Part shown: positions 1-64,000 of the stretch, piece after piece
Layout: each line of letters starts with the position of its first letter
How positions within the stretch are numbered: position 1 is the first letter of the stretch
From: Acidimicrobiia bacterium
GTDB taxonomy: Bacteria > Actinomycetota > Acidimicrobiia > Spongiisociales > UBA5794
Reading direction: 5' to 3'
Assembly: GCA_030431785.1 (NCBI GenBank)
Contig: JAUIIM010000004.1
Coordinates: 5,415-69,414 of the forward strand
DNA: 64,000 nt
The notes under the pieces: model-generated
Told to the model about the DNA's origin: nothing
The model's database searches: none
What the model saw: the letters and a program-made list of their open reading frames with translations, nothing else
Made by a program: the position numbers and the translations under genes

Positions 1-96
1 CGAGGATCTGACCTGCGTGCTCGAGTCGTGTGATGTTCATGGAACCGAATCTAGTTGTCCCGCATTACGCTCGGAACCCAACACCGTGATTGGAGC

Positions 97-474
97 ATGA
101 CTGTGAATATTGGGGAACTAGTGGTCGGAGGACCGATCGGCTGCCCTCCGTCGACCTCGTTGGTCGCAGCAGCGTCGAAGATGATCGCCGAGGGCGTCGG
201 GTCGTTGGTGGTGTTCGACGATGAGGAGATGGTCGGCATCATCACGGACCGCGACATCGTGCGGTCCGCGGCAGACGATGCGTTGCACGGGCGCACCGTC
301 GCTGACGTCATGACGCCGGAACCCGACACCGTGGAATCCGATCTCACCGTCGCCGAAGCCGTCGAGTGGCTCAACGCAACCGGCTACCGACATCTGCCTG
401 TCGCTCAAGACGGCAAGCTCATCGGGATCGTCAGCAGCAAAGACCTGCTCTGGGCGGTCGCCGACGTCAGCTAG
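97..474 (+). CDS. CBS-domain pair protein
   Basis: ORF 55..474. It has two CBS-like repeats (GIITDRDIVR and GIVSSKDLL). I prefer the ATG at 97 over the TTG at 55, but the start is uncertain. Confidence 0.7.
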   Translation: MTVNIGELVVGGPIGCPPSTSLVAAASKMIAEGVGSLVVFDDEEMVGIITDRDIVRSAADDALHGRTVADVMTPEPDTVESDLTVAEAVEWLNATGYRHLPVAQDGKLIGIVSSKDLLWAVADVS

Positions 475-1463
475 CCGCCGAACGGATCGCCCTCGGGGCC
501 CTTCCGCACGACGGCAGACCAGACGGTCTCATAGTGGTCCCGGTCGTACTGGTCGATGTGGGGCAGGATGAACTCATCCCACGCACGCCGCATCGGGTCC
601 GGTGCGTCGGCATACATTCTCAGCCCAGCTGGATATCGATCCAGGATCGTACGCAGCGACATCGGTGTCTCGACCCGCGTCCGTGAGTCGCCGGCTGAGA
701 ACGACGTGTTGATCTCCACCGCAAGTTTGGCGAGGAGGTCACGCACCTTCGGATCCATGTCCGGATGACGTCGCTCGATCATCGTCTGAAGCTCTTCGTC
801 ACCGGGGAACGCCTTCTCCCAGATGATCCATCGGTCGGCGAATGCCTTGTTCAGCGTCTGGGTGCCGGCATAGTCGCGCAGGTCGGTTGGGTTGAGCGTC
901 CCGAAGATCCGCACGTCGTCGCGTAGACCCACCATCTCGCCGGTCGGGAGCTCGAGTGCCCGATGGCGGTCGAGAAGACCGTGGAGGGCGAACAACGTTT
1001 CTGCTCCGGCCGCGTTGAGCTCCGACAGGTTCACGATCGCAGGACCGCGGAGTGCTCGTGTGATGTCACCGTCCTCCCAGCGGCTCTCCGTTCCTCCCTT
1101 GCCGTCACCGTGGAGCTTGACGGAACCGATGAGTGTGATGTCCCGGACTTCACCCGTGAGGGGGATTCGGTAGTACGGCGTCTTGAGGCGGGCAGCGAAC
1201 TGCTCGAGGTCGTGGTCCTTGCCCGTCCCCATGTGTCCGCGCAGGGCGAGGTGGAGCGGTGACTCGGTGAAGTGGCTCCTACGGATCTGCTCGAGCCGCG
1301 CGAGGCGATACAGCATGCCGAGGTCGACGTAGTACGGGTCCTCGGTCGGGATGTGATCGAGGCGCGACTCGTAGTCGGGCAGGTCGTCGGCGATGTCGGC
1401 AGTCGGCAGCTCGACGTCAGGACCGGCGCCGGTCGGGTCGGTGAAGACGATGGTTTCAGCCAT
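471..1463 (-). CDS. AAA+ ATPase of the CobS/MoxR (AAA_5) type with atypical Walker motifs
   Basis: 330-aa ORF. The P-loop reads GHMGTGKD and the Walker-B position reads IVNLSELN. The layout resembles CobS (LFGTLNP, ADRW). It lies 48 nt downstream of the VWA gene on the same strand. Confidence 0.8.
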   Translation of the reverse strand: MAETIVFTDPTGAGPDVELPTADIADDLPDYESRLDHIPTEDPYYVDLGMLYRLARLEQIRRSHFTESPLHLALRGHMGTGKDHDLEQFAARLKTPYYRIPLTGEVRDITLIGSVKLHGDGKGGTESRWEDGDITRALRGPAIVNLSELNAAGAETLFALHGLLDRHRALELPTGEMVGLRDDVRIFGTLNPTDLRDYAGTQTLNKAFADRWIIWEKAFPGDEELQTMIERRHPDMDPKVRDLLAKLAVEINTSFSAGDSRTRVETPMSLRTILDRYPAGLRMYADAPDPMRRAWDEFILPHIDQYDRDHYETVWSAVVRKGPEGDPFGG

Positions 1464-1511
1464 TGCTGGGTTGCTCCGTTCGTTGATCGGGGACTTGGAA
1501 ACAGATCGGGA

Positions 1512-3731
1512 TCACGTAAGGCTCATCTCGTCGAAGGCGCGACCGCCGGCGTGGGCCCACCACGCATCGGAACCAGAGGACACGATGGTCCGGTACAGGG
1601 TCGAGCGGACTCCGTCGACCATGGCCTGTGCGAGTTGGAGGGGCTGTTCGACGACCTGGGCCCGTGAGTAGGCAGCACGCACCGTGTCGTCGCCGATGCC
1701 GATACCGAGGACCGTCGCACCGGCGTGTTCGACATCTGCGACCGTTTCGGCGAGATCCTGTACCGACCCCCGGGTCATGCCATCGGCGAGGACGACCATG
1801 ATCCGATGGGTCGCATGCTGGGCTCCGAGACGTTCTGCAGCATGGGCGACGTTGAACTCGTCGACGTTGGCGGCCTTGTCGAACATCGATACCGGCGGGG
1901 TGCCCGCCGGGTCCTTCCGGGCATCTCGGGCCGCGTCCTTCGGGGAGGCTGCGGTGTAGAACAGACCGGCGAGAATGTCCTCGGCGGACCGCCAGCGTTG
2001 TGCGAACGACTTGATGAAGTAGTGGTTCACGGTGCGGGTCAGGCGTTCTGCGTGACCACCCTGGGTCTGTCGGAGCCCGGCCGTTGCCTTCGCACGCATG
2101 TCGCGGTACGACTCCTCGGTGTCGCCGGGCTTTGCGACGAACGACCGATTGAAGATGGCGAGCTCGAAGTCAATCTGAAGCTCGTCGGCGAGCCGAGCAA
2201 GTGTCCACGCACCGAGGAGTGCCGCCGCCATCGCCCAGGGAGCCTTCCTCTCGCCCGATGTCGCACGCGGTTGGAGCATGGAGGCGGAGCCGTCGACGAG
2301 CAGGCTGACGGCATACGAGCGGCGCGATGGCAGGTCACGGCGCTCGAACATCCGCTCGTACAGACCGGCACCGAGCAACAACGGTGTGTAGGGGGAGAGG
2401 TCGCCGGCATCGAATCCGGAACGGAGCCCTCGGCGCTGGTTCGCCAGGAACAGTGGATAGAGCTCACCGGACACGCGGTGCTGGGCGACACCCCAGTCGG
2501 CGCTCGCCCGCTGAAGCATCTCGCGCCCCTGCGGCGCAAACGCAGCAAACGATGTGGGGAAGTCCGTGACGAGGAGCTTGCCGCCCTGTCCCGTCGGGAG
2601 GAACACGGTCGGGGCGGTGGAGACGGTCATGAGTTGGTCTGTCGCAGGGTCTCCTGCAGTGTCCGCTTCGCCCTTGATCCCGTCCTGTGCGGACACCGCC
2701 TGTGCAGCCTGTCGGGTTTGTTCGTACGAATCGCGGTCGGCAAGCGATGGTGTCACCAACCGAACGGCGTCGAGCGTGTTCGAGATCGACGATCCGTCCA
2801 TCTCGTTCGCTGCCTTCTTCTGGGCCATCGTGGCCGCACTCGTGTCCTGGACGAGGTTGTGCATCTTCGCCACCGACAGCAATTGGAGTGCGATCGTGCC
2901 GACCGACCATGCGTCGTCGACATCAAATACCGGGTCGAGGAACGCCATGGCATCGTCGAGGGCGTGGGCGACGTGTGGATCCAGCCGTTTCTGGACGTCG
3001 TTGCGCTCCTCGTGGCCACCGACCACGAGAAAGATGGCAAGGGAGAATTGGCCGAGCGGACGTGCTTGCCCCATGGCGTGACCGACCGAGGTGCGATACA
3101 GGTCCTTCAAGACCGATCCGGCGCCGGGGTACGCATCGAAATGGATTCGCTCCTGGCGGGCGTCCTCGACCGCGAGGAACAGTGCCTCCGCGGCAGGACC
3201 CCCGACGTGGTTGAGTGCTTCGAGCACGGTGACCGCAGTGGGGTCGACCTCGGTATCGTCTTCGCTGAAGTCCTCGTCGTCGATGTCGGGGCGAAGCTCG
3301 TCCTCCTCCATTTCTCCCGTCTGGAAGAGCGCGATCGGGACCATGAGCCCTTCCTCGTCCTCGGGCGCCCCTTCTTCTTCCTCTTCCATGAATGCAAGCC
3401 ACTCCTTCGGGAGCGGGCGTTCCTCGTCGAGGTCCGTTGCGATGAGATGGATCGCCTCGTGGAGGGCAGAGGTCAAGGCGACTTCGGAGGGGGTAACGGG
3501 AGCCGAGCGGGCGTAAGCAGTCTGGAACGTGCGTGGATCGATGACGATCGCATCGGGTGTCGACGCCGCCTGTGTCCCGAGCCGAACTTGGAGCTCATCG
3601 TTGCCGGACAGGCTCCGCGCAAACCGCGTCACCGCAGGGGCCACCCGCTGGTAGCGGGCGACGACCGCTTCGATGGCGCGTTCTTCCGGAGGTAGGATCT
3701 CCTGGAGGACGGATTCGTCTCGTTCACGCAT
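1512..3731 (-). CDS. VWA-domain protein with N-terminal HExxH motif and acidic linker (CobT-like / DUF2201-like)
   Basis: C-terminal MIDAS-type motif LLVDGSASM plus VVLADGMT, N-terminal HEAIH, and an acidic run EEEEEGAPEDEE...DIDDEDFSEDDTEVD. I chose the start at ATG 3731 (MRERDES). The 85-aa arginine-rich extension up to 3986 looks spurious. Confidence 0.75.
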   Translation of the reverse strand: MRERDESVLQEILPPEERAIEAVVARYQRVAPAVTRFARSLSGNDELQVRLGTQAASTPDAIVIDPRTFQTAYARSAPVTPSEVALTSALHEAIHLIATDLDEERPLPKEWLAFMEEEEEGAPEDEEGLMVPIALFQTGEMEEDELRPDIDDEDFSEDDTEVDPTAVTVLEALNHVGGPAAEALFLAVEDARQERIHFDAYPGAGSVLKDLYRTSVGHAMGQARPLGQFSLAIFLVVGGHEERNDVQKRLDPHVAHALDDAMAFLDPVFDVDDAWSVGTIALQLLSVAKMHNLVQDTSAATMAQKKAANEMDGSSISNTLDAVRLVTPSLADRDSYEQTRQAAQAVSAQDGIKGEADTAGDPATDQLMTVSTAPTVFLPTGQGGKLLVTDFPTSFAAFAPQGREMLQRASADWGVAQHRVSGELYPLFLANQRRGLRSGFDAGDLSPYTPLLLGAGLYERMFERRDLPSRRSYAVSLLVDGSASMLQPRATSGERKAPWAMAAALLGAWTLARLADELQIDFELAIFNRSFVAKPGDTEESYRDMRAKATAGLRQTQGGHAERLTRTVNHYFIKSFAQRWRSAEDILAGLFYTAASPKDAARDARKDPAGTPPVSMFDKAANVDEFNVAHAAERLGAQHATHRIMVVLADGMTRGSVQDLAETVADVEHAGATVLGIGIGDDTVRAAYSRAQVVEQPLQLAQAMVDGVRSTLYRTIVSSGSDAWWAHAGGRAFDEMSLT

Positions 3732-3795
3732 CAACTCACCATTGTACGGGCGTTCCCGATACCTGATGACTGCCGATCGTTCAGCAGCCCCCGCC

Positions 3796-4173
3796 CTACC
3801 TCGGCTTCTGGCGCAGGCGTTTCGTCTCCGACCGGTGGCGTTTGTCGTCGAGGCGGCGCTGGCGCGCTGCTCGCGACGGCTTGGTCTTCTTCCGCGGAGG
3901 CGGTGGCGGCTTTGCGGCCTCCTCGAGCATCGACTCGAGGCGGCGCAACGCCCGCTTGCGGTTGAGGCTCTGGGACTTGGAGCCATCCTCCACGACCCGG
4001 ATCTCAGGACCCAGACGGTCGATGATGCGGTCTGTCACCGCATCGGAGAACGTATCGGATGCCGCGACGTCGAAACGTAGCTCGACCCGCGTCGACGCCC
4101 GGTTCGCATGTTGTCCCCCCGGCCCGCCCGTGGGTGAGAAGGACCATTCGAGCTCGTGTTCCGGGATCTTCAC
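3796..4173 (-). CDS. arfB: alternative ribosome-rescue factor ArfB (peptidyl-tRNA hydrolase, GGQ class)
   Basis: 125 aa. GGQ motif (GGPGGQHAN) with a basic C-terminal tail. GTG start. Confidence 0.85.
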   Translation of the reverse strand: MKIPEHELEWSFSPTGGPGGQHANRASTRVELRFDVAASDTFSDAVTDRIIDRLGPEIRVVEDGSKSQSLNRKRALRRLESMLEEAAKPPPPPRKKTKPSRAARQRRLDDKRHRSETKRLRQKPR

Positions 4174-4209
4174 CGTACCCAGACTACGCCGGCGTCCTCG
4201 CCGAACGTA

Positions 4210-5100
4210 TCAGCTGCTTGCCTCGTCAACGAACGCGATCAGTCGACCGAGGAAGTCGGCACCGTAGACGTCGATGAACGTCTGCCCACTCGGGACTCTG
4301 GGGAAGACGAACGCATCCCAGAGGTCATTTATGTACGGCTTGAGCCGGTTGGGGATGCCGCCCGAAGAGCCGCCGTCGATGTGCATGACATACACGGGCT
4401 CGTCGATCGCTGGTAGATCGGCGACCAGGTCGTTGCCGTTGCGGGACAGCGATGGGAACAGGAGCGCGATGCCGTCGAAGTCCACGTCGTCGGACTGCGC
4501 ATCGACGTTCACGAGGACCGGACCTGAGCCCCACACGGCCAGTGCGACGATCGTCTCGTAGCCTTCGTCGACGAGGAACTGGTATGCCGCCTCGATGTCG
4601 GCCTTTGAATCGTTGGCGAATGCAACGCCGGGGCTTTGGCCATGTCCACGGAAGTCGGGGGTCAGCACGGTGTAACCCGCTTCGACCAGCCCCCACGGGT
4701 AAGGCCCGAGGCTGGTCGAATCCTGCGGGCCGGACAGCTGGGTCTGGATCATGTGGGTGTAGAGCACCGCAGTCGAACCGCCGGGCCAATAGCGTGCGAA
4801 GAGGTCGAGCCCGTCTTCTGTGGTGATCGTCACTTCCTCGAACGGCGGTTCTTCGACGGGAACGACGGCGGGGACATAGTCGACCGTTCCGGCACTGGTG
4901 GTGGTCTCCGATGGAATCGTCGAGGCCGATCCACCATCGCCTGCGTCTTCCGAGATCGTGGTCGTGGCACCTTCGACGGGTGGGGTGGCGGCGGTCCCAC
5001 CGACACTGATCGAGCTCGAACATGCGCCGAGCATCAGGCATGCCACCGCAACGAACGGTGCCAAGCGACGTCCGAAGCGGGAGGTCTTCTGCTGTGCCAT
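4210..5100 (-). CDS. lipoprotein, alpha/beta-hydrolase-like
   Basis: Start at ATG 5100 (MAQQKTSRFGRR...). Lipobox LMLGAC. The upstream 182 aa of the ORF overlap the M16 peptidase gene and were rejected. The family call is weak. Confidence 0.6.
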   Translation of the reverse strand: MAQQKTSRFGRRLAPFVAVACLMLGACSSSISVGGTAATPPVEGATTTISEDAGDGGSASTIPSETTTSAGTVDYVPAVVPVEEPPFEEVTITTEDGLDLFARYWPGGSTAVLYTHMIQTQLSGPQDSTSLGPYPWGLVEAGYTVLTPDFRGHGQSPGVAFANDSKADIEAAYQFLVDEGYETIVALAVWGSGPVLVNVDAQSDDVDFDGIALLFPSLSRNGNDLVADLPAIDEPVYVMHIDGGSSGGIPNRLKPYINDLWDAFVFPRVPSGQTFIDVYGADFLGRLIAFVDEASS

Positions 5101-5193
5101 CTGGCTCCTTCTCTCATGGTGAAAGAGCAGGAATCGTCGATTTTGCGCGACACGAGCATCGCTTGGGCCCGTCGTTCCTATCATCGGCTGCAC

Positions 5194-6441
5194 ATGGAAC
5201 ATCACCTCACCACCCTGGCCAATGGTCTCAGGGTCATCACGCACACCATGCCCACCACTCGATCCGTTGCGATCGGGGTGTGGGTGGATACCGGGAGCCG
5301 GGACGAGTTCGGTGCCGAAGCCGGAGCCTCCCACTTCCTCGAGCACCTGCTCTTCAAGGGATCGGACGACTGGTCGGCCCGGAAGATCTCCGAAACGTTC
5401 GACGGGATCGGAGCACGTCACAACGCATTCACGTCCAAGGAGTACACATGCTTCTGGACCCGCATGCGGGACGAAGACCTCCCCGTCGGGCTGGAGGTGC
5501 TCGCCGAGATGGTGCAACGACCCGCCTTCCGGGAGCATGAGATCGATTCCGAGCGCAGCGTGGTCCTCGAAGAGATCAACATGAACGAGGACGATCCGAC
5601 GGACGTCGCGCACGAGCAATTCATCACGGCGTTGTGGTCCGGCCACCCGCTCTCACCGCCGATCCTCGGGACCAAGGAATCGATCACGACCATGTCCCGT
5701 GACACGATCCACGACTACTGGAAGCGGCGCTACTCGCCGAAGTCGACGGTCATTGCGATCGCCGGTCATCTGCCCGACGACATCGACCACCAGGTGGAAG
5801 CGTTGTTCGGTCGGTGGGAAGGTCCAGACCTCACCCGGGACCTGATCCCCCCGACGGTCTCGGCGAACGTCCAGGTGCGGCGTCGGGACACCGAGCAAGC
5901 GCACCTCGTCTTCGGAAGTCCTGCGTTCCCCCGAGACGACGAGCGACGGTTCGCCCTCATGCTCGCTGACCACGTCCTCGGAGGCGGCATGTCTTCACGG
6001 CTGTTCCACGAGATCCGTGAAGAGCGCGGACTGGCGTATGCGGTCCACAGTTTCCGTCTTCCGTTCACTGATGCAGGTGCGTCGGCGATCTATGTCGGGA
6101 CGACACCATCCCAGACCGACGAGGTGTTGCGGATCGTGCGTCATGAGATCGACGAACTGATCGCCCATGGGCTCACCGATGAGGAACTCGAACGGGCGAA
6201 GGGCCACGTAAAGGGCGCCCTTGCGATCGGACTGGAAGACGCACAGAGCCGCATGACTCGCCTCGGACGCGCCGAACTCACCGGTCTCGAACACTTGACC
6301 GTGGACGAGACGGTCGCCCGGATCTCTTCCGTCGACCAAGCCGAGATCCTCGATGCGGTCAAGGGTGCATATGCGGGGCCGAAGGTGATCGGAGCCGTCG
6401 GCCCGTTCGACGCCGACGATCTGATGGAGCACATCGGATGA
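5194..6441 (+). CDS. M16 (pitrilysin/insulinase) family zinc peptidase
   Basis: HxxEH motif (HFLEHLLFKG). Start at ATG 5194 (MEHHLTTLANG). It precedes dapB, as in other actinobacteria. Confidence 0.85.
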   Translation: MEHHLTTLANGLRVITHTMPTTRSVAIGVWVDTGSRDEFGAEAGASHFLEHLLFKGSDDWSARKISETFDGIGARHNAFTSKEYTCFWTRMRDEDLPVGLEVLAEMVQRPAFREHEIDSERSVVLEEINMNEDDPTDVAHEQFITALWSGHPLSPPILGTKESITTMSRDTIHDYWKRRYSPKSTVIAIAGHLPDDIDHQVEALFGRWEGPDLTRDLIPPTVSANVQVRRRDTEQAHLVFGSPAFPRDDERRFALMLADHVLGGGMSSRLFHEIREERGLAYAVHSFRLPFTDAGASAIYVGTTPSQTDEVLRIVRHEIDELIAHGLTDEELERAKGHVKGALAIGLEDAQSRMTRLGRAELTGLEHLTVDETVARISSVDQAEILDAVKGAYAGPKVIGAVGPFDADDLMEHIG

Positions 6442-7196
6442 AAGTCGGAGTATCCGGAGCATCGGGACAGATGGGGAGCCTGGCGGCAGCGACGCTGAGT
6501 GAGGCTGCCGATCTCCACCTCATCGCCCTGTTCGACGCCCACACGGCGGGCAACATTGCCGGGCTGCCGATCAGCCGCAACCCGGACGCGCTCGACGGAT
6601 GTGACGTCATCCTTGAATTCTCACGTCCTGACGTCGTCATGGACCAGCTTGCGATCTGGCGTTCCTACGGGGCGAACGTCGTCGTTGGGACTTCCGGCTT
6701 CGACGCCGAACGTCTCGCCAGGCTCGAGGAGCTGTGGGACAACGGGCCGGGCAACTGCCTCGTCGTCCCGAACTTCTCGATCGGTGCCGTGCTGATGATG
6801 CGCCTTGCGGAGATCGCCGCACCGCACTTCCCGGTCGCTGAGATCATCGAAATGCATCACGACCACAAGGCGGATGCACCATCGGGAACGGCGATCGCCA
6901 CGGCCGCACGGATCGCCGAGGCTGCGACCGGCGGTGAGCGCGCCGTCACATCGGAGGAGACCGTCGATGGAGCCCTGGGTGCCGAGGTCGAAGGCGTGAC
7001 GGTGCATTCGGTGCGTCTTCCCGGACTGCTCGCACATCAGGCGGTGATGTTCGGATCGGCGGGGGAGACCCTCACGATCCGGCACGACACGAGCGACCGT
7101 GAATCGTTCATGCCAGGCGTGCTCCTCGCCGTCAGGAGCGTCGGTGCGCAGAAGGAACCTCTCGCTGTCGGCCTCGAGCGACTCCTCGGGATCTAG
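6438..7196 (+). CDS. dapB: 4-hydroxy-tetrahydrodipicolinate reductase
   Basis: 252 aa. N-terminal GASGQMG and the EIIEMHHDHKADAPSGTA signature. ATGA overlap with the preceding gene. Confidence 0.9.
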   Translation: MKVGVSGASGQMGSLAAATLSEAADLHLIALFDAHTAGNIAGLPISRNPDALDGCDVILEFSRPDVVMDQLAIWRSYGANVVVGTSGFDAERLARLEELWDNGPGNCLVVPNFSIGAVLMMRLAEIAAPHFPVAEIIEMHHDHKADAPSGTAIATAARIAEAATGGERAVTSEETVDGALGAEVEGVTVHSVRLPGLLAHQAVMFGSAGETLTIRHDTSDRESFMPGVLLAVRSVGAQKEPLAVGLERLLGI

Positions 7197-7199
7197 CCC

Positions 7200-8045
7200 C
7201 TAGAACAGCTCGGTCGCCAGGCGGCGCCGGTACTCCTGCGTCAGTGGGTGGTCGCTGCCGAGAACGTCGAAGATGTCGATCATGGCCTTGCGGGCGTCGT
7301 CGCGTCCGTCACCTCTCCGCGACACCGTCGACAGCAGGATGTCGAGCGCAGGTTCGTACTGGGCACTCGCGGCGAGTGCGTCCGCAAGGGCGATCTGCGC
7401 CTCGTCCGATTCCGGATCCGCAGCTGCTGCGGCTTCGAGTTCTGCGATGTCGGACCCGCCGTGTCGACGGAGACGCGCCGCGGCCTGGAGACGCTCGACG
7501 TCCTGATCGGGGACGAGCTTTCCGAGGACGATGAGCGCCTCATCGATATCCCCGCGATCGATCAACATGGCGGCGAGGCTGGTCCCGGCATCCTGATGTC
7601 CGGCATCCGTGTCGAGTACCTGTCGCAAGATGTGTTCGGCGCCGGCGTTGTCGCCTTCGACGAGCGCCGTGCGTGCCTGGTCGACCATGCCATCGAGTTC
7701 GGTCGGTAGGAGCGGTTCGAGGAACTGACGGATGGCATCGGCCGGAAGCGCACCCGTGAATCGGGTGATCTCGCGTCCGTCCTTGACCGCTACGACGGTC
7801 GGGATCGACTGGACACCGAACTGTGCGGACAGCTCCCGGTTCTGGTCAACGTCGACTTTTGCCAGTTCGAACGCCCCCGCATACTCGTCGGCCAAAGCCT
7901 CGAGGACAGGGGAGAGGGTCTTGCACGGTTGGCACCACTCCGCCCAGAAGTCCACGAGCACAGGGACCTCACGGGATCGCTGCAGTACCGCTTCCTGGAA
8001 GTCGGCAGTGGTTACGTCTGATACATGTCGTGTTGCGTCATCCAT
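7200..8045 (-). CDS. thioredoxin-domain plus TPR-like protein (YbbN/CnoX-like)
   Basis: WCQPC active site with a helical repeat C-terminus. Start at ATG 8045, with TACCCT 7 nt upstream (leaderless geometry). Confidence 0.8.
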   Translation of the reverse strand: MDDATRHVSDVTTADFQEAVLQRSREVPVLVDFWAEWCQPCKTLSPVLEALADEYAGAFELAKVDVDQNRELSAQFGVQSIPTVVAVKDGREITRFTGALPADAIRQFLEPLLPTELDGMVDQARTALVEGDNAGAEHILRQVLDTDAGHQDAGTSLAAMLIDRGDIDEALIVLGKLVPDQDVERLQAAARLRRHGGSDIAELEAAAAADPESDEAQIALADALAASAQYEPALDILLSTVSRRGDGRDDARKAMIDIFDVLGSDHPLTQEYRRRLATELF

Positions 8046-8099
8046 GAGCCGAAGGGTACCGCCACGAGGAGATCGTTGGACGGCGGTAGCCTCGGCTCC

Positions 8100-8576
8100 A
8101 TGACGGAAACGTTGGTCCTCGTCGGTGCGATCGTCCTCGGTGGCGTGTTCGCCGTGAGTACCTACGGGCACCTCGTCGACCCCGGCAGGCTCGACCGGAT
8201 CCTGACCGGGCTCCGTCTTCCCACCCGACTGGCCAACGTCACGGTCTTCAGCGTCGCAGCCCTGATCGTCATGCCCGTCATCGATCCGCTCGTCGGGTCG
8301 GCGCTCGCCGGCATGTATCTCGTCGGTGCGACGCTGGTGATGTTCGTCTCCTCCCGCAGGGTCGGCAACATCCCGGACTGTGGCTGTTTTCCCACGCCCC
8401 AGCGCGTCGACGGTCGCTACTACCTACGCAACGGAGCACTGATCGTCCTCGCCGGTCTCGTCGCTGGATTCGCCGACCAGGGTCCGACGGTGGTTGCCCT
8501 CGGTGCCGGTGCCGTCGTCGGTACTGCGGCGCTTGCGCTGCGGTCGGTGCGCCGCCGGACGTCGGAGGCACACTGA
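8100..8576 (+). CDS. MauE/DoxX-like integral membrane protein
   Basis: Four predicted hydrophobic helices and a CGCF motif. Start at ATG 8100, with TAGCCT 7 nt upstream. Confidence 0.6.
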   Translation: MTETLVLVGAIVLGGVFAVSTYGHLVDPGRLDRILTGLRLPTRLANVTVFSVAALIVMPVIDPLVGSALAGMYLVGATLVMFVSSRRVGNIPDCGCFPTPQRVDGRYYLRNGALIVLAGLVAGFADQGPTVVALGAGAVVGTAALALRSVRRRTSEAH

Positions 8577-8604
8577 ATCACCGTCCGGTGGTACCGTGAC
8601 GCCC

Positions 8605-9513
8605 ATGGCTGATCGACCGCAAGCTCCGTTCGGGAGCGTCCTCACGGCAATCATCACTCCTTTCACCGAGGAAGGCTCCGTCGACTATGCGTCGTTCTGG
8701 AAGCTCATCCGGCATCTGGGCAACAACGGGTCCGATGGCGTCGTCGTGGCCGGCACCACCGGTGAATCTCCGACGCTTTCGAAGGCTGAGAAGCTCGCAT
8801 TGTTCAAGGCCGCGGTCGATGCGGCAGACGAATCGATGTCGGTGATCGCCGGCGTCGGAACGTATGACACACGCGAGTCGGTAGAGACGGCGAAGGCAGC
8901 GGCCGCAAGCGGTGTCGACGGGATCATGGCGGTGACCCCGTACTACTCCCGCCCGTCGCAGGCCGGCATCGAGGCGCACATGACGGCGATCGCCGATGCA
9001 ACGGACCTCCCGTTCATGGTCTACAACATCCCGGGTCGGACGGCCACTCTGATCGAGATCGAGACGATGGTCGAGCTCGCCGATCACGACCGCATCGTGG
9101 CGGTGAAAGACGCCGTCGACGATCTCGAATGGTCGACCAGGCAGATCGCAGCTCTGCCCGATGACTTTGCCGTCTACTCCGGGAGTGATGGCCTCACTCG
9201 CGAGATCGTCGAAGCCGGGGGAGTTGGTGTGGTCTCGGTGTCGGCACACCTCGCCGGGCCCGAGATCAACGCACTCGTCGAAGCGGCTGCCAACGGCCAG
9301 TCGGGGATCGCGTCCTCACTCGACGAGCTCGTCGAACCGCTGACGGACGCCTTGTTCGCCGAGCCTTCGCCATCGGTCCTCAAGGCGATGCTGAACAAGC
9401 ATTGGGGCACCGTTGGCGATCCGCGGCTCCCGCTCTTGCCTGCTGCCGAAGCGTCGGTCGAGCGGGCCACGGTGGCGTTGGACGCCATCGTCGGACAGCG
9501 AATCTCCGAATGA
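8605..9513 (+). CDS. dapA: 4-hydroxy-tetrahydrodipicolinate synthase
   Basis: DapA-like sequence (ITPF, GTTGESPTLS, YNIPGRT). Start at ATG 8605. Confidence 0.9.
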   Translation: MADRPQAPFGSVLTAIITPFTEEGSVDYASFWKLIRHLGNNGSDGVVVAGTTGESPTLSKAEKLALFKAAVDAADESMSVIAGVGTYDTRESVETAKAAAASGVDGIMAVTPYYSRPSQAGIEAHMTAIADATDLPFMVYNIPGRTATLIEIETMVELADHDRIVAVKDAVDDLEWSTRQIAALPDDFAVYSGSDGLTREIVEAGGVGVVSVSAHLAGPEINALVEAAANGQSGIASSLDELVEPLTDALFAEPSPSVLKAMLNKHWGTVGDPRLPLLPAAEASVERATVALDAIVGQRISE

Positions 9514-11138
9514 CCGTCGCGATCGGATTCCTCGGCGGCCTCGGCGAGGTCGGACGCAATTGCGCGACGATTGAGATCGACGATGCGATTGCGATGATCG
9601 ACTGCGGTCTGATGTTCCCGGAAGAGGACATGCTCGGTGTCGACCTCGTGTTGCCGGATTTCACCGACATCGTGGAACGTCGCGAAGACTTCCGCTGCGT
9701 GATCCTCACGCACGGACACGAAGACCACATCGGAGCCCTTGCCTTCCTCCTGCGTGAGGTGAACGTGCCCATCTATGGCACGCCGCTCACGGTCGAGTTC
9801 GCCCGCGCGCGTATCGAAGAGCACGGCATCACCCCTGATCTGCGTGCCGTCGAGTACTACGACTGGGTCGACGACGGTCCCTTCCGCTTCACCTTCGTCC
9901 CTGTGTCCCACTCGATCCCTGACGCTGCAGGGGTTGCGTTCGACACGCCTGAGGGGGTCGTCCTCCACACCGGAGACTTCAAGCTCGACCCGACGCCACT
10001 CGACGGTGTTCCGACCGACTTGCGGTCCTTCGGCGCCATCGGAAAGCGAGGAGTACGTCTTCTCCTCGCCGACTCCACGAACGCCGAGCGTCCGGGATAT
10101 GTCCCATCGGAGGTCACCGTGGGGGAGCGCCTGGGTGAGATCGTCTCGCATGCCGACGGCCGGGTCATCGTTGCGTGCTTTGCGTCGCACGTCCACCGTG
10201 TCCAACAAGCGATCGACGCTGTCGTCGCCGATGGTCGTCGGTTCGCATTCATCGGCAGGTCGATGCTGCGCAACTCCGACATCGCCGCCGATCTCGGCAC
10301 GCTCAACATCCCAGAAGGCACACTCGTAGAACTCAACGAACTCGTGGACCTGCCCGACGATCAAACCGCGATCATCTCAACCGGGAGCCAGGGAGAGCCA
10401 TTCGCCGCCCTGTCGCTCATGGCTGCGGGGCAGCATCGGTCCATCGATTTGAACGAGGCGGACACCGTGATCATCTCCGCCACACCGATCCCCGGGAACG
10501 AGACCAGGGTGTCGAAGGTCATCAACAACCTGTACCGCGCCGGGGTCACGGTCTATCACGGACGGAACACGCATGTGCACGTGTCGGGTCACGCGGCAGC
10601 CGAGGAACTGAAGACGTTCTACAACACCGTGCGACCCGAGGCGCTTGTGCCGGTCCACGGCGAGTATCGCCATCTCATCGCCAACGCCGGACTGGGTCGC
10701 GAGATGCGGATCCCGCAGGTCGAGGTGTGCGAGGACGGGGATCGTGTCGTGCTCTCCGAGGGAGACCTGCGTGTCGAACGCGGTGCCCTTCCCTCCGGCT
10801 ACGTGTACGTCGACGGTACGGAGATCGGCGAAGCCGACTCTGTCATCCGTGATCGAAAGCACCTTGCCGATGACGGCGTGTTGATCGTCACCGTCGGGAT
10901 CAACCCCAAGACAGGGGAGATCCTTGTCGGGCCTGATGTCGACTCGCACGGTGTCACAACCGAAGAGACCGATCTTCACGATCGCATCGTCGAGCGTGTC
11001 ACCCAATCCGTCGCCGACATGGACTATCCCGTCGACATGGACAACATCCGCCGTCGCATCCGCAACACGTCGCAACGCGCGGTGAAGAAGCACTTCGGCC
11101 GCCGCCCAGTGGTGCTCCCCGTCGTCTTCGAGGTCTAG
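9510..11138 (+). CDS. rnj: ribonuclease J
   Basis: Metallo-beta-lactamase motif HGHEDHIG plus the beta-CASP/RNase J C-terminus. ATGA overlap with the dapA stop codon. Confidence 0.9.
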   Translation: MTVAIGFLGGLGEVGRNCATIEIDDAIAMIDCGLMFPEEDMLGVDLVLPDFTDIVERREDFRCVILTHGHEDHIGALAFLLREVNVPIYGTPLTVEFARARIEEHGITPDLRAVEYYDWVDDGPFRFTFVPVSHSIPDAAGVAFDTPEGVVLHTGDFKLDPTPLDGVPTDLRSFGAIGKRGVRLLLADSTNAERPGYVPSEVTVGERLGEIVSHADGRVIVACFASHVHRVQQAIDAVVADGRRFAFIGRSMLRNSDIAADLGTLNIPEGTLVELNELVDLPDDQTAIISTGSQGEPFAALSLMAAGQHRSIDLNEADTVIISATPIPGNETRVSKVINNLYRAGVTVYHGRNTHVHVSGHAAAEELKTFYNTVRPEALVPVHGEYRHLIANAGLGREMRIPQVEVCEDGDRVVLSEGDLRVERGALPSGYVYVDGTEIGEADSVIRDRKHLADDGVLIVTVGINPKTGEILVGPDVDSHGVTTEETDLHDRIVERVTQSVADMDYPVDMDNIRRRIRNTSQRAVKKHFGRRPVVLPVVFEV

Positions 11139-11159
11139 CGGGCGCCTTGCGGCCGCCCG

Positions 11160-11208
11160 AGATCTCCGATCTCAGATCCCAGATGTCAGATCTCAGATTT
11201 CAGGATTC
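11160..11208 (+). repeat. seven tandem heptamers AGATNTC
   Basis: AGATCTC CGATCTC AGATCCC AGATGTC AGATCTC AGATTTC AGGATTC, read directly from the sequence. Confidence 0.85.
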
Positions 11209-11232
11209 GCGGCGCCCCGGCCGAACGCCGAC

Positions 11233-11787
11233 CTATCTGTCCAGCATGTCGAGTGGCCCGAGTGCGTCGCGGGCTGCCTCGAGAGCGGCGCCGGTTGCCG
11301 CAAACAGTGGGACAGAGTCGAGTAGCTCCACTGTCACGCTGCTGAACGCACCGTTTCCGGTCAGTACCTCGTACCTGTACGCCATGTTGGTGCCGTCGTA
11401 AATCGATCGATCCTCTCCATCAGGGAGGGTCGCCCGCAATTCTGCAAGGTCCGTAGCTTGGAGTTCGTCGATCACGCGCTGTACCAATCGGACATCAAGC
11501 GTGGCCCGGCCCTCCAACGTTCGCTCGTCAACGTCGACGCGGAAATGTTCAACCGTTCCGTCCGTGTAGAAGACGTACTCCGGGCAGTTCGGTCCGACCA
11601 TCAGGCATCCTCCCGATAGTTCGACCGAGAAGACAACCGCGGGCTCAGGAGGTACTGATGATGTTGTCAATGATGACTCCGTTGCCGATGGGGGAGTGGT
11701 CGTTGTGGTGTCGGCGGAGAGTTCGCTGGTCGAGCCACACCCAACCATCAACAACCCACCCACGAGCAAAGTAAAAATCCGCTTCAT
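11233..11787 (-). CDS. hypothetical lipoprotein
   Basis: Signal peptide and lipobox (LLMVGCGS) followed by a Thr/Ser-rich linker. GC looks lower than the surroundings. Confidence 0.55.
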   Translation of the reverse strand: MKRIFTLLVGGLLMVGCGSTSELSADTTTTTPPSATESSLTTSSVPPEPAVVFSVELSGGCLMVGPNCPEYVFYTDGTVEHFRVDVDERTLEGRATLDVRLVQRVIDELQATDLAELRATLPDGEDRSIYDGTNMAYRYEVLTGNGAFSSVTVELLDSVPLFAATGAALEAARDALGPLDMLDR

Positions 11788-11828
11788 AGCTGTTTGAGGG
11801 TATCGACCCCAAGAGGTTCTGCTGTGTA

Positions 11829-11849
11829 CTGATATCTGATATCTGGGTA
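11829..11849 (-). repeat. heptamer array AGATATC x2 (plus a degenerate copy), inverted relative to 11160..11208
   Basis: The reverse complement reads AGATATC AGATATC AGTACAC. Confidence 0.7.
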
Positions 11850-11960
11850 CTCCAGCCGCCGACGGCGGCTGGCTGAATTACAAGGATGTAACTCTCCGCG
11901 CGTGCGTTCGCGCGGATGGTTGTTGGTTGAATTACACGCGTGGGGTATGGTTCGTATCCC

Positions 11961-14216
11961 ATGGCGACACGCACTACGTCGGGTCGGGCCAAGGGGCGGA
12001 GTACCGCAACCAAGAAGAAGACCAAGAAACAGTCACCGATCAAGAGAGCAACATCCGCGCTGGGTGGGCTCCCGAAGAGGTTCGGTGAATCGCTGGGTGA
12101 CCATCGCTCCGATGTCTGGGGCATCGGCTGCATCGTGGCCGCCGTACTCATCTTCCTCTCGTTCTTCGAGCTGTCCGGACCGATCGGTGGTTCCGCAGCC
12201 GCAGCGACCCGGTACCTGTTCGGTGTGTGGGCGTTCGTCGTCCCCCTCGCACTGCTCGCCGTCGGGCTCTCGCTCATCGGCGTCATCAACCGTGAGCACC
12301 ACACCAAGGCCATCATCGGTGTGACCGTCCTGTTCATCGGCTCGGTAGCGTTGTTCCATCTCTTCACCGGCAACGTGCCGCTCGCCGGTGGAACCGAATC
12401 CGTATCCGAGCACGGCGGCGCCGTCGGCTCGCTGATCACGTTCCCGCTCGAGCGTCTCGTGGGCTATTGGGGAGCGTTGGTCGTACTCGTAGGTGTCATC
12501 GGGGTAGGGGCCCTGCTCATCACGGGCGCATCGCTGGGCGATGTGCTCCGTCAACTGGGGGCGTACGGCAAGAGTCTCATGTCGTTCGCCGTCGGGAGCG
12601 GGGTCAAGGAGCAGACGGAGACGAGCCAGGACGTCACCGTCGACCTGATGGATGCGAGTGCGATCGCGGTCGAATTGCCACCGCAACCCGAACCGAAGCG
12701 CTCGAAGAAGAAGCCGGTGGAGCCAGAACCGGAACCCGCACCTCCGAAGCCGCGCGTGGTGGCGCCGCTGAAGACGGAGGGCTACACCCTTCCACCGGTC
12801 GACATCCTCAACCTGTCCGACAACGCCGGTCCCGATGGCCGCGGCCTCAAGGAAACCGGCGAAGCACTCGAGGAATCGTTGCGTCAGCACGGTGTCGACG
12901 CAACGCTGACCCGCATCGTCCCGGGCCCGACCGTGACCCGCTACGAGATCGAGCTCGCTCCGGGTGTCAAGGTCAACAAGGTCACGAACCTCAGCAACGA
13001 CATCGCCTACGCCCTCGCCGCGGCCGATGTCCGCATCCTCGCTCCGATCCCGGGCAAGAGTGCGATCGGTATCGAGGTTCCGAACCACCGTCGTCAGCTC
13101 GTCACGCTCGGTGACGTCCTCACGTCTGAAGAAGCTGTCACGGATCATGACCCGATGCTCGTCGGCCTCGGGATGGACGTCTCGGGCAAGGCCCGCCTCC
13201 TCCGGCTGACGGAGTTGCCCCACGTCCTGATCGCCGGTGCCACTGGCGCAGGGAAGTCCTCGTGCATCAATTCGCTGCTCACCTCGATCCTGATGCGTTC
13301 GACGCCGGAAGAGGTCCGTCTGATCCTGGTGGATCCGAAGCGCGTCGAGCTCGGGCAGTACAACGACGTTCCGCACCTCTTGACGCGTGTGATCACGAAC
13401 CCGAAGAAGGCGGCAGATGCACTGCAATGGGCGGTTGCAGAGATGGACCGTCGCTACGACCTTCTCGCCGACGCAGGTGTGCGCGACATCGAGTCCTACC
13501 GTGAGCAGTACGACGCTGGCGGCCTCGACGAAGAGATGTTCGACCGGTTCCCGTTCATCGTTGTGGTCGTGGACGAGTTGAACGATCTGATGATGGTGGC
13601 CGGCAAGGTGGTCGAGGACTCGATCGTCCGGATCGCACAGATGGCTCGTGCCGTCGGCATCCACCTCGTGCTCGCTACGCAGCGCCCCTCGGTCAACGTC
13701 ATCACCGGCGTCATCAAGGCAAACGTCCCTTCCCGTCTCGCGTTCTCCGTCGCCAGCCAAACGGACTCGCGGGTCATCATCGATCAGGCGGGTGCCGACA
13801 AGCTCGTCGGTCTCGGCGACATGCTGGTCGTCACCGCACGTGAACCGAAGCCGGAACGAATCCAGGGGTCGTTCGTCGCCGAGTCGGAGATCCACGCGGT
13901 CGTCGACTGGGTACGCGAGCAGCGCGAAGCCCGGTACCGCGACAAGGAAGTGTTCGAGCAGGCCCAGCAAGCGGCCGCGGAGCTCGAAGACTTCGACGGT
14001 GAGGACCCCGAGGTGATGAAGCAGGCGATCGAGCTCGTGGTCCGTTCCCAGCTGGGGTCGACCTCGATGCTCCAGCGGAAGCTTCGTATCGGATTCGCCC
14101 GTGCAGGGCGTGTGATGGACATCCTCGAGTCCAAGGGCGTCGTGGGTCCGTCGGTAGGTTCGAAAGCACGGGATGTGCTGATCACCGAGGACGAGCTGGA
14201 GTCAGTATTGGGTTAG
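11961..14216 (+). CDS. ftsK: DNA translocase FtsK
   Basis: N-terminal transmembrane helices, a Pro/Glu linker, the Walker A motif GATGAGKS and a gamma domain. The start is ATG 11961 or GTG/ATG 11940. Confidence 0.9.
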   Translation: MATRTTSGRAKGRSTATKKKTKKQSPIKRATSALGGLPKRFGESLGDHRSDVWGIGCIVAAVLIFLSFFELSGPIGGSAAAATRYLFGVWAFVVPLALLAVGLSLIGVINREHHTKAIIGVTVLFIGSVALFHLFTGNVPLAGGTESVSEHGGAVGSLITFPLERLVGYWGALVVLVGVIGVGALLITGASLGDVLRQLGAYGKSLMSFAVGSGVKEQTETSQDVTVDLMDASAIAVELPPQPEPKRSKKKPVEPEPEPAPPKPRVVAPLKTEGYTLPPVDILNLSDNAGPDGRGLKETGEALEESLRQHGVDATLTRIVPGPTVTRYEIELAPGVKVNKVTNLSNDIAYALAAADVRILAPIPGKSAIGIEVPNHRRQLVTLGDVLTSEEAVTDHDPMLVGLGMDVSGKARLLRLTELPHVLIAGATGAGKSSCINSLLTSILMRSTPEEVRLILVDPKRVELGQYNDVPHLLTRVITNPKKAADALQWAVAEMDRRYDLLADAGVRDIESYREQYDAGGLDEEMFDRFPFIVVVVDELNDLMMVAGKVVEDSIVRIAQMARAVGIHLVLATQRPSVNVITGVIKANVPSRLAFSVASQTDSRVIIDQAGADKLVGLGDMLVVTAREPKPERIQGSFVAESEIHAVVDWVREQREARYRDKEVFEQAQQAAAELEDFDGEDPEVMKQAIELVVRSQLGSTSMLQRKLRIGFARAGRVMDILESKGVVGPSVGSKARDVLITEDELESVLG

Positions 14217-14301
14217 GGACCGCCAATCCCGACCATCAGAGGAGCGTCGAGCAATCGGCGCTCTTCGTCATTCCGGCGCTGCTTTCAAGCTCTCCGGTCC
14301 T

Positions 14302-15621
14302 GTGACCGATATAGAAGGGATGTCCGGACAGGGCCGAACGACGTGGGCGGCAATCGCCGCCGTGGCGGGAGCGTGTGCTATCGCACTCGTTGGTTTCGTC
14401 ATGGCAAATGCCAACACCGCAGAGCGGGTATCTGCCAATGCCGCTGCGCTCCATGCGGCGAATGCAAAACTCGGATCCGCAGCGCTCGTCCGCGCCGCCG
14501 CAGGTCAGGTAGCACTCTTCGAGTCGCTCGTCGACGAGGGGGTCGCTTCGACCGAGTCGCTCGATGTCGCTCGTGGCGAACTCGTGTCCGTCGCCCAAGC
14601 GTTCGCCGATGTCGAGACGACAGCACCAATCGTCGAAGAGGAGACTGCATTCCTCGCAGCGGTCCGCACCGAACCGATCGACATGTCGACGGTCGAGACG
14701 GCTTACGCACCGCTGCGCTGGACGTTGACGCAGCAGGTCACCGTTACGGAATCCCAGATCGTCGCAAACGAGCAGACCTCCGACCGCATCGCGCTCGTGC
14801 TCCGTATCGCCGTGATGCTGCTGATCCCGCTTGCGGTCATCCTTGTCTACCGCCGACGCGCCGCAAGTCAGGTGCGGCAGGCGCGGTCTGAGATGGAAGT
14901 CGCGCTTGAGGCTGAGCGCACGATCAACCGCGCCAAGTCCGACTTCGTCGCAGGCCTGTCGCACGAGATGCGCACACCGCTGACCGGCATCTACGGATTC
15001 AGCGAGATCCTCCTCGAGACCGTGGACGATGAGGTGGTCCACGAAATGGTCGCCGAGATCCACGGACAGTCGGCCGAGCTGACCCGTATGGTCGATGACT
15101 TCATCACGATGTCGCGGCTCGACAGCGAGAGCCTCCAGCTGCTGTCCGGGCCCGTCGACGTTGCTGCCCTCGCACGACGGGCGACCGACCGCTTCGGGGA
15201 GCCGATCGTCGTGACCGCGCAGACCGATCTTCCGATGGCGCTCGGAGACGGACCGAAGATCGAACAGATCCTTCGCAACTTCGTCGCAAATGCGCTGCAG
15301 CACGGTTCAACGCCGGTCGAGATTTCGGTCGCGAATGATGGCGCCTCGGTGACATGCGACGTGATCGACCACGGTCCCGGGGTAGCCGAGGGGATCGAGA
15401 ACAAGCTCTTCACCCGCTTCGTCCACGAGGCTGACGAGGTCCTGACGAAGGGAAGTCATGGACTGGGTACGTGGGTTGCGGCTTCGCTGGCAGAACGGAT
15501 GGGCGGTTCGGTCGGCTATCGCCGTGAGTTCGACCGGACGATCTTCTCCCTTCGCCTCCCGATCGCCGGCGACGGCTCACCTGCCAACACCGGGGAGCCG
15601 AGCGAGGTTGTGTTCGTATGA
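14302..15621 (+). CDS. sensor histidine kinase (HisKA/HATPase_c); no response regulator adjacent
   Basis: H-box SHEMRTPL, N-box NALQHG, G-boxes DHGPG and GLG, and two transmembrane segments. Confidence 0.8.
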   Translation: MTDIEGMSGQGRTTWAAIAAVAGACAIALVGFVMANANTAERVSANAAALHAANAKLGSAALVRAAAGQVALFESLVDEGVASTESLDVARGELVSVAQAFADVETTAPIVEEETAFLAAVRTEPIDMSTVETAYAPLRWTLTQQVTVTESQIVANEQTSDRIALVLRIAVMLLIPLAVILVYRRRAASQVRQARSEMEVALEAERTINRAKSDFVAGLSHEMRTPLTGIYGFSEILLETVDDEVVHEMVAEIHGQSAELTRMVDDFITMSRLDSESLQLLSGPVDVAALARRATDRFGEPIVVTAQTDLPMALGDGPKIEQILRNFVANALQHGSTPVEISVANDGASVTCDVIDHGPGVAEGIENKLFTRFVHEADEVLTKGSHGLGTWVAASLAERMGGSVGYRREFDRTIFSLRLPIAGDGSPANTGEPSEVVFV

Positions 15622-16565
15622 GGCGCCGACTCATTCCGCTCGCAATGGCGGCAGCGATCGTAGGTATCTGGGCTGCCGCGGGGCTCGCCGACGACACGCA
15701 ACAGGTGGGCGACGACTTCGGATCCGGTGGCTACAGCGGAACGTCGGTGTCGGTGAGTGGAAAGTGGGTCTCAGCGTGGTCCGAGATCGGTGAGAGTGAT
15801 GGCCCGGGTGCGGGAGATGTGGGAATCGGCACCATGGGTGGATGCAACGGCTCGTGCTTGGTGATCGACGGTGGACTGAGCGTCGACTTCAAGGGTGCTG
15901 CACGGGCCGCTCGTTTCCCGGAGCCGGGAACGCTATCGGTTTCGTACACGGTGGCACGCCAGGGTCTCCTCCTTGCTCCCCTCCTCGTCCAGGTCGCTCG
16001 TGACGAAGGGTCGTGGGAGACGTTGCGCACCGAGGTGTCTTCAGGTCGCCGGACCGTCGAAGTTGGCCGTGTGACCGCCGGCGCCGTGGTGCGATTCGTG
16101 ACCCAGGGTCTCGGCCTGGGCGCACAGCTCGGTGTCGACGACGTGCTGCTGTCGGTGGTGGTCGATCCTGAGCCGACCACGACGACGACCCTCGTCGATG
16201 TAACGGTGACCTCCAGCACTTCGACATCGACCACACGACCGACGACGACCACGCGACCGCCTACGACGACCTCGACGACACGACCTTCCACAACGACCAC
16301 GACTGCTGCGGTCGTCGTGCCCACCGACGCCCAGCCCCCGACACCGGACGAACTCGTTGTCCTGGTCCCGCGGGCCGACGGTGTGATGCTCGACCTGGAT
16401 CCGGGCCTCGGTGCGGGGGAGTTCGTCGAGCCCGCCGTGATCGACGAACTCGGCGTCGATTTCGGAGTACGTGCCGAGGACGTGAGCCTCGACCTGACGT
16501 TCTTCGTCCTGCTCGGCCTCGTGATGGCAGCGATCTCGGCTACTCGCCTGGAGCGAAACCGCTGA
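15618..16565 (+). CDS. secreted protein with Thr/Pro-rich linker and C-terminal transmembrane anchor
   Basis: ATGA overlap with the kinase stop codon. Signal peptide, a run TTRPTTTTRPPTTTSTTRPSTTTTT, and a C-terminal hydrophobic helix. Confidence 0.55.
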   Translation: MRRRLIPLAMAAAIVGIWAAAGLADDTQQVGDDFGSGGYSGTSVSVSGKWVSAWSEIGESDGPGAGDVGIGTMGGCNGSCLVIDGGLSVDFKGAARAARFPEPGTLSVSYTVARQGLLLAPLLVQVARDEGSWETLRTEVSSGRRTVEVGRVTAGAVVRFVTQGLGLGAQLGVDDVLLSVVVDPEPTTTTTLVDVTVTSSTSTSTTRPTTTTRPPTTTSTTRPSTTTTTAAVVVPTDAQPPTPDELVVLVPRADGVMLDLDPGLGAGEFVEPAVIDELGVDFGVRAEDVSLDLTFFVLLGLVMAAISATRLERNR

Positions 16566-17490
16566 GCCAATCGCTGATCTGCTTCGTGACGCGCTCGTCG
16601 ATCGGCTGATCGAGCTTCTTCTTGTACTTGTTCGGATTCGAGTGGGGCTCAGCTTCGTAGCGAAGGATGTGATCGACGTCCGGTGTCCGGATCGCCGTGC
16701 ATGGGCCGTTGACGATGCTGCACACCTCGTCAAGATCCGACGGGTCTACTTGGATGTCCTTGTCTCCCGTGATCGCAAGCAATGGCGCGTCGAGCGACCG
16801 AAGCGCCGTGTGCGGGTCGTAGTCGATGAACTCACGCATCCACTTTGCGTTGATCTTCTGGCCCTGGATACGTTCCACGTCCTCGGTCGTCGCCTTGAGA
16901 CGCTCGATTGCCTTGGCTTGCTGCTTCGTGACGCTCGTTCGGAGCAATTTCATCACCGTCTTGGCGAAGCCGGGGACGGCGTGCGCTTCGATCTCGGCGG
17001 CCTGCCACTTCAGTGTCTCGGCGCCAGTCTTCGTCGTCAACGCCAGGGCGATCACACCGGCGACGTCGGATCGAGCGCTCGCAAGCTCTACGCCGTGGAC
17101 AGCTCCGGCACTGTGACCCACGACGACGACGGCTTTTGCTCCCGCCGTTTCGAACAGATAGTCGAGCGCAGCGTTTGCGTCGTCTCGCTCGTCGAAGAAG
17201 CCGGTAGGGAGATACTCACCCTCGGATTCGCCAACGCCACGCTTGTCGTAGCGGAGTGAGGCCCAACCGAGTCCGGTGAGGAGTGTGGCGAGGTCCCGGC
17301 TGACGTTCAGCGTCATCTGCTTGAAGTTGCCATTCCGATCGAGCGGACCGGATCCCGGAAGGAGGAGGACGGCGCGGGTCGGGTCCCCTCCGTTCGGCGT
17401 GACGAGGGTGCCAGCGAGCGTGGTTCCTCCGGCGTCGAAGGTGATCGGTTTGCTGGTCATGGGTTTCCTTCCTCGTCGTGTCCGAGCCAC
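16540..17490 (-). CDS. alpha/beta hydrolase
   Basis: Nucleophile elbow GHSAG and an LLLPGSGP oxyanion region. Confidence 0.75.
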   Translation of the reverse strand: MARTRRGRKPMTSKPITFDAGGTTLAGTLVTPNGGDPTRAVLLLPGSGPLDRNGNFKQMTLNVSRDLATLLTGLGWASLRYDKRGVGESEGEYLPTGFFDERDDANAALDYLFETAGAKAVVVVGHSAGAVHGVELASARSDVAGVIALALTTKTGAETLKWQAAEIEAHAVPGFAKTVMKLLRTSVTKQQAKAIERLKATTEDVERIQGQKINAKWMREFIDYDPHTALRSLDAPLLAITGDKDIQVDPSDLDEVCSIVNGPCTAIRTPDVDHILRYEAEPHSNPNKYKKKLDQPIDERVTKQISDWLSGFAPGE

Positions 17491-17535
17491 CAGCTACGGG
17501 CCGCGGCTCCGAACGGTTCTATCGCGCTGGACCGC

Positions 17536-18351
17536 TCATCCTCGGGACACCATCGCCAGTTGTCGTGACTGAGCGACGAGTCGGTCCTCCTCATCCCAGA
17601 ACAGTCCGTCTTCCTCGATGAATCCACCAGAGACGAACCGGCTCGTGATGTCGCATCGGATCCAGCCTTTCGGTTCCGGCTCCCGGATGTGGACCGTGAG
17701 TTCGATCGTCGGTGTCCACCCAACCGGGAGACCGGCGACGAATGCGGTCGGTGGGTACGCATCCGAGCCCACCATGAGGGCATGGGCATCGAGCGGCTCG
17801 CCGTCGAGAAGACGGAACCATCCGGTGACGACCGGTGACGACGTCTTGCCTTCGAGGAAGAGTTGAGCGATCTCGGGGCCGGCCCGCAGATCGATCCGTC
17901 CGACGGACGGAGGCGGAAACGGTGCGTCGTCCGCCGGAAGCATCCGTGGACAGTCGTCCGGTGCAGGAAGGTCGGGTGGTGCCGCATCCGTCAGCGTGGT
18001 CTCGACCTCTTCCTGGCGGGTCTGGAACGTACCGAGCGTCTCCAACACGACTCTTTCATCCTGGTACATGCGCGACCGGACAACCGCAAGGCGCCGCCCC
18101 GACCGGACGACTTCGGTCTCGAGCCGCACCGGCCCGGTGTGTGCGGGCCGCGTGTAGTGGCCGGTGATCGTCACAGGATCGCGTCCATCGACAGCTTCCG
18201 ACGAGGCGCGCGATGCAATCGCCAGCAGGTAGCCGCCGTTCGTGTTTCCGAGGATGTCCCAGTCCGGGGCGAGTTCTGCCGACCAGATGCCCTCTCCGGT
18301 ACGCGTCACCCCAGTTGCTGCGCGATACGCGCCGTCGCTGCCCTCACTCAT
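17536..18351 (-). CDS. acyl-CoA thioesterase (double hotdog, TesB-like)
   Basis: 271 aa. Has the NTNGGYLLA motif region. An 8-nt overlap (ATGAGTGA) with the upstream acyl-CoA ligase. Confidence 0.65.
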   Translation of the reverse strand: MSEGSDGAYRAATGVTRTGEGIWSAELAPDWDILGNTNGGYLLAIASRASSEAVDGRDPVTITGHYTRPAHTGPVRLETEVVRSGRRLAVVRSRMYQDERVVLETLGTFQTRQEEVETTLTDAAPPDLPAPDDCPRMLPADDAPFPPPSVGRIDLRAGPEIAQLFLEGKTSSPVVTGWFRLLDGEPLDAHALMVGSDAYPPTAFVAGLPVGWTPTIELTVHIREPEPKGWIRCDITSRFVSGGFIEEDGLFWDEEDRLVAQSRQLAMVSRG

Positions 18352-19972
18352 CGTCAGACGAGGTCGATTCGAGGAGTGTCTCGTACTCGGCGCGGACGAC
18401 CTTCTTGTCGAACTTGCCAGTTCCGGTCTTGGGGATCTCGTCGATCACCACGAACGCATCGGGCATCCACCAGGATGCGATGCGAGGTTCGAGGAAGGCC
18501 TTGAGGTCGTCCTCGTCGACCGACACGCCGGGTTTCGGAACGACGAATGCAGCCGGTCGCTCCTGCCACTTGGGGTGGCGGAGTCCGACGACGGTCGCCT
18601 CGGCGATGTCCGGGTGCGCCATCAGCTCGTTCTCGACGTCGAGTGAGGAGATCCATTCGCCGCCGGACTTGATGACGTCCTTGGCCCGGTCGGTGATGCG
18701 GATGTAGCCGTCCGGGGTGATCTTGCACACGTCGCCGGTGCGGAGCCAACCGTCCATGAACGAGTTGGGCGACCGTTCATCCTTGTAGTACTCGGCGGCG
18801 ATCCACGGACCGCGGATCAGGAGTTCGCCGAACGCTTCGCCGTCGTGTGGGAGGGGCTCACCGGCGTCATCGACGATCTTGACCTGGAGGCCGGGAATCG
18901 GTCGGCCGGCGGTCTCGAGCACGTCGAGTTGCTCGTCCCAGTCCCAGTCCTCCATCCACGGCTTGAGTGTGGCTGCGGAGGCGACGGGGTTCGTCTCGGT
19001 CATACCCCAACCCTGGACGACGCGTACGCCGCGCTCGGTCATGAACCAGTCGATCATGGAACGTGGCACTGCAGATCCGCCACAGAACAATGCCCGTACG
19101 AATGACAGGTCGATGTCCGGATTGGCTTCGAGGTGCTGCTGGATGCCGAGCCATACGGTGGGTACTCCCGCCGAGAACGTCACCTTCTCGTTCACGAACA
19201 GGTTCACGATGCCCTCACCGGAGAGATCCGGACCGGGGTAGGTGAGCTTGGCGCCGACGGTGACGGCCATGAACGGATACCCCCAGGCTGCCGCATGGAA
19301 CATCGGGACCACCGGAAGCACGTTGTCGTCCGTGCCGACCGGGTTGGCGGCCAGGTTCGACAGGGTGTGCATGTACGTCGAACGCTGCGTGTACGCCACG
19401 CCCTTCGGGTTGCCCGTCGTGCCGGACGTGTAGCAGAACATCATCGGGCTGCGTTCGTCGAGGCGGGGCCACGGTCCGTGTTCGGGCTGATCAGCGATCA
19501 GATCCTCATACGCGATGGCCCCGGGGATCCCAGAGCCCTCCGCGGTCGGACCCATGATCACGAAGTGCTCGACGGTCTCGAACTTGTCGACCAGCGGAGC
19601 GATGGCGGGGGCGAGGTCGGGGTCGATGAAGATTGCCTTGTCCTGTGCGTGGTTGACGATGTAGACGAGCTGGTCCGGGAACAGCCGGATGTTGAGTGTG
19701 TGACAGATACGACCGGTGTTCACCGTCGCCCAGTACAGCTCGTGGTGTCGGTGGTTGTTCCAGGCGAACGTGCCGACGGCTTCGCCCTGCGCGATGCCGA
19801 GGGTGTCGAATGCAGATGCGAGCTTTCGGACACGGACATCGGTTTCCGCGTAGGTGGTCCGGTGGATCGAACGGTCGGCCTCAACCGACACGATCTCCTG
19901 TGGCCCGTACTGCCAGACGGCGTTGTCGTACAGGGTGCTCAGAAGGAGTGGAAAGTCGTCTTGCATGTGCAT
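18344..19972 (-). CDS. long-chain fatty-acid--CoA ligase (AMP-dependent synthetase)
   Basis: AMP-binding motifs [17 protein letters not shown] and TGD...GY. Start at ATG 19972; the neighbouring ATG 19966 is an alternative. Confidence 0.85.
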
Positions 19973-20064
19973 CGGAAACTCCCGGTTTGGACGCAGCCCC
20001 ACGATACGCAAGTCGTGGCCGGTGGGCGACCGGCTACCGACGGAGTGCGCGTAGCCTTGCGTCG

Positions 20065-21837
20065 ATGTTCGGTGCCCGCTTCGATGACATGGTCACAGGG
20101 GAGTCCTTCTCGCTCGTCGAGCCCGTGGAGGAGTTGGTTGCGCGATCTCCGGATGAGGTCGTCGCCGTGATCGACCATGTAGCGCAAGCCTCACGTGATG
20201 GTCAGTGGGTCGCCGGCTACCTCGCATATGAGGCGGCGCCAGCCTTCGACGCTGCGTTGACCACTGCCCGCCATACCGACGGGCCGGTCGCATGGTTCGG
20301 GGTCTTCCGCGACGCTGTCTCCGTTGAACGCCCACGGACCAACGGGTCCGTCCCCGGTGCCTACACGTTGTCGACCTGGCTGCCGTCGGTGGATGCCGAC
20401 GACTATCGGCATGCCTTTGGCGCCGTTCGGGACCACATCGAGCAGGGTGACACCTATCAGGTCAACGTCACCTTCCCACTCTCGGCGGCGTTCAACGGCG
20501 ATCCGGAGGCGCTCTACGCAGACCTGGTCGCGGCGCAGCTTCCGGGATATGCGTCGCACATCTGGCACGGCGACGATCACATCCTGTCATCGAGTCCCGA
20601 ACGTTTCTTCGCAATCGAGGGACGACGGATCGTCACCACCCCGATGAAGGGGACCGCACGCCGCGGGCGGTGGGCCGAAGAGGACCGTGCGATCCAGCAG
20701 CGTCTCGAAGCATCCTCGAAGGATCGGGCCGAGAACCTCATGATCGTCGACCTCATCCGCAACGACCTCGGACGGGTGGCCGAGTTCGGAAGTGTTGAAG
20801 TGCAGGACCTGTTCTCGGTAGAGCGGTTTCCGACGGTCTGGCAGATGACATCGACGATCGCTGCGGAGTTGCGTGACGACGTGGCGCTCGCCGATGTGTT
20901 CGGTGCATTGTTTCCTTGTGGTTCCGTGACCGGTGCACCGAAGGCGAGCTCGATGGCGATCATCGCCGATGTCGAGAAGGCCCCGCGTGGGGTCTATTGC
21001 GGGACAGTCGGATTCATCCCTCCGGGTGATGGACGTACCGGTGCGTCGTTCAACGTCGCCATCCGGACCGTCCAGGTCGATGCTGCGGAGGGTGTTGCGT
21101 CCTATGGCGTCGGTGGTGGCGTCACGTGGTACTCCGATGCGAACGCCGAATATGAAGAGGCGTTGACGAAGGCGCTCGTGCTGCATCGCCCGACTGCCGT
21201 CGACGGATTGATCGAGACGATCCGGTGGGAGCCGGCGACGGGTTGGGTACTTCTCGATGCACACATGACGCGTCTCGCCGACTCGGCCGCGTACTACGAC
21301 ATCGAGGTCGACCCGGAAGCCGTTCACATGCTCCTGGACTCGGCGGTCGATGGGCGCTCCGCACCGACACGGGTCCGGCTCTCGATTGGTCACGACGAGC
21401 TCGAGGTCATGGTTGCCGACGCTCCTCATTCCTTCGCCACCGGTCCGCACAGTGTGTCGTCGGATGTCGTCACCCTTGCCATCGACCCCGAGCCAGTGGA
21501 TGCCGCCGACCATGCGTTGTTCCACAAGACGACCTCTCGCGACCAGTACGACCGCCGCATGGCACGACATCCGTACGTCGACGACGTCGTGCTCGTCAAC
21601 ACCGAGGGGCGGGTGACCGAAACGTGTATCGCCAACATCGCGGTCCTCGACGGCGGTGCGTGGAAGACGCCACCCATCGAGGATGGCTTGCTGGCGGGCA
21701 TCATGCGTGGCGATCTCCTTGCGCGCGGTGTGTTGGGCGAGGGGTCGATCACGGTCGATGAATTGCGCGGCGCAGACGCCATCGCGGTCTTCAACTCGGT
21801 CCGGGGTTGGCAGCCCGCCGTTCTCACCACGACATGA
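20065..21837 (+). CDS. pabB-pabC: aminodeoxychorismate synthase component I fused to aminodeoxychorismate lyase (class IV aminotransferase fold)
   Basis: Chorismate-binding motifs SPERFF, PMKGT, GAPK and RGVYCG, followed by a C-terminal class IV fold (FHKTTSR, NSVRG). Start at ATG 20065. Confidence 0.8.
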   Translation: MFGARFDDMVTGESFSLVEPVEELVARSPDEVVAVIDHVAQASRDGQWVAGYLAYEAAPAFDAALTTARHTDGPVAWFGVFRDAVSVERPRTNGSVPGAYTLSTWLPSVDADDYRHAFGAVRDHIEQGDTYQVNVTFPLSAAFNGDPEALYADLVAAQLPGYASHIWHGDDHILSSSPERFFAIEGRRIVTTPMKGTARRGRWAEEDRAIQQRLEASSKDRAENLMIVDLIRNDLGRVAEFGSVEVQDLFSVERFPTVWQMTSTIAAELRDDVALADVFGALFPCGSVTGAPKASSMAIIADVEKAPRGVYCGTVGFIPPGDGRTGASFNVAIRTVQVDAAEGVASYGVGGGVTWYSDANAEYEEALTKALVLHRPTAVDGLIETIRWEPATGWVLLDAHMTRLADSAAYYDIEVDPEAVHMLLDSAVDGRSAPTRVRLSIGHDELEVMVADAPHSFATGPHSVSSDVVTLAIDPEPVDAADHALFHKTTSRDQYDRRMARHPYVDDVVLVNTEGRVTETCIANIAVLDGGAWKTPPIEDGLLAGIMRGDLLARGVLGEGSITVDELRGADAIAVFNSVRGWQPAVLTTT

Positions 21838-21852
21838 TCTAGCCTCGGGTCG

Positions 21853-22890
21853 ATGCCCGGCGACATGCTCCAGATCCTTCGTCCTGACGGGACCCTCGTC
21901 GGCGACGCGCCCGTCGATGTCGACACCACTCGCGACCTCTATCACGCGATGGTCGTCGGTCGTGTGTATGACCGGAAGTGCACGGCGATGCAGAAGCAGG
22001 GCAGGCTTGCTACCTACGCCCCGTTCGAGGGCCAGGAGGCGTGCCAGATCGGTGCCGTCGCCCCGCTCGAGGAGCAGGACTGGGTGGTGGCGACCTACCG
22101 CGATGCCGCGGCCATGTGGTTCGCCGGGTATCCGATGGTCAACCTCATCCTCGGCAGGACCGGCGACGAGCGCGGCGGGCAGATCCCAGAGGGTGTGAAC
22201 GTACTGCCACCGTCGATCACGGTGGGCGGACACATGATCCACGCCGTCGGCACCGGTTGGGCGAGCAAGCTGCAGGGCGACGGTGGGGTGTCGCTCACAA
22301 TGTTCGGCGACGGGGCGACCTCAGAGGGCGACTTCCATGAAGCGATGAACTTCGCCGGGGTGTACCAGACGCCCACAGTCTTCTTTTGTCAGAACAACGG
22401 ATGGGCGATCTCGTTGCCGTTCGAACAACAGACGAACGCGGCGGCGCTCGTCGACAAGGCCATCGGGTATGGGATGCCCGGGGTCCGCATCGATGGGAAC
22501 GACCTCTTTGCGGTCGTCGCCGCCACCACCGAGGCGGTCGAGACCGCTCGGTCCGGTGGGGGCCCGACCTTCATCGAGGCCATGACCTATCGAATCGGTC
22601 CACACACGACGGCGGACGATCCTGGGCGTTATCGCACCGAGGAGGCGACCGATGAGTGGCGCCGCAGCGATCCGATCGATCGGGTTCGTGCCTATCTCGT
22701 CGCCAACGATGCGTGGGATCAGTCGTGGGAAGACGAGGTCGCCGACGAAGCGTCCGATCAGGTCGAGGCTGCGGTCGAGGAAGCGGAAGCGCTCGACCCG
22801 TTCACTGCCGGCGAAGTGTTCGATGCGATGTTCGCCGAGCCAACGCAGACGCTCCTTGACCAGCGGGACATGCTCCGGAGGGACGGCTGA
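21853..22890 (+). CDS. 2-oxoacid dehydrogenase E1 alpha subunit (TPP-dependent)
   Basis: 345 aa. TPP-binding region GDGATSEGDFHEAMNFA. Confidence 0.85.
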   Translation: MPGDMLQILRPDGTLVGDAPVDVDTTRDLYHAMVVGRVYDRKCTAMQKQGRLATYAPFEGQEACQIGAVAPLEEQDWVVATYRDAAAMWFAGYPMVNLILGRTGDERGGQIPEGVNVLPPSITVGGHMIHAVGTGWASKLQGDGGVSLTMFGDGATSEGDFHEAMNFAGVYQTPTVFFCQNNGWAISLPFEQQTNAAALVDKAIGYGMPGVRIDGNDLFAVVAATTEAVETARSGGGPTFIEAMTYRIGPHTTADDPGRYRTEEATDEWRRSDPIDRVRAYLVANDAWDQSWEDEVADEASDQVEAAVEEAEALDPFTAGEVFDAMFAEPTQTLLDQRDMLRRDG

Positions 22891-23882
22891 TGAACGGTCA
22901 GGCGACCACGGAGCGGACGATGGCGCAGGCGTTGAACGCTGGGCTTCGCGAGGCGCTCTCCGACGAGTCGGTCGTGATCCTCGGTGAGGACGTCGGTCGG
23001 ACCGGTGGCGTGTTCCGCGTGACGGACGGTTTGCAGGCCGAGTACGGGGCGGAACGGGTCGTGGATACACCGGTCGCCGAGTCGGGGATCGTCGGTGCAG
23101 CATTCGGGCTTGCCGTCGCCGGTATGCGGCCCATCGCCGAGATCCAGTTCATGGGGTTCTCCTACCCGGGATACGACCAGGTGGTGAACCATGTATCCCG
23201 CATTCGGAACCGGTCCCGCCATCGATTCACTGCGCCTCTGGTGATTCGGATTCCCTACGGGGGTGGTATCGGTGCGGCCGAGCACCACTCCGAATCCTTC
23301 GAGGCGATCTACACGCATGTGCCAGGTCTCAAGGTGGTCGTCCCGTCTCGCCCAATCGATGCCAAAGGCTTGTTGACCGCTGCCGTCGCGGACCCGGACC
23401 CGGTCATCTTCCTCGAACCGATTCGGGCCTATCGGTCGATGAAGGAAGAGGTTCCCGACGACTCATACGAGGTGCCGATCGGTGTCGCATCGATCGAGCG
23501 GCCCGGTGACGATGTCACGCTCATCGGCTATGGAGCGATGATGCGCGAGGTTCGCGAGGCGGCTGAGGTGCTCGCATCATCCGGTGTCGGAGCCGAGGTC
23601 ATCGACCTCCGGACACTCGTGCCCCTCGACGTGGAGACGGTCATTGCCTCCGTGCAGAACACCGGCCGAGCCGTCATCGTGCACGAGGCACCACGGACGT
23701 CAGGGTTCGGCGGCGAGATCGCTGCGACGATCCAGGAGCGTGCGCTGTACTCCCTCCGTGCGCCCGTCGAACGCGTGACCGGCTGGGACATCGTCGTCCC
23801 GTTGCGGCGGGCCGAGAAGCATTACACGCCCGGCGTCGACAGGATCGTCGCCGCTGCGATGAGGACCACGGAGGGTCACTGA
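22890..23882 (+). CDS. 2-oxoacid dehydrogenase E1 beta subunit
   Basis: 330 aa with a transketolase-like pyrimidine-binding domain and C-terminal domain. ATGA coupling on both sides. Confidence 0.9.
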   Translation: MNGQATTERTMAQALNAGLREALSDESVVILGEDVGRTGGVFRVTDGLQAEYGAERVVDTPVAESGIVGAAFGLAVAGMRPIAEIQFMGFSYPGYDQVVNHVSRIRNRSRHRFTAPLVIRIPYGGGIGAAEHHSESFEAIYTHVPGLKVVVPSRPIDAKGLLTAAVADPDPVIFLEPIRAYRSMKEEVPDDSYEVPIGVASIERPGDDVTLIGYGAMMREVREAAEVLASSGVGAEVIDLRTLVPLDVETVIASVQNTGRAVIVHEAPRTSGFGGEIAATIQERALYSLRAPVERVTGWDIVVPLRRAEKHYTPGVDRIVAAAMRTTEGH

Positions 23883-25015
23883 TGGCAACCGAATTCCACT
23901 TGCCTGACATCGGGGAAGGCCTCGCCGAAGCGACGATCGTCCACTGGTATGTCGAAGTCGGTGAACGCGTCGAAACCGATGCGCCCCTCGTCGAGATCGA
24001 GACGGACAAGGCCGTCGTCGAAGTGCCGGCCCCGGTGGCCGGCGTCGTGTTGCATCACGGTGCCGCAGTGGACGAGGTCCTCGAGGTGGAGGCGCTTCTC
24101 GCAGTGATCGGCGACGAGGGAGAGTCATGGGCGCCGTCGAGTTCTCCGGAACCGGCGGCAACAGCGACGACCTCGGACGAAGCCGCACCGATCGTCGGCA
24201 CCCTGGATTCGAGCGATGCACCCACGGTTGCGAGCGGTGTCCAAGCCCTGCCCATGGTGCGGAAGCTCGCCGCCGAACTCGGTGTCGATCTGACTTCAGT
24301 CGCCGGCTCGGGACCGGGTGGCCGTGTCACCGAAGCCGACGTACGGTCGGCTGCCGAAGCGACCACGGGACCGCATACCCGGGTGCCACTGTCAGCGACA
24401 CGGAAGGCGATCGTCGCCAACCTGTCGAGGTCGTGGACCGAGATCCCACACGTGACGACGTACAGCGAAGTGGACGCATCCGCACTGCTCGCTGCTCGTG
24501 CCGACGCCGGAAAGCCCCCGCTCGAGGCGATTCTGATGCACCGGCTTGTTCCCGTCCTCAAGGAGTTCCCCGGCTTCAACGCATCGTTCGCCGGTGACGC
24601 CGTCCTCCAGCACGAACGATGGGACCTCGGGTTCGCCGTGGACACGCCGGATGGACTGATGGTCGCTGTGGTCCGTGATGTCGATCAGAAGTCGGTCGCT
24701 CAGCTCGGCGACGAGATACGTGAACTCGCCGATGGCGCAAAGTCGCGCTCGTTGACGCGAGCCGAACTCACGGGCCAGACGTTCACCATCTCCAACATCG
24801 GTGCCGTCGGCGGCCGGTATGGCACGCCCATCATCCCGTACGGCACGTCCGCCATCCTTTCGGTCGGGCGCGCCGAACCGCAAGCGGTCGTGCGCGATGG
24901 CGAGATCACCATCGCTACCGAATTCCCTCTGTCGCTGTCCTACGACCACCGCATCATCGACGGCGGTACTGGTCGAGCATTCATGGCCGCGGTGGTCGCA
25001 GCCTTTAGTTCCTAA
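23882..25015 (+). CDS. dihydrolipoamide acyltransferase E2
   Basis: Lipoyl motif EIETDKAVVEV, a PSBD (MVRKLAAELGVDL) and the catalytic DHRIIDG. Confidence 0.9.
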   Translation: MATEFHLPDIGEGLAEATIVHWYVEVGERVETDAPLVEIETDKAVVEVPAPVAGVVLHHGAAVDEVLEVEALLAVIGDEGESWAPSSSPEPAATATTSDEAAPIVGTLDSSDAPTVASGVQALPMVRKLAAELGVDLTSVAGSGPGGRVTEADVRSAAEATTGPHTRVPLSATRKAIVANLSRSWTEIPHVTTYSEVDASALLAARADAGKPPLEAILMHRLVPVLKEFPGFNASFAGDAVLQHERWDLGFAVDTPDGLMVAVVRDVDQKSVAQLGDEIRELADGAKSRSLTRAELTGQTFTISNIGAVGGRYGTPIIPYGTSAILSVGRAEPQAVVRDGEITIATEFPLSLSYDHRIIDGGTGRAFMAAVVAAFSS

Positions 25016-26325
25016 GGCGGGGATCGGTCGGACGCCGCGACTGCGGTGGTCGCCCCCGTTGTGCGGTTCACGATGTATCGGCGCCCGATGGGGGAGCGCC
25101 AGAGGTAGTCGCCCGACTCGGTGATCGAATGCTCCCATCCTGCCTCGTGGCGAATGCGGTGGTCGTGCCGACACAGCGGGAGGAGGTTGGCGATGGCGGT
25201 CGGGCCGCCGGCCGAGTACTCGTCTCGGTGGTCGATGTCCGATTCGATGGCCGGCATCCGGCAACCGGGGAATGCACACGTCGGGTGATACATCTCGATG
25301 AACCGTCGCTGGTCCGCGGATGGGCGGCGACGGGTCGTGTCGACGGCGACGGGAGCTCCGGTTTCGGGATCCGTCACCATGAATCGCCACTCGGCGTCAG
25401 GGTTTTGTTCGACGGTCTTGCGGGCGATGTCGGCGATGACCGGTCCATAGCCGTGCAACTCGCCGCCTGATTCGTTGAGTTCGACGAGCGTGTCGAGATC
25501 CACACGAATGTCGACGACACCGCGGCCGAGGCGGTCTTCGGAGGTGCCGGCGAGGAGGTCGAGGTAGATGTCGGCGCGCAGCTGGTCCATCGTGCGGGTT
25601 TCTCCATCACGACGCAGCGACTTTGCAATGTCGTTGATGCGACGCCGCACCTCGACCACCCGATCGGGTGGGAGGTTCGAGCCCTGGAGGTTCCCGGTTC
25701 CGTCCGGGTTGACCCACATCTCAACGCGTCGCTGCTCGACGGCCGCTTGATATCGGTGTGCGGCCGCTTCAGGTTCGACTTCAAGGGCGAGCTTTCGGAT
25801 CCGTGATCGGAGTTGGCCGGTCGTGAGGTGGGGTGCGTCGTCGACGATCGCATCGGCAACCCGTGTCTTCACGTCACGCGAGAGTCCGTAGAGAGAGTTG
25901 TGGATGGCGCGCAGTCGCCGGACGTCGATGTCCCCGGACTCGAGCAGCGCGGTGATCTGTGGCAACTCGTCCCGCATCTGGAGAGCTCGAGCCAACTCCG
26001 TGTCTGCGGCGGCTCTGGTCATGTGCAATGCGGCCCGGATCTCGCTTGCGACGTATTCCGGGGTGTGCGGATCGTCGGGATCAGCCCCGGTCTCCTCTAC
26101 GTAGCCATCCACCAGGGCAGCCATCTCCGACATCAGGCGGGCGGAGTGGTGCGAGACCATCCGTTGACGGGCTCGGAGCACCTTCATACGGTCGTCGGGA
26201 GACAGTCGGTCCATCTCGACGGCGCTCAGATAGGCGTCGAGCACCGGCCCGGGAGCCATCTCGTCGAGACGTCCCGGAACCGACGCCGTGTGTTCAGTTG
26301 TCTGAGCAGTGTCGAGGTCCAACAT
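25012..26325 (-). CDS. DUF222 / HNH endonuclease-domain protein (13E12-repeat-like family)
   Basis: C-terminal HNH region (CAFPGCRMPAIESDIDHRDEY...LLPLCRHDHRIRH) and an N-terminal DUF222-like helical region. Its 3' end overlaps the E2 stop codon by 4 nt (convergent genes). Confidence 0.8.
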   Translation of the reverse strand: MLDLDTAQTTEHTASVPGRLDEMAPGPVLDAYLSAVEMDRLSPDDRMKVLRARQRMVSHHSARLMSEMAALVDGYVEETGADPDDPHTPEYVASEIRAALHMTRAAADTELARALQMRDELPQITALLESGDIDVRRLRAIHNSLYGLSRDVKTRVADAIVDDAPHLTTGQLRSRIRKLALEVEPEAAAHRYQAAVEQRRVEMWVNPDGTGNLQGSNLPPDRVVEVRRRINDIAKSLRRDGETRTMDQLRADIYLDLLAGTSEDRLGRGVVDIRVDLDTLVELNESGGELHGYGPVIADIARKTVEQNPDAEWRFMVTDPETGAPVAVDTTRRRPSADQRRFIEMYHPTCAFPGCRMPAIESDIDHRDEYSAGGPTAIANLLPLCRHDHRIRHEAGWEHSITESGDYLWRSPIGRRYIVNRTTGATTAVAASDRSPP

Positions 26326-26331
26326 GGATAC

Positions 26332-26354
26332 AACGTATCAACGGGGTGTGACAG
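26332..26354 (-). promoter_or_regulatory. CTGTCACAC-N8-TACGTT promoter-like motif, 6 nt upstream of the HNH gene ATG (leaderless geometry)
   Basis: The minus strand reads TTCTGTCACAC CCCGTTGA TACGTT GTATCC ATG. The 12-nt core is identical to the recA and LysM copies. Confidence 0.6.
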
Positions 26355-26370
26355 AAACTGAGCAAACGTC

Positions 26371-27366
26371 CTACAGCTCCGGGATCTCCACGGGTTGGCC
26401 GCTGGCGATCGACTCCTCGATACAGCGTGAGACAAGGAGCGAGATCGTCCCGTCACGCGGCCCGGGCACCGTGACGTCCTCTCCGGCTATCCGTGCCACC
26501 GTCGCTGCCAACAGCGGGGCGGTCCCGGCAGCAAACGGGTCGTCCGTCGGGTCGATGACGACCTCGTCCACCTCGCCCGGCCGATGCAGGACAAGCCGGC
26601 GACCGTGATCGTGAATCGTTGCGTTGACCCCGGATGCAGCAGTCTGGAACGACCAGGTCGACACCAACGCACTCGCACCGGCGGTTCCATGGATGAGGGA
26701 GCCGACCGCACCGTTGGCGAACAGCAAGGTCGCCGTGGCGGTGTCGGGATCCCCGGACGTGCCGGAGGCGCCAGAAGCCTGCCCCTCTGCGAACACCCGC
26801 ACGACCTCGCTCCCGCTGAGGAAGCGGAGGAGGTCGACGGAGTGGACGAGCGAGCTGACGAGTCGCCCGCCCGACAGTGCCGGATCGTTCACCCAGCTGC
26901 TCGCTCCCGGCGGTGCAGGGTCGTAGAGGGTGTGTGCATGCAGGACCCGCGGCTCGGGAACCGCACGCCGGGCGGCCACAGAGGCCGCTGTGTACCGGAA
27001 CTTGTAGCCAACGCTGACTACGACCCCGCACTTCTCAGCGACACGCTCGATGTCGAGACATTCCTCCACGGTCATCGCCATCGGCTTCTCCAACAGGATG
27101 TGCTTGCCGCTTCGAGCCCCCGCCAAGGCGAGGTCGTGATGCGTGTGGGTCGTGGTCGCGATCACCACCAGATCGATGTGGGGGGAGTCCCACACGTCTT
27201 CCAGGCGGTTCGTCGCCGTCGAGCCGGTGTCCGCCGCCAGGTCCGTGGCCCGAGGTTCGTCGAGGTCGGCGCACAGGAGGAGTTCCGTGTCCCGAGAAGC
27301 GACCACGTTGCTGGCGTGGATTCTGCCCTGGAATCCGCACCCGATCACTGCTACTCCCAACGGCAT
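26371..27366 (-). CDS. Gfo/Idh/MocA family oxidoreductase
   Basis: Rossmann N-terminus VAVIGCGFQGRIH. Start at ATG 27366. I rejected the 116-aa Arg/Cys-rich ORF extension. Confidence 0.8.
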   Translation of the reverse strand: MPLGVAVIGCGFQGRIHASNVVASRDTELLLCADLDEPRATDLAADTGSTATNRLEDVWDSPHIDLVVIATTTHTHHDLALAGARSGKHILLEKPMAMTVEECLDIERVAEKCGVVVSVGYKFRYTAASVAARRAVPEPRVLHAHTLYDPAPPGASSWVNDPALSGGRLVSSLVHSVDLLRFLSGSEVVRVFAEGQASGASGTSGDPDTATATLLFANGAVGSLIHGTAGASALVSTWSFQTAASGVNATIHDHGRRLVLHRPGEVDEVVIDPTDDPFAAGTAPLLAATVARIAGEDVTVPGPRDGTISLLVSRCIEESIASGQPVEIPEL

Positions 27367-27449
27367 TGCGGCCACGCTCCAAGCTCTAGTCAACGTTGTT
27401 GATGAATTGAGCGTAGACCCGGTACTGACGGCTTGCGTACACTCGGCGC

Positions 27450-27860
27450 ATGAACCTCGATGACATCCGGGTACGGCTCGGAGAGATCCAAACCGAACTG
27501 CTCGACCTGCCCGACGATGCCTTCGAGCAGCGCCACAAACTGCGAGAGGAACAGGACCGTCTCCGGACCGAAGCTCGGTCGCACGCCGGTGACATGGACA
27601 AGGATCGGTCCACCCCAGACCTCCTGTCCGAACTCTCCGGCCTCCGCACCCAGATGAAGTCGATCGAGAAGATGCGCATCGACCTCGTTCAGCAGGCCGG
27701 TTCCGGTGGCGCAACTTCCTCCGAGATGGGGAACCTCGGTGGCGTGAAGATCAACAAGGGGATCGACGATGCGCAGGGCCTCCCTGCCATCAAGGCGCGG
27801 ATCGGCCTGATCAAAGGCATCCTCATCGACCGCGGCGTCGAGGTACCAGAAGCGGACTGA
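27450..27860 (+). CDS. hypothetical protein
   Basis: 136 aa with a coiled-coil-like N-terminus. TACACT sits 6 nt upstream of the ATG (leaderless geometry). The competing antisense ORF 27390..28043 has arginine-rich composition. Confidence 0.45.
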   Translation: MNLDDIRVRLGEIQTELLDLPDDAFEQRHKLREEQDRLRTEARSHAGDMDKDRSTPDLLSELSGLRTQMKSIEKMRIDLVQQAGSGGATSSEMGNLGGVKINKGIDDAQGLPAIKARIGLIKGILIDRGVEVPEAD

Positions 27861-27903
27861 CGCCGACTTTGTACTCGGGCACAGACCGCCATACGCTGCG
27901 GTT

Positions 27904-28782
27904 ATGGGCGACCACCATGTACATCTGCACCCGCACGGTGCCAATGCCGAGACGGGACCGCCACCGGGGGAGTACCCCGATGGGCACATCGAGTCGTACG
28001 TCGAGCATGCTGCCACAAATGGTGCGATGGAGGTCGGGTTCACGGAGCACCTCTACCGATGTGTCGAGTCCGCCGATGCCCTCGGTACGTGGTGGGAAAC
28101 AGACCCGAACAAGGACCTTGCTGCATCGACGGCCGCCTATGTCCACGGTGAGCGGGTGCTCTCGCTCGACAAGTACGTCGATGCGGTGCTTGCGGCCAAG
28201 GACCGCGGACTCCCGGTACTCCTCGGGCTCGAGGTGGACTTCTTCCCCGAGACGATCGAAGCGGTCCTCGACCTCCTCAAGCCGTATCCGTTCGACTTCC
28301 TGATCGGATCGACCCACTGGCTCGGTGCATGGGGAATCGACCTCGAACAGCAAGTCCATGAGTTCGACCGGCGCGGTCACGAACAGTCCTACGAGGACTA
28401 CTTCGCCGTGGAAACCGAACTTGCCCTCTCCGGAACGGTCGATGTTCTCGCTCACTCCGACGTCGTGAAGAAGCAGGGGGTGTTCCTGCCGACGCCTCCG
28501 TTGGAGCTCTACGACACGTTGGCCGAGGCAGCCGGCCGCTCGGGTGTTGCCGTCGAGGTCTCGACCGCTGGGCTGTATCAACCGGCGAAGGAGATGTACC
28601 CGCATCCCGACCTCCTGCAACGGATGTACGCCAACGGTGTCCCCATCACGCTGGCCTCGGACGCTCACCGCCCGAAGAAGTGCGGCCGCGATCGAGACCG
28701 GGCACTCGAGCTCGCCAAGTCTGTCGGATACACGTCGAGTCTCACGTTTCGCGAGCGACAGCCCATCGACGTTCCCTTCTGA
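27904..28782 (+). CDS. histidinol-phosphatase, HisJ (PHP) family
   Basis: PHP motifs DHHVHLHPHG, TEH and ASDAH. Confidence 0.8.
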   Translation: MGDHHVHLHPHGANAETGPPPGEYPDGHIESYVEHAATNGAMEVGFTEHLYRCVESADALGTWWETDPNKDLAASTAAYVHGERVLSLDKYVDAVLAAKDRGLPVLLGLEVDFFPETIEAVLDLLKPYPFDFLIGSTHWLGAWGIDLEQQVHEFDRRGHEQSYEDYFAVETELALSGTVDVLAHSDVVKKQGVFLPTPPLELYDTLAEAAGRSGVAVEVSTAGLYQPAKEMYPHPDLLQRMYANGVPITLASDAHRPKKCGRDRDRALELAKSVGYTSSLTFRERQPIDVPF

Positions 28783-28811
28783 GTCCGGGCACCGTCGTAC
28801 ACTCGACTCCG

Positions 28812-30137
28812 ATGACCGCTTCCCCCACCTCACCCACGGTGTGGCTCACCACACTCGGGTGTTCGAAGAACCAGGTCGACTCGGACAAGATCTCCTCCGT
28901 CCTCGAGTCGTCCGGCTACGTCGACGCCGACTCACCGGAGTCGGCCGATGTCGTCATGGTCAACACGTGTGGATTCATCGAGGACGCCCGCCGCGAATCG
29001 GTCGAGACCATCCTCGATCTCGCGGGCGCCAAGCGTGAGGACGCAAAGCTCGTCGTGATGGGGTGCATGGCGCAGCGATACGAGTCCGAACTGATCGAGG
29101 CGCTCCCGGAGGCAGATGCGGTGATCGGACTCGACCGGTACCCGGAGCTCATCGACGAACTCGATGCGATGACCGGATGGCAACCGATCTCGATCTCCGG
29201 TGTCAAGCGCAGCCACATGGACATCCTCGAAGTCGTCAACCGTCCGACACCAGTTACACCGTTCGCCTATGTGAAGGTCGCCGAGGGTTGCAACAAGACG
29301 TGTGCGTTCTGTGCCATCCCACTGATCCGCGGGAAACAGCGGTCGCGACCGGGGGCCGGGATCATCGCCGAGATCGAGGGGCTCGTGGCCGGGGGAGTAC
29401 AGGAAGTCGTGCTCGTCGCCCAGGACCTCGCTGCCTACGGTCGAGACAACGGTGCCGGCAGCATCGAACAACTCGTCCGTGATGCCGCCGACGTCGACGG
29501 TCTCGGCCGGCTCCGGCTCTACTACCTGTATCCACGGGAGATCCGCGATGGTCTCATCGAGGTGATGACGGAACACCCGGTGATCGCCGACTACTTCGAT
29601 CTGTCACTACAGCACGCCTCTCCCACGCTGTTGCGCTCCATGCGCCGACCGGGGAGCGGGGAGAAGCACCTGGCGTTGATCGAGAAGATCCGAACCGCCG
29701 CACCGCATGCCGCCACCCGGTCCAGTTTCATCGTGGGCTTCCCGGGCGAGACGGAGGAGGATCACGAGATGCTGGCCGACTTCCTCGTCGAGGCACAACT
29801 CGATTGGGCCGGGTTCTTCCCCTACTCGAACGAGGAAGGCACCACCGCTGCCGAGCTCCCTGACCACCTCCCCGCCGACGTGATCGGTGAACGGCTGCGG
29901 CATGTCCAATCCATCCAGGAGGACATCACCGCTGCAAAGAATGCCGATACCGTCGGATCGACGATGCGGGTGCTCGTGGACCAAGTAGAGAACGGTCGTC
30001 CGGTGGGTCGTTCCTTCCGTGAGGCCCCCGAGATCGACGGCATGATCGTGCTCGACTCTGCAGAGGCCGGGACATGGGTGGATGCCGAGATCGTCGGTGC
30101 GTACGGTTCGGACCTCCAGGGCAGGGTCGTGTCGTGA
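28812..30137 (+). CDS. rimO: ribosomal protein S12 methylthiotransferase
   Basis: UPF0004 N-terminus (LGCSKNQVDS), radical SAM motif CNKTCAFC and a TRAM C-terminus. Start at ATG 28812. Confidence 0.9.
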   Translation: MTASPTSPTVWLTTLGCSKNQVDSDKISSVLESSGYVDADSPESADVVMVNTCGFIEDARRESVETILDLAGAKREDAKLVVMGCMAQRYESELIEALPEADAVIGLDRYPELIDELDAMTGWQPISISGVKRSHMDILEVVNRPTPVTPFAYVKVAEGCNKTCAFCAIPLIRGKQRSRPGAGIIAEIEGLVAGGVQEVVLVAQDLAAYGRDNGAGSIEQLVRDAADVDGLGRLRLYYLYPREIRDGLIEVMTEHPVIADYFDLSLQHASPTLLRSMRRPGSGEKHLALIEKIRTAAPHAATRSSFIVGFPGETEEDHEMLADFLVEAQLDWAGFFPYSNEEGTTAAELPDHLPADVIGERLRHVQSIQEDITAAKNADTVGSTMRVLVDQVENGRPVGRSFREAPEIDGMIVLDSAEAGTWVDAEIVGAYGSDLQGRVVS

Positions 30138-31369
30138 TCGTCGAGACCCTTGCGATCGGAACCGAGCTGCTTCTCGGACAGATCGTCAACTCGAATGCTG
30201 CCGACATCGCCTCCCGGTTGGCTGATGCCGGTATGACGCACTACCGGCAGGGGGTCATCGGAGACAACCGGGACCGCATGGACGACGCCATCCGCTACGC
30301 CACTGGTCGCTGTGACGCCCTGATCATGACGGGAGGGATCGGACCGACCGCCGACGATGTGACTCGTGAGAGCGTGGCGGCGGTTGCCGGTGTCCCGCTC
30401 ATCACCGACGAGGCGTACATCGAGGAGATGCGTGAGCGGTGGAAGGCGCGTGGACGAGAATTCCCGGAATCGAACATCCGTCAGGCACAGCGACCGGCGG
30501 GCGCACAGGTCATCCCGAATCGCAAGGGGTCAGCTCCCGGATTCCGCATGGAGATCGACGGTTGCTGGGTCATCTCGCTTCCCGGGGTGCCTGCCGAGAT
30601 GCTCACCATGCTCGACGAGGAAGTCATGCCGTTCCTGCGTTCTGTCGCCGGTCCGGGTCTCGGGATCACGGAGAGTCGCATGCTGCGCACGTGGGGGATG
30701 AGTGAAGCCCGTGTGGGGGAGGAACTCGACGACCTGTTCCGCGAGCTCGAGAACCCGACCGTCGCCTTCCTCGCCTCGGCTGGGGAGATCAAGATCCGTC
30801 TCACGGCGAACGCACCGACGAGCGAGAAAGCCAAGGAGATCATCGCACCGGTCGAAGCCGAGATCCGCGAGCGCCTGGGCTCGCTGGTGTTCGGGGCGGA
30901 CGAAGACACCATCGAGACCGTGCTACACCGGATGCTGCGGGGCAAGGGCTGGACCTTCGGGTCGGCCGAGTCCGCTACCGGAGGCCTGATCGCACGGCGG
31001 ATGACGGCCCTCGGCGGGGCGTCGGAGGTATTCCGTGGTTCGATCGTCGCCTATGCGACCGACCTCAAGGTCGGGTTGCTTGGTGTGGATGCTTCCGAGG
31101 TCGAGCAGCACGGGGTCGTGTCCGAGGAGACCGCCTTGTCGATGGCCAGGGGAGCGCGCGCATCCCTTGGTGTGGACGTCGCCGTTGCCGTCACGGGATC
31201 TGCCGGGCCCGAACCGATGGAGCAGCCGGTCGGGACGATGATCGTTGCGGTCGTCACCCCAGAAGGGGAATCGGTCCGCACGCTGATGATGCCCGGCGAT
31301 CGTGAACGGATCCGTGCCTACACGGCAACGGCAGCGTTGCACATGGTCCGTCGGGCCATCGAGCCCTGA
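30134..31369 (+). CDS. cinA: CinA family protein (MoCF-biosynthesis domain plus nicotinamide-nucleotide amidohydrolase PncC)
   Basis: N-terminal sequence TLAIGTELLLGQIVNSN and a C-terminal ESATGG motif. GTGA overlap with the rimO stop codon. Confidence 0.85.
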   Translation: MIVETLAIGTELLLGQIVNSNAADIASRLADAGMTHYRQGVIGDNRDRMDDAIRYATGRCDALIMTGGIGPTADDVTRESVAAVAGVPLITDEAYIEEMRERWKARGREFPESNIRQAQRPAGAQVIPNRKGSAPGFRMEIDGCWVISLPGVPAEMLTMLDEEVMPFLRSVAGPGLGITESRMLRTWGMSEARVGEELDDLFRELENPTVAFLASAGEIKIRLTANAPTSEKAKEIIAPVEAEIRERLGSLVFGADEDTIETVLHRMLRGKGWTFGSAESATGGLIARRMTALGGASEVFRGSIVAYATDLKVGLLGVDASEVEQHGVVSEETALSMARGARASLGVDVAVAVTGSAGPEPMEQPVGTMIVAVVTPEGESVRTLMMPGDRERIRAYTATAALHMVRRAIEP

Positions 31370-31920
31370 TGTCGGGCAACCTGTTCGCTGCGGTGGCGCT
31401 CAGTGACGACGAACGGCACGCCCTCGCCGCTGTCCTCCGCGACTCGGGTGTTGCACGACGTATGCCGGGGAAGCGGACCAAACCCACCAACTGGCACATC
31501 ACCACCCGTTTCGTCGGAGAGGCGACCGATCCGGAGGCCGATCAGCTTGCGTATCGGATACAAGACCTGATGGACGTCGAACCGTTCCGTGTCGTCGTCG
31601 ATGGAATCGGTGGGTTCCCGAGGCCGTCGAAGGCGTCCGTGGTCTATGCATCGGTCGAAGACCCGACCGGGTCGCTGTCGGGTCTGGCCGCCTTGTGCGA
31701 CGTCGCCGCCACCGACGTCGGGTTCGAGCCGGAAGGGCGGCCGTTCGTCCCGCATCTGACGTTGTCGCGCACCCGTCCTCCGACCGACGTGACCCGCTTC
31801 CCGGAGTCGTTCGACGATCCCGTCCGGATCTCCGTGGGTGCGGTCACGATCTTCCGAACACGGTCCACGCGGGAGGGACCCGTCTACGACCCGCTCCACG
31901 AGATCGCACTCGTCGGGTAA
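31369..31920 (+). CDS. thpR: RNA 2',3'-cyclic phosphodiesterase (2H family)
   Basis: Two HxT/S motifs (HITTRF and HLTLSR). ATGA-type coupling to cinA. Confidence 0.8.
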   Translation: MSGNLFAAVALSDDERHALAAVLRDSGVARRMPGKRTKPTNWHITTRFVGEATDPEADQLAYRIQDLMDVEPFRVVVDGIGGFPRPSKASVVYASVEDPTGSLSGLAALCDVAATDVGFEPEGRPFVPHLTLSRTRPPTDVTRFPESFDDPVRISVGAVTIFRTRSTREGPVYDPLHEIALVG

Positions 31921-31930
31921 CGTTCCTCGC

Positions 31931-32374
31931 ATGTCCCCATCGATCACGCTCCGCGAAGTCGACGACTCCAACGTCAACCAGATCATCGATCTGAGCGTTG
32001 CTGATTCACAACAACACTTCGTCGCACCCAACGTTCGGTCGCTCGCGCAGGCGTATGCGACGACGAAGGTCTGGGTCCGTGCGGTGTACGCCGATGACGA
32101 ACCCGTCGGGTTCGCAATGCTGTCCGACGACCACGAGAAGCCTCGGTACTACCTCTGGCGGTTCATGATCGACGAGCGATACCAGGGGAAGGGCTACGGC
32201 AAGACCGCGCTCGGATTGATCCATGACTACGTGCGGTCACGCCCCGGTGGCGACCGCATCTATCTGTCGTACGTCCCCGCCGAGGGCGGTCCCGAGCACT
32301 TCTACAAGGCGCTGGGATACGTGGATACCGGCGTCGTGCACGACGGTGAGAACGAAGCCGTCCTAGCGCTCTGA
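31931..32374 (+). CDS. GNAT family N-acetyltransferase
   Basis: 147 aa. Acetyl-CoA binding region RYQGKGYGKTAL. Start at ATG 31931. Confidence 0.75.
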   Translation: MSPSITLREVDDSNVNQIIDLSVADSQQHFVAPNVRSLAQAYATTKVWVRAVYADDEPVGFAMLSDDHEKPRYYLWRFMIDERYQGKGYGKTALGLIHDYVRSRPGGDRIYLSYVPAEGGPEHFYKALGYVDTGVVHDGENEAVLAL

Positions 32375-32383
32375 CCGAGATCC

Positions 32384-32411
32384 TTGAATCGAACAGGTGT
32401 TCGGTTACACT
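32384..32411 (+). promoter_or_regulatory. recA promoter candidate with embedded LexA (Cheo-type) box
   Basis: -35 TTGAAT (32384-89), -10 TACACT (32406-11), 16-nt spacer. The box TCGAACAGGTGTTCGG (32389-32404) occupies the spacer. Confidence 0.65.
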
Positions 32412-32432
32412 GACGGCGTTGCCGAACCGGAT

Positions 32433-32455
32433 CTGTCACACCCGCAGGGTACGTT
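32433..32455 (+). promoter_or_regulatory. second recA promoter candidate, CTGTCACAC-N8-TACGTT (RecA-NDp-like)
   Basis: ATCTGTCACAC CCGCAGGG TACGTT, 26 nt upstream of the recA ATG, with the GAAAGGA Shine-Dalgarno in between. Confidence 0.6.
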
Positions 32456-32481
32456 GACGGGACCATACGAAAGGAACCGAC

Positions 32482-33558
32482 ATGGCGAAGGGCGCCGACG
32501 AAAACAGCAGGGCCGAGAAGGACAAGAACCTTGAGATGGCCATGTCCCAGATCGAGCGGCAGTTCGGTACGGGTGCGATCATGCGACTCGGAACCGACCA
32601 GATCCGCAAGATCGATGCCATCCCGACGGGTGCACTCTCGCTCGACCTCGCTCTCGGTATCGGTGGGCTCCCTCGTGGCCGCGTCGTCGAGATCTACGGT
32701 CCGGAGTCATCCGGGAAGACGACCCTCGCACTCCATGCGGTCGCCGAGGCGCAGCGCAACGGTGGAAGTGCGGCATTCATCGACGCCGAGCACGCACTCG
32801 ACCCGATCTACGCAAAGGCGATCGGTGTCGACATCGACGATCTCCTGATCTCCCAGCCCGACACGGGGGAACAGGCGCTCGAGATCGCCGACATGCTGAT
32901 CCGCTCCGGTGCGCTCGACGTGGTCGTGATCGACTCCGTCGCAGCGTTGGTTCCACGTGCCGAGCTCGAAGGCGACATGGGTGACACCCACGTGGGCCTC
33001 CAGGCACGGTTGATGTCCCAGGCTCTGCGGAAATTGTCGGGGACGATCAACCGTTCCCACACCACGGCGATCTTCATCAACCAGATCCGTGAGAAGATCG
33101 GTGTGATGTTCGGTTCGCCCGAGACGACGCCGGGTGGTCGTGCGCTCAAGTTCTACTCGAGCGTTCGTATCGACATCCGTCGCATCGAAGCGATCAAGGT
33201 TGGCACGGAGAACATTGGAAACCGTGTGCGCACGAAGATCGTCAAGAACAAGGTCGCCCCGCCATTTCGGATCGCCGAGTTCGACATCATGTTTGGGGAG
33301 GGCATCTCGCGAGAGGGCAGCCTCCTCGACGTCGCTGTCGAAGAGGGCATCGTCCGCAAGGCCGGCGCTTGGTACACCTACGACGGGGACCAGCTCGGGC
33401 AGGGTCGGGAGAAGGCGAAGGACTTCCTCCGTCAGAATCCGGACCTTGCTGTCCAGCTCCAGGATCAGGTCCTTCGTGCGGTCGGTGTGATCGAGGACGA
33501 AGCGGACGCAGAGGCCGAGGTCAGCGCCGACGATGCGGGTGACGACGCCGAGGGCTGA
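32482..33558 (+). CDS. recA: recombinase RecA
   Basis: Unmistakable RecA sequence ([29 protein letters not shown]). Confidence 0.97.
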
Positions 33559-33729
33559 TCCACCGGTGGTCGGCAGAGATTGTGTCAGCGCAGTCGGTGT
33601 CATGCGGTACCATCGGGGTACGACACACACAAACAACGACTGAAACCGACCGAAAGTCTCTGATGCCGCTGAACCGAGATACGAGGTGAACCAGGCTTAA
33701 CCCCCTGTGTGATCACGTATGTCGAGTGT

Positions 33730-33766
33730 GTGCCGAATCCGCATGGATTCGGCACGCTTGTTTCTC
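33730..33766 (+). terminator. rho-independent terminator candidate downstream of recA
   Basis: Perfect 11-bp stem GTGCCGAATCC / GGATTCGGCAC with loop GCAT, followed by GCTTGTTTCTC. Confidence 0.65.
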
Positions 33767-33813
33767 AGGCACCCAGAAGTCGGTCGGAGTCGGTCACATG
33801 GAACGAGGACATC

Positions 33814-35340
33814 GTGGATCAGGTAGCCAATCTGTTGATCCCCGGAGTGGTGATCGCCGCCGTGTTCATGGCCGGCCTCATCATCGGTCGGAAGCTCGTG
33901 CGCCAGCCGCAGGCACCCGAAGAGATCTTGTCGGATGCCCGCATCGAGGCGCAACGCATCCTTGCGAGAGCCGAGGAAGAAGCCCGCGCCAAGGCAGACA
34001 CCTATCGCGACCGTGAAGAGGCGACGCTCGAACACCGCAAGGTCGAGATCGACTCGCACGAGGAACGGATGAACCAGCGGGCTGCGACGCTCGAACAACG
34101 GGGAAAGAACCTCGCACAGCGCGAGGAGCTCGTCATCGAACGCGAACGGGCTGCCTCTGAGGCAGCTGCCGAGGCGGCACGGATGGCCGAGGATGCCCGT
34201 CTGGAGCTCGAAGCACTCGCGGGGTTCGACAGCCGTGCTGCGAAAGCCGAACTCCTCGAGAAGGTCGAGGACGAAGCCAGACGAGATGCAATGGTCCTCG
34301 TCCGTGACATGGAGTCCAAGGCGCGGGAAGAGGCGGAGCGTCGCTCACGTCGCATCCTCGCCACAGCGATCCAGCGCGTCGCATCCGACGTCGTCACCGA
34401 GACCTCGGTGTCCGCAGTCATGATCCCCTCAGAAGACATGAAGGGACGCATCATCGGTCGGGACGGGCGCAACATCCGCTCCTTCGAGTCCGTGACCGGT
34501 GTCGACCTGATTGTGGACGACACCCCGGACTCGGTGAGTGTCTCGACGTTCGATCCGGTTCGCCGTGAGATCGCCCGTCTGACCCTGGAACGGCTCGTGG
34601 AGGACGGCCGTATCCATCCGACGTCGATCGAGGAGGCCTACGCCAAGGCCCGCGACGAGGTGGAACAGTCGATCCGTGACGCAGGGGAGTGGGCGATGCT
34701 CGAAGTCGGCATCAACCGTCTCCACCCTGAGCTGACGACTCTGGTCGGACGTCTCCGGTACCGAACGTCGTACGGACAGAACGTCCTGAACCATCTGGTC
34801 GAATCGGCCCACATCGGCGGGATGCTCGCTGCGGAGCTGGGCATCGACGAGGCGGAGGCCAAGCGCGCCGCTTTCCTCCACGACATCGGCAAGGCGGTCA
34901 GCCACGAAGTCGGTGGGTCCCACGCCCTCATCGGTGCAGAGATCGCACGTCGGTTCGGCGAGGACGCCGCGATCGTCCATGCGATCGAGGCACACCACAA
35001 CGAGGTCGAACCGAGAACGCTCACGGCCGTGATCGTCCAGGCAGCCGATGCGGTGAGTGCAGCCCGGCCCGGTGCACGCCGAGAGGCGCTCGACTCCTAC
35101 GTCCGACGTCTCGAACGGCTCGAAGACATCGCGAGGAACTTCGACGGTGTGGAGAAGGTGTACGCCCTCCAGGCCGGTAGGGAAGTCCGTGTGGTCGTCG
35201 ACCCGGGCTCGATGGACGATCTCGCATCGAAGGACCTGGCCCGGAGCATCGCGAGGAAGCTCGAGAGCGACCTACAGTATCCGGGTCAAATCGAGGTCAC
35301 GGTCATCCGTGAGTACCGCGCCAAGGAGATCGCCCGCTAG
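33814..35340 (+). CDS. rny: ribonuclease Y
   Basis: N-terminal transmembrane helix, coiled coil, KH domain (GRIIGRDGRNIR) and HD domain (HDIGK). I chose GTG 33814 because the terminator hairpin lies inside the longer ORF that starts at 33709. Confidence 0.85.
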   Translation: MDQVANLLIPGVVIAAVFMAGLIIGRKLVRQPQAPEEILSDARIEAQRILARAEEEARAKADTYRDREEATLEHRKVEIDSHEERMNQRAATLEQRGKNLAQREELVIERERAASEAAAEAARMAEDARLELEALAGFDSRAAKAELLEKVEDEARRDAMVLVRDMESKAREEAERRSRRILATAIQRVASDVVTETSVSAVMIPSEDMKGRIIGRDGRNIRSFESVTGVDLIVDDTPDSVSVSTFDPVRREIARLTLERLVEDGRIHPTSIEEAYAKARDEVEQSIRDAGEWAMLEVGINRLHPELTTLVGRLRYRTSYGQNVLNHLVESAHIGGMLAAELGIDEAEAKRAAFLHDIGKAVSHEVGGSHALIGAEIARRFGEDAAIVHAIEAHHNEVEPRTLTAVIVQAADAVSAARPGARREALDSYVRRLERLEDIARNFDGVEKVYALQAGREVRVVVDPGSMDDLASKDLARSIARKLESDLQYPGQIEVTVIREYRAKEIAR

Positions 35341-35357
35341 CGGGTGCTGGAGCGTCC

Positions 35358-36746
35358 ATGTCGGAAGTCACCATGCTCGGAATGCCGGGTGTCAAAGAGG
35401 TTCGGCCGCGCACGCGTGAGGGCCGCACCTACTTCGTGCGTACGTTCGGTTGTCAGATGAACGAGCACGACTCCGAGCGGATCGCAGGTCTGCTCGAGTC
35501 GGACGGGATGTCACCCGTCGGCACGGCCGAAGAGGCGGATCTCGTCGTCCTGAACACGTGCACGATCCGGGAGAACGCCGACACGAAGCTCTACGGCTAT
35601 CTGGGCAGCCTCAAGCGTCTCAAGGACGATCGTCCGGACCTCCGTATCGCCGTGGGCGGCTGTTCGGCGCAGAAGGAACGAGACATCATCCAAGAACGCG
35701 CCGGGTGGGTCGACGTCGTGTTCGGTACGCACAACGTGCATCGGGTCGTCGACCTCCTCGACCATGCCGAAGAGTGGGGCCCGATCACCGAGATCTGGGA
35801 CGAGACGAAGACGGTCGATGACATCCCGAGTGGGCTCCCAGTCCACCGCGAGTCAGACCATTCAGCGTGGGTGACGATCACCATCGGCTGCAACAACTCC
35901 TGCACGTTCTGCATCGTGCCGATCGTGCGGGGTGCAGAGATCTCCCGCCGGCCCGGTGACGTCATCCGTGAGGTCGAACGTCTGGCGGAAAGCGGCGTGA
36001 AGGAGATCACGCTCCTCGGTCAGAACGTGAACTCCTACGGGCGCGATCTCGACCTGAACGGCCGCAAGCCGCTCTTTGCGGATCTGCTCCGCAGGGTCGG
36101 TGCCGTCGAGGGGATCGAACGGGTCCGCTACACGTCCCCCCACCCGAAGGACTTCCGTGAGGATGTCGCCTTTGCGATGGCAGAAACACCGTCGGTGTGT
36201 GAACAGATCCACTTCCCCCTCCAATCCGGGAGCGATCGGATCCTCGCCCGTATGCACCGTGGCTACACGGCGGAACGCTTCCTCAGGAAGCTCGAGATGA
36301 TGCGCTCGATCGTTCCGGGCCTCAACGCCTCCACCGACGTCATCGTCGGGTTCCCCGGTGAAACGGAAGAGGACTTCCAGAAGACCCTCGACGTCATGGC
36401 ACAAGCCCGGTTCGACAACGCCTTCATGTTCCAGTTCAGCCCGCGCCCGGGGACCCCCGCTGCGGACTACCCGGACCACGTCGACCCTGATGTCGTCCAG
36501 GAGCGCTTCGACCGGCTCGTCGCACAGCAGAACCGCATCACCTTCGAACGGAACCAGGAAGAGGTCGGCACGATTCAACGGGTGATGGTGGAAGGCCCGT
36601 CGAAACGGGATGCGAAGATCGCCACGACCCGCACCCGTGGCAACAAGATCGTCCACATCCCGGGCACATGGGACGCCGGAACGTTCCTCGAAGCGCGTAT
36701 CGTGGAAGCAGCACCGCACTACCTCAGAGGAGAACTGGCATCCTGA
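35358..36746 (+). CDS. miaB: tRNA-2-methylthio-N6-dimethylallyladenosine synthase
   Basis: UPF0004 N-terminus (FGCQMNEHDS), radical SAM motif CNNSCTFC and a TRAM domain. Confidence 0.9.
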   Translation: MSEVTMLGMPGVKEVRPRTREGRTYFVRTFGCQMNEHDSERIAGLLESDGMSPVGTAEEADLVVLNTCTIRENADTKLYGYLGSLKRLKDDRPDLRIAVGGCSAQKERDIIQERAGWVDVVFGTHNVHRVVDLLDHAEEWGPITEIWDETKTVDDIPSGLPVHRESDHSAWVTITIGCNNSCTFCIVPIVRGAEISRRPGDVIREVERLAESGVKEITLLGQNVNSYGRDLDLNGRKPLFADLLRRVGAVEGIERVRYTSPHPKDFREDVAFAMAETPSVCEQIHFPLQSGSDRILARMHRGYTAERFLRKLEMMRSIVPGLNASTDVIVGFPGETEEDFQKTLDVMAQARFDNAFMFQFSPRPGTPAADYPDHVDPDVVQERFDRLVAQQNRITFERNQEEVGTIQRVMVEGPSKRDAKIATTRTRGNKIVHIPGTWDAGTFLEARIVEAAPHYLRGELAS

Positions 36747-37654
36747 ACGTCGTCGCGATCGTCGGGCACACCGCATCCGGGAAGTCTGACATCGCGGAAC
36801 ATGTCGCTCAGGTCTTCGGCGCCGAGATCATCTCGGTCGATTCGATGCAGGTCTATCGGGGCATGGACATCGGTACCGCAAAGCCGGATGCTGCAACCCG
36901 GGCACGGATCCCTCACCACATGGTCGACGTCGTCGAACCGGAGGTCGAGTTCTCGGTGCGAGAGTTCCAGACCCGTGCGCGGGCCGTGTTGGACGATTCC
37001 GGGGCACGTTTCGTCATCGCCGGGGGGAGCGGGCTGCACTTCCGTGCGGTGGTCGATCCGATGGAGTTCGCTCCGACCGACCCGGAGGTACGAGACCGGA
37101 TCGATCGCATGGACACCGATGTCGCTCGTGACCGTCTCGTCGCTGTCGACTCCGAGGCCGGATCGCACGTAGACCTTGCGAACCCGAGACGTGTCGCCAG
37201 GGCGTTGGAGATCCACGAACTCACGGGGGAGACGCCGACCCGGCGCTCTCGGAACCCCCAGAGCTCGGCGGTGGCCGGCTACGAAGCGCTCATCGAGCAC
37301 CACTCGATCGGAATCGATGCCGGAGAGGTCGCCCACGTACGTGCCGAGCAACGATGGAACGCCATGATCGAGCGAGGTCTTGTGGACGAGGTGGCTTCCC
37401 TGGTGGGCCGCATGTCGCGCACTGCAGCCCAGGCGGTCGGATACAAGGAACTGCTCCCCGTAGTGGCCGGAGAAACGACCCTCGAGGAAGCGAGCGAAGA
37501 TGCGTTGGCGGCGACACGCGGCCTGATCAAACGGCAACGCACCTACTTCCGTCGCGATCCCCGAATAGCGTGGATGCCGTGGCATGATGACGCCGAAACA
37601 CGGATCGCCGACGTCGTACGAGAGATCGAGGAGGTGGCGGGGTGGACTTCGTGA
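36668..37654 (+). CDS. miaA: tRNA dimethylallyltransferase
   Basis: P-loop GHTASGKS and DSMQVYRGMDIGTAKP. The only ATG (36668) overlaps miaB by 79 nt, so the true start is uncertain. Confidence 0.85.
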   Translation: MGRRNVPRSAYRGSSTALPQRRTGILNVVAIVGHTASGKSDIAEHVAQVFGAEIISVDSMQVYRGMDIGTAKPDAATRARIPHHMVDVVEPEVEFSVREFQTRARAVLDDSGARFVIAGGSGLHFRAVVDPMEFAPTDPEVRDRIDRMDTDVARDRLVAVDSEAGSHVDLANPRRVARALEIHELTGETPTRRSRNPQSSAVAGYEALIEHHSIGIDAGEVAHVRAEQRWNAMIERGLVDEVASLVGRMSRTAAQAVGYKELLPVVAGETTLEEASEDALAATRGLIKRQRTYFRRDPRIAWMPWHDDAETRIADVVREIEEVAGWTS

Positions 37655-38457
37655 AGGTGCAGGGACTCGGAAACGACTTCCTCGTATTCGACGGGCCGTT
37701 TACGCCGTCTCACGACGAAGTACGCCGCTGGTGTGACCGCCGCATGGGGGTCGGGGCCGACGGTGTGCTCGTCATCGCCCCGTCCGACGCCGGTGGAGTG
37801 ACGATGCGGTACTGGAACGCAGACGGCAGCGAAGCCGAGATGTGCGGTAACGGTCTGCGTTGTGTCGCCCGACTCGCTTACGACCGTGGATGGGTGGACG
37901 CCCCTGAGTTCGTCGTGCAGTCCGCCGTCGGAGATCATCCCGTCGTCGTCAAGGGTGATGTCGTGCGCGCGTTCGTCGGGACCCCGCAGGGCTATCGCAC
38001 TGACACTCTCAAGGTGGCGGATCAGGAAGTCCATCCGCTTTCGATCGGCAACCCGCACGCCGTGCTGTTCGTCGACGATGTAGATGACGCCGACGTCGAG
38101 GGGATCGGGCCGCGGATCGAAAACGATGCGATGTTCCCGGATCGCACCAATGTGGAGTTCGTGCAAGTCGTGAGTGGTCAGCCCGACGACGGCGACGAGG
38201 ACGACGGGGAAGAAGACCCCGACGAGGAGGTCGGCCCCAGTGTCGTACGTGCCCGCATCTGGGAGCGTGGTGTGGGGGAGACCATGGCGTCAGGGACCGG
38301 GGCGACCGCATCGGCCTACATGGCGTATCGGGTGCACGGTTTGATGGACCCGATCACCGTGCAACTACTCGGTGGTGACCTCGTCATCGACTTCGATGAG
38401 TCGGGAGCGTGGATGGAGGGCCCGACCGCTGTCGTGTTCTCCGGGTCGGTGAGCTGA
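37642..38457 (+). CDS. dapF: diaminopimelate epimerase
   Basis: GLGNDF, a catalytic Cys region (EMCGNGLRC) and SGTGA. GTG start overlapping the miaA stop codon. Confidence 0.85.
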   Translation: MDFVKVQGLGNDFLVFDGPFTPSHDEVRRWCDRRMGVGADGVLVIAPSDAGGVTMRYWNADGSEAEMCGNGLRCVARLAYDRGWVDAPEFVVQSAVGDHPVVVKGDVVRAFVGTPQGYRTDTLKVADQEVHPLSIGNPHAVLFVDDVDDADVEGIGPRIENDAMFPDRTNVEFVQVVSGQPDDGDEDDGEEDPDEEVGPSVVRARIWERGVGETMASGTGATASAYMAYRVHGLMDPITVQLLGGDLVIDFDESGAWMEGPTAVVFSGSVS

Positions 38458-38465
38458 GCCGTCCG

Positions 38466-39101
38466 TCAGTCGACGTGACGCAGCACAGCGACCACGACAC
38501 CGAGGATCTCGACGCCTTCCGAGAACACCATCGGCTCGTACGCCGAGTTCTCCGGATGCAGGATGACGCCGAGGTCGGTCTTCTCGAACCGCTTCACGGT
38601 CGCCTCTTCGCCTTCGACGAGAGCGGCCACGATCTGCCCGTTGCGGGCCGTGGACTGCTTCTGGACGACGACGTAGTCGCGATCGAGGATGCCGGCTTCG
38701 AGCATCGAATCGCCGCGGATACGCAGCATGAAGACCGGTTCCTGACCGACGAGCTCGGTCGGTAGTGGGTAGACCTCTTCGATGTCCTCGTCGGCGAGGA
38801 TCGGGGAACCGGCAGCGATGTGACCGACGAGCGGGACATCACGAACCGCAGCCCGCGAGATGTGGACGGCACCATTCGGTGGATCGATCACCTCGATCGC
38901 ACGGGGCTTGGATGGGTCCCTTCGGATGTAGCCGGCCTCGGCGAGGGACGAGAGGTGGGAGTGGACGGTGGACGGCGAACTCAATCCGACTTCGTCGCCG
39001 ATCTCACGGACCGACGGCGGATAGCCGCGCTCGGCCACCGTTGCGGTGATCAGGTCGAGGATCTGCTGCTGTCTGTTCGTGAGTTGTGTGCGTTCCGTCA
39101 C
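38466..39101 (-). CDS. lexA: LexA repressor
   Basis: Winged-helix N-terminus (REIGDEVGLSSPSTVHSHL), cleavage region and S24 peptidase (GDSM...VVVQKQ). GTG start with a GAGG Shine-Dalgarno. Confidence 0.92.
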   Translation of the reverse strand: MTERTQLTNRQQQILDLITATVAERGYPPSVREIGDEVGLSSPSTVHSHLSSLAEAGYIRRDPSKPRAIEVIDPPNGAVHISRAAVRDVPLVGHIAAGSPILADEDIEEVYPLPTELVGQEPVFMLRIRGDSMLEAGILDRDYVVVQKQSTARNGQIVAALVEGEEATVKRFEKTDLGVILHPENSAYEPMVFSEGVEILGVVVAVLRHVD

Positions 39102-39150
39102 ATGGACCTCGCTTTCTCAAAATGCAGGCTAGCGCAGATTCGCTCCCAGA

Positions 39151-39166
39151 CCAAACATATGTTCGA
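39151..39166. promoter_or_regulatory. LexA box (one half-site mismatch) in the lexA / unknown-gene divergent region
   Basis: CCAAACATATGTTCGA against the consensus TCGAAC-N4-GTTCGA. It is 50 nt from the lexA start and 53 nt from the divergent gene start. Confidence 0.6.
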
Positions 39167-39218
39167 TTGCTTGAGTTCAGTGTGTCGGCACTGCATAAGC
39201 TGCCAGCAGGAGGTCGTG

Positions 39219-39911
39219 GTGCGTAGGTTCTGGATGTTCGTCGGGGGAGCGATGGCGGTCGTCGCGATCGGTCTCATCGCGTATCTGCTCGTCCGTGACA
39301 CTGGGCCCGATCCGGGTCCCGTCGTGCAGTCGGGCGTGACTGCGCCGGGCGAGACGCTGGTCCGACTGGACACGTTGCAATGCCACCGCGAGATTCCCGG
39401 ATGGCGTGCGGCGGGGTCGTCGGACGACATCGCCGCCGTCCGAGCGTGGTACGCCGAGAACTTCGGTGCCCTGGTACAGCCCTGGACGGACCTCGCCAAT
39501 TCACGGGGTGCGATCGGTGAGATGGTCGTGTACGAGGACATCGCCGTCTGGTTCCGTGAAGAGGGGCGCTACACGGTCTCGACCTTCGAGAGTGCCGATC
39601 ACTCCTGTGTCCCGGACGGGGCCGAACTCTGGGACGGCCGACCGGTCACCGCATGGAGCGGGATCGGTGTCTGCGACGAACTCGATCTCGTCGGATTCGG
39701 GGGAGCGACCGGCATCTACGGCCCGAAGGAGGTCGCCCCCGGTGTCGTCACGCCGCCGCTCGATGCACCGCCACGCGGATGGGAAAGCGAGTCGTACGAC
39801 TCGGCAGCGACGATCTGGTACAACCAGCGCGATGCGTCCGAGATCGTGATCCGGTTCACCGCCGGTGCCGAGCTGTATCGCTACGCCATCGGCGGTTGTG
39901 CGGGGGAGTGA
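39219..39911 (+). CDS. hypothetical membrane-anchored protein with Cys-containing extracytoplasmic domain
   Basis: AGGAGG (39208-13) lies 5 nt before GTG 39219. There is an N-terminal transmembrane helix (FVGGAMAVVAIGLIAYLLV). I recognise no family. Confidence 0.55.
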   Translation: MRRFWMFVGGAMAVVAIGLIAYLLVRDTGPDPGPVVQSGVTAPGETLVRLDTLQCHREIPGWRAAGSSDDIAAVRAWYAENFGALVQPWTDLANSRGAIGEMVVYEDIAVWFREEGRYTVSTFESADHSCVPDGAELWDGRPVTAWSGIGVCDELDLVGFGGATGIYGPKEVAPGVVTPPLDAPPRGWESESYDSAATIWYNQRDASEIVIRFTAGAELYRYAIGGCAGE

Positions 39912-39914
39912 TCC

Positions 39915-40202
39915 TCAGCTGTTGGCTGCGGGGATCTCGATCAGCTGGCCCGGCTGGAGTGAGCCCGCATCGATGTCGTTGATCTGCTCGATGATCCGTA
40001 CGACCTCACGTCGGTCGATATGGGATGGACCATGGTCTGCGGCGATCTGCCAGAGCGTGTCGCCCCCACGGACCCGATACGGCTCGGTTGCCGTGACCTC
40101 TGGTGTTGCCTGGACAGCCGAGGCGAGGAGTATCAGGATGACGACGACCGTGATGGAGATGATGGAGAGCGCTCGGAGGCGAACGCTTGCGGCTGTGGTC
40201 AT
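39915..40202 (-). CDS. small membrane-anchored LysM-domain protein (ChiZ/DivS-position SOS gene candidate)
   Basis: 95 aa. Transmembrane helix followed by a LysM domain (YRVRGGDTLWQIAADHG...LQPGQLIEIP). GAGGAG Shine-Dalgarno 8 nt upstream of the ATG. Confidence 0.75.
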   Translation of the reverse strand: MTTAASVRLRALSIISITVVVILILLASAVQATPEVTATEPYRVRGGDTLWQIAADHGPSHIDRREVVRIIEQINDIDAGSLQPGQLIEIPAANS

Positions 40203-40259
40203 GATCTGTACTCCTCGTACCTCGTGCTACCCAGAAAGGAGCTGAGCTCCTCAACGATC

Positions 40260-40282
40260 AAGGTACGAATCGGGTGTGACAG
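40260..40282 (-). promoter_or_regulatory. CTGTCACAC-N8-TACCTT promoter-like motif proximal to the LysM gene
   Basis: The minus strand reads ATCTGTCACAC CCGATTCG TACCTT, 57 nt upstream of the LysM ATG. Confidence 0.6.
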
Positions 40283-40320
40283 ATTTTGACCGTTGCGGTC
40301 TGTCGCCTTCACACGCCGAA

Positions 40321-40336
40321 TCGAACACTTGTTCGA
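40321..40336. promoter_or_regulatory. perfect LexA box 1
   Basis: TCGAACACTTGTTCGA is a perfect palindrome. It lies just downstream of the predicted start site of the distal minus-strand promoter. Confidence 0.75.
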
Positions 40337-40346
40337 CAACACGCAC

Positions 40347-40375
40347 AAGGTATCGAACACCTGTTCGATTGTCAA
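40347..40375 (-). promoter_or_regulatory. distal LysM-gene promoter with LexA box 2 filling the spacer
   Basis: The minus strand reads TTGACA (40375-70), a 17-nt spacer ATCGAACAGGTGTTCGA containing the perfect box TCGAACACCTGTTCGA (40353-68), then TACCTT (40352-47). Confidence 0.7.
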
Positions 40376-40421
40376 GCACTTGTTTGGTCACGCCTTGTCG
40401 GAACGGGCTACTCTGCGCCGG

Positions 40422-40871
40422 ATGCGATGTCCGTTGTGCACCACCGATGACACCCGGGTCGTCGACAGTCGCTCCGCCGAGGACGGTCGCACGATCCGTC
40501 GTCGTCGTTCGTGTCCGAGTTGTGGGCATCGATTTACGACGTTCGAACGCCCGAGTGTCGTCATCGTGGTCAAGCGTGATGGTCGTCGTCAGCCGTTCGA
40601 TGCATCGAAGGTGCGGCTCGGCGTCGAAATCACCCTTGCGGACCGTCCGGTCCCATCGGATGCCGTCGACGATCTCGTGGCCACCGTCGAGCGTGCTGCG
40701 TACGGGTCGCAGGGCATCATCGATGCAGACGAGATCGGTCGGATCGTCCTCGAGGGTCTCCGTGATCTCGACGAGGTCGGCTACCTGCGTTTCGCCTCCG
40801 TCTACAAGGAGTTCCAGGACGCCGGTGATTTCGGACGTGAGGCGGCGCGCCTGGCGACCGAGGACGAGTAG
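40422..40871 (+). CDS. nrdR: transcriptional repressor NrdR
   Basis: Zn-ribbon MRCPLC...CPSCGHRFTTFE plus an ATP-cone. TACTCT sits 7 nt upstream of the ATG, so the transcript may be leaderless. Confidence 0.92.
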   Translation: MRCPLCTTDDTRVVDSRSAEDGRTIRRRRSCPSCGHRFTTFERPSVVIVVKRDGRRQPFDASKVRLGVEITLADRPVPSDAVDDLVATVERAAYGSQGIIDADEIGRIVLEGLRDLDEVGYLRFASVYKEFQDAGDFGREAARLATEDE

Positions 40872-40876
40872 CCGGT

Positions 40877-42094
40877 TCAGTCCGTGTCGGTGAGGTTCGC
40901 CATGTGCGTCTCGAGTGCTGACGCATAGGCGACGATCCGGATATCGGTGATCGACCGGAATTCGGCGAGTGCTTCGGAGTTCGCATCGTTGAGGTCACGC
41001 TTCATCACGTCGAGCTCGTCGAGCAGTGTCTGCGCCGTCTCGCTGTCCCCGCTGTTGAGCGCTGCGAGGTACTCGCCCTGCCACGCCTCGTAGCGGGCAT
41101 GGGTCGCAAGGGCTTCCGCCTGGACCGGAGCGAACGTTGGATCGTCCGGGAGTTCTTCGACGATGTCCGCGTCGTGGGCGAGGGATGCCGCCAGGGTCAC
41201 ACTGATCGTGTTGATCGTTGCCGTGTCCGCAGCGATCGGGAGATTCCCCGGATCGAGCAACGTCGGAATCGAGACTCGGTAGACGTAGCCGGCACCGAGC
41301 TGCTGTGCCAGGTCTGCGCCTTCCTCTGCCAACGTGCTCTGTTCCGCCTGGAGCGGGACGAGCGCATCGATGGCGTCGGACGGCACGAGCGGGAGCGTGG
41401 TCGGCAACGGTTCGTCCGCCGCTTCCTGCATCTCGAATGCGAGGGTGTTGAGTTGGGCGATCGTGGGGGTTGCCGCGGTCAGTTCGTCGGTGGTCGCTGC
41501 CGGGTTCGTGATCGCATCAAGCGATGTCTGTGCGTTCGGGAGCTGGTTGCGGACCGCAACGGACGTGTCGTAGTAGTCCTGTCGGACGGCGAGGGCGTCG
41601 GACTTGGCAGCCTGCGGGAGCCAGATGGCGGCGACGGCGATCGCAGCGACCACGAACAGGAGCGGGACGAGAACGGGCCACCAGCGTCGCTGCTTCTCCT
41701 TCACGGGGGCCGGTTCTTCGGCGACCGGTGTCGGCGGTGGTGCCTGCGGTGGCGGGGGCGCTGCAACCGGGAGTGGTGCCGTCGGGGGCGTCGGCGTCGG
41801 CGGCGGGGTGCCGGGGGTCGCAGGGCGCATCGAGCGGGCGTAGGTCAGGTTTGACGTCCCTGGGTTGCCGTCGAACGACGAGAACGTCACCTGGGTCGTG
41901 CGTACCGATGGTGCAGGTGGTGTCTCTTCGGCGGTCTCTTCGGGCTCGACGATCTCGTTCTCACGCGTGAGCTCCTCGAGCGCATCAGATCCGGTCGGAG
42001 CCTTCGGGACAGCGCCGACGGTCTCGAGAAACCAGGCACCGTCCGTGTCCGGGGACCTGCTGCCGGGTGGTGTATTCGGTGTGTCGTTCGCCAC
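40877..42094 (-). CDS. Pro/Ala-rich single-pass membrane protein, hypothetical
   Basis: Proline-rich N-terminus, a transmembrane helix (WWPVLVPLLFVVAAIAVAAIW) and a helical extracytoplasmic domain. I prefer GTG 42094 because ATG 42232 would overlap dut. Confidence 0.5.
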   Translation of the reverse strand: MANDTPNTPPGSRSPDTDGAWFLETVGAVPKAPTGSDALEELTRENEIVEPEETAEETPPAPSVRTTQVTFSSFDGNPGTSNLTYARSMRPATPGTPPPTPTPPTAPLPVAAPPPPQAPPPTPVAEEPAPVKEKQRRWWPVLVPLLFVVAAIAVAAIWLPQAAKSDALAVRQDYYDTSVAVRNQLPNAQTSLDAITNPAATTDELTAATPTIAQLNTLAFEMQEAADEPLPTTLPLVPSDAIDALVPLQAEQSTLAEEGADLAQQLGAGYVYRVSIPTLLDPGNLPIAADTATINTISVTLAASLAHDADIVEELPDDPTFAPVQAEALATHARYEAWQGEYLAALNSGDSETAQTLLDELDVMKRDLNDANSEALAEFRSITDIRIVAYASALETHMANLTDTD

Positions 42095-42123
42095 TGGTTC
42101 CTGCTTCGTGGGACAATCCGCCC

Positions 42124-42552
42124 ATGAAGATACCTGTGATCCACGAAGACTCCCGTATTCCGATCCCGACGATCGCTCATCCCGGGGACGCCGGCGCCGA
42201 TCTCGCCGCCGCCGAGGCGGTGACGATCCCATCGGGAGGCCGTGCTTTGATTGGTACCGGCCTGCGTGTCGCGATCCCTGACGGACACGCCGGTCTGGTG
42301 CTCCCGCGGTCCGGGTTGGCGACGCGGTTGGGGGTCACGGTGTCGAACGCTCCCGGTTTGATCGACGCCGGATACCGCGGTGAGTTGAAGGTTGGTCTGA
42401 CGAATCATGGGAGTGAACCGTTCTCGGTGGAGGTCGGTGACCGGATCGCCCAGCTGGTCATCATCGCCGTCGTCGAACCGGAGTTCGAGGTCGTCGACGT
42501 CCTGCCGGACTCGGATCGTGGTGCCGGAGGTTTCGGATCGACCGGGAAGTGA
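42124..42552 (+). CDS. dut: dUTP diphosphatase
   Basis: Motifs AGADL, PRSG, GLIDAGYRGE and a C-terminal RGAGGFGSTG. Confidence 0.92.
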   Translation: MKIPVIHEDSRIPIPTIAHPGDAGADLAAAEAVTIPSGGRALIGTGLRVAIPDGHAGLVLPRSGLATRLGVTVSNAPGLIDAGYRGELKVGLTNHGSEPFSVEVGDRIAQLVIIAVVEPEFEVVDVLPDSDRGAGGFGSTGK

Positions 42553-42598
42553 ACCGGACGATGAAACAATCGGACCCGCTGTACACTCCCATCGCAGT

Positions 42599-42671
42599 GC
42601 GGACGTAGCTCAGCTGGTAGAGCGCAACCTTGCCAAGGTTGAGGTCGCCGGTTCGAACCCGGTCGTCCGCT
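42599..42671 (+). tRNA. tRNA-Gly (GCC)
   Basis: Hand-folded cloverleaf. Acceptor GCGGACG/CGTCCGC, anticodon arm CAACC-TTGCCAA-GGTTG, T-loop TTCGAAC. Confidence 0.9.
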
Positions 42672-42710
42672 CGACAGAAAGGCGGTCGGTGGTGGCCGCC
42701 TTTCTCATAC

Positions 42711-42784
42711 GGCGACGTGGCCGAGCGGCTAGGCAGGGGACTGCAAATCCCCGTACTCGGGTTCGAATCCCGACGTCGCCTCCA
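42711..42784 (+). tRNA. tRNA-Cys (GCA), CCA encoded
   Basis: Acceptor GGCGACG/CGTCGCC, anticodon arm GGGGA-CTGCAAA-TCCCC, T-loop TTCGAAT. Confidence 0.9.
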
Positions 42785-42850
42785 ATCCTCCCTCTTCCGA
42801 CTCCCGGGATGCTCTAGGCTGGCGCCGACCGACTGAAACGAGACGCCGTC

Positions 42851-43918
42851 GTGACCGACGCACCTGCATCGCAACAAGACGCCCCCCGCTTCGGGAAGAA
42901 GCAGATCATCGCCACGGTGCTCACGCTCCTTGTGCTGATCCTCGTCTTTGCAATCGTCCTTCCCCAGTTCGGTGACTACGCAGCCGCATGGACAGCGATC
43001 CAGAGCATGACGTCGCTCCAGCTCGGGTTGATCGTGGCGGCGACCATCGCCCTCATCATCATCTACGTGTACCCGTACACGGCGGCGATGCCGGGGCTGC
43101 GGTTCAAACACGGCTTCTACACACGGCAGACGTCGTTCATGATCTCGAACGTGATCCCCGCAGGTGGGGCGTTCGGGCTCGCCATCCAATACGGGATGCT
43201 GTCGAGTTACGGCTACGGCCCGACACCGACGACGGCGACCATCGGCATCACCGGTGTCTGGAACAGCCTCGTGACCTTGACGTTGCCGCTGATCGCCGTG
43301 ATCGGTCTGTCCGTCACTGGGCAGTCCGAGACCGACGACATCCTCCGCACCGTGATCGCTGCGGTCCTCGTCGTGGTGATGATCGGCGGGTTGGCTCTCA
43401 TCCTGCGGAGTGATTCGCTCGCCCGCAAGATCGGCGGTTGGGGCAACGCGGTGATCCAGTGGGGTGCCGGTCTCTTCAAGAAGGAAGTGACCTTCGATGC
43501 GGCCGACTTCCTCTCCGACTTCCGTGAGTCGATCATCGAGGTGGTCGCTGACCGGTGGATCCTGATCACCATCGCCAACGTCGGTCAGCAACTCGCCCAG
43601 TTCTCGATCCTGTATCTTGCCGTGGTAGCGCTCCAGGGCGGGTTCGGCGGTCCGATCTCGATGATGGAGGCGTTCGCCGCCTTCTCGCTCGGCCGCCTCG
43701 CCACGTTCATCCCGATTCCTCCGGGTGGGCTCGGGACGACGGATGCGATCATCACCGGGATGCTTGGCACCTTCGGTCTCGACAACGACTCTGCGCTGGC
43801 GGCCACGCTCGTGTGGCGTGCAGCGACGTACTTCCCGCAGGTGATCATCGGCGTGATCACGTTCCTCCTGTGGCGACGTGACCAGTCCAAGCACACGACA
43901 CCAGCGACGGGTTCCTGA
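42851..43918 (+). CDS. flippase-like / lysylphosphatidylglycerol-synthase transmembrane-region family membrane protein
   Basis: 355 aa, polytopic. C-terminal region LGRLATFIPIPPGGLGTTDA is typical of this family as I recall it. Confidence 0.65.
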   Translation: MTDAPASQQDAPRFGKKQIIATVLTLLVLILVFAIVLPQFGDYAAAWTAIQSMTSLQLGLIVAATIALIIIYVYPYTAAMPGLRFKHGFYTRQTSFMISNVIPAGGAFGLAIQYGMLSSYGYGPTPTTATIGITGVWNSLVTLTLPLIAVIGLSVTGQSETDDILRTVIAAVLVVVMIGGLALILRSDSLARKIGGWGNAVIQWGAGLFKKEVTFDAADFLSDFRESIIEVVADRWILITIANVGQQLAQFSILYLAVVALQGGFGGPISMMEAFAAFSLGRLATFIPIPPGGLGTTDAIITGMLGTFGLDNDSALAATLVWRAATYFPQVIIGVITFLLWRRDQSKHTTPATGS

Positions 43919-43970
43919 CGCGAACGTTGCGGTTGTCCGTTCGCGAGGGGTATCTTCCCCAGACCACTGA

Positions 43971-44045
43971 GGGCGCTTAGCTCAGCGGCAGAGCACTGCC
44001 TCGACACGGCAGGGGTCACTGGTTCAAATCCAGTAGCGCCCACCA
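43971..44045 (+). tRNA. tRNA-Val (GAC), CCA encoded, C at position 33
   Basis: Acceptor GGGCGCT/AGCGCCC, anticodon arm CTGCC-TCGACAC-GGCAG, T-loop TTCAAAT. Confidence 0.85.
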
Positions 44046-44145
44046 GACCCGACGGACGTTGTAGTAGCGGCTGCCCACCGACGACTTCGATGCGTTTCAC
44101 GACCTCGATTGGTCAATTCACGAAATCGGTGACTGGCGCGAAGGA

Positions 44146-44592
44146 TCAGGGGACGGTGTCCTGGCTAAGGTCGAGTGCGGTGTAGTAGAAGTCCGGTCGT
44201 GCGTTGCTCGAGCGAACGAGGGTCGGCTCGTGCGGTTCGGTGAAACGCCAGTAGGTCCGGCCCTCGACCTCCATGCCAACCTGACGTTGCTTAGGGAACT
44301 CAGCGAACGTCAAGTAGAAGACACAAAGCGGCGGCAGGCCCTCGGCGTCCCAGACGTATTCTGGCGGTCCCAGCTTCGTCGTTGATGTCTCTTGGCCGGA
44401 ATCTGACAGAGCGATCGCGATGGACTGTGCCGTGACCTCCGACCCATCAGATCGGACGCAGGTGCGTTCTTCACCGTTTCTTCCCTGCCCCGTTTGGTAT
44501 TGGACTGTGATCTGCCATGTCTCGGGTGCCTCCATCGGCTCGGCCGCGCTGCATCCGATCGTGAGCGCAACAATCGCCGAGATGGCCGCCAT
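44146..44592 (-). CDS. hypothetical small lipoprotein-like protein
   Basis: Possible lipobox LTIGCS. GC looks lower than the flanks. The start is uncertain (ATG 44592, or upstream GTG up to 44646). Confidence 0.4.
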   Translation of the reverse strand: MAAISAIVALTIGCSAAEPMEAPETWQITVQYQTGQGRNGEERTCVRSDGSEVTAQSIAIALSDSGQETSTTKLGPPEYVWDAEGLPPLCVFYLTFAEFPKQRQVGMEVEGRTYWRFTEPHEPTLVRSSNARPDFYYTALDLSQDTVP

Positions 44593-44785
44593 CGCGGAGA
44601 CCCGCGCTGATTGGGATTGCAGCCGAAGGACCGCAAGAACCCGTACGCGTGTGGTCCTGGACTTGCAGACCCCTTTCGTCCGTCCTGCTCGCATTCTCGA
44701 CGCTCCGGTGGTCACTGGCCCGGGCCACGTCGTTCCTTGCGGCCCGTTGTTTGATCGGTGCTCTTTTGCGGTTCCGACGACATCG

Positions 44786-45268
44786 CTAACTCCCAGCCGT
44801 GCCCGGCTTTGGGAGGCGGGCTATAGACACACGTCGTTGCCCATTCTTCTGAGCTCGTCCGGCGATCTCCCATACTGGTGCCGCCGGGCCGAAGTACGCC
44901 ACGGTCGGCTCCAGAGTCGCGCGATTCAGTTGCAGCACGACAAGAAGTTCAGGCCGTCGACCGTGTGCCTGCAGGCTGACTGCGCGCCCTGTTGTTGCCT
45001 TGACCTCGACAGTGCGACCATCTGTCGTCAGAGCATCGAATCCCTCGTTCGAGGCCTTCATCAGGGTGAGGTTGAGCAATTCAGCGGCATATGCCTCGCC
45101 AATCATGCCAATCGTGTGACCGTCGAGCGGAACACCAACACGCCGAGCGGCCTCGACGAGATCAGGAATAGCGCTGAGGTCAAGGTTGTGCGACACGGGA
45201 GCCATCAAAGCAGGTCGGCGTCGACGTTGCGAGCATGCGCCAGCCCTCCCCGTTTTGGGGGTGGTCAC
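44786..45268 (-). CDS. hypothetical PD-(D/E)xK-like protein (DUF6998-like, tentative)
   Basis: Motif GMIGEAYAAELLNL...GFDALTTDGRTVEVKATTG (D-x9-E-x-K) and a C-terminal KNGQRRVS. The start is GTG 45268 or ATG 45205. Confidence 0.5.
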   Translation of the reverse strand: MTTPKTGRAGACSQRRRRPALMAPVSHNLDLSAIPDLVEAARRVGVPLDGHTIGMIGEAYAAELLNLTLMKASNEGFDALTTDGRTVEVKATTGRAVSLQAHGRRPELLVVLQLNRATLEPTVAYFGPAAPVWEIAGRAQKNGQRRVSIARLPKPGTAGS

Positions 45269-45277
45269 AGCGTGAGG

Positions 45278-45973
45278 TCAGCCCAATCCCCGAGGCGCGA
45301 CGAGCTCTTCTAGGTCGCTCACTTTCTTTCCGGCAAGGCTGTCCCATAGGACGAGATCCGGGTCGTCGGGTAGTGGTGCGATGTAGGGGACGGCGACGGT
45401 TGTGACTCTTGCGGCCATTGCTGCGGCCACACCGGGTCCGGAATCCTCGATGGCGACGCACTCGTCGGGCGTCAAGGCGGGATCGTGGCGTCGGAGGAGT
45501 GCGATGGCCTTGGCGTATGGCTCGGGATGCGGTTTCCCATGTTCGACGGTGTCGCCGGTCACGATGACGTCGAAGTAGGGATCGGGTAGCTGGTCGATGA
45601 CGGCTTGCACCATTGAACGGTATGACATCGTGACCAATGCACATCGGATGTTGGCGGCGTGGAGTTCATCGAGCAGTTCGCGCGCTCCGGGTCGCCATGG
45701 AAGGGCATCGCGCACCCGATGTTCGACGTGCGTCAGAAGGGTGTCGACGATGGCGTCCTCATCGAGCGCAACGCCGGCAGCTTGGAGAACATCGGCCGTG
45801 TGGAGGAGCGATTGTCCCACCAGCTGCTCTGCCTGCGATTCGGACCACGTCCCGCCGTGTGCCTCCACGAGGGCGCGCTCCGCCTCGATCCAGTACGGCT
45901 CGGTGTCGACGATGGTGCCGTCCATGTCCCAGAGGACGGCCATCAATGGTCGGCGTGGATCGGAAGATCGCAT
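45278..45973 (-). CDS. HAD-superfamily hydrolase (beta-phosphoglucomutase-like subfamily)
   Basis: DMDGTIVDTE motif I, a VTMS region and IEDSGPG motif. Confidence 0.8.
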   Translation of the reverse strand: MRSSDPRRPLMAVLWDMDGTIVDTEPYWIEAERALVEAHGGTWSESQAEQLVGQSLLHTADVLQAAGVALDEDAIVDTLLTHVEHRVRDALPWRPGARELLDELHAANIRCALVTMSYRSMVQAVIDQLPDPYFDVIVTGDTVEHGKPHPEPYAKAIALLRRHDPALTPDECVAIEDSGPGVAAAMAARVTTVAVPYIAPLPDDPDLVLWDSLAGKKVSDLEELVAPRGLG

Positions 45974-45979
45974 GGTGCG

Positions 45980-46630
45980 CTAGTTCGCCCGGCCCGTTTC
46001 GTAGGCCCAGATGGCGAGTTCGACGCGATTCCGGGCTTCGAGTTTCAGCATGAGGTTGGCGATGTGGGTCTTGACAGTCGAGTGGCTGATGAAGAGGTCG
46101 TCAGCAATCTCGGCGTTGGTGCGGCCGCGGGCGACTTCCGCAAGCACCTCCTCCTCACGTTCGGTGAGGGGATCGATGGGTTGGGGGGCTGCTGCCGGGC
46201 GTTCGGTCTTGGCAAAGGTCTCAAGCAGCCGTGCGGTGATGTTGGGGGCCACGAGAGCCTCCCCGCTGGCCGCGGCGTGGATCGCCTGCACCAGCAAATC
46301 TTGGTCGGCGTCCTTGAGTAGGAAGCCGCGAGCCCCTGCCTTGAGTGCGTTGTAGACGTACTCGTCGACGTCGAAGGTGGTGATGATCACGACGGGGATC
46401 GGGTTGTCGACGCCCGCACCGGCCAACTGGCGGGTCGCCTCGATGCCGTCCATGCGTGGCATGTTGATGTCGAGGAGGCAGACATCGGGGCGGAGTTTGC
46501 GGGCGAGTGCGACGGCTTCGACACCGTCGGTCGCTTCCCCGACGATTTCGATGTCGGGATGAGCGTTGAGGATCATGGACAGCCCGGTCCGCACGAGATC
46601 CTGGTCGTCAGCGACTATCACTCGGATCAT
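45980..46630 (-). CDS. NarL/FixJ-family response regulator
   Basis: Receiver domain (VIVADDQ, DVCLLDINMP) plus a LuxR helix-turn-helix. ATGA overlap with the kinase stop codon. Confidence 0.9.
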   Translation of the reverse strand: MIRVIVADDQDLVRTGLSMILNAHPDIEIVGEATDGVEAVALARKLRPDVCLLDINMPRMDGIEATRQLAGAGVDNPIPVVIITTFDVDEYVYNALKAGARGFLLKDADQDLLVQAIHAAASGEALVAPNITARLLETFAKTERPAAAPQPIDPLTEREEEVLAEVARGRTNAEIADDLFISHSTVKTHIANLMLKLEARNRVELAIWAYETGRAN

Positions 46631-47952
46631 GATGGAGCACCTCCCTTGGGGAGAACGGCTTGAACGGTCCATCCTCGTCCCTGATTCGGACCGGCGTTGA
46701 ACGACCCACCGTGCAGGGTCGCCCGTTCGCGCATTCCAACGAGACCGTAGCCCGCAGCCGATTCGGCGTCGAAGTACGACGCATCACCATCGTCGGTGAT
46801 CGTGAGCGTCACCTCCGAGGCGGTCCCGTTGACGGCGACGGAGATCGCATGGGCGTGCCGCGCATGGCGGCGTGCGTTCGTCGTCGCCTCCTGGGCGATG
46901 CGGAAGGCCGCCGTCTGAATGGACGGGGCGACGTCATCGAGGTTCCCTGACAACGACACGTCGATCGGTGGGGTGTGATCGATGTCGGAGAGATCGGCGA
47001 TCTGGTCGAGTGTCTTGCGGGGGCTGTGCTCCTCACCTTCTTTGCGGAGGAGGGCAACGATGTTGCGCATCTCGGTCAGCGTGACACTCGCCTCGGTCTT
47101 GATCGTCTCGAGTGCCCGGATGGAGGCGTCCGGATCGGTGGCGGCGAGTGTGTAGCCGGCCTGGGCCTGGATTGCGATGGCGGACACGTGATGGGCAACG
47201 GTGTCGTGCAGCTCACGGGCCAGCTGCTCGCGTTCTTCGAGCTTCGCCTGGGCCACCGCTCGGTCCTGTGCCCGACCACGGAAGCGAACCGCGGCACCGA
47301 GGGTGGAGGGCACCAGCAGGAAGGCGAACGAAGCCAAAGTGAGCTCGGCACCCGACGGGTACCACAGCATGTTCACGACGTGGCCTACGTTCATGATCGC
47401 CAGACCGAGGATCGCATCGCGCCCCGATCCCCATCGGAACAGCGAATAGGGGAACACAATGGTCCCGATCATGGTCCAAAGGCTCGGTGAATCCAGGCCG
47501 GCGGCGATGGCGGCGATGTCGAGCCCAACCATGACGGTCCACGCCACAGCGACGGATAGCAGCGGGTGGCTGCGCCGGAACAGGAGCATGACGATCGGGA
47601 TGAGCTGGAGGACAACCGACAGCGGTGCCCAGACGATGTCGGGTGTGGTGAGACCTTCGAAGATGGCAAGGGCGAGCAGCACGCCGACGAGGAGCCAGTC
47701 CTTCCAGTCACGTGCGGGAGGATTCGGCTCGGCGGCTTCGGCCCAGAACGATCGGATTGCGTTGATCAGCACCGAGTGAGCATATCCCGGGGTCCGGAGC
47801 GAGACCATCGGCCGAAAGTACGAGATGCCATTCGACCGCCAGACGAGGCGATCCCAGCCTTGCGCCCGATGTATCGCCGCTCCTTCTGTCGCATGCTGAC
47901 ACCAGCCCTCACCGGAGGGTCCACCAACGAAAGGCACTGTCATGCAATCCAT
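46627..47952 (-). CDS. HisKA_3-type sensor histidine kinase
   Basis: H-box ELHDTVAHHVSAI, NARRHA and GYGLVGMRERA, with a multi-pass N-terminus. The start may be the internal ATG near 47808. Confidence 0.8.
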   Translation of the reverse strand: MDCMTVPFVGGPSGEGWCQHATEGAAIHRAQGWDRLVWRSNGISYFRPMVSLRTPGYAHSVLINAIRSFWAEAAEPNPPARDWKDWLLVGVLLALAIFEGLTTPDIVWAPLSVVLQLIPIVMLLFRRSHPLLSVAVAWTVMVGLDIAAIAAGLDSPSLWTMIGTIVFPYSLFRWGSGRDAILGLAIMNVGHVVNMLWYPSGAELTLASFAFLLVPSTLGAAVRFRGRAQDRAVAQAKLEEREQLARELHDTVAHHVSAIAIQAQAGYTLAATDPDASIRALETIKTEASVTLTEMRNIVALLRKEGEEHSPRKTLDQIADLSDIDHTPPIDVSLSGNLDDVAPSIQTAAFRIAQEATTNARRHARHAHAISVAVNGTASEVTLTITDDGDASYFDAESAAGYGLVGMRERATLHGGSFNAGPNQGRGWTVQAVLPKGGAPS

Positions 47953-48634
47953 TCAGAAGATGGGCGGGATCGGATCGATCATCGCCGGCGGCACATTCCT
48001 CGTCGGACTGGCGATGTTCGCCATCATGCTCGGCGACTTCGTCGGGGCCTCAACGGCGGCCGACGCCGTTGAGTTCATCGTCGACAATCAGGCCGCGGTC
48101 TACATCTGGAACATCACCATCCACATCGTGTTCGGGATCGCGCTCGTCCCGCTCGTGCTCGCAATCCGTGATCGGCTCGCCGACGCACGCTCGCCCCTTG
48201 CGCGGGTGTCCACGGTGTTCGGTCTCATCTGGGCCGGTGTCATCGTCTGCACCGGGATGATCACCAACATCGCATACGCCACGGTCACCGACCTTCAAGC
48301 AACCGATCCTGACATGGCAGCCACGGTTTGGTCAGCGCTCGATGCCGTCGCCAACGGTATCGGTGGTGGCAACGAGGTACTCGGCGGGATCTGGGTCCTG
48401 GGTCTCAGCATCGTTGCCCTCCGTGAGCGTCTGTTCGCTCGCTGGACCAACTACCTCGGTGTCGTCATGGGCGTCGCCGCCCTCATCACGATCGTCCCGC
48501 CGCTCGAAGACGTCGGTGCGGTGTTCGGTCTCGGTCTCATCGTCTGGTTCGTCGCCGTCGGAGTCGCACTCATCAAGGGTGCCTCCGACGTCGATGCTCC
48601 GGCCGCCCGCACCGCACAGGACCTGAACGTCTGA
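47942..48634 (+). CDS. polytopic membrane protein (DUF4386-like, tentative)
   Basis: 230 aa with about 6 hydrophobic helices. Divergent from the two-component system. Confidence 0.5.
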   Translation: MQSIQKMGGIGSIIAGGTFLVGLAMFAIMLGDFVGASTAADAVEFIVDNQAAVYIWNITIHIVFGIALVPLVLAIRDRLADARSPLARVSTVFGLIWAGVIVCTGMITNIAYATVTDLQATDPDMAATVWSALDAVANGIGGGNEVLGGIWVLGLSIVALRERLFARWTNYLGVVMGVAALITIVPPLEDVGAVFGLGLIVWFVAVGVALIKGASDVDAPAARTAQDLNV

Positions 48635-48670
48635 AGCACCGACCGGACAAACGCAGAGAGAGGAAGCAGA

Positions 48671-49138
48671 ATGACAACCACAACCGTCAACACAAAGCAG
48701 GGATCCATCCTCGACCGGCTGGTGAAGCCGTTCGGGATCGTTGCGGCAGGAATGTTCACCGCGTTCGCCGGATTCCAGATCGCACTGATGCTCGGTGCAC
48801 CCTGGGGTGAACACGTCTGGGGGAGCGCCTTCTCGGCGCAACTCCCACCTGCCATGCGAGTCGCCAGTGGCGCCGCAGCGCTCATCCTCATCGGGATGGC
48901 GACGATCGTGCTCGCACGCGCAGGGGTGGTCCGGCAACTCTCGGATATGCGGTTCCTCACCGGCTCCACATGGGCGGTTGCCGGCTACATGGCGTTCAAC
49001 ACGCTCGGCAACCTCGCCTCCGAGAGCACCATCGAGAGCAACGTGTTCGGCCCGGCCACGTTCGTGATGGCGGTCCTCACCGCTTACGTCGCCTTCCGTG
49101 GCCCTCGCGTCGTTGGGGGTGCGCACAATGGCTCCTGA
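48671..49138 (+). CDS. hypothetical membrane protein
   Basis: 155 aa with 4 hydrophobic segments. Confidence 0.5.
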   Translation: MTTTTVNTKQGSILDRLVKPFGIVAAGMFTAFAGFQIALMLGAPWGEHVWGSAFSAQLPPAMRVASGAAALILIGMATIVLARAGVVRQLSDMRFLTGSTWAVAGYMAFNTLGNLASESTIESNVFGPATFVMAVLTAYVAFRGPRVVGGAHNGS

Positions 49139-49298
49139 CGATCACTCTCACAGTCCGCGCCGATTCGTACCGTGGCTGTGGTGTGCGGTGACGGTTGGGC
49201 TCCTGGGCGCTGTTGTGATCACAACGGTGCCGGCCTGGCTGGTCGCCGTGTGGGTTGCGTCGACGGGCGTCGCGATCACCCGGGGATCTCTCCGATGA
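49098..49298 (+). CDS. small two-helix membrane protein, hypothetical
   Basis: 66 aa. Its stop codon overlaps the ATG of the next gene (ATGA). Weak evidence. Confidence 0.3.
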   Translation: MALASLGVRTMAPDDHSHSPRRFVPWLWCAVTVGLLGAVVITTVPAWLVAVWVASTGVAITRGSLR

Positions 49299-50173
49299 AC
49301 CCCCGTGCAAACGACAGGCCGTCGATCTTCATCGCCGGAGCAACGGGATATCTCGGTCGCCACCTGTGCGCCGAGTACCAGTCCAGAGGCTGGCACGTGA
49401 GTGCCCTCGTGCGCGACACCGAGCGAGCCGGAGATCTTGCGGCCGACCGGTTGGTCGAAGCGCAAGCAACCCGACCCGAGACGCTCGCAGGGGTCATCGA
49501 CGGTGCAGACGCCGTTGTTTCCTCACTCGGCATCACACGACAGACTGATGGGCTGACCTACCAAGACGTCGACTTCCAGGCGAACGTGAACCTGCTCGTG
49601 GAAGCCGAGCGGGCCGGAGTCGAGCGTTTCGGCTATGTCCACGTGCTCAATGCCGACGAGATGCAGCAGGTTCCACTCGTCGCAGCCAAGGCGGCGTTTG
49701 TGCGGCGCCTCAGGGAATCCCGGATTCCATCGACCGTGGTCGCTCCGACCGGCTACTTCTCCGACATGGCCGACTTCCTGGCGATGGCGCGTCGTGGGCG
49801 TGTGTGGCTCTTCGGGGACGGGCAACGACGCATCAACCCGATCCATGGTGCTGATCTCGCCGCAGGTATCGCCGATGCGATGATCGAAGGTCGGAGGCAG
49901 GTCGACATCGGCGGACCCGATGTGTTGTCCCACGAGCAGGTCGCACAGCTTGCGTTTGCGTCACTGGGACGTCCGGCTCGCATCACCACCATCCCTGACG
50001 CTCTCCGTCGTCTCACACTGAGGATCCTGCCGTACACGACGCCGCGCCGTGTGCACGGACCGGGCACCTTCTTCCTCACGGCGATGGGTCTCGACATGGT
50101 CGGAGAGCCCCACGGAACCCACCGGCTCGCCGACTTCTATGCCGAGACCACAGGCAATCCACCCGTCCACTGA
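49295..50173 (+). CDS. NAD(P)-binding NmrA/atypical-SDR family protein
   Basis: Rossmann motif IFIAGATGYLGRHL. Start at ATG 49295. Confidence 0.75.
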   Translation: MNPRANDRPSIFIAGATGYLGRHLCAEYQSRGWHVSALVRDTERAGDLAADRLVEAQATRPETLAGVIDGADAVVSSLGITRQTDGLTYQDVDFQANVNLLVEAERAGVERFGYVHVLNADEMQQVPLVAAKAAFVRRLRESRIPSTVVAPTGYFSDMADFLAMARRGRVWLFGDGQRRINPIHGADLAAGIADAMIEGRRQVDIGGPDVLSHEQVAQLAFASLGRPARITTIPDALRRLTLRILPYTTPRRVHGPGTFFLTAMGLDMVGEPHGTHRLADFYAETTGNPPVH

Positions 50174-50207
50174 CCACTACCGACCCATCAACAGAACAGG
50201 AGACACG

Positions 50208-51089
50208 ATGAAGACGACCAATCCAGCAGCCACCCGGATCACCTCGCCCGTTGTGCTTGCAGCGGTGCTTCTTGCCAGCGGGCTGCCGTCCCTGATCGCT
50301 GACGCCCTCGGTGCCGACCGTGTCGTCGTCGGCACGGTGCAGGTCGTCGCGCTCATCCTCATCGGCGCAGCCGTGTTCCTCGTGCCGTCCCAGCGGCACG
50401 CACGCCCTGCCGTTGTGGTGCTGGGTGTCCTCGGCGTGTTCTTCCACATCGGGCTCAACTGGCTGCGCAGCTCCGAGATCGGAGTGTCACTGTTCACCGA
50501 AGGGGAACTCTGGGTACAACTTGCGGCGTGGCAGCTGTTGAGCACGCTCATCACTGTCGGGTTGTTCCTATTCCTGCGCTTTCAGCGCCTCTCCCGTGCC
50601 GAGATGTTTGCGACCGTCGGATCGCCGAGTGCAGACGCTGCACCGATTCCGTGGCTCGGTCACAAGGAGGCGAAGCCGTGGACAGCGTTCGGTCGCGAGC
50701 TCGCATTCATCCTGACGGGGGCAACGTTGCTGTTCGTGTGGCTCGGAGGGGGCTACGACGGTGCGACCGTCAAGAGTCTGCTTCTCGCGGTCCCGGTGAT
50801 CGCCGTGTTCGCCGCCGTCAACGCATTCAACGAGGAGTTCCAGGCGCGGAACGCCATCCTTGCGACCTTCGAGCCGATTGCCGGTGGAGCGAATGCAGCA
50901 CTGGTCTCGGCATTCGTCTTCGGGAGCTGGCACTTCGCCGGCACGCCGGGCGGCGTCATCGGAGCCGTCATGGCAGGGTTTGCCGGATGGCTCTGGGCAC
51001 GTTCGATGGTCGAGACCCGAGGGATGGGCATGGCGTGGACCCTGCACTTCCTACAGGATGTCGTGATCTTTGCGGCCCTGTTGTCGTGA
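50208..51089 (+). CDS. CPBP (CAAX) family intramembrane metalloprotease
   Basis: Motifs NEEFQAR (EExxxR), FGSWH and HFLQD. Polytopic. Confidence 0.75.
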   Translation: MKTTNPAATRITSPVVLAAVLLASGLPSLIADALGADRVVVGTVQVVALILIGAAVFLVPSQRHARPAVVVLGVLGVFFHIGLNWLRSSEIGVSLFTEGELWVQLAAWQLLSTLITVGLFLFLRFQRLSRAEMFATVGSPSADAAPIPWLGHKEAKPWTAFGRELAFILTGATLLFVWLGGGYDGATVKSLLLAVPVIAVFAAVNAFNEEFQARNAILATFEPIAGGANAALVSAFVFGSWHFAGTPGGVIGAVMAGFAGWLWARSMVETRGMGMAWTLHFLQDVVIFAALLS

Positions 51090-51094
51090 ACCGG

Positions 51095-51451
51095 CTAGGC
51101 GGCTGTCCGCAGGATCGAGGTCATCTTCTTCCCACGGGCGAGTTCATCGATGAGTTTGTCCAGGTACCGGATTTCCTGCATCAACGGCTCTTCGATGTCC
51201 TCGACTCGGACGCCGCACACCACGCCGGTGATGAGATGACGATCGGGGTTCATCGCCGGTGCACGATCAAAGAATTCGGCAAAGCTGCGGTCGTCATCGA
51301 GCGCCGCCTGTAACCCACTTGTGTCGTATCCGGTGAGCCATTCGATGATCTCGTCGACCTGCTCCTTCGACCGGTTCTTCCGCTCCACCTTGGCGACGTA
51401 CAGCGGATACACCGAGGCGAAGCTCATCGAATAGATGCGGTGCTCAGTCAT
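51095..51451 (-). CDS. DUF2200-like protein
   Basis: 118 aa starting [25 protein letters not shown]. Family assignment is from memory. Confidence 0.6.
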
Positions 51452-51536
51452 GAAGCGACACTCCTGTCGGGGCTCCGGTGCGCTTCCGCGATTGTACTGT
51501 CGCAACCCTCCGGGGTACACCGGTAGCCTGCGGTGG

Positions 51537-52040
51537 ATGTTCGAAGTTTGCGAACGCATCCGGTGGAGCGCGGCGCTATTCGTTGTCATGATGTGCGGCG
51601 CCGTGTCCGCCTGCTCACCAACAGCAGCGACGACCACCGCGACAACGCCACCGGTAACGGCACCGGCCACGTTCGATGCATCGCTCCTCGACGACGACTT
51701 GATCGAAAGGACGCGGGAGATGATGCATCAGGGCGCGGCATTGGCGGAGCAGATCACGCTTCCCCCGCCGGATGATCTGCTCAACGAGCTGCAGCTCCTG
51801 GCCTCGCGTTGGTCGGGTACGGCGCGCTTCTCTCCCGACGATATCGAGGACCTGTACTGGCAACAGGCGTTGAACTACGAGGATGTGCGCGTCGGACTTC
51901 GGTACATGCAGACGGAGGGGTGCGATGTGCCGGACCAGCCGTGTTCGGGACCCCCGGCTGATTGGCAAGCCGGGCTCGCCGACGCACAGCGAATCGAGTC
52001 CATACTGAAGGCACTGTTCGCTGAGTACGAGTCGAAGTAG
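51537..52040 (+). CDS. hypothetical lipoprotein
   Basis: Signal peptide with lipobox (VSACS) and a Thr/Pro linker. Confidence 0.45.
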
Positions 52041-52086
52041 CCGATCGGTGTCGGCCGGGTAGCCCGACCACCGTTGCCCGCTGGCG

Positions 52087-52776
52087 TCAGACGTCTTTGA
52101 ACGGGCCTGCAGTCTCCGATTCGGAATCAGTGGCTCCGACCATGGCTGCTGCTGCGTCGCGTTGTGCCCGCGTGAGCTGATACACCATCCGCCCGCACAG
52201 GACAGCTGCGACCCCCATCACCCCCCAAGCGACGCCACCCACACGTAGCGCCGATTCGAGCCCGTCGATTGTCGTCGCAGAGTTGATCATCGCAGCAGTC
52301 CATCTGGTTGACAGGACCCCTACGAGGAGGAACGCCGTCCACCACGCTGCGATCGCCGGTAGCCGATGGTTTCTCCAGCGACTCCCGGCCTCGGGTGGCG
52401 CGGTCGAAGCTCGCGCGGTCTCGTGCATGACCCGATAGGGCATGAACAGGTTCGCGATCGGAACGAACCACCACCAAACGGCTGATGCGTGGGAGAACCT
52501 CAGATCGGAACGCTCGAGAGCGGTCTCAAGGTTTCGGTGAGCTCTGTATGCCCAGACGAGAAACGACGTTCCCGTCAGAAGGAACGGAACGAACCATGAC
52601 TCCTCGATCGTGATGAGCGTGTCGATCATCGAAGGGCTCAAGGACGCAAGGTCGCCGAAGGCGAACCACACCTCCATGGCTGCGTACGCAATCCACAGGG
52701 CTAGGCCGGCAAACACAAGCCCCATCGGCGCCTGAAGGCGCGCTACTTCACGCGTTCGGTCGACGTGATTGGTCAT
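52087..52776 (-). CDS. DUF4328-like membrane protein
   Basis: Region WWWFVPIANLFMPYRVM and multiple transmembrane helices. Start at ATG 52776. Confidence 0.6.
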   Translation of the reverse strand: MTNHVDRTREVARLQAPMGLVFAGLALWIAYAAMEVWFAFGDLASLSPSMIDTLITIEESWFVPFLLTGTSFLVWAYRAHRNLETALERSDLRFSHASAVWWWFVPIANLFMPYRVMHETARASTAPPEAGSRWRNHRLPAIAAWWTAFLLVGVLSTRWTAAMINSATTIDGLESALRVGGVAWGVMGVAAVLCGRMVYQLTRAQRDAAAAMVGATDSESETAGPFKDV

Positions 52777-52839
52777 GCTGTAGCTCCTGCCGTCGGTCGG
52801 GTGCATTCTTGCACGGCGTCTTCAGCGTTGCCTGAGCCC

Positions 52840-54759
52840 CTACTCCGGCCGCATGACCCCGGGGTCGGTGTAGGTGCGGGGGACGATCCAGCGGTGGGGT
52901 TCGATCCCGGTGGCGCGGCGGTCGGAGAGGAACTTGCCGAAGAGAGCGGACAGGTCCTGGGCGTCGACCGGTGCGTCCCAGCACGCGGTATCACTCAAAG
53001 GACAGGGGAGTGGATGGCCCGACGCCAGCACGGCTCGGGCTGCCGCCATGTCGGGATCGTCGCCGACGGGCTCGAGTTCGTCGATCCACGCAAAGAACTC
53101 GACCAACATCCGATGGGTCGAGATGGGAGGCTCGCAGTCGTCCCGCTCAGGGTCGCAGCCTACGGCGTATCCCTGGGCGCGACGCCACTCGTAGGAGCCT
53201 TCGGCGGTCCATCCCCCCGCCGTGAAGCGGAGTTCATCGGGTGAGGCACTGTGCGACGGACGGTCACACTCGAGTTCGTCGTACAGGAACCAGACCTCCG
53301 GATCGTGTCCGTCCGGCATCGGCGTGTTGCCGAGCCAGACCAGCTTGCGGTGACCGTCGAAGAGGATCAGGTCGGGTCGGCCATCACCGTCGTACTCGGA
53401 CGCCGAGATGTCGAGGACGCTGTCGGGAACACCTCGAATCCGCTCGGAATAGTCGACTTCCTGCCAATCTGACGCGGCGAACCGGATCGTCAGGTCGTCG
53501 CCGTCGAGCGTCCACAGGTCGGGTCGATTGTCGAGGTCGCGGTCACCCCACGAAAACATGGCACCGTCCGGTGTGGGTACCTCGAATGTCCCCTGTTGGG
53601 CGACCTCACCCGTTTCCGGGTCGACATCCCAGATCGTCAGGACACCCTCGTCGAGAATCGCAAGGTCGAGGTTGCCGTCGACGTCGAAATCGGCCGTGCT
53701 GACCCACGCCGAGTCGGCCGGAACCGGGATGTCGAGTGTGCTCGTCCACTCAGCGTTGTAGCCCCCGAACGCCCACCGCACCGTCAATCCGAGCCCATCG
53801 GCCTGTTCGTTGAGGACCCAGAAGTCGTTTCCGCCGAGGCCGTCCCAATCGCCGAAACCGAACGCCGCGGCATCACGCACCCGTGCTCCCAATCCGGGAA
53901 CGTGGGAGCGGCGCGCCGAACAGGCGTCGTGGTTGCGCGCTGAGATGGACGAATCGATCACGACATCGGTCCCGTTCGGGCGAATGCGTACGACGTCCAC
54001 GGTGCCGTTCTCTGTCGTGTCGGCGAGGATCGTCTCCAGTGGCACCGTCGCGGGGGAGTCCACCGTGAGGATCCGCTCCGGCAGCTCGAACGGTGCAAGG
54101 TCGGTGACCGGTTCGTACGGGAGTGGGATGGAGTCGTAGTCGCTGAAGGCGGGACCCTGCCATGCCCAATGCATCGTGTCCTTCGAACCGACCCACAGGC
54201 CGCCCCAGCAGAACCCGGCGTCGAGGAACGACTGCACCCACCAATCCGGGAAGTCCGTGATCAGCTTGTTGTCGCCGCGGTACGGGTTCCTGGGTGCGTT
54301 GATGTCGATCGCGATGCCGTACGTGTGGCGTGAGATGCGCAGACTTCCGCCGATCGTGCGTGACGCAGCCGAACCGGTCCAGTCCGGGCGAATCTGATAC
54401 CTGCCTTCGGTTTCGGCGAGTTCGAGGATCGCTTCGTGGGCATCCTCAAGGGCAGGAACCATCCACGGATGGACACCAACGGTGAACGGTGAACCCGGGA
54501 CGTTGTATCGGACGAGATAGTTGTGGACGTCTTGGACGGTACGACCGAAGAAGGCTCCGAAATCCCCACGGAGCAGATCACCATGTGCCAGCCACCCGGT
54601 CTCATCAGCGTGGGCGGTGGGGATTCGCTGTGCGCCACAGGCCGATGACTCGGTGAACGCAGGCCAGGTCTGTCCTTCGCCACCGACTGCTTCTGCCGGG
54701 GAAGTCGAGAACACAAGTATTGCGCCGACGGCTGCGACCAACGTCGCGAGGGAACGCAT
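52840..54759 (-). CDS. secreted M15 (LAS-type, VanY-like) peptidase domain fused to FG-GAP/VCBS-like repeats
   Basis: Signal peptide (MRSLATLVAAVGAILVFSTSPAEA), SRHTYGIAIDIN and DTMHW metal motifs, then repeats such as FDVDGNLDLAILD and EYDGDGRPDLILFDG. Confidence 0.7.
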   Translation of the reverse strand: MRSLATLVAAVGAILVFSTSPAEAVGGEGQTWPAFTESSACGAQRIPTAHADETGWLAHGDLLRGDFGAFFGRTVQDVHNYLVRYNVPGSPFTVGVHPWMVPALEDAHEAILELAETEGRYQIRPDWTGSAASRTIGGSLRISRHTYGIAIDINAPRNPYRGDNKLITDFPDWWVQSFLDAGFCWGGLWVGSKDTMHWAWQGPAFSDYDSIPLPYEPVTDLAPFELPERILTVDSPATVPLETILADTTENGTVDVVRIRPNGTDVVIDSSISARNHDACSARRSHVPGLGARVRDAAAFGFGDWDGLGGNDFWVLNEQADGLGLTVRWAFGGYNAEWTSTLDIPVPADSAWVSTADFDVDGNLDLAILDEGVLTIWDVDPETGEVAQQGTFEVPTPDGAMFSWGDRDLDNRPDLWTLDGDDLTIRFAASDWQEVDYSERIRGVPDSVLDISASEYDGDGRPDLILFDGHRKLVWLGNTPMPDGHDPEVWFLYDELECDRPSHSASPDELRFTAGGWTAEGSYEWRRAQGYAVGCDPERDDCEPPISTHRMLVEFFAWIDELEPVGDDPDMAAARAVLASGHPLPCPLSDTACWDAPVDAQDLSALFGKFLSDRRATGIEPHRWIVPRTYTDPGVMRPE

Positions 54760-54827
54760 ACGGGTACCGTAGCGGTCGAAACGAGGTGCGCTACGCACTC
54801 GACCCCGGTGTGGATGCGGTGGTTTGA

Positions 54828-55253
54828 ATGGGAACATCGAAAGACCCTCTGGATATCTTCGGTAGCGAAGTGCGGTCCCTCCACGAGTTCTTCAACGCCT
54901 GGTTCAACGATGGGACGACGGCAGGGTTGTCGATGCAGGACCTTGCGAGACGTCTCCACAACGATTTCTGGCTCATCTCGCCCCGTGGGGAACGTGTCGA
55001 TCGATCCGAAACCCTTCAGCTCATCGAATCGCTTGGCGCCACCTCGAACCCTGGGATCCGTGTCCACTCGTTCGATGTGGACCTTGTCACCGAGGACATG
55101 ATCGTCGGTACATACATCGAGGAACACACCGGTGTCGAGCCGATGACGAGCCGCTTCTCGACGGCCGGGTTGATCGCATCCGACCGGTCACCAACCGGCT
55201 GGGTATGGCGATTCGTCCACGAGACATGGAAGCCAGGCTCGGAACCGGGCTGA
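54828..55253 (+). CDS. NTF2-fold (SnoaL/DUF4440-like) protein
   Basis: 141 aa. The family call is tentative. Confidence 0.5.
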   Translation: MGTSKDPLDIFGSEVRSLHEFFNAWFNDGTTAGLSMQDLARRLHNDFWLISPRGERVDRSETLQLIESLGATSNPGIRVHSFDVDLVTEDMIVGTYIEEHTGVEPMTSRFSTAGLIASDRSPTGWVWRFVHETWKPGSEPG

Positions 55254-55254
55254 G

Positions 55255-56484
55255 TCAGTCGGGTAGCCCCACCCAAAGGTGGTGCGTCACCCTCGCCCAT
55301 GCGAGTCCCAGCACGATCGACACGATCCCGAGCACGACGATCAACGTGCGTATGGCGATCACCTCGGCGAGCCCTCCGATGACGATCGAAGAGATCGCCG
55401 ATGCCAGCGTGAACAACCCGAAGTCGAGGGCGAAGAGCCGACCGCGGATGTCATCGGCCGTCAACTCCTGGAGGCCGTACGTCGAAAAGGTGAACTCGGT
55501 TCCGCCGCCCATGTGTGCGATCGCGACGAACAAGGTCGCCAGCCACAGCGTCGGTGCGATCCCGACGACGAGGTACGACGCACCCCAGATCGACATGGCG
55601 AAACCGATCGAACCGAGGGTCTTCGGCAGGGATCGCCCGACGATGCGATACGCGACTATCGGTCCGATCAGGTTGCCAATTCCTCTGGCCCCGAAGAACA
55701 ACCCGGTGCCGGCGTCGCCAGCGTCGAAGATCACGAACGAGATGACGGCGAAGATCCCTACCGCACCGCCCGACGTGATCGAATGTGTCGCCTTTGAGGT
55801 GAGGAGCGCTCCGACCCGTGGGTTCTCCCGTGCGTATCGGACGGCGTCACGGATCGCCGTCCAGAAGCCGACGGTGAACCGTTCCGTGGCTTCCTGCAGG
55901 GGGGTCCGGATCGAGGCGATGAGGCCGGCCGAGACGATGAACGACACGGCGTTCACGATGAAGGCGGTGTCGCGGGACAATGCGACCGAGACCGCACCAC
56001 CGAGCGCCGCACCGAGCGCTGCCATGGCGCCCCACGCCGAGGACATCATCACGTTCGCCGGTGCGAGATCGCGGGGTGAGACGACATTCGGCAGGGCTGC
56101 TCCCGAGGCCGGGTAGAAGAACGACGCCCCGGCGCCGTCGAGCATCGCGATCGTGAGCGGGAACCAGACGCCGTCGAACATCGATGCTGCCAACAGACTG
56201 ATGGCAAGACCGGCGCGGATGATGTCCGTCACCACCAGAACCATCTTGCGGTCGAAGCGGTCCGACACGAACCCGGTGACGGGAGACAGGAGCAGAGGCG
56301 GAAGCGCCCGGATGGCGACCGTCGCTGCTGCCATGAATGGGGAATCGGATGTCTCGTAGACGAGTCCGACGAGCGGAACGACGAGGAACCAGTCGCCAGC
56401 GAAGGACACGAGACGGGCCAGATATAGCCGTCGGAAGTCGCGGTTGTCGCGCAGGATTCGCCAATAGACGAGGGAAGACGGCAT
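55255..56484 (-). CDS. MFS transporter
   Basis: 409 aa with about 12 transmembrane helices and the DRFDRK loop motif. Confidence 0.8.
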   Translation of the reverse strand: MPSSLVYWRILRDNRDFRRLYLARLVSFAGDWFLVVPLVGLVYETSDSPFMAAATVAIRALPPLLLSPVTGFVSDRFDRKMVLVVTDIIRAGLAISLLAASMFDGVWFPLTIAMLDGAGASFFYPASGAALPNVVSPRDLAPANVMMSSAWGAMAALGAALGGAVSVALSRDTAFIVNAVSFIVSAGLIASIRTPLQEATERFTVGFWTAIRDAVRYARENPRVGALLTSKATHSITSGGAVGIFAVISFVIFDAGDAGTGLFFGARGIGNLIGPIVAYRIVGRSLPKTLGSIGFAMSIWGASYLVVGIAPTLWLATLFVAIAHMGGGTEFTFSTYGLQELTADDIRGRLFALDFGLFTLASAISSIVIGGLAEVIAIRTLIVVLGIVSIVLGLAWARVTHHLWVGLPD

Positions 56485-56504
56485 CAGGCGATGCTAGGTG
56501 TGAA

Positions 56505-58001
56505 CTATGCGTTTACGGGTTCGGTCACCAGACCGTCGGTGAGATAGCGGATGACGTCCTCGGCCGAGTAGTGCGTCGATCCCGCCGGGGCGAAACGGGC
56601 GACATACTGCGCATCATCCCCAGAGGTGATCAAGGTCCCCTCGACGTACCCGCCGTCCTGGACCTGGGCGTGACCGACGTTTGCGAGCAACGAGTTACAC
56701 AGGCATTTGCGGCCCACGGTCTCTTCCATCTGGCCACCCTTCGACAGGTAGTCGTCGACGGGTTCGGAGGGGCAGCGCCATCCGATCCGACCGTTGTCGC
56801 GTTCGTAGGCGTGGCGGAGGTAGCCAAGGTCGCAGATGCGGTCCCGCTCTTCATAGAGCACAGGATTCGACAACGTCTGTTCCATCTGGACGACCTTGAA
56901 CGGGAAGCCGGTCGGGGAGGCGACGGCATCGGTGTAGACCGAGACTTCCTCGTCGCGTGAGGCATTGATCACGTCGTCCTTGATCTCACGGGTGAACCCG
57001 GACTCGTTGCAGTACGCGAATGCGGTACCGACCTGTACGCCGGTGGCACCGGCTTCGAGAGCAGCCTTCACTTGATACGGCTCTGCGTAGCCGCCGGCGA
57101 GCCAGAACGGCTTGCCGAGTTCTGCGATCGCATCGAGGTCGGGGACGTCACGGTCTCCGTAGATCGGCTCACCGGCGTCGTTGAACTCTCCGCGCTTTCG
57201 CGGCGGTGCGTTGTGGCCACCGGCGACCGGGTACTCGACGACGAACCCGTCGACCTCACCGGTGGACTTCGTCGCCAACATCTTGGCGAGGACGTGGGAT
57301 GACACGATCGCGAGGAAGTTCGGTCGGGGGAGCGTGGGCAGCTTTGCGACGAGCTCCTTGCAGAACTGCGTGGGTGAGAACCGCACGAACGGATCGCCCT
57401 TCTCCGTGAGACCCTTGACGTCGATCTTCATCTCCACGTCGAATCCTTCGGAGAGCTTGTCGAGGAGGCCGGGAATCGCCTTCGGGATGCCCGCACCCAT
57501 CAGCACGTAGTCGACACCGGCGAGCATGACACCGTACAGCGAGGGGAGGGTTGGGACCTGGATCTTCTCGAGGAAGTTCACGCCGACCGGGTTGCCGTGG
57601 CCCTCTTTGGCGAGGAAGACCTCGACGAAGTTAGCGGCAACGAGGAGTTCGTTGGTGGCCTGGCTGGGTCGGTGGCTGACCATCGGTTTGTTGGTGTACG
57701 GAGCGTCGGCATCCTTGCCGCCGTCGATGAAGTACTTGTCGATGATCCGCTCGGCGATCGCCGGGATGGGGAATGCGTTGAGTGCCCGCCGCATGTGACC
57801 GTCGGGATCTCCGTCCTGGAGTCGCCGTGCGAGGATGACGTCGAGCGCCGTGCCGGAGATCACCCCGAGCTGGCCCGTACGGGAGACCGCATTGGCGAGG
57901 CGCCAATCGGAAACGGCTGCGCCCATTCCGCCTTGGATGATGACTGGGAGTTGGGGTCGCATTGGCCGTCCTGGAGAAGAGGCACCGGTTGTGCCTGTCA
58001 C
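56505..58001 (-). CDS. nitronate monooxygenase (NMO/2-nitropropane dioxygenase-like) family protein
   Basis: N-terminal IIQGGMGAAVS and a TIM-barrel-like layout. At 498 aa it is a long form. Confidence 0.7.
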   Translation of the reverse strand: MTGTTGASSPGRPMRPQLPVIIQGGMGAAVSDWRLANAVSRTGQLGVISGTALDVILARRLQDGDPDGHMRRALNAFPIPAIAERIIDKYFIDGGKDADAPYTNKPMVSHRPSQATNELLVAANFVEVFLAKEGHGNPVGVNFLEKIQVPTLPSLYGVMLAGVDYVLMGAGIPKAIPGLLDKLSEGFDVEMKIDVKGLTEKGDPFVRFSPTQFCKELVAKLPTLPRPNFLAIVSSHVLAKMLATKSTGEVDGFVVEYPVAGGHNAPPRKRGEFNDAGEPIYGDRDVPDLDAIAELGKPFWLAGGYAEPYQVKAALEAGATGVQVGTAFAYCNESGFTREIKDDVINASRDEEVSVYTDAVASPTGFPFKVVQMEQTLSNPVLYEERDRICDLGYLRHAYERDNGRIGWRCPSEPVDDYLSKGGQMEETVGRKCLCNSLLANVGHAQVQDGGYVEGTLITSGDDAQYVARFAPAGSTHYSAEDVIRYLTDGLVTEPVNA

Positions 58002-58115
58002 GGGGTGTGACCCCCGAATCCTATGCAGGGTTTCGTTGCAGTTCGTAGATTCTCAGGTTCGTTGAAGGTCGCGTGATCGGTGATAGAATGTGGTCAGGCG
58101 AACACGGAAGGCAGC

Positions 58116-58397
58116 ATGGCTTTTGAACTGATCGAGTTCTTGGAACCTGCGCCTGCGCCCGGTGAACCGTTCCGTGGCACCATCGAGACCAAGCTCGGCG
58201 AGTTCGACTCCGAGCAGGATGCGGTCGAGGCCGGTCGACGTGCATGGAAAGCCGCACGCGAACAGCCGTCCGCCGACGTGCGGTGGTGGATCGTGCGGGT
58301 ACCCGGCGAGCAGCTGGCACGGTGGATCGCGGATGCCGCGAGCCCGACCGAGCAGGTCCTCGACCTCACGACGAACACACTCGTCGCCCTCGGCTGA
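58116..58397 (+). CDS. hypothetical protein
   Basis: 93 aa. Upstream promoter candidate TTGAAG (58062-67), 16 nt, TAGAAT (58084-89), and an AAGG-type Shine-Dalgarno sequence. Confidence 0.45.
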   Translation: MAFELIEFLEPAPAPGEPFRGTIETKLGEFDSEQDAVEAGRRAWKAAREQPSADVRWWIVRVPGEQLARWIADAASPTEQVLDLTTNTLVALG

Positions 58398-58472
58398 CCC
58401 GGACTCGACGCCGGCAACGAGGTTGTTCGGCGACGCTCCGATACGGATGCGCGGGTTCTAGGCTTCACGCCG

Positions 58473-59096
58473 ATGACCTCTGAACCAACCACCATCGTTT
58501 CCATCTCTGACGCCGCACTCGAGAAGATCCTCGCACTGCGCGAAGCAGAGAACCTCCCCGAACTCCACCTCGGCCTCCGGATCACCGGTGTCGGGGCACA
58601 GGGGTTCATCTATGAGACCTCGTTCCTGCGCTCCGACGACGTCCTCCCGACCGACATCGTCGAAGACCACGGCGGACTGCCGGTTGCGATCGCATTCGAC
58701 TCGATCGAGAACCTTCGTGGCGCCGTCCTCGACCTGTCTGGTGACGGAGCCGGGCCGGGACTCGTCATGCGCAACCCCAACGTTCCGTCACCGACCCTCC
58801 CCGGAGCCGAACTCGACGACTTGGAGCTGACCGGCACCGTCGAAGAGAAGGTCCAGCAGCTGCTTTCGGAGCGGATCAATCCGGCCATCGCCTCCCACGG
58901 TGGTGTCGCACATCTCGTCCGCGTTGTGGATTCGACAGCACAGCTCGAACTCGGTGGCGGATGCCAGGGATGCGGTCTCGCAGCAGTGACGTTGCGCCAG
59001 GGCATCGAACGGGCGATCCTCGATGCGATCCCAGAGATCGACGAAGTCATCGACGTCACCGACCACTCAATGGGCACCAACCCCTTCTACGCGTAG
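58473..59096 (+). CDS. NfuA-type Fe-S biogenesis protein (degenerate A-type carrier domain plus Nfu domain)
   Basis: The N-terminal HesB/IscA-like domain lacks the Cys triad. The C-terminal Nfu domain has CQGC. Confidence 0.8.
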   Translation: MTSEPTTIVSISDAALEKILALREAENLPELHLGLRITGVGAQGFIYETSFLRSDDVLPTDIVEDHGGLPVAIAFDSIENLRGAVLDLSGDGAGPGLVMRNPNVPSPTLPGAELDDLELTGTVEEKVQQLLSERINPAIASHGGVAHLVRVVDSTAQLELGGGCQGCGLAAVTLRQGIERAILDAIPEIDEVIDVTDHSMGTNPFYA

Positions 59097-59370
59097 AGGC
59101 TCCTAGCTCCTGGCTCCTCGCTCCTAGCTCCGCGAGCGCTTTGCGTCCCACCTTCAGGGGGACGAGCGAATGGCGGTCGGCAGCCTCTTGCGTCCTCCCT
59201 TCAGGGGGGACGAGCGAATGGCGGTCGATAGACCGGCAGGAGCTAGGGGGGCCTTGGAGCCTGCGACAGCGATAGCTGATCCACCTGGTCGCAGGAACGC
59301 CGTCCGACCGCCTACCCAGGGGCGGCCAGCAGCCAGGAGCGAGGAGCCAGGAGCGGGCGGGTCCCCGCCC
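59097..59370. repeat. composite intergenic repeat: inverted heptamer arrays flanking a tandem 47-bp repeat
   Basis: Left arm: AGGCTCC TAGCTCC TGGCTCC TCGCTCC TAGCTCC (59097-59131). The right arm's reverse complement matches it, with a 20-bp perfect inverted repeat (59106-25 against 59335-54). Direct repeats at 59141-79 and 59188-227. Hairpin GGGCGGG-TC-CCCGCCC at 59355-70. Confidence 0.85.
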
Positions 59371-60033
59371 CTATTCCATCGATCGGCGGATGGAGCCCAT
59401 CGCGGAGAGGGCGTCCGCGCCGCGTGACTCACCGATCGACGGGAGCTTGGCGGAGCGGCGGGTGTAGAACGAGCCTTGCGTCTTACCGGCCATCCCGGCT
59501 GCAGGTGCGGGCGGCATCGGGTCGTCGTCCTTGACGGGATGCGGAACCGAAGGGGCGTAGTCGAGGACCGTCGCCGTGTGCTCCTCAGCCGGTTCGGGGT
59601 GGACCTCGATCTGGATCGCTGGCTCAGGCTTCGCGGTCGCCGGCGGTGTCGGGGAGGATGTCGGAGCGGATGCGATTTGACGAAGACGTTCCTCGAGCTG
59701 GTCGAGCAGTGCCTGCGTCGATTCGACCTTCTCGACGAGTTCGGCGTGGTGCTGCTTCAGTCGTGCGGTTTCGGCGATGAGTTCGGTGCGTCGCCCATCG
59801 ATCTCCTCGAGATCCGAAGCTGCCTCTGTCTGCGGGTTGCCCGCGGTCGCTTCGGCGCCGGCGAGGATTGCCTCAGCTTCGTTGCGGGCGTCCGTCATCA
59901 TGCGGAACGCTTCGTAGCGTGCCTTGGCGACGATTTGGTTGGCCTCGGTCTGCGCCGCCTCGAGGACGGCATCGGGGTCGGACGCGTCGACGACTCCGCC
60001 GTCGTGGTGCTCGATCGGGTCGGTGGACATCAC
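59371..60033 (-). CDS. hypothetical coiled-coil protein with Pro-rich linker
   Basis: 220 aa with heptad-rich N-terminal and central regions. I recognise no family. Confidence 0.5.
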   Translation of the reverse strand: MMSTDPIEHHDGGVVDASDPDAVLEAAQTEANQIVAKARYEAFRMMTDARNEAEAILAGAEATAGNPQTEAASDLEEIDGRRTELIAETARLKQHHAELVEKVESTQALLDQLEERLRQIASAPTSSPTPPATAKPEPAIQIEVHPEPAEEHTATVLDYAPSVPHPVKDDDPMPPAPAAGMAGKTQGSFYTRRSAKLPSIGESRGADALSAMGSIRRSME

Positions 60034-60138
60034 ATCTCCGTAGCGCGTGGTGGTTTCCGCTCTTTGGTCCTATCGGCCTATCAAGCCCAAAAGTTGAGGG
60101 TTTGTGGCCCGCGATAGCGGAAGTTTTCGCGCGTTCGG

Positions 60139-62448
60139 TCAATCCGACTCGGTGATGGCGTTCAGCGCGTCGAGGATGGCTCCGAGTTCGTCCCGGAACT
60201 CGATTCGACCGTCAGGCTCGCCGTCCAGCAGGCCTCGGTTCTGCGCAAGTGAGATCCCCGATGCGAACAGGGCGGTCGAGAGGGCCTCCATGGAGCGAAT
60301 CGTGCCCCGGTGATACATCTCCTCGCCCATCCGGAGTGCCTCGGACGGAAGGGAATCGGTGGTGAGCGGCTGGTCACCGTGGAATACCAACGTCTCGGCC
60401 ACGACCAGATACGCCTCGAGGAACGGGCGCAGGACGATCGGGCTCTTTGCCGGCCACATGGCTCGCAGGTCCACGATCACCGGATCGTCCGGGCCGGAAG
60501 GTCCGATGCGGTAGCGAGCGATCTCGGTGGCGATCTCTTCACGGAACTGTTCCGTCGGCGAGAAGAAGAACTCGAACTTGAGGAGGTCGCGGAGTTCGAC
60601 AGCCCTATCGATCACCTGTGACTCGAGCATGGCATCGTCCTCGAATCCCAACGCGAGTGCGATCTCGGCGATCGCCATCGGCACGAAGAAGTGGATCACC
60701 GTGTTTCGGTAGTACGCCGCGGCGAGGTGCTGGTCCTGATTCACCGAATAGATGCGCTTGGTCAGTCCGTCGGTGCGGTGGAGGACGCCGTTCGATGCCA
60801 ACTGTTCGAGCGTCGCCATCGCTGCCTCGGCGTCGTCGAGGGTGATGTCCCCGGCGACGGGGAGGTTCCTCTCCTGGACGAACTGGAGGAACGGTTCGAG
60901 GACGTCGAGCGTTTCGTCCGCGCTGAAGCCATGGTGGGGCTTCGACAACAGCGCCATCGTGACGAGACTGACCGGGGTGATCGGTGTGACGTCGTTGATG
61001 CGGGTCGACACTTCGAACGCCAATTTCGGAAGGGCCAATCGGCCTTCGGGGGCGTCGAGGTCGAGGGTGCGTGGGATCTGTTCGGACATCGCAAGTGGTT
61101 CACCGAACCGGATGTAGATGTTCCCGTTCTTTCGTCGCAGGCTGGCGATGAACTTGATCGCCCACAGGAACGACTCCTTCTCCTTCTTCTGGCCCCGTTG
61201 CTCGGCGGTGTAGGCGGACACGTCGGTGATCTGGTCGTACGCGATCGACACGGGCACGAGGACGACGTCGTCGGCGATGCCACGTTGGTACGAATCAGCG
61301 ACGTACGCGAGGAGGCCGAGGCGTGGCTCGCGCAGCTTGCCGGATCGTGACCGCCCGCCCTCGACGTACCACTCGAGGGCGAATCGCTTCTCGAGGAGGT
61401 AATCGAGGTACTGACGGAGCACGAACTTGTACGGCTCGTTGTCCTTGAACTCGCGGCGGATGAAGAAGATCCCGGCGCGTCGCAGCAGCGGACCGATGAG
61501 GAAGAAGTTCATGTTGATCCCGCCGGCCGTGTGGTTGAGCGGGAGTTCGTTCTCGTACAACACGTGCTGGAAGACGAGATGGTCGAAGTTCGACTTGTGC
61601 GACGGGAGGAACACGAGCGGTGTCTGTTCCGCACGGGCGTAGATCTTGTGGAGCTCGGTCGGGTCGTAGTCGACCCGACGGTGTGCCGTGCGGATCATCG
61701 TGGAGGTGATCGCATTGACAAGGTCGATGACGTTGGGGGAGTGCTGGGCAGCGATCTCGCGCAGGTAGCGGCTGGTGCGTTGGCGGATCGACGACTCGGT
61801 CTTGCCGCTCTGTGTTGCGAGGCGCTCGATCCCGGCTTGGAACGGGCGACTCCAGAACAGATCCTCCGTCAGGAACTTCGGCACCTTGTAGCGCAGTCCT
61901 CGGAGATGACGCTCTGCCCTCTCGAGAGCCAGCCACGCCTGCAGTGCGACGAACTCGCCGAGCGTGGTCCCTTCCGCAAGCGTCCGACCGGTGGGTTCGT
62001 TCCAGCGTCGTTCGAGGTCGCTACGACGAGCTGGCTTCCCGACGACGATGCGGACGCGATCGGGGTGCCGAACCTTGATGTATTGCTGCTGGAGGAGGTT
62101 CGGGTCCCGTGGGTCGCCCGGGATCAACATGTCGCGTAGTTCGACACGACGGACTCCGTCCCGCTCGCGAGGGAGCCACACGACGCGCAGCGGAACGCAC
62201 AGGGGGTCGTCTTCTCTCAGCAGTCGTTCCTGGATCGACGGGTCGACGTGGGTGTAGCGACGGCGTCGCCGCGATGGTGGCAAGTTGAACCGAGACATCG
62301 GGCCGTTTGCGGTCGCCTCGATCTCGTCCAGGTAGTCGTGGAGCAGTTCGGCTTCGAGTGAGCTCGATGCATCGACGAGCGCAACGTACGGGCCTGATTC
62401 AGTGGGCCATTGCGGGAGGTCCGTCGCGAGCGTCGTCACCGAGGTCAT
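60139..62448 (-). CDS. plsB: glycerol-3-phosphate acyltransferase (PlsB-type)
   Basis: 769 aa. HxxxxD motif SHKSNFDH and the block VEGGRSRSGK. Confidence 0.85.
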   Translation of the reverse strand: MTSVTTLATDLPQWPTESGPYVALVDASSSLEAELLHDYLDEIEATANGPMSRFNLPPSRRRRRYTHVDPSIQERLLREDDPLCVPLRVVWLPRERDGVRRVELRDMLIPGDPRDPNLLQQQYIKVRHPDRVRIVVGKPARRSDLERRWNEPTGRTLAEGTTLGEFVALQAWLALERAERHLRGLRYKVPKFLTEDLFWSRPFQAGIERLATQSGKTESSIRQRTSRYLREIAAQHSPNVIDLVNAITSTMIRTAHRRVDYDPTELHKIYARAEQTPLVFLPSHKSNFDHLVFQHVLYENELPLNHTAGGINMNFFLIGPLLRRAGIFFIRREFKDNEPYKFVLRQYLDYLLEKRFALEWYVEGGRSRSGKLREPRLGLLAYVADSYQRGIADDVVLVPVSIAYDQITDVSAYTAEQRGQKKEKESFLWAIKFIASLRRKNGNIYIRFGEPLAMSEQIPRTLDLDAPEGRLALPKLAFEVSTRINDVTPITPVSLVTMALLSKPHHGFSADETLDVLEPFLQFVQERNLPVAGDITLDDAEAAMATLEQLASNGVLHRTDGLTKRIYSVNQDQHLAAAYYRNTVIHFFVPMAIAEIALALGFEDDAMLESQVIDRAVELRDLLKFEFFFSPTEQFREEIATEIARYRIGPSGPDDPVIVDLRAMWPAKSPIVLRPFLEAYLVVAETLVFHGDQPLTTDSLPSEALRMGEEMYHRGTIRSMEALSTALFASGISLAQNRGLLDGEPDGRIEFRDELGAILDALNAITESD

Positions 62449-62753
62449 TCGGTGTCGTCGCCACCCGGGAGAAGGTCGCTCACGACGTCCATGGCCTTCG
62501 AGGCCGCATCGCCAGCCATGCCGGCGACCGTGCCTACAACACCGGAAGCCGCGGAGGCCGCACTACCGCCTGCCGAGGACGCCTTCTCCGTCGTGGTCGA
62601 TGCAGCCTGGGCGAGCGTCGTGGTGATCTGGTCGATGAGGTCCTGCGGGAGATTGTTCTTGAAGAAGTCCGTGACCATCGTCACGACCTCCACCACCTTG
62701 TCGGTCGGCAACCCGGTCTTCTCTTGGATCTGTGCGATGAGATCTTCCATCAC
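62445..62753 (-). CDS. hypothetical small protein translationally coupled to plsB
   Basis: 102 aa with a helical N-terminus and an Ala/Ser/Gly-rich tail. ATGA overlap with the plsB start. TACAAT lies upstream. Confidence 0.5.
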   Translation of the reverse strand: MMEDLIAQIQEKTGLPTDKVVEVVTMVTDFFKNNLPQDLIDQITTTLAQAASTTTEKASSAGGSAASAASGVVGTVAGMAGDAASKAMDVVSDLLPGGDDTE

Positions 62754-62819
62754 GTCCCTTCCACGGCTCGCGCCGGATTGTACTCGGACTGTCCCACGCG
62801 CACAGGGGCACAGTGATCG

Positions 62820-63173
62820 TCAGCCCCAGCCGAGTTCGTGCAGTCGTGCGTCGTCGATGCCGAGGTGGTGGCCGAGCTCGTGGAGGACGGTGGTCCGTAT
62901 CTCTTTGCGGAGGTCCTCGTCCGACAGACCGAGAGCAAGATGGGGTCGGTAGAAGATCGTGATCTGGTCCGGCGCTGCAGCGAAGTAGTCGACCCCACGT
63001 TCGGCGAGGGATACGCCTTCGTAGAGTCCGAGCAGTCCGTCGCCCGTCGGATCCTGCTGCTTCGTGGGCGCGGTCTCCACGACGACGATGAGATTGTCGA
63101 CTTTCTCTACGACCCACGCAGGCAAGGTGTCGATGATCTCATCGACGACCGCCTCGAACTCGCGTCGGTTCAC
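62820..63173 (-). CDS. small zinc metallopeptidase-family protein (DUF1025-like)
   Basis: HELGHHLG motif. 117 aa. Confidence 0.75.
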   Translation of the reverse strand: MNRREFEAVVDEIIDTLPAWVVEKVDNLIVVVETAPTKQQDPTGDGLLGLYEGVSLAERGVDYFAAAPDQITIFYRPHLALGLSDEDLRKEIRTTVLHELGHHLGIDDARLHELGWG

Positions 63174-64000
63174 CGGCGGATCCGATCGGCGACGAAGCGA
63201 TGCATCCGGTCACGTGCCTCAACCGCGATGGTCGTGGGGAAGGCGTCGAACGCGTGGACTCCTCCCGGGACGATGCTGAGTTCGGTCTCGTTGCCGGCGG
63301 CGACCCATCGGCTCGCCATGAAGAGGGTGTCGTCGACGAGCGGGTCCCACGTGCCGACGGTGAAGAGCGCTGATCCGAGTCTTGCGAGTTCGCCGTAGAG
63401 GGGTGCCAGGCGCGGTTCGAACATGACGGCGGGCGGGACCGGCCATTCGACGTAGTGGTTGCGGAACCATTGCATCGTGTCGCTGTCGAGGACGAGGCCG
63501 TCGGTCGTCCACTGGCGTACCGAGGGACTACCGGCGGGGAAGTACGACCCGTAGACGAGGTTGGCCGCCTTCCAGTCGTCGAACCCGGTCCGGTCCCTGA
63601 CCTCGATCATGGTGGCGGCGGCGAGGTTGGCGCCGGCTGATTCCCCGCCGATGGCGAGACGGTCGGTGCCGAACTCGTCCTTGGCGTGCTCGATGATCCA
63701 CTCCGTGGCGGCGATGCAGTCGTCCGGCCCTGCCGGATACTTGTGTTCGGGGGCCAGGCGGTAGTCGATCGATGCCACCGTCACGTTGGCACCGTCGGAC
63801 ATCGCCTCGTTGCCGACGTCACTCAGGTCCGCTGCGCCGAGCACCCACCCGCCACCGTGGATGTGGATGTAGACGCCGTCGGGCTCGTCCGCTTCGATGA
63901 CCCGCACGGTGATGTCACCCTCGGACCCGGGTACCTGGATCTCTCTGGCACGCTCCGAGTGGACGACCGGTCCCCAGAGCCCGCGTCCGGCTCGTCGTTC
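63170..64000 (-). CDS. alpha/beta-hydrolase fold-3 esterase/lipase (5' end outside the window)
   Basis: HGGGW oxyanion motif and the GESAG nucleophile. The reading frame stays open to the window edge. Confidence 0.75.
   Translation of the reverse strand, partial: ERRAGRGLWGPVVHSERAREIQVPGSEGDITVRVIEADEPDGVYIHIHGGGWVLGAADLSDVGNEAMSDGANVTVASIDYRLAPEHKYPAGPDDCIAATEWIIEHAKDEFGTDRLAIGGESAGANLAAATMIEVRDRTGFDDWKAANLVYGSYFPAGSPSVRQWTTDGLVLDSDTMQWFRNHYVEWPVPPAVMFEPRLAPLYGELARLGSALFTVGTWDPLVDDTLFMASRWVAAGNETELSIVPGGVHAFDAFPTTIAVEARDRMHRFVADRIRR

Follow-up and report, generated by a model that had tools for sequence, protein, structure and literature searches.

A conserved promoter box upstream of recA, a LysM gene and a DUF222-HNH gene in an Acidimicrobiia bacterium resembles the mycobacterial RecA-NDp/PafBC element

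Introduction

In the 64,000-nucleotide stretch of Acidimicrobiia DNA analysed here (the window), an identical short element is found in front of recA, a LysM gene and a DUF222-HNH endonuclease gene, each time followed at a fixed distance by a TANNNT hexamer. The question raised by this locus is which type of promoter these elements represent and which kind of regulator might act on them. In mycobacteria, the PafBC motif has been described as tGTCgg(N10)tA(N3)T at positions -23 to -28, with GTC alone invariant, the positions after GTC conserved at 50% or less and no -35 element; residues R46 and R50 of PafB read the GTC, and the element is a proven activator site (PMC8635444). RecA-NDp promoters of M. 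tuberculosis occur at recA, at members of the 13E12 family and at Rv2719c, a LysM gene located beside lexA with SOS boxes (PMC3381160).

Results

Our analysis reproduced the positions, strands and identity of the three sites reported in an earlier note, each of which faces a gene (Table 1). The 12-mer TCTGTCACACCC is letter-for-letter alike at all of them, and the hexamers (TACGTT at recA, TACCTT at the LysM gene and TACGTT at the HNH gene) are all of the TANNNT type. The window contains three matches to the pattern CTGTCACAC-N8-TANNNT; 100 dinucleotide-preserving shuffles yielded not one, in line with the view of the note that a threefold recurrence was unlikely by chance. A search of the window for near copies of TCTGTCACACCC revealed a single one, TCTGTCACACAC (19696-19707, minus strand), which lies within an acyl-CoA synthetase open reading frame and has no TANNNT at the correct distance; the note had likewise described the copy at 19698-19706 as coding and devoid of a -10 element. 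The box shared by the recA, LysM and HNH genes is TGTCACAC together with a -10 hexamer, and it is not a product of chance.

Table 1. Features of the three promoter regions and their genes in the window.
Feature	Position	Strand	Remark
recA site, 23 nt	32433-32455	+	upstream of and pointing toward recA
Upstream box of recA promoter P1, TCTGTCACACCC	32432..32443	+	TGTCACA kept in 6/6 RecA-fetched lineages
recA P1 box core TGTCAC	32434-32439	+	predicted -28 to -23
-10 hexamer TACGTT of recA P1	32450..32455	+	putative role, from leaderless geometry at related sites
recA P2, putative LexA-repressed promoter (TTGAAT, 16 nt, TACACT)	32384..32411	+	hexamers read from sequence
recA	32482..33558	+	Pfam RecA 7.4e-141
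LysM gene site	40260-40282	-	upstream of and pointing toward LysM gene
Upstream box of LysM promoter, TCTGTCACACCC	40272..40283	-	TGTCACACCC in 6/6 lineages
-10 hexamer TACCTT, LysM promoter	40260..40265	-	~51-nt leader
Two perfect LexA boxes before LysM gene	40353-40368, 40321-40336	-	LexA box search
Putative LexA-repressed LysM promoter	TTGACA 40375-40370, 17 nt, TACCTT 40352-40347	-	within 40321..40375, faces LysM gene
LysM gene, 95 aa	39915..40202	-	Pfam LysM
lexA, co-regulator	38466..39101	-	Pfam LexA_DNA_bind + Peptidase_S24
DUF222-HNH gene site	26332-26354	-	upstream of and pointing toward DUF222-HNH gene
Upstream box of DUF222-HNH promoter, TCTGTCACACCC	26344..26355	-	exact 12-mer
-10 hexamer TACGTT, HNH promoter	26332..26337	-	ATG 26325-26323 begins 6 nt on
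DUF222 + HNH endonuclease gene, 437 aa	25012..26325	-	Pfam DUF222 6.9e-21, HNH 1.6e-5

At recA, whose product has its closest relatives among proteins named Acidimicrobiia bacterium, transcription from P1 is predicted to start near 32461-32462, which would give a leader of about 20 nt with an AAAGGA ribosome-binding site. A LexA box with one mismatch (TCGAACAGGTGTTCGG, 32389-32404) sits in the spacer of P2, before recA. A simple sigma-70 scan called no promoter at recA, and P2 matches just 8 of 12 positions. The layout is the same as that of the P1 and P2 promoters of mycobacterial recA (PMC11804915).

The LysM protein carries, as judged by its translation, a hydrophobic segment at the N terminus, apparently a membrane anchor, followed by the LysM domain. 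It aligned with the whole NCBIfam YneA model (E 1e-13) at 51 bits, which is below the cut-off of 60, and by these features it resembles the SOS cell-division suppressor YneA. Its cassette is inverted in the window and faces nrdR, whereas in relatives the LysM gene is divergent from lexA; the arrangement of LexA boxes and LexA-repressed promoter before the LysM gene is also seen in relatives. The own LexA box of lexA is degenerate and located at 39151-39166. The LexA boxes of the recA and LysM genes are found 28-70 nt upstream of the TGTCACAC box, within what appear to be separate sigma-A-like promoters. The dual control of these two genes by LexA and the box, as proposed earlier, fits this arrangement.

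The promoter of the HNH gene has no LexA box. Its TCTGTCACACCC copy lies in a 45-nt gap past the stop codon of an upstream oxidoreductase gene, and the short distance from the hexamer to the start codon (Table 1) indicates that the transcript would be leaderless. We take this DUF222-HNH gene to be equivalent to the mycobacterial 13E12 family.

Five further Acidimicrobiia lineages (L201, L202, L205, L208 and L242), chosen through their RecA protein and not through the motif, all carried TGTCACA-N9-TANNNT before both recA and the LysM gene, the latter in the form TGTCACACCC-N6-TANNNT in every one of them. When the 12 promoters of the six lineages were set in register, conservation was limited to TGTCACA and TA...T. 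The GTC triplet was present in 3/3 window sites and 12/12 of these promoters, and the register TGTCnn-N10-TAnnnT was kept exactly at every site in the window and the related lineages. The flanks diverge across the six lineages, the box and its fixed spacing before the single-copy recA and LysM genes being retained, and the spacing between the damage box and the LexA box is not constant. All 17 motif matches in 182 kb of Acidimicrobiia loci were located at recA, LysM or HNH promoters. The mycobacterial-type TGTC[AG]GTG was absent from the same 182 kb, and mycobacterium-like loci totalling 686 kb contained no TGTCACAC.

When 185,579 species genomes were scanned for the 12-mer followed by the -10 hexamer, in keeping with the suggestion of the note to search related genomes, the sites were found chiefly in Acidimicrobiia and other Actinomycetota. 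Out of 121 sites, 84 fell in Actinomycetota-type loci, and 42 loci carried Acidimicrobiia-type names. An ATG or GTG opening a reading frame of at least 50 aa followed exactly 6-7 nt past the hexamer at 40 of the 84 Actinomycetota-type sites and at just 2 of the 37 sites of other phyla. Start codons so close to the hexamer point to leaderless transcripts and to the hexamer as the true -10, which in turn places the TGTCAC box at -28 to -23. No TTGACA-like -35 signal was apparent in a position matrix built from 83 aligned actinobacterial sites.

The genes downstream of the box are DNA-repair genes. The largest BLASTP cluster comprised 15 proteins, the single member tested by Pfam being DUF222+HNH, along with a LysM cluster (5 members, one Pfam-tested) and a RecA cluster (3 members, recognised from translation). 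UvrB was encoded downstream of the box in two loci, and UvrD-HRDC, UvrD+PD-(D/E)XK, Lhr, RadA, SbcD, PolA, NurA, RmuC, Cas3 and a PD-(D/E)XK nuclease in one locus each; uvrD-like and adnB-like genes belong to this set. In Geodermatophilaceae the TCTGTCACACCC form is located before uvrB, and in Actinoplanes before polA. Blastococcus saxobsidens and Salinispora tropica are listed with canonical PafB/PafC; these two genera are relatives of the box-bearing Geodermatophilaceae and Actinoplanes.

Discussion

The three sites are probably activator-dependent promoters of the RecA-NDp/PafBC type in an Acidimicrobiia form, where we infer the identity of the activator and the induction by damage. RNA polymerase carrying the housekeeping sigma factor would take the TANNNT hexamer as -10, the TGTCACA(C) box at -28 to -23 standing in for the missing -35. 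A WYL-domain activator, in all likelihood an orthologue of PafB/PafC, may bind the box through its DNA-reading helix-turn-helix; mycobacterial PafBC wedges itself between sigma domain 4 and the DNA ("sigma adaptation") and is activated by ssDNA. In favor of PafBC, Acidimicrobiales possess the pupylation locus (PMC3511204), in which pafBC has been reported close downstream of pafA in Actinobacteria (PMC8223512). DNA damage would then fire the promoter by a LexA-independent route. In the case of recA and the LysM gene, the box promoter would work beside a separate LexA-repressed promoter farther upstream, and at the HNH gene it would work alone, yielding a leaderless mRNA.

The same architecture might be served by an activator that is not an orthologue of PafBC, but another regulator for which TGTCACAC is a lone half-site; a WYL protein akin to those adjacent to palindromes in Acidobacteriota, Nitrospira and Desulfobacterota is a candidate. 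We consider this unlikely, albeit with several observations in its favor. No Acidimicrobiia-labelled PafB was retrieved among the PafB relatives that could be named in a shallow, similarity-ranked sample, which does not amount to evidence of absence, and regex and HMM searches of the window and of some 0.8 Mb of Acidimicrobiia-type sequence revealed neither pafB/pafC nor any other HTH-WYL gene. The conservation of 7-10 bases in the box exceeds the two-guanine read-out described for PafB (PMC8635444). Furthermore, the extended box TGTCACAC(CC) equals one arm of palindromes found beside non-PafBC WYL regulators: outside Actinomycetota this half-site occurs as an inverted pair, GTGTGAC-N7-GTCACAC, adjacent to genes for HTH_11-WYL-WCX regulators, which have R-x3-R-D in the recognition helix, and the dyad form GAC-N7-GTC was present in 8 of the 37 non-actinobacterial matches. 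These palindromes also lend indirect support to the PafBC-type reading. Against a regulator other than PafBC, the actinobacterial sites have no second half-site, as the upstream GAC arm was seen neither at the three window sites nor at positions -7 to -5 of the 83-site actinobacterial matrix, and a single half-site fits the PafBC heterodimer, where PafB alone reads DNA. PafBC-bearing families of Actinomycetes have the same form of box before uvrB and polA, and the target genes mirror the mycobacterial set.

It is rather improbable that the box is the operator of a repressor, located between the -35 and the -10 hexamer of a conventional promoter and exerting LexA-like negative control. A frequent position of repressors is indeed directly upstream of the -10, where the box lies. 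The homologous mycobacterial element, however, is the activator site mentioned above, and the box is a single asymmetric half-site with no dyad. Neither the 83 aligned sites nor the window sites have a -35-like hexamer at the proper distance, and a promoter missing its -35 would be very weak unaided.

Still less credence can be given to TGTCACA as the -35 of a regulon of an alternative (ECF-type) sigma factor. The conserved upstream element and hexamer superficially resemble a two-block promoter, but -35 and -10 elements require a separation of 16-19 nt and TGTCAC is just 10 nt from the hexamer at every site, on which ground the two-block promoter was rejected; moreover, the hexamer is a housekeeping TANNNT with the start codon 6-7 nt after it. 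A repeat of no regulatory role, due to chance or spread by a mobile element such as the HNH gene, could be suspected as DUF222-HNH genes are multi-copy, possibly mobile and the commonest downstream genes, yet it has a negligible probability given the shuffles and is for practical purposes refuted by the footprint across six lineages.

Several known systems share features with the promoters of the RecA-NDp/PafBC type proposed here. The LexA SOS boxes of Gram-positive bacteria and actinobacteria (TCGAAC-N4-GTTCGA) govern recA and the LysM gene here as well, but differ from the damage box in being a palindromic repressor operator inside a separate promoter. The yneA-lexA pair of B. subtilis and the Rv2719c-lexA pair of M. 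tuberculosis likewise have a small membrane-anchored LysM protein beside lexA under damage-response control; in contrast to them, the window protein scores under the NCBIfam cut-off and its cassette is inverted. DriD of Caulobacter crescentus is a WYL activator that reads GTC half-sites by arginines (ATACGAC-N7-GTCGTAT); its site, set at a constant distance from the -10, stands in for a poor -35, and its regulon responds to DNA damage with ssDNA as the signal (PMC12340889). The dyad occupied by the DriD homodimer contrasts with the single half-site present at each window position, and a DriD-type site with the inverted repeat GAC-N7-GTC was rejected for the window and the 83 actinobacterial sites.

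The Streptomyces RecA-NDp box reads TTGTCAGTGGC. Promoters of this type at recA and SCO6735 of Streptomyces precede DNA damage-inducible genes outside mycobacteria (PMC5087735). The M. smegmatis motif is reported not to be conserved in S. venezuelae (PMC9380542), hence motif drift in PafBC-bearing lineages is real and poorly charted.

The closest likeness is to the mycobacterial promoters themselves, RecA-NDp (tTGTCRgtg-N8-TAnnnT). The link to them drawn in the earlier note is upheld by the invariant GTC, the identical spacing to TANNNT and the same register, with the box at -28 to -23, the lack of a -35 and frequent leaderless starts (PMC8635444, PMC3381160, PMC11804915, PMC5656591). Target classes are held in common as well (recA, the lexA-linked LysM gene, 13E12-type HNH genes and uvrB), and a second, LexA-repressed promoter coexists at recA and the LysM gene. 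Unlike the RGTG or GG of mycobacteria, ACA(C/G/T) follows TGTC in the Acidimicrobiia boxes, which are also more strongly conserved. The host belongs to the class Acidimicrobiia, and the 14 species in the published alignment of recA promoters are, by our placement, all members of the class Actinomycetes. The notion of a distinct promoter class, also put forward in the note, found no support: the three differing positions are weakly conserved in the published motif and therefore not family-defining, and the same TGTCACAC recurs in Geodermatophilaceae and Actinoplanes, where it precedes uvrB and polA, respectively. Hence, the Acidimicrobiia box is best read as a lineage version of the RecA-NDp/PafBC class, and the finding mostly extends known biology, adding an Acidimicrobiia version of the activator-dependent damage promoter of mycobacteria.

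Three box promoters in the window

Our search of the window (64% G+C) recovered three matches to CTGTCACAC-N8-TANNNT, compared with none in 100 shuffles, and confirmed the sites placed by the earlier note upstream of recA, a LysM gene and a DUF222-HNH gene. The 12-mer TCTGTCACACCC has the same letters at all three sites, and its sole near copy in the window lies within a coding region and is not followed by a correctly spaced hexamer. At the HNH gene the hexamer and the ATG are 6 nt apart. Allowing one mismatch in the box added just one site in the window, a number within chance, and no further regulon member emerged there. At recA and the LysM gene, LexA boxes sit within sigma-A-like promoters read from the sequence (TTGAAT, 16 nt, TACACT and TTGACA, 17 nt, TACCTT, respectively), both located 5' of the box promoter. 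An Rfam search over the window returned nothing at the promoters and three tRNA genes only; a perfect TCGAAC-N4-GTTCGA stands just 5' of the first of them.

The closest relatives of the window RecA are proteins named 'Acidimicrobiia bacterium', and the gene order ftsK ... rimO-cinA-thpR-GNAT-recA-rny-miaB-miaA-dapF-lexA-LysM-nrdR is common to Acidimicrobiia MAG contigs. Directly 3' of recA lies the RNase Y gene (rny), not recX, as in all relatives fetched.

Features at and around the box promoters (window coordinates unless a locus is named)
Feature	Coordinates	Strand	Basis
Near copy of TCTGTCACACCC	19696-19707		
DUF222+HNH protein gene	25012-26325	-	Pfam
HNH gene promoter site TTCTGTCACACCCCGTTGATACGTT	26356-26332	-	sequence
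LexA box, recA	32389-32404		
recA promoter site ATCTGTCACACCCGCAGGGTACGTT	32431-32455	+	sequence
RecA gene	32482-33558	+	Pfam
RNase Y gene (rny)	33559-35340		
LexA gene	38466-39101	-	
LexA box, lexA	39151-39166		
Extra segment of about 760 bp	39167-39928		
LysM protein gene, 95 aa	39915-40202	-	Pfam
Inverted LysM cassette	39929-40390		
LysM 5' leader	40203-40254	-	
LysM gene promoter site ATCTGTCACACCCGATTCGTACCTT	40284-40260	-	sequence
LexA boxes, LysM gene	40321-40336 and 40353-40368		
NrdR gene	from about 40422	+	
TCGAAC-N4-GTTCGA	42473-42488		
Three tRNA genes	42599-42671, 42711-42781, 43971-44042	+	Rfam
L086, dyad box	2015-2038	-	
L086, WYL gene	2067-3056	-	
L100, dyad box	5089-5112	+	
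L100, WYL gene	3887-4894	-	
L117, cas3 behind box	3801-6398	+	
L242, GNAT and AlkZ-like insertion	14641-16391	-	

Conservation among relatives

The recA loci of relatives were fetched via the RecA protein, and the motif had no part in the choice. TGTCACA-N9-TANNNT precedes recA in five of five further lineages (loci L201, L202, L205, L208 and L242), with the box variants TGTCACACCC, TGTCACAGGG, TGTCACAGGC and TGTCACATGC, and TGTCACACCC-N6-TANNNT precedes the LysM gene in five of five. Every one of the 17 matches in 182 kb of these loci falls at a recA, LysM or HNH promoter. With 12 promoters placed in register, conservation is confined to TGTCACA and TA...T, the flanks not being conserved; hence the core of the box is TGTCACA and not the full 12-mer, whose leading TC is not invariant. 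Box and LexA box are separated by a variable distance, about 28 to 70 nt. This footprint in six lineages rules out a chance repeat or hitch-hiking on the HNH element.

The LysM region of the window is rearranged. Relatives have the order lexA(-), LysM(+), nrdR(+); in the window the LysM cassette is inverted as a unit with its box promoter and its two LexA boxes, and an extra segment missing from relatives includes an ORF whose product looks like a membrane protein. Owing to this inversion and insertion (39167-40390), the LysM gene faces nrdR and not lexA. AlkZ-like proteins are glycosylases acting on DNA interstrand crosslinks, and in one lineage (L242, and at the same place in L243-L247) a GNAT gene and an AlkZ-like gene separate lexA from the LysM promoter region as an insertion. 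The 95-aa LysM protein aligns over the full length of the NCBIfam model for YneA, an SOS cell-division suppressor (E 1e-13); its 51 bits fall short of the cut-off of 60. The match suggests a YneA/ChiZ-like division inhibitor. The 5' leader of the LysM gene opens with a short hairpin, GGAGCTCAGCTCC, and closes, before the start codon, with the conserved CTGGGTAGC..GAGGA.CGAGGAG; both are present in the window and three of the five other lineages (L202, L205, L208), the hairpin being no more stable than shuffled sequence (z = -0.8).

Distribution and promoter geometry

A scan for TCTGTCACACCC-N6-TANNNT over one genome per species (185,579 species) gave at least 120 loci. The 120 listed comprise 42 with Acidimicrobiia-type names, 22 unclassified Actinomycetota or Actinomycetes MAGs, 16 named Actinomycetes taxa, one member of Conexibacteraceae and 39 loci from other phyla, three of which are clearly actinobacterial by sequence. 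The box form is evidently also used in some Actinomycetes. Among the matches listed, an ORF of 50 aa or more starts, with ATG or GTG, exactly 6 or 7 nt past the hexamer at 40 of 84 actinobacterial sites versus 2 of 37 sites in other phyla. Such spacing is what leaderless transcription would leave as its signature, and it would make the hexamer the -10 element and place TGTCAC at -28 to -23. A position matrix built from 83 of the listed sites contains neither a -35-like signal nor a second half-site, and prefers A or T immediately 5' of the box. Four further sites in the scan loci, outside the seed pattern, were all promoter-like, with none in reversed-sequence controls. A few IMG/VR contigs with high G+C, viral or proviral (L219, L227, L236), have the box in leaderless geometry; the genes behind it are one of DUF3263 type and one for an unnamed protein of about 96 aa. 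Most of the 27 viral matches look like chance.

Proteins encoded downstream in the listed scan loci were grouped by BLASTP and identified by Pfam, NCBIfam or translation. The largest clusters are DUF222-HNH (15 loci) and LysM (5 loci), with one member of each Pfam-tested, followed by RecA (3 loci, recognised from translation) and UvrB (2 loci). One locus each encodes a UvrD-HRDC helicase, an AdnB-like UvrD + PD-(D/E)XK protein, Lhr, RadA, SbcD, DNA polymerase I, a PD-(D/E)XK nuclease, NurA, RmuC, Cas3, DUF3263 and a ComF-like protein. Judged by its composition, the gene set behind the box is a putative DNA-damage regulon. Two unnamed families, of about 122 aa (six loci: L009, L068, L070, L090, L097, L104) and about 80 aa (four loci: L012, L040, L042, L119), recur as leaderless genes immediately 3' of the box; they have no Pfam or NCBIfam match and may be new members of the regulon. 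In L117, an Acidimicrobiia MAG, the box promoter stands immediately before a type I cas3 (Cas3_HD + helicase), which hints at CRISPR interference tied to the DNA-damage response in this MAG.

Relation to mycobacterial PafBC promoters

The genes behind the three window promoters encode RecA, a LysM protein and a DUF222/HNH protein, the last of a type that we take to be the 13E12 family. The carriers of RecA-NDp, the LexA-independent damage promoter of M. tuberculosis, belong to the same three classes: recA, the 13E12 family and Rv2719c, a LysM gene divergent from lexA with three SOS boxes (PMC3381160). The LexA promoter 5' of the box promoter corresponds to the mycobacterial P2/P1 layout. In M. 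smegmatis, ChIP-seq gave the PafBC motif tGTCgg(N10)tA(N3)T with its upstream part at -23 to -28; GTC alone is strictly conserved in aligned actinobacterial recA promoters, R46 and R50 of PafB read the two guanines, and PafBC promoters are devoid of a -35 element, PafBC inserting between DNA and sigma domain 4 (PMC8635444). The window sites equal this motif in register, invariant triplet and position.

The earlier note was right to link the sites to RecA-NDp/PafBC, whereas its proposal of a distinct promoter class was not borne out: the differing bases, ACA(C) in the window versus Rgtg or gg in mycobacteria, fall where the published motif is weakly conserved. TGTC[AG]GTG sites number 0 in 182 kb of Acidimicrobiia loci and 1 in 686 kb of mycobacterium-like loci, TGTCACAC sites 10 and 0, respectively, and TGTCGG occurs three times in the mycobacterium-like loci. 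By these counts the ACA(C) and mycobacterial forms are lineage-specific, and this difference between lineages may be the reason that the mycobacterial motif could not be found in Streptomyces. The window sites are thus probably the Acidimicrobiia form of the known RecA-NDp/PafBC promoter class, and would be induced by DNA damage. The published recA-promoter alignment covers 14 species, all presumably of class Actinomycetes, and in the literature searched no paper connected Acidimicrobiia with PafBC or WYL regulators; the putative RecA-NDp/PafBC-type promoter described here is new for a class without an earlier report.

Candidate regulator

We infer that PafBC would activate the box promoters, on indirect grounds that include the dyad loci described further below. 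TCTGTCACACCC stands, in leaderless arrangement, before uvrB in two Geodermatophilaceae loci (L057, L079) and before polA in an Actinoplanes locus (L084). Relatives of these organisms, Blastococcus saxobsidens and Salinispora tropica, are listed with canonical PafB/PafC, and in M. smegmatis uvrB expression depends on PafBC (PMC5656591). Acidimicrobiales possess a pupylation locus (PMC3511204), the locus in which actinobacterial pafBC reportedly follows pafA at short distance (PMC8223512). The lone half-site at actinobacterial promoters fits the PafBC heterodimer, of which PafB alone reads DNA.

An activator other than PafBC is less likely. No HTH-WYL gene lies within the window, and a WYL-signature regular expression and a PafB-family HMM had no match in the window or the scanned actinobacterial loci. 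M. smegmatis PafB (PDB 7p5x) as query retrieved mycobacteria only, and in metagenomes mycobacterium-like loci only, among the matches listed; viral contigs gave no match. The best 150 cluster representatives (50% identity) were themselves grouped and 20 looked up, the named ones being Actinomycetales, Antricoccus, Propionibacteriaceae, Isoptericola, Micrococcales, Nanopelagicales and Arthrobacter. A profile of six divergent PafB seeds led to Kineococcus, Saccharopolyspora and unclassified Actinomycetota or Actinomycetes MAGs, and no Acidimicrobiia PafB was retrieved among the similarity-ranked matches listed. Six PafB loci (L209-L214) have the canonical order pafA-FKBP-pafB-pafC-tatAC-helY and contain neither a TGTCAC-type nor a TGTCGG-type site.

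That the box is a repressor operator is unlikely, as the sites have neither a -35 element nor a dyad. The 10-nt spacing rules out the -35 element of an alternative (ECF-type) sigma factor, and a dyad operator is rejected by the lack of a second half-site in the 83-site matrix of matches listed.

Dyad form in other phyla and comparison with DriD

In 8 of the 37 non-actinobacterial matches listed, the box forms the promoter-proximal arm of GTGTGAC-N7-GTCACAC, followed by TANNNT. These loci (L024, L055, L076, L086, L100, L103, L107, L120) come from Acidobacteriota, Nitrospira and delta-proteobacterial (Desulfobacterota) genomes, and four of the eight have an HTH_11-WYL-WCX regulator gene within about 1.4 kb. 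The regulator has a recognition helix with R-x3-R-D, as in PafB, and PafC as its best PDB sequence match; the genes 3' of the dyad encode an AAA ATPase and small Cys-rich proteins without a Pfam match. The dyad shares its geometry with the DriD site of C. crescentus, ATACGAC-N7-GTCGTAT (PMC12340889), and the loci look like an undescribed DriD-like regulon. This geometry and the adjacent WYL genes argue for the box as a half-site that WYL-family regulators read.

We regard Acidimicrobiia as an early-branching class within Actinomycetota. It is conceivable, if rather unlikely, that the TGTCACAC half-site is an old cross-phylum element of HTH-WYL damage regulators, of which Acidimicrobiia keep the ancestral box together with a non-canonical regulator or a PafBC reading 7-10 bases instead of two guanines. 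The half-site may then stand as a dyad beside a homodimeric regulator in Acidobacteriota, Nitrospira and Desulfobacterota, and alone in Actinomycetota; if so, the heterodimer with its 'sigma adaptation' arose from a DriD-like dyad via loss of one arm.

Acidimicrobiia are abundant in the environment and almost uncultured, and we know of no experimental regulation data for them. Assignment of the window sites to the RecA-NDp/PafBC class would extend LexA-independent, activator-driven DNA-damage promoters past class Actinomycetes. TGTCACA-N9-TANNNT, often with a leaderless start, would make the damage regulon of this group predictable from sequence alone, with recA, uvrB, uvrD/adnB-like helicases, lhr, radA, sbcD, HNH elements, the YneA-like division inhibitor and, once, Cas3 as its predicted members. 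The same half-site within the dyad beside WYL regulators offers a testable link of DriD-type with PafBC-type systems.

Follow-up and report, generated by a model that had tools for sequence, protein, structure and literature searches.

The window analysed here, a 64-kb stretch of DNA from an Acidimicrobiia bacterium, carries a lexA gene on the minus strand, followed by a 230-aa ORF on the plus strand (here called unk230), a 95-aa LysM ORF on the minus strand (lysM) and nrdR on the plus strand. This arrangement raises two questions: whether the LysM protein is an SOS-inducible division inhibitor, as the initial annotation proposed, and what role, if any, the protein encoded between it and lexA has in the damage response. 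The gene order was confirmed by the ORFs and by Pfam and NCBIfam matches, and the sequence features reported in the initial annotation were all found at the positions given there, far beyond what chance would produce. We conclude that the locus is the Acidimicrobiia version of the known lexA / LysM division-inhibitor / nrdR DNA-damage locus, with two unusual traits: the gene for a membrane-anchored protein is inserted beside lexA, and the inhibitor gene is inverted together with its promoters. The proposed LysM division inhibitor is of an already known kind; the rarity of the 230-aa family and the inversion are the unusual part. Overall, the locus is probably best explained as a conserved damage locus with a dual-promoter inhibitor, an accessory inserted gene and an inverted lysM cassette.

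The two flanking genes are readily assigned. lexA (38466..39101, minus strand; 211 aa) matches Pfam Peptidase_S24 (E = 9e-33) and LexA_DNA_bind (E = 3.7e-26), and its product is 76-86% identical to LexA from ~35 Acidimicrobiia metagenome-assembled genomes (MAGs). The lexA autoregulatory operator, CCAAACATATGTTCGA (39151..39166), has two mismatches to TCGAAC-N4-GTTCGA and overlaps the inferred lexA -35 (TTTGGT, 18 nt, TAGCCT on the minus strand); the same 16-mer is present, identical, 5′ of lexA in at least 12 related lineages (L005, L013, L014, L018, L020, L021, L027, L037, L036, L088, L089 and L091). At the other end, nrdR (40422..40871, plus strand; 149 aa) matches NCBIfam TIGR00244 with 146.5 bits, above the cut-off of 124.65 bits. 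A longer ORF starting at 40293 was rejected in favour of the ATG at 40422. Because the putative -10, TACTCT (40410..40415, plus strand), lies 6 nt before this ATG, the predicted nrdR transcript would be leaderless or near-leaderless; most of 19 related loci have TACGMT at the equivalent place, again 6 nt ahead of the nrdR start, and a few differ in hexamer or spacing. In all 35 related loci of the genome collection lysM and lexA are transcribed divergently, with nrdR next after lysM. The whole neighbourhood from miaB to dut is syntenic across related loci.

The 95-aa product of lysM (39915..40202, minus strand) is a bitopic protein whose residues ~10-30 form a hydrophobic helix and whose residues 42-91 match Pfam LysM (E = 6e-7); LysM domains in the PDB also match it by sequence. 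The NCBIfam equivalog model for YneA, NF010723, gives it 51 bits (E = 1e-13), with positions 5-86 of the model's 87 aligned. Because this score is below the 60-bit cut-off, we classify the protein, from its sequence, as YneA-like and not as a YneA equivalog. The transmembrane helix, RALSIISITVVV.LLLLASA, varies little across 37 orthologues, and many of its positions are almost invariant. The combination of transmembrane helix and LysM domain, together with a conserved control region, supports the reading of lysM as a damage-induced division inhibitor of the YneA/ChiZ type. The proposal made in the initial annotation is thereby strengthened, by the YneA-like architecture, by the position between lexA and nrdR in 35 of 35 loci and by a conserved promoter with an embedded operator. 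By analogy with YneA and ChiZ, the inhibitor would use its highly conserved transmembrane helix to dock on the septal peptidoglycan synthase and its LysM domain to block septal wall synthesis.

The lysM control region is conserved in 34 of 35 related loci, and its upstream part has the layout of a LexA-controlled (SOS) promoter (40347..40375, minus strand). Reading along the minus strand, TTGACA (40375-70) is followed by one base, by a perfect LexA box, TCGAACACCTGTTCGA (box 1, 40353-68), which lies in the 17-nt spacer, and by TACCTT (40352-47). A second perfect box, TCGAACACTTGTTCGA (box 2, 40321..40336), covers approximately +4 to +20 of this promoter. Both boxes had been placed exactly there by the initial annotation. 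Perfect palindromes with all 12 specified bases occur three times, against ~0.004 expected per 64 kb, and two of them are the boxes found here, 32 nt apart. Boxes with up to two mismatches number 20 in the 64-kb window (6.8 expected; none of 100 shuffles reached 20). The description of the promoter as a consensus one holds for the -35, which is perfect, but less so for the -10, since TACCTT agrees with the E. coli hexamer at only three of six positions; it fits the actinobacterial TAnnnT and was absent from a strict promoter scan. The layout of TTGACA, one base, box and TAnnnT is also present in related loci, in most of which the equivalent of box 2 reads CCGAAC-N4-GTTCGG. Judged by their sequence and position, the LexA operators are placed so as to repress the lysM promoter. 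This upstream promoter would be of the sigma-A type, with one operator as its spacer and another just past the start, and the two operators would give tight repression of lysM, released once LexA is cleaved.

The initial annotation also noted a third promoter-like element nearer the gene. This element is present, and its geometry identifies it more closely as a candidate PafBC / RecA-NDp-type promoter, TGTCACAC-N8-TACCTT (40260..40281, minus strand), of which CTGTCACAC (40274-82, minus strand) forms part. Three exact copies of the motif occur in the 64-kb window, against 0.39 expected, and each of them precedes a gene, namely recA, lysM or one of the DUF222/HNH type. Of 35 related loci, 34 have the TGTCACAC element 5′ of lysM. 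DUF222 / 13E12-family genes in M. tuberculosis are damage-induced independently of RecA. The mycobacterial PafBC / RecA-NDp motif is tTGTCRgtg-8nt-TAnnnT (PMC5656591), with GTC read out at the -26 element (PMC8635444; for motif and mechanism see also PMC8223512). The lysM element fits this layout, with a TGTC-containing -26 element, 8 nt and a TAnnnT -10 without a -35, as in the mycobacterial 'sigma adaptation' promoters such as recA P1; the difference is in the -26 element itself, which is TGTCACAC(CC) here and TGTCRGTG in mycobacteria. A further likeness to RecA-NDp promoters is that the element stands 5′ of recA together with a LexA-controlled promoter, and also 5′ of a DUF222/HNH (13E12-like) gene (PMC5656591, PMC8635444, PMC8223512). 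Because the third element matches this geometry, lysM appears to be under dual control, by LexA and by a PafBC-type activator, like mycobacterial recA and other genes with both motifs. We found no candidate for pafBC, which encodes a WYL-domain activator, within the 64-kb window. We suggest that lysM is transcribed from two stacked promoters, the second being an activator-dependent promoter ~70 nt nearer the gene, without a -35 and with TGTCACAC 8 nt upstream of a TAnnnT -10. The predicted 5′ UTR can fold into a stem-loop, GAGGAGC-UCA-GCUCCUU (40241..40255, minus strand); most related loci have a hairpin in the same place, that of L018, L020 and L027 having an altered stem.

Comparison with known inhibitors supports the assignment and marks its limits. 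ChiZ (Rv2719c) of Mycobacterium tuberculosis resembles the LysM protein here in being a small membrane protein whose C-terminal LysM domain is extracellular, and in having both LexA-type and RecA-independent (PafBC-type) promoter elements upstream; Brooks reportedly found in 2006 that Rv2719c is induced independently of RecA. ChiZ has 165 aa and a long disordered cytoplasmic N-terminal region, whereas the 95-aa protein here is without such a region. DNA damage induces ChiZ, which acts at a late stage of division (PMC3989709, PMC13396833). The ancestral Acidimicrobiia arrangement, with lysM divergent from lexA and followed by nrdR, is that of lexA-chiZ-nrdR; in the window, by contrast, lysM is inverted, diverges from nrdR and has an extra gene between it and lexA. 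In Corynebacterium glutamicum, divS is also followed by nrdR. DivS is an SOS-induced division suppressor encoded near lexA, without significant homology to YneA (PMC3989709), whereas the protein here clearly contains a LysM domain. Closest in build is YneA of Bacillus subtilis, which shares a length of ~100 aa, an N-terminal transmembrane helix, a LysM domain, linkage to lexA and LexA control, the last deduced here from sequence. YneA is modelled as docking on FtsW by its helix while its LysM domain prevents glycan strands from being used (PMC13396833), and the highly conserved helix of the protein here would fit such docking. The differences are the phylum, the additional activator-type promoter and the lack of yneB or ynzC downstream of lysM.

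We turn to the gene that separates lysM from lexA. unk230 (39219..39911, plus strand) starts with GTG behind an AGGAGG ribosome-binding site; its product is anchored in the membrane by an N-terminal transmembrane helix, which is followed by an extracytoplasmic alpha/beta domain of ~200 aa. It is a real gene. Compared with L001, an independent assembly with the same arrangement, it has 125 substitutions and no indels, with a dN/dS of 0.17. Conserved residues are C55, W77, H128, C130, W138, C152, W188 and C227, which include four cysteines and an HxC motif, and the protein is a type-II membrane-anchored, probably disulfide-bonded extracytoplasmic protein. An AlphaFold model has a pLDDT of 88.9 and a pTM of 0.77. 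The earlier statement that the protein belongs to no recognisable family is borne out by every search. Pfam gave no match for unk230 or for 17 family members, PADLOC and a profile search of PDB sequences gave none for unk230, and the one NCBIfam match, which covers the transmembrane helix, scored 16 bits and so fell short of the cut-off of 100; the best Foldseek E-values were 0.13 (PDB) and 0.25 (BFVD), with TM-scores of ~0.14 for the top-ranked matches. The family is very rare, with 17 matches among 1.84 billion representative proteins.

Close relatives of unk230 form a clade (clade A) of seven lineages, comprising the window, L001/L002, L036, L087/L088, L089, L090 and L091, in which the proteins are 33-81% identical and the gene always lies between the lexA operator and the lysM promoter. 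The gene would have been inserted in one subclade, precisely in the gap from the lexA operator to the lysM -35, accompanied in some lineages by an optional divergent gene of ~180 aa; a tentative history of single gain and patchy loss is drawn from a two-protein neighbour-joining tree of MAG fragments. Approximately 30 lysM-bearing relatives are without unk230, including L003 and L007, which are nearest by LexA and DapF, and in other lineages the same site is occupied by GNAT acetyltransferases or lipoprotein-like proteins. unk230 is most likely an accessory envelope protein, placed by insertion at a permissive site and kept by vertical inheritance, and not an obligate part of the checkpoint.

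In the window the locus has also been rearranged, as the initial annotation recognised: after the insertion between the lexA operator and the lysM -35, a segment of ~480 bp was inverted, in this lineage only. The inverted cassette (39912..40395) comprises lysM and its complete control region, and when L089 is reverse-complemented the two align colinearly, starting at the lysM stop and ending ~20 nt past the -35. The orientation of lysM is the opposite in all 35 loci of the genome collection and in L088, L089 and L091; the window shares its arrangement with the independent assemblies L001 and L002. Linkage of lysM to lexA has thus been kept but orientation has not. A degenerate operator-like remnant, GACCAAACAAGTGCTTGA (40372..40389, minus strand), overlaps the -35 and shares 14 of its 18 bases with the lexA operator region; its counterpart in the alignment to L089 is the short stretch that separates the -35 from the unk230 stop. 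We conclude from this sequence that it marks the right-hand inversion junction. At the other junction, the stops of unk230 (39909-11) and lysM (39915-17) are convergent and 3 nt apart, with no terminator-like hairpin between them, just as the initial annotation had described. The cassette now converges on unk230 and diverges from nrdR, which keeps its own predicted leaderless promoter. Inversion would abolish read-through from unk230 into lysM, and damage-induced lysM transcription would run antisense through unk230 and then in the sense direction into lexA.

These junctions bear on the suggestion of the initial annotation that the 230-aa protein is an SOS-linked envelope partner or antagonist of the inhibitor. 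Such a partner would be made in undamaged cells, driven by a promoter of its own, and would buffer or remove leaky inhibitor; in the window, convergent SOS transcription of lysM would silence unk230, through either interference or antisense RNA, giving reciprocal expression. Several observations are consistent with this. unk230 and the LysM protein are both N-in, C-out, so that their domains share a compartment; all seven clade-A lineages keep unk230 beside the lysM promoter or gene, even after inversion; and no terminator fits between the two in any lineage; in L089, L090 and L091 only 16-31 nt separate the unk230 stop from the lysM -35. YneA, moreover, has dedicated antagonists: the envelope-associated factors DdcA, DdcP and CtpA of B. 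subtilis counteract this LysM-type SOS division inhibitor in checkpoint recovery (PMC13396833). The parallel with unk230 is one of concept only, of role and not of sequence; those factors are not encoded beside yneA, and unk230 has no detected sequence or fold likeness to the annotated families searched. Against a partner role, the ~30 relatives without unk230 indicate that the inhibitor does not need it, unrelated genes fill the same site, and unk230 itself lacks any conserved LexA or PafBC element. Furthermore, because the entire neighbourhood from miaB to dut is syntenic, conserved adjacency is the null expectation. Thus, of the original suggestion, the real gene and its kept position stand, and the partnership itself is conceivable but on balance unlikely.

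Distant relatives (clade B) point both ways. They are located away from lexA and lysM, and in three otherwise unrelated neighbourhoods each converges, across a gap of 3 nt or overlapping by 4 nt, on the gene for a conserved three-transmembrane-helix (3-TM) protein of ~90 aa at its 3′ end. This pairing suggests that the family works with small membrane partners; however, the 3-TM partner is of a non-LysM type, and searches of the window and of the fetched loci outside clade B yielded no homologue of it. A broader proposal, which we put forward only tentatively and consider rather unlikely, is that unk230 represents a new extracytoplasmic family, with a fold unseen in the PDB, that acts on small membrane proteins encoded at its 3′ end, the lexA-linked clade being a dedicated modulator of the SOS LysM inhibitor (a checkpoint buffer or recovery factor). 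If so, inversion would have created a convergent, mutually exclusive transcription switch between inhibitor and modulator.

Alternatively, unk230 might be a LexA-repressed SOS gene that shares the lexA operator, forming a divergent SOS pair with lexA. The best candidate for its -10 is TAAGCT (~39196-39201); the operator ends 29 nt upstream of it and 52 nt upstream of the start codon, and directly adjoins unk230 in the window, L001, L089 and L091. However, this would put the operator at about -57 to -42, farther upstream than the -35 region and outside the classic range for repression. Its spacing from the -10 also varies (~30 nt for the window and L001, ~52 nt for L091, >60 nt for L089). In L036, L088 and L090 the ~180-aa gene intervenes, and the unk230 promoter region there has no LexA box with up to two mismatches. 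A comparison of clade-A promoter regions revealed no conserved LexA or PafBC element belonging to unk230. Hence the claim that the gene shares the box region at 39151-66 is right in that a box, with two mismatches, is present there, but repression of unk230 through it is improbable. The gene seems instead to be driven by its own TAnnnT promoter.

A programmed, phase-variable switch in place of a fixed inversion is highly improbable, since, although the promoter-plus-gene unit is compact with precise ends and an imperfect 18-nt inverted repeat (78% complementary) lies at 39149-66 and 40372-89, the orientation is identical in three independent assemblies, the repeat flanks unk230 plus lysM and not the cassette actually inverted, recombination at it would destroy the lexA operator, and no recombinase gene is adjacent.

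A fixed inversion beside an accessory gene remains our preferred reading. Compared with the sister assemblies L001 and L002 in 100-nt bins, positions 38800..39911 form a divergent (recombined) tract, 74-89% identical to L001 except for one bin at 98% (39000-39099). The flanking DNA is mostly 95-100% identical, except for single 100-nt bins at 92% and 87%, and the spacer from lysM to nrdR does not differ between the window and L001 (100% identity). The changes in lexA that fall inside the tract are synonymous.

The ORF list and the sequence agree on the gene order of this locus: lexA (38466-39101, minus strand), a 230-aa gene with an N-terminal membrane anchor (unk230; 39219-39911, plus strand), a 95-aa transmembrane-plus-LysM gene (lysM; 39915-40202, minus strand) and nrdR (40422-40871, plus strand). 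LexA, the LysM domain and NrdR were confirmed by Pfam and NCBIfam, and unk230 has a GTG start with AGGAGG upstream. The core of the locus is predicted, from its sequence, to be a known system, namely a YneA/ChiZ-like LysM division inhibitor controlled by LexA and a PafBC-type element. The unusual parts are a rare inserted gene and an inversion.

The two perfect LexA boxes that the initial annotation had reported upstream of lysM are present, at 40321-36 and 40353-68. The latter, with one base, makes up the 17-nt spacer of a minus-strand promoter with TTGACA as its -35 and TACCTT as its -10. The description of this promoter as consensus is valid for the -35, a perfect TTGACA, but not for the -10, because TACCTT matches the E. 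coli consensus at three of six positions; it does fit the actinobacterial TAnnnT. Across the window there are 20 LexA boxes at ≤2 mismatches against 6.8 expected, a number reached by 0 of 100 shuffles. A third perfect LexA-type palindrome, TCGAACCGGAGTTCGA (42473-42488), falls within dut itself and encodes the residues EPEF; chance and an internal operator are both possible explanations. Two tRNA genes immediately 3′ of dut (42599-42671 and 42711-42781, plus strand) were the sole Rfam matches in the spacers.

Upstream of lysM, the minus-strand element TGTCACAC-N8-TACCTT (40281-40260) includes CTGTCACAC. Against an expectation of 0.39, the window contains three copies of the complete pattern, each of them upstream of a gene: recA, a 437-aa DUF222 plus HNH protein, and lysM. 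In mycobacteria, RecA-independent promoters follow the consensus tTGTCRgtg-8nt-TAnnnT (PMC5656591), the GTC triplet of the -26 element is read by PafBC at promoters without a -35 (PMC8635444), and genes with both motifs are known, including recA (PMC8223512, PMC8682763). Given this consensus, the GTC read-out and the dual-motif genes, both the geometry and the gene set in the window match PafBC promoters, although the last four bases of the window's -26 element differ from the mycobacterial one. Assigned by motif, the third lysM promoter element resembles PafBC (RecA-NDp) promoters; we found no candidate for the regulator itself within the 64-kb window. TGTCACAC is a -26 element variant particular to this lineage, and searching these genomes for it would help to predict their damage regulon. 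The region upstream of recA (32380-32481) seems to follow the classic arrangement of two promoters, in which a LexA box, TCGAACAGGTGTTCGG (1 mismatch), inside a TTGAAT...TACACT promoter comes first, ~45 nt upstream of a PafBC-type element, TGTCACAC-N8-TACGTT, that lies ~27 nt before the ATG. For the DUF222 plus HNH endonuclease gene (25012-26353, minus strand), 6 nt separate the ATG from an TGTCACAC-N8-TACGTT immediately upstream. DNA damage induces the related 13E12 family of M. tuberculosis without a need for RecA.

A LexA-based scan with one genome per species gave ~35 Acidimicrobiia loci with LexA 76-86% identical, every comparative sequence being a MAG or metagenome contig. In 35/35 loci holding both genes, lysM points away from lexA and runs in the same direction as nrdR, the same arrangement as lexA-chiZ-nrdR of M. 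tuberculosis (PMC3989709), within a conserved gene order of miaA-dapF-lexA / lysM-nrdR-(451-aa gene)-dut. Almost everywhere, the region upstream of lysM reads lexA operator CCAAACATATGTTCGA, one base, TTGACA, one base, LexA box, TAnnnT. This predicted SOS promoter is followed by a second box, usually CCGAAC-N4-GTTCGG, then by TGTCACAC(CC)-N8-TAnnnT (34 of the 35 loci), a short AGGAGC...GCTCCT hairpin and the ribosome-binding site. In the window, the 5′-UTR hairpin (40241-40255, minus strand; AGGAGC-loop-GCUCCU) lies 3′ of the PafBC-type -10. Equivalents occur in loci L003-L037, and the hairpin is present in most lineages, with a different yet paired stem in L018, L020 and L027; it matched no Rfam family. 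The nrdR gene has its own -10 (window 40410-40424), TAC(G/T)(C/A)T, with an equivalent (TACGMT) in most of 19 loci. It lies only 6 nt before the ATG, suggesting that nrdR mRNA is leaderless or near-leaderless and not dependent on lysM. Among 37 distinct orthologues the transmembrane helix of the LysM protein shows strong conservation, many of its positions being nearly invariant, which fits the mechanism of YneA, whose transmembrane helix docks on FtsW (PMC13396833). The lexA/LysM inhibitor/nrdR module with predicted dual LexA and PafBC-type control extends to Acidimicrobiia, a deep, largely uncultured actinobacterial class. Between nrdR and dut, the 451-aa gene (40877-42232, minus strand) encodes a proline-rich protein whose transmembrane helix is central and which has no match in Pfam, NCBIfam or PADLOC; its position is kept in most relatives with enough flank, at only 27-50% identity.

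The locus had initially been described as rearranged, and an alignment to a related locus, L089, mapped this rearrangement to inversion of a lysM cassette. Window positions 39900-40430 were aligned to the L089 interval between the unk230 stop and nrdR, taken as its reverse complement. Colinearity begins at the lysM stop and reaches ~20 nt past the -35, indicating that the window order derives by inversion from an L089-like order of lexA, divergent unk230, the lysM promoter region with lysM, and nrdR. The inverted unit would be a minimal cassette of ~480 bp; a remnant, GACCAAACA...TTGA (40372-89), is the counterpart of the short L089 spacer that follows its unk230 stop. An assembly artefact was rejected because the arrangement recurs in three assemblies. 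The shared orientation in all three, and the absence of a recombinase gene or of inverted repeats suitably placed at the flanks, speak against a programmed invertible switch. The convergent junction is as first described: the unk230 and lysM stops are 3 nt apart, and the junction holds no terminator or bidirectional hairpin (fold z-scores +0.44 and -1.74). Inversion would have removed read-through from unk230 into lysM and made transcription convergent, such that induced lysM transcripts would run antisense to unk230 and then sense into lexA.

Closer relatives of unk230 (clade A; 33-81% identical) all occupy the interval from the lexA operator to the lysM promoter. They comprise the window and its sister assemblies L001 and L002, L089 (protein P0003), L091 (P0006, GCA_041393965.1), L087 and L088 (P0004), L090 (P0005), and L036. 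The stop of the family member is only 16-31 nt from the lysM -35 in L089, L090 and L091. In a neighbour-joining tree of LexA and DapF, clade-A lineages fall in one subclade with the gene-less loci L003, L004, L007, L008, L017 and L033, consistent with a single gain followed by patchy loss, the tree being weak. Co-occurrence of unk230 with the LysM gene, which the initial annotation had proposed to check, is seen as adjacency throughout clade A, but most lysM-bearing relatives lack unk230.

The best -10 candidates for unk230, all TAnnnT, are TAAGCT (window), TATGCT (L001), TAGTCT (L036, L090 and L091), TAGTGT (L088) and TAATGT (L089). The distance from the end of the lexA operator to this -10 is ~30 nt in the window and L001, ~52 nt in L091 and >60 nt in L089. 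In three lineages (L036, L088 and L090), a divergent gene for a ~180-aa membrane-anchored Cys-containing protein separates lexA from the unk230 relative, placing a whole gene between the lexA operator and the unk230 promoter, and the promoter region of these three contains no LexA box at ≤2 mismatches. Judged from these promoter regions, unk230 is probably not under SOS control by design.

An unbroken adjacency to lysM that leaves no space for a terminator, its persistence after the inversion, and the pairing of more distant family members with a small membrane protein would all suit a dedicated partner or antagonist of the LysM inhibitor. However, most relatives manage without unk230, the whole neighbourhood is syntenic so that adjacency is expected anyway, and unk230 has no damage-responsive element of its own. 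For these three reasons we consider an accessory passenger at a permissive site the more likely identity of unk230, and a dedicated role rather unlikely though genuinely supported. Its tight placement beside a division inhibitor still recommends it as a specific checkpoint-modulator candidate that can be put to the test.

Comparison with L001/L002 revealed 125 substitutions in unk230, with no indels and a dN/dS of 0.17. DNA identity is only 82%, against 95-99% for the other genes and 100% for the lysM-nrdR spacer. The divergent tract spans ~1.1 kb (38800-39911 against L001), covering the 5′ half of lexA, the operator and unk230 at 74-89% identity, except for a 98% bin at 39000-39099. It starts at ~38800 inside lexA, where changes are synonymous, and ends at the unk230 stop codon; its flanks are generally 95-100% identical, with two isolated bins at 92% and 87%. 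The tract is best explained as an allele acquired through homologous recombination, and suggests that such exchange moves the cassette between diverged lineages.

The family is very rare, with two matches in 5.8 billion clustered proteins and 17, one of them spurious, in 1.84 billion representative proteins; the metagenome scan for relatives used a six-member family alignment. Members share the N-terminal membrane anchor and conserved C55, W77, H128, C130, W138, C152, W188 and C227, suggesting a disulfide-bonded, extracytoplasmic domain. AlphaFold gave a confident alpha/beta model (pLDDT 88.9, pTM 0.77). The initial annotation's view that the protein belongs to no recognisable family was borne out: Pfam (the single protein and 17 members), PADLOC and PDB sequence profiles returned nothing, NCBIfam gave one weak sub-threshold match over the transmembrane helix, and Foldseek found nothing similar (best E-values 0.13 in PDB and 0.25 in BFVD; top-ranked TM-scores ~0.14). 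That unk230 is not a gene is ruled out by the low dN/dS, the lack of indels, the family-wide Cys, His and Trp residues and the confident model. Absence or decay in close relatives, with no protein-level conservation, had been named as refuting the SOS-linked proposal; conservation is evident at the protein level, but most relatives lack the gene.

Across Acidimicrobiia, the content of the lexA-lysM-nrdR interval varies (L003 4248-5409; L005 4401-6476; L006 6124-6994; L016 3158-4103; L024 2824-6130). Depending on lineage, unrelated genes for GNAT acetyltransferases or for lipoprotein-like or secreted proteins of no family, or the gene for the ~180-aa membrane-anchored protein, occur at or beside this site; in L006 the ~180-aa gene is present alone, without an unk230 relative. 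The 247-aa protein inserted in L003 was rejected as a diverged unk230 homologue (hhalign probability 1.3%).

Neither lexA nor lysM lies near the more distant unk230 relatives (clade B). Three of these relatives (P0008, P0010 and P0021) are each convergent with a conserved ~90-aa 3-TM protein, with a 3-nt gap or 4-nt overlap; pairs of this kind lie at L092 1862-2814, L093 1772-2701, L085 8001-9043 and L086 1526-2454. The 3-TM partners carry the motif VWLIGYQDHPWR and are 37-51% identical to one another, and the other neighbours differ between loci, so that the pair looks like a two-gene module. Close to the family member in L085 lies a further DUF222 gene, whose LexA-type box is nearly perfect.
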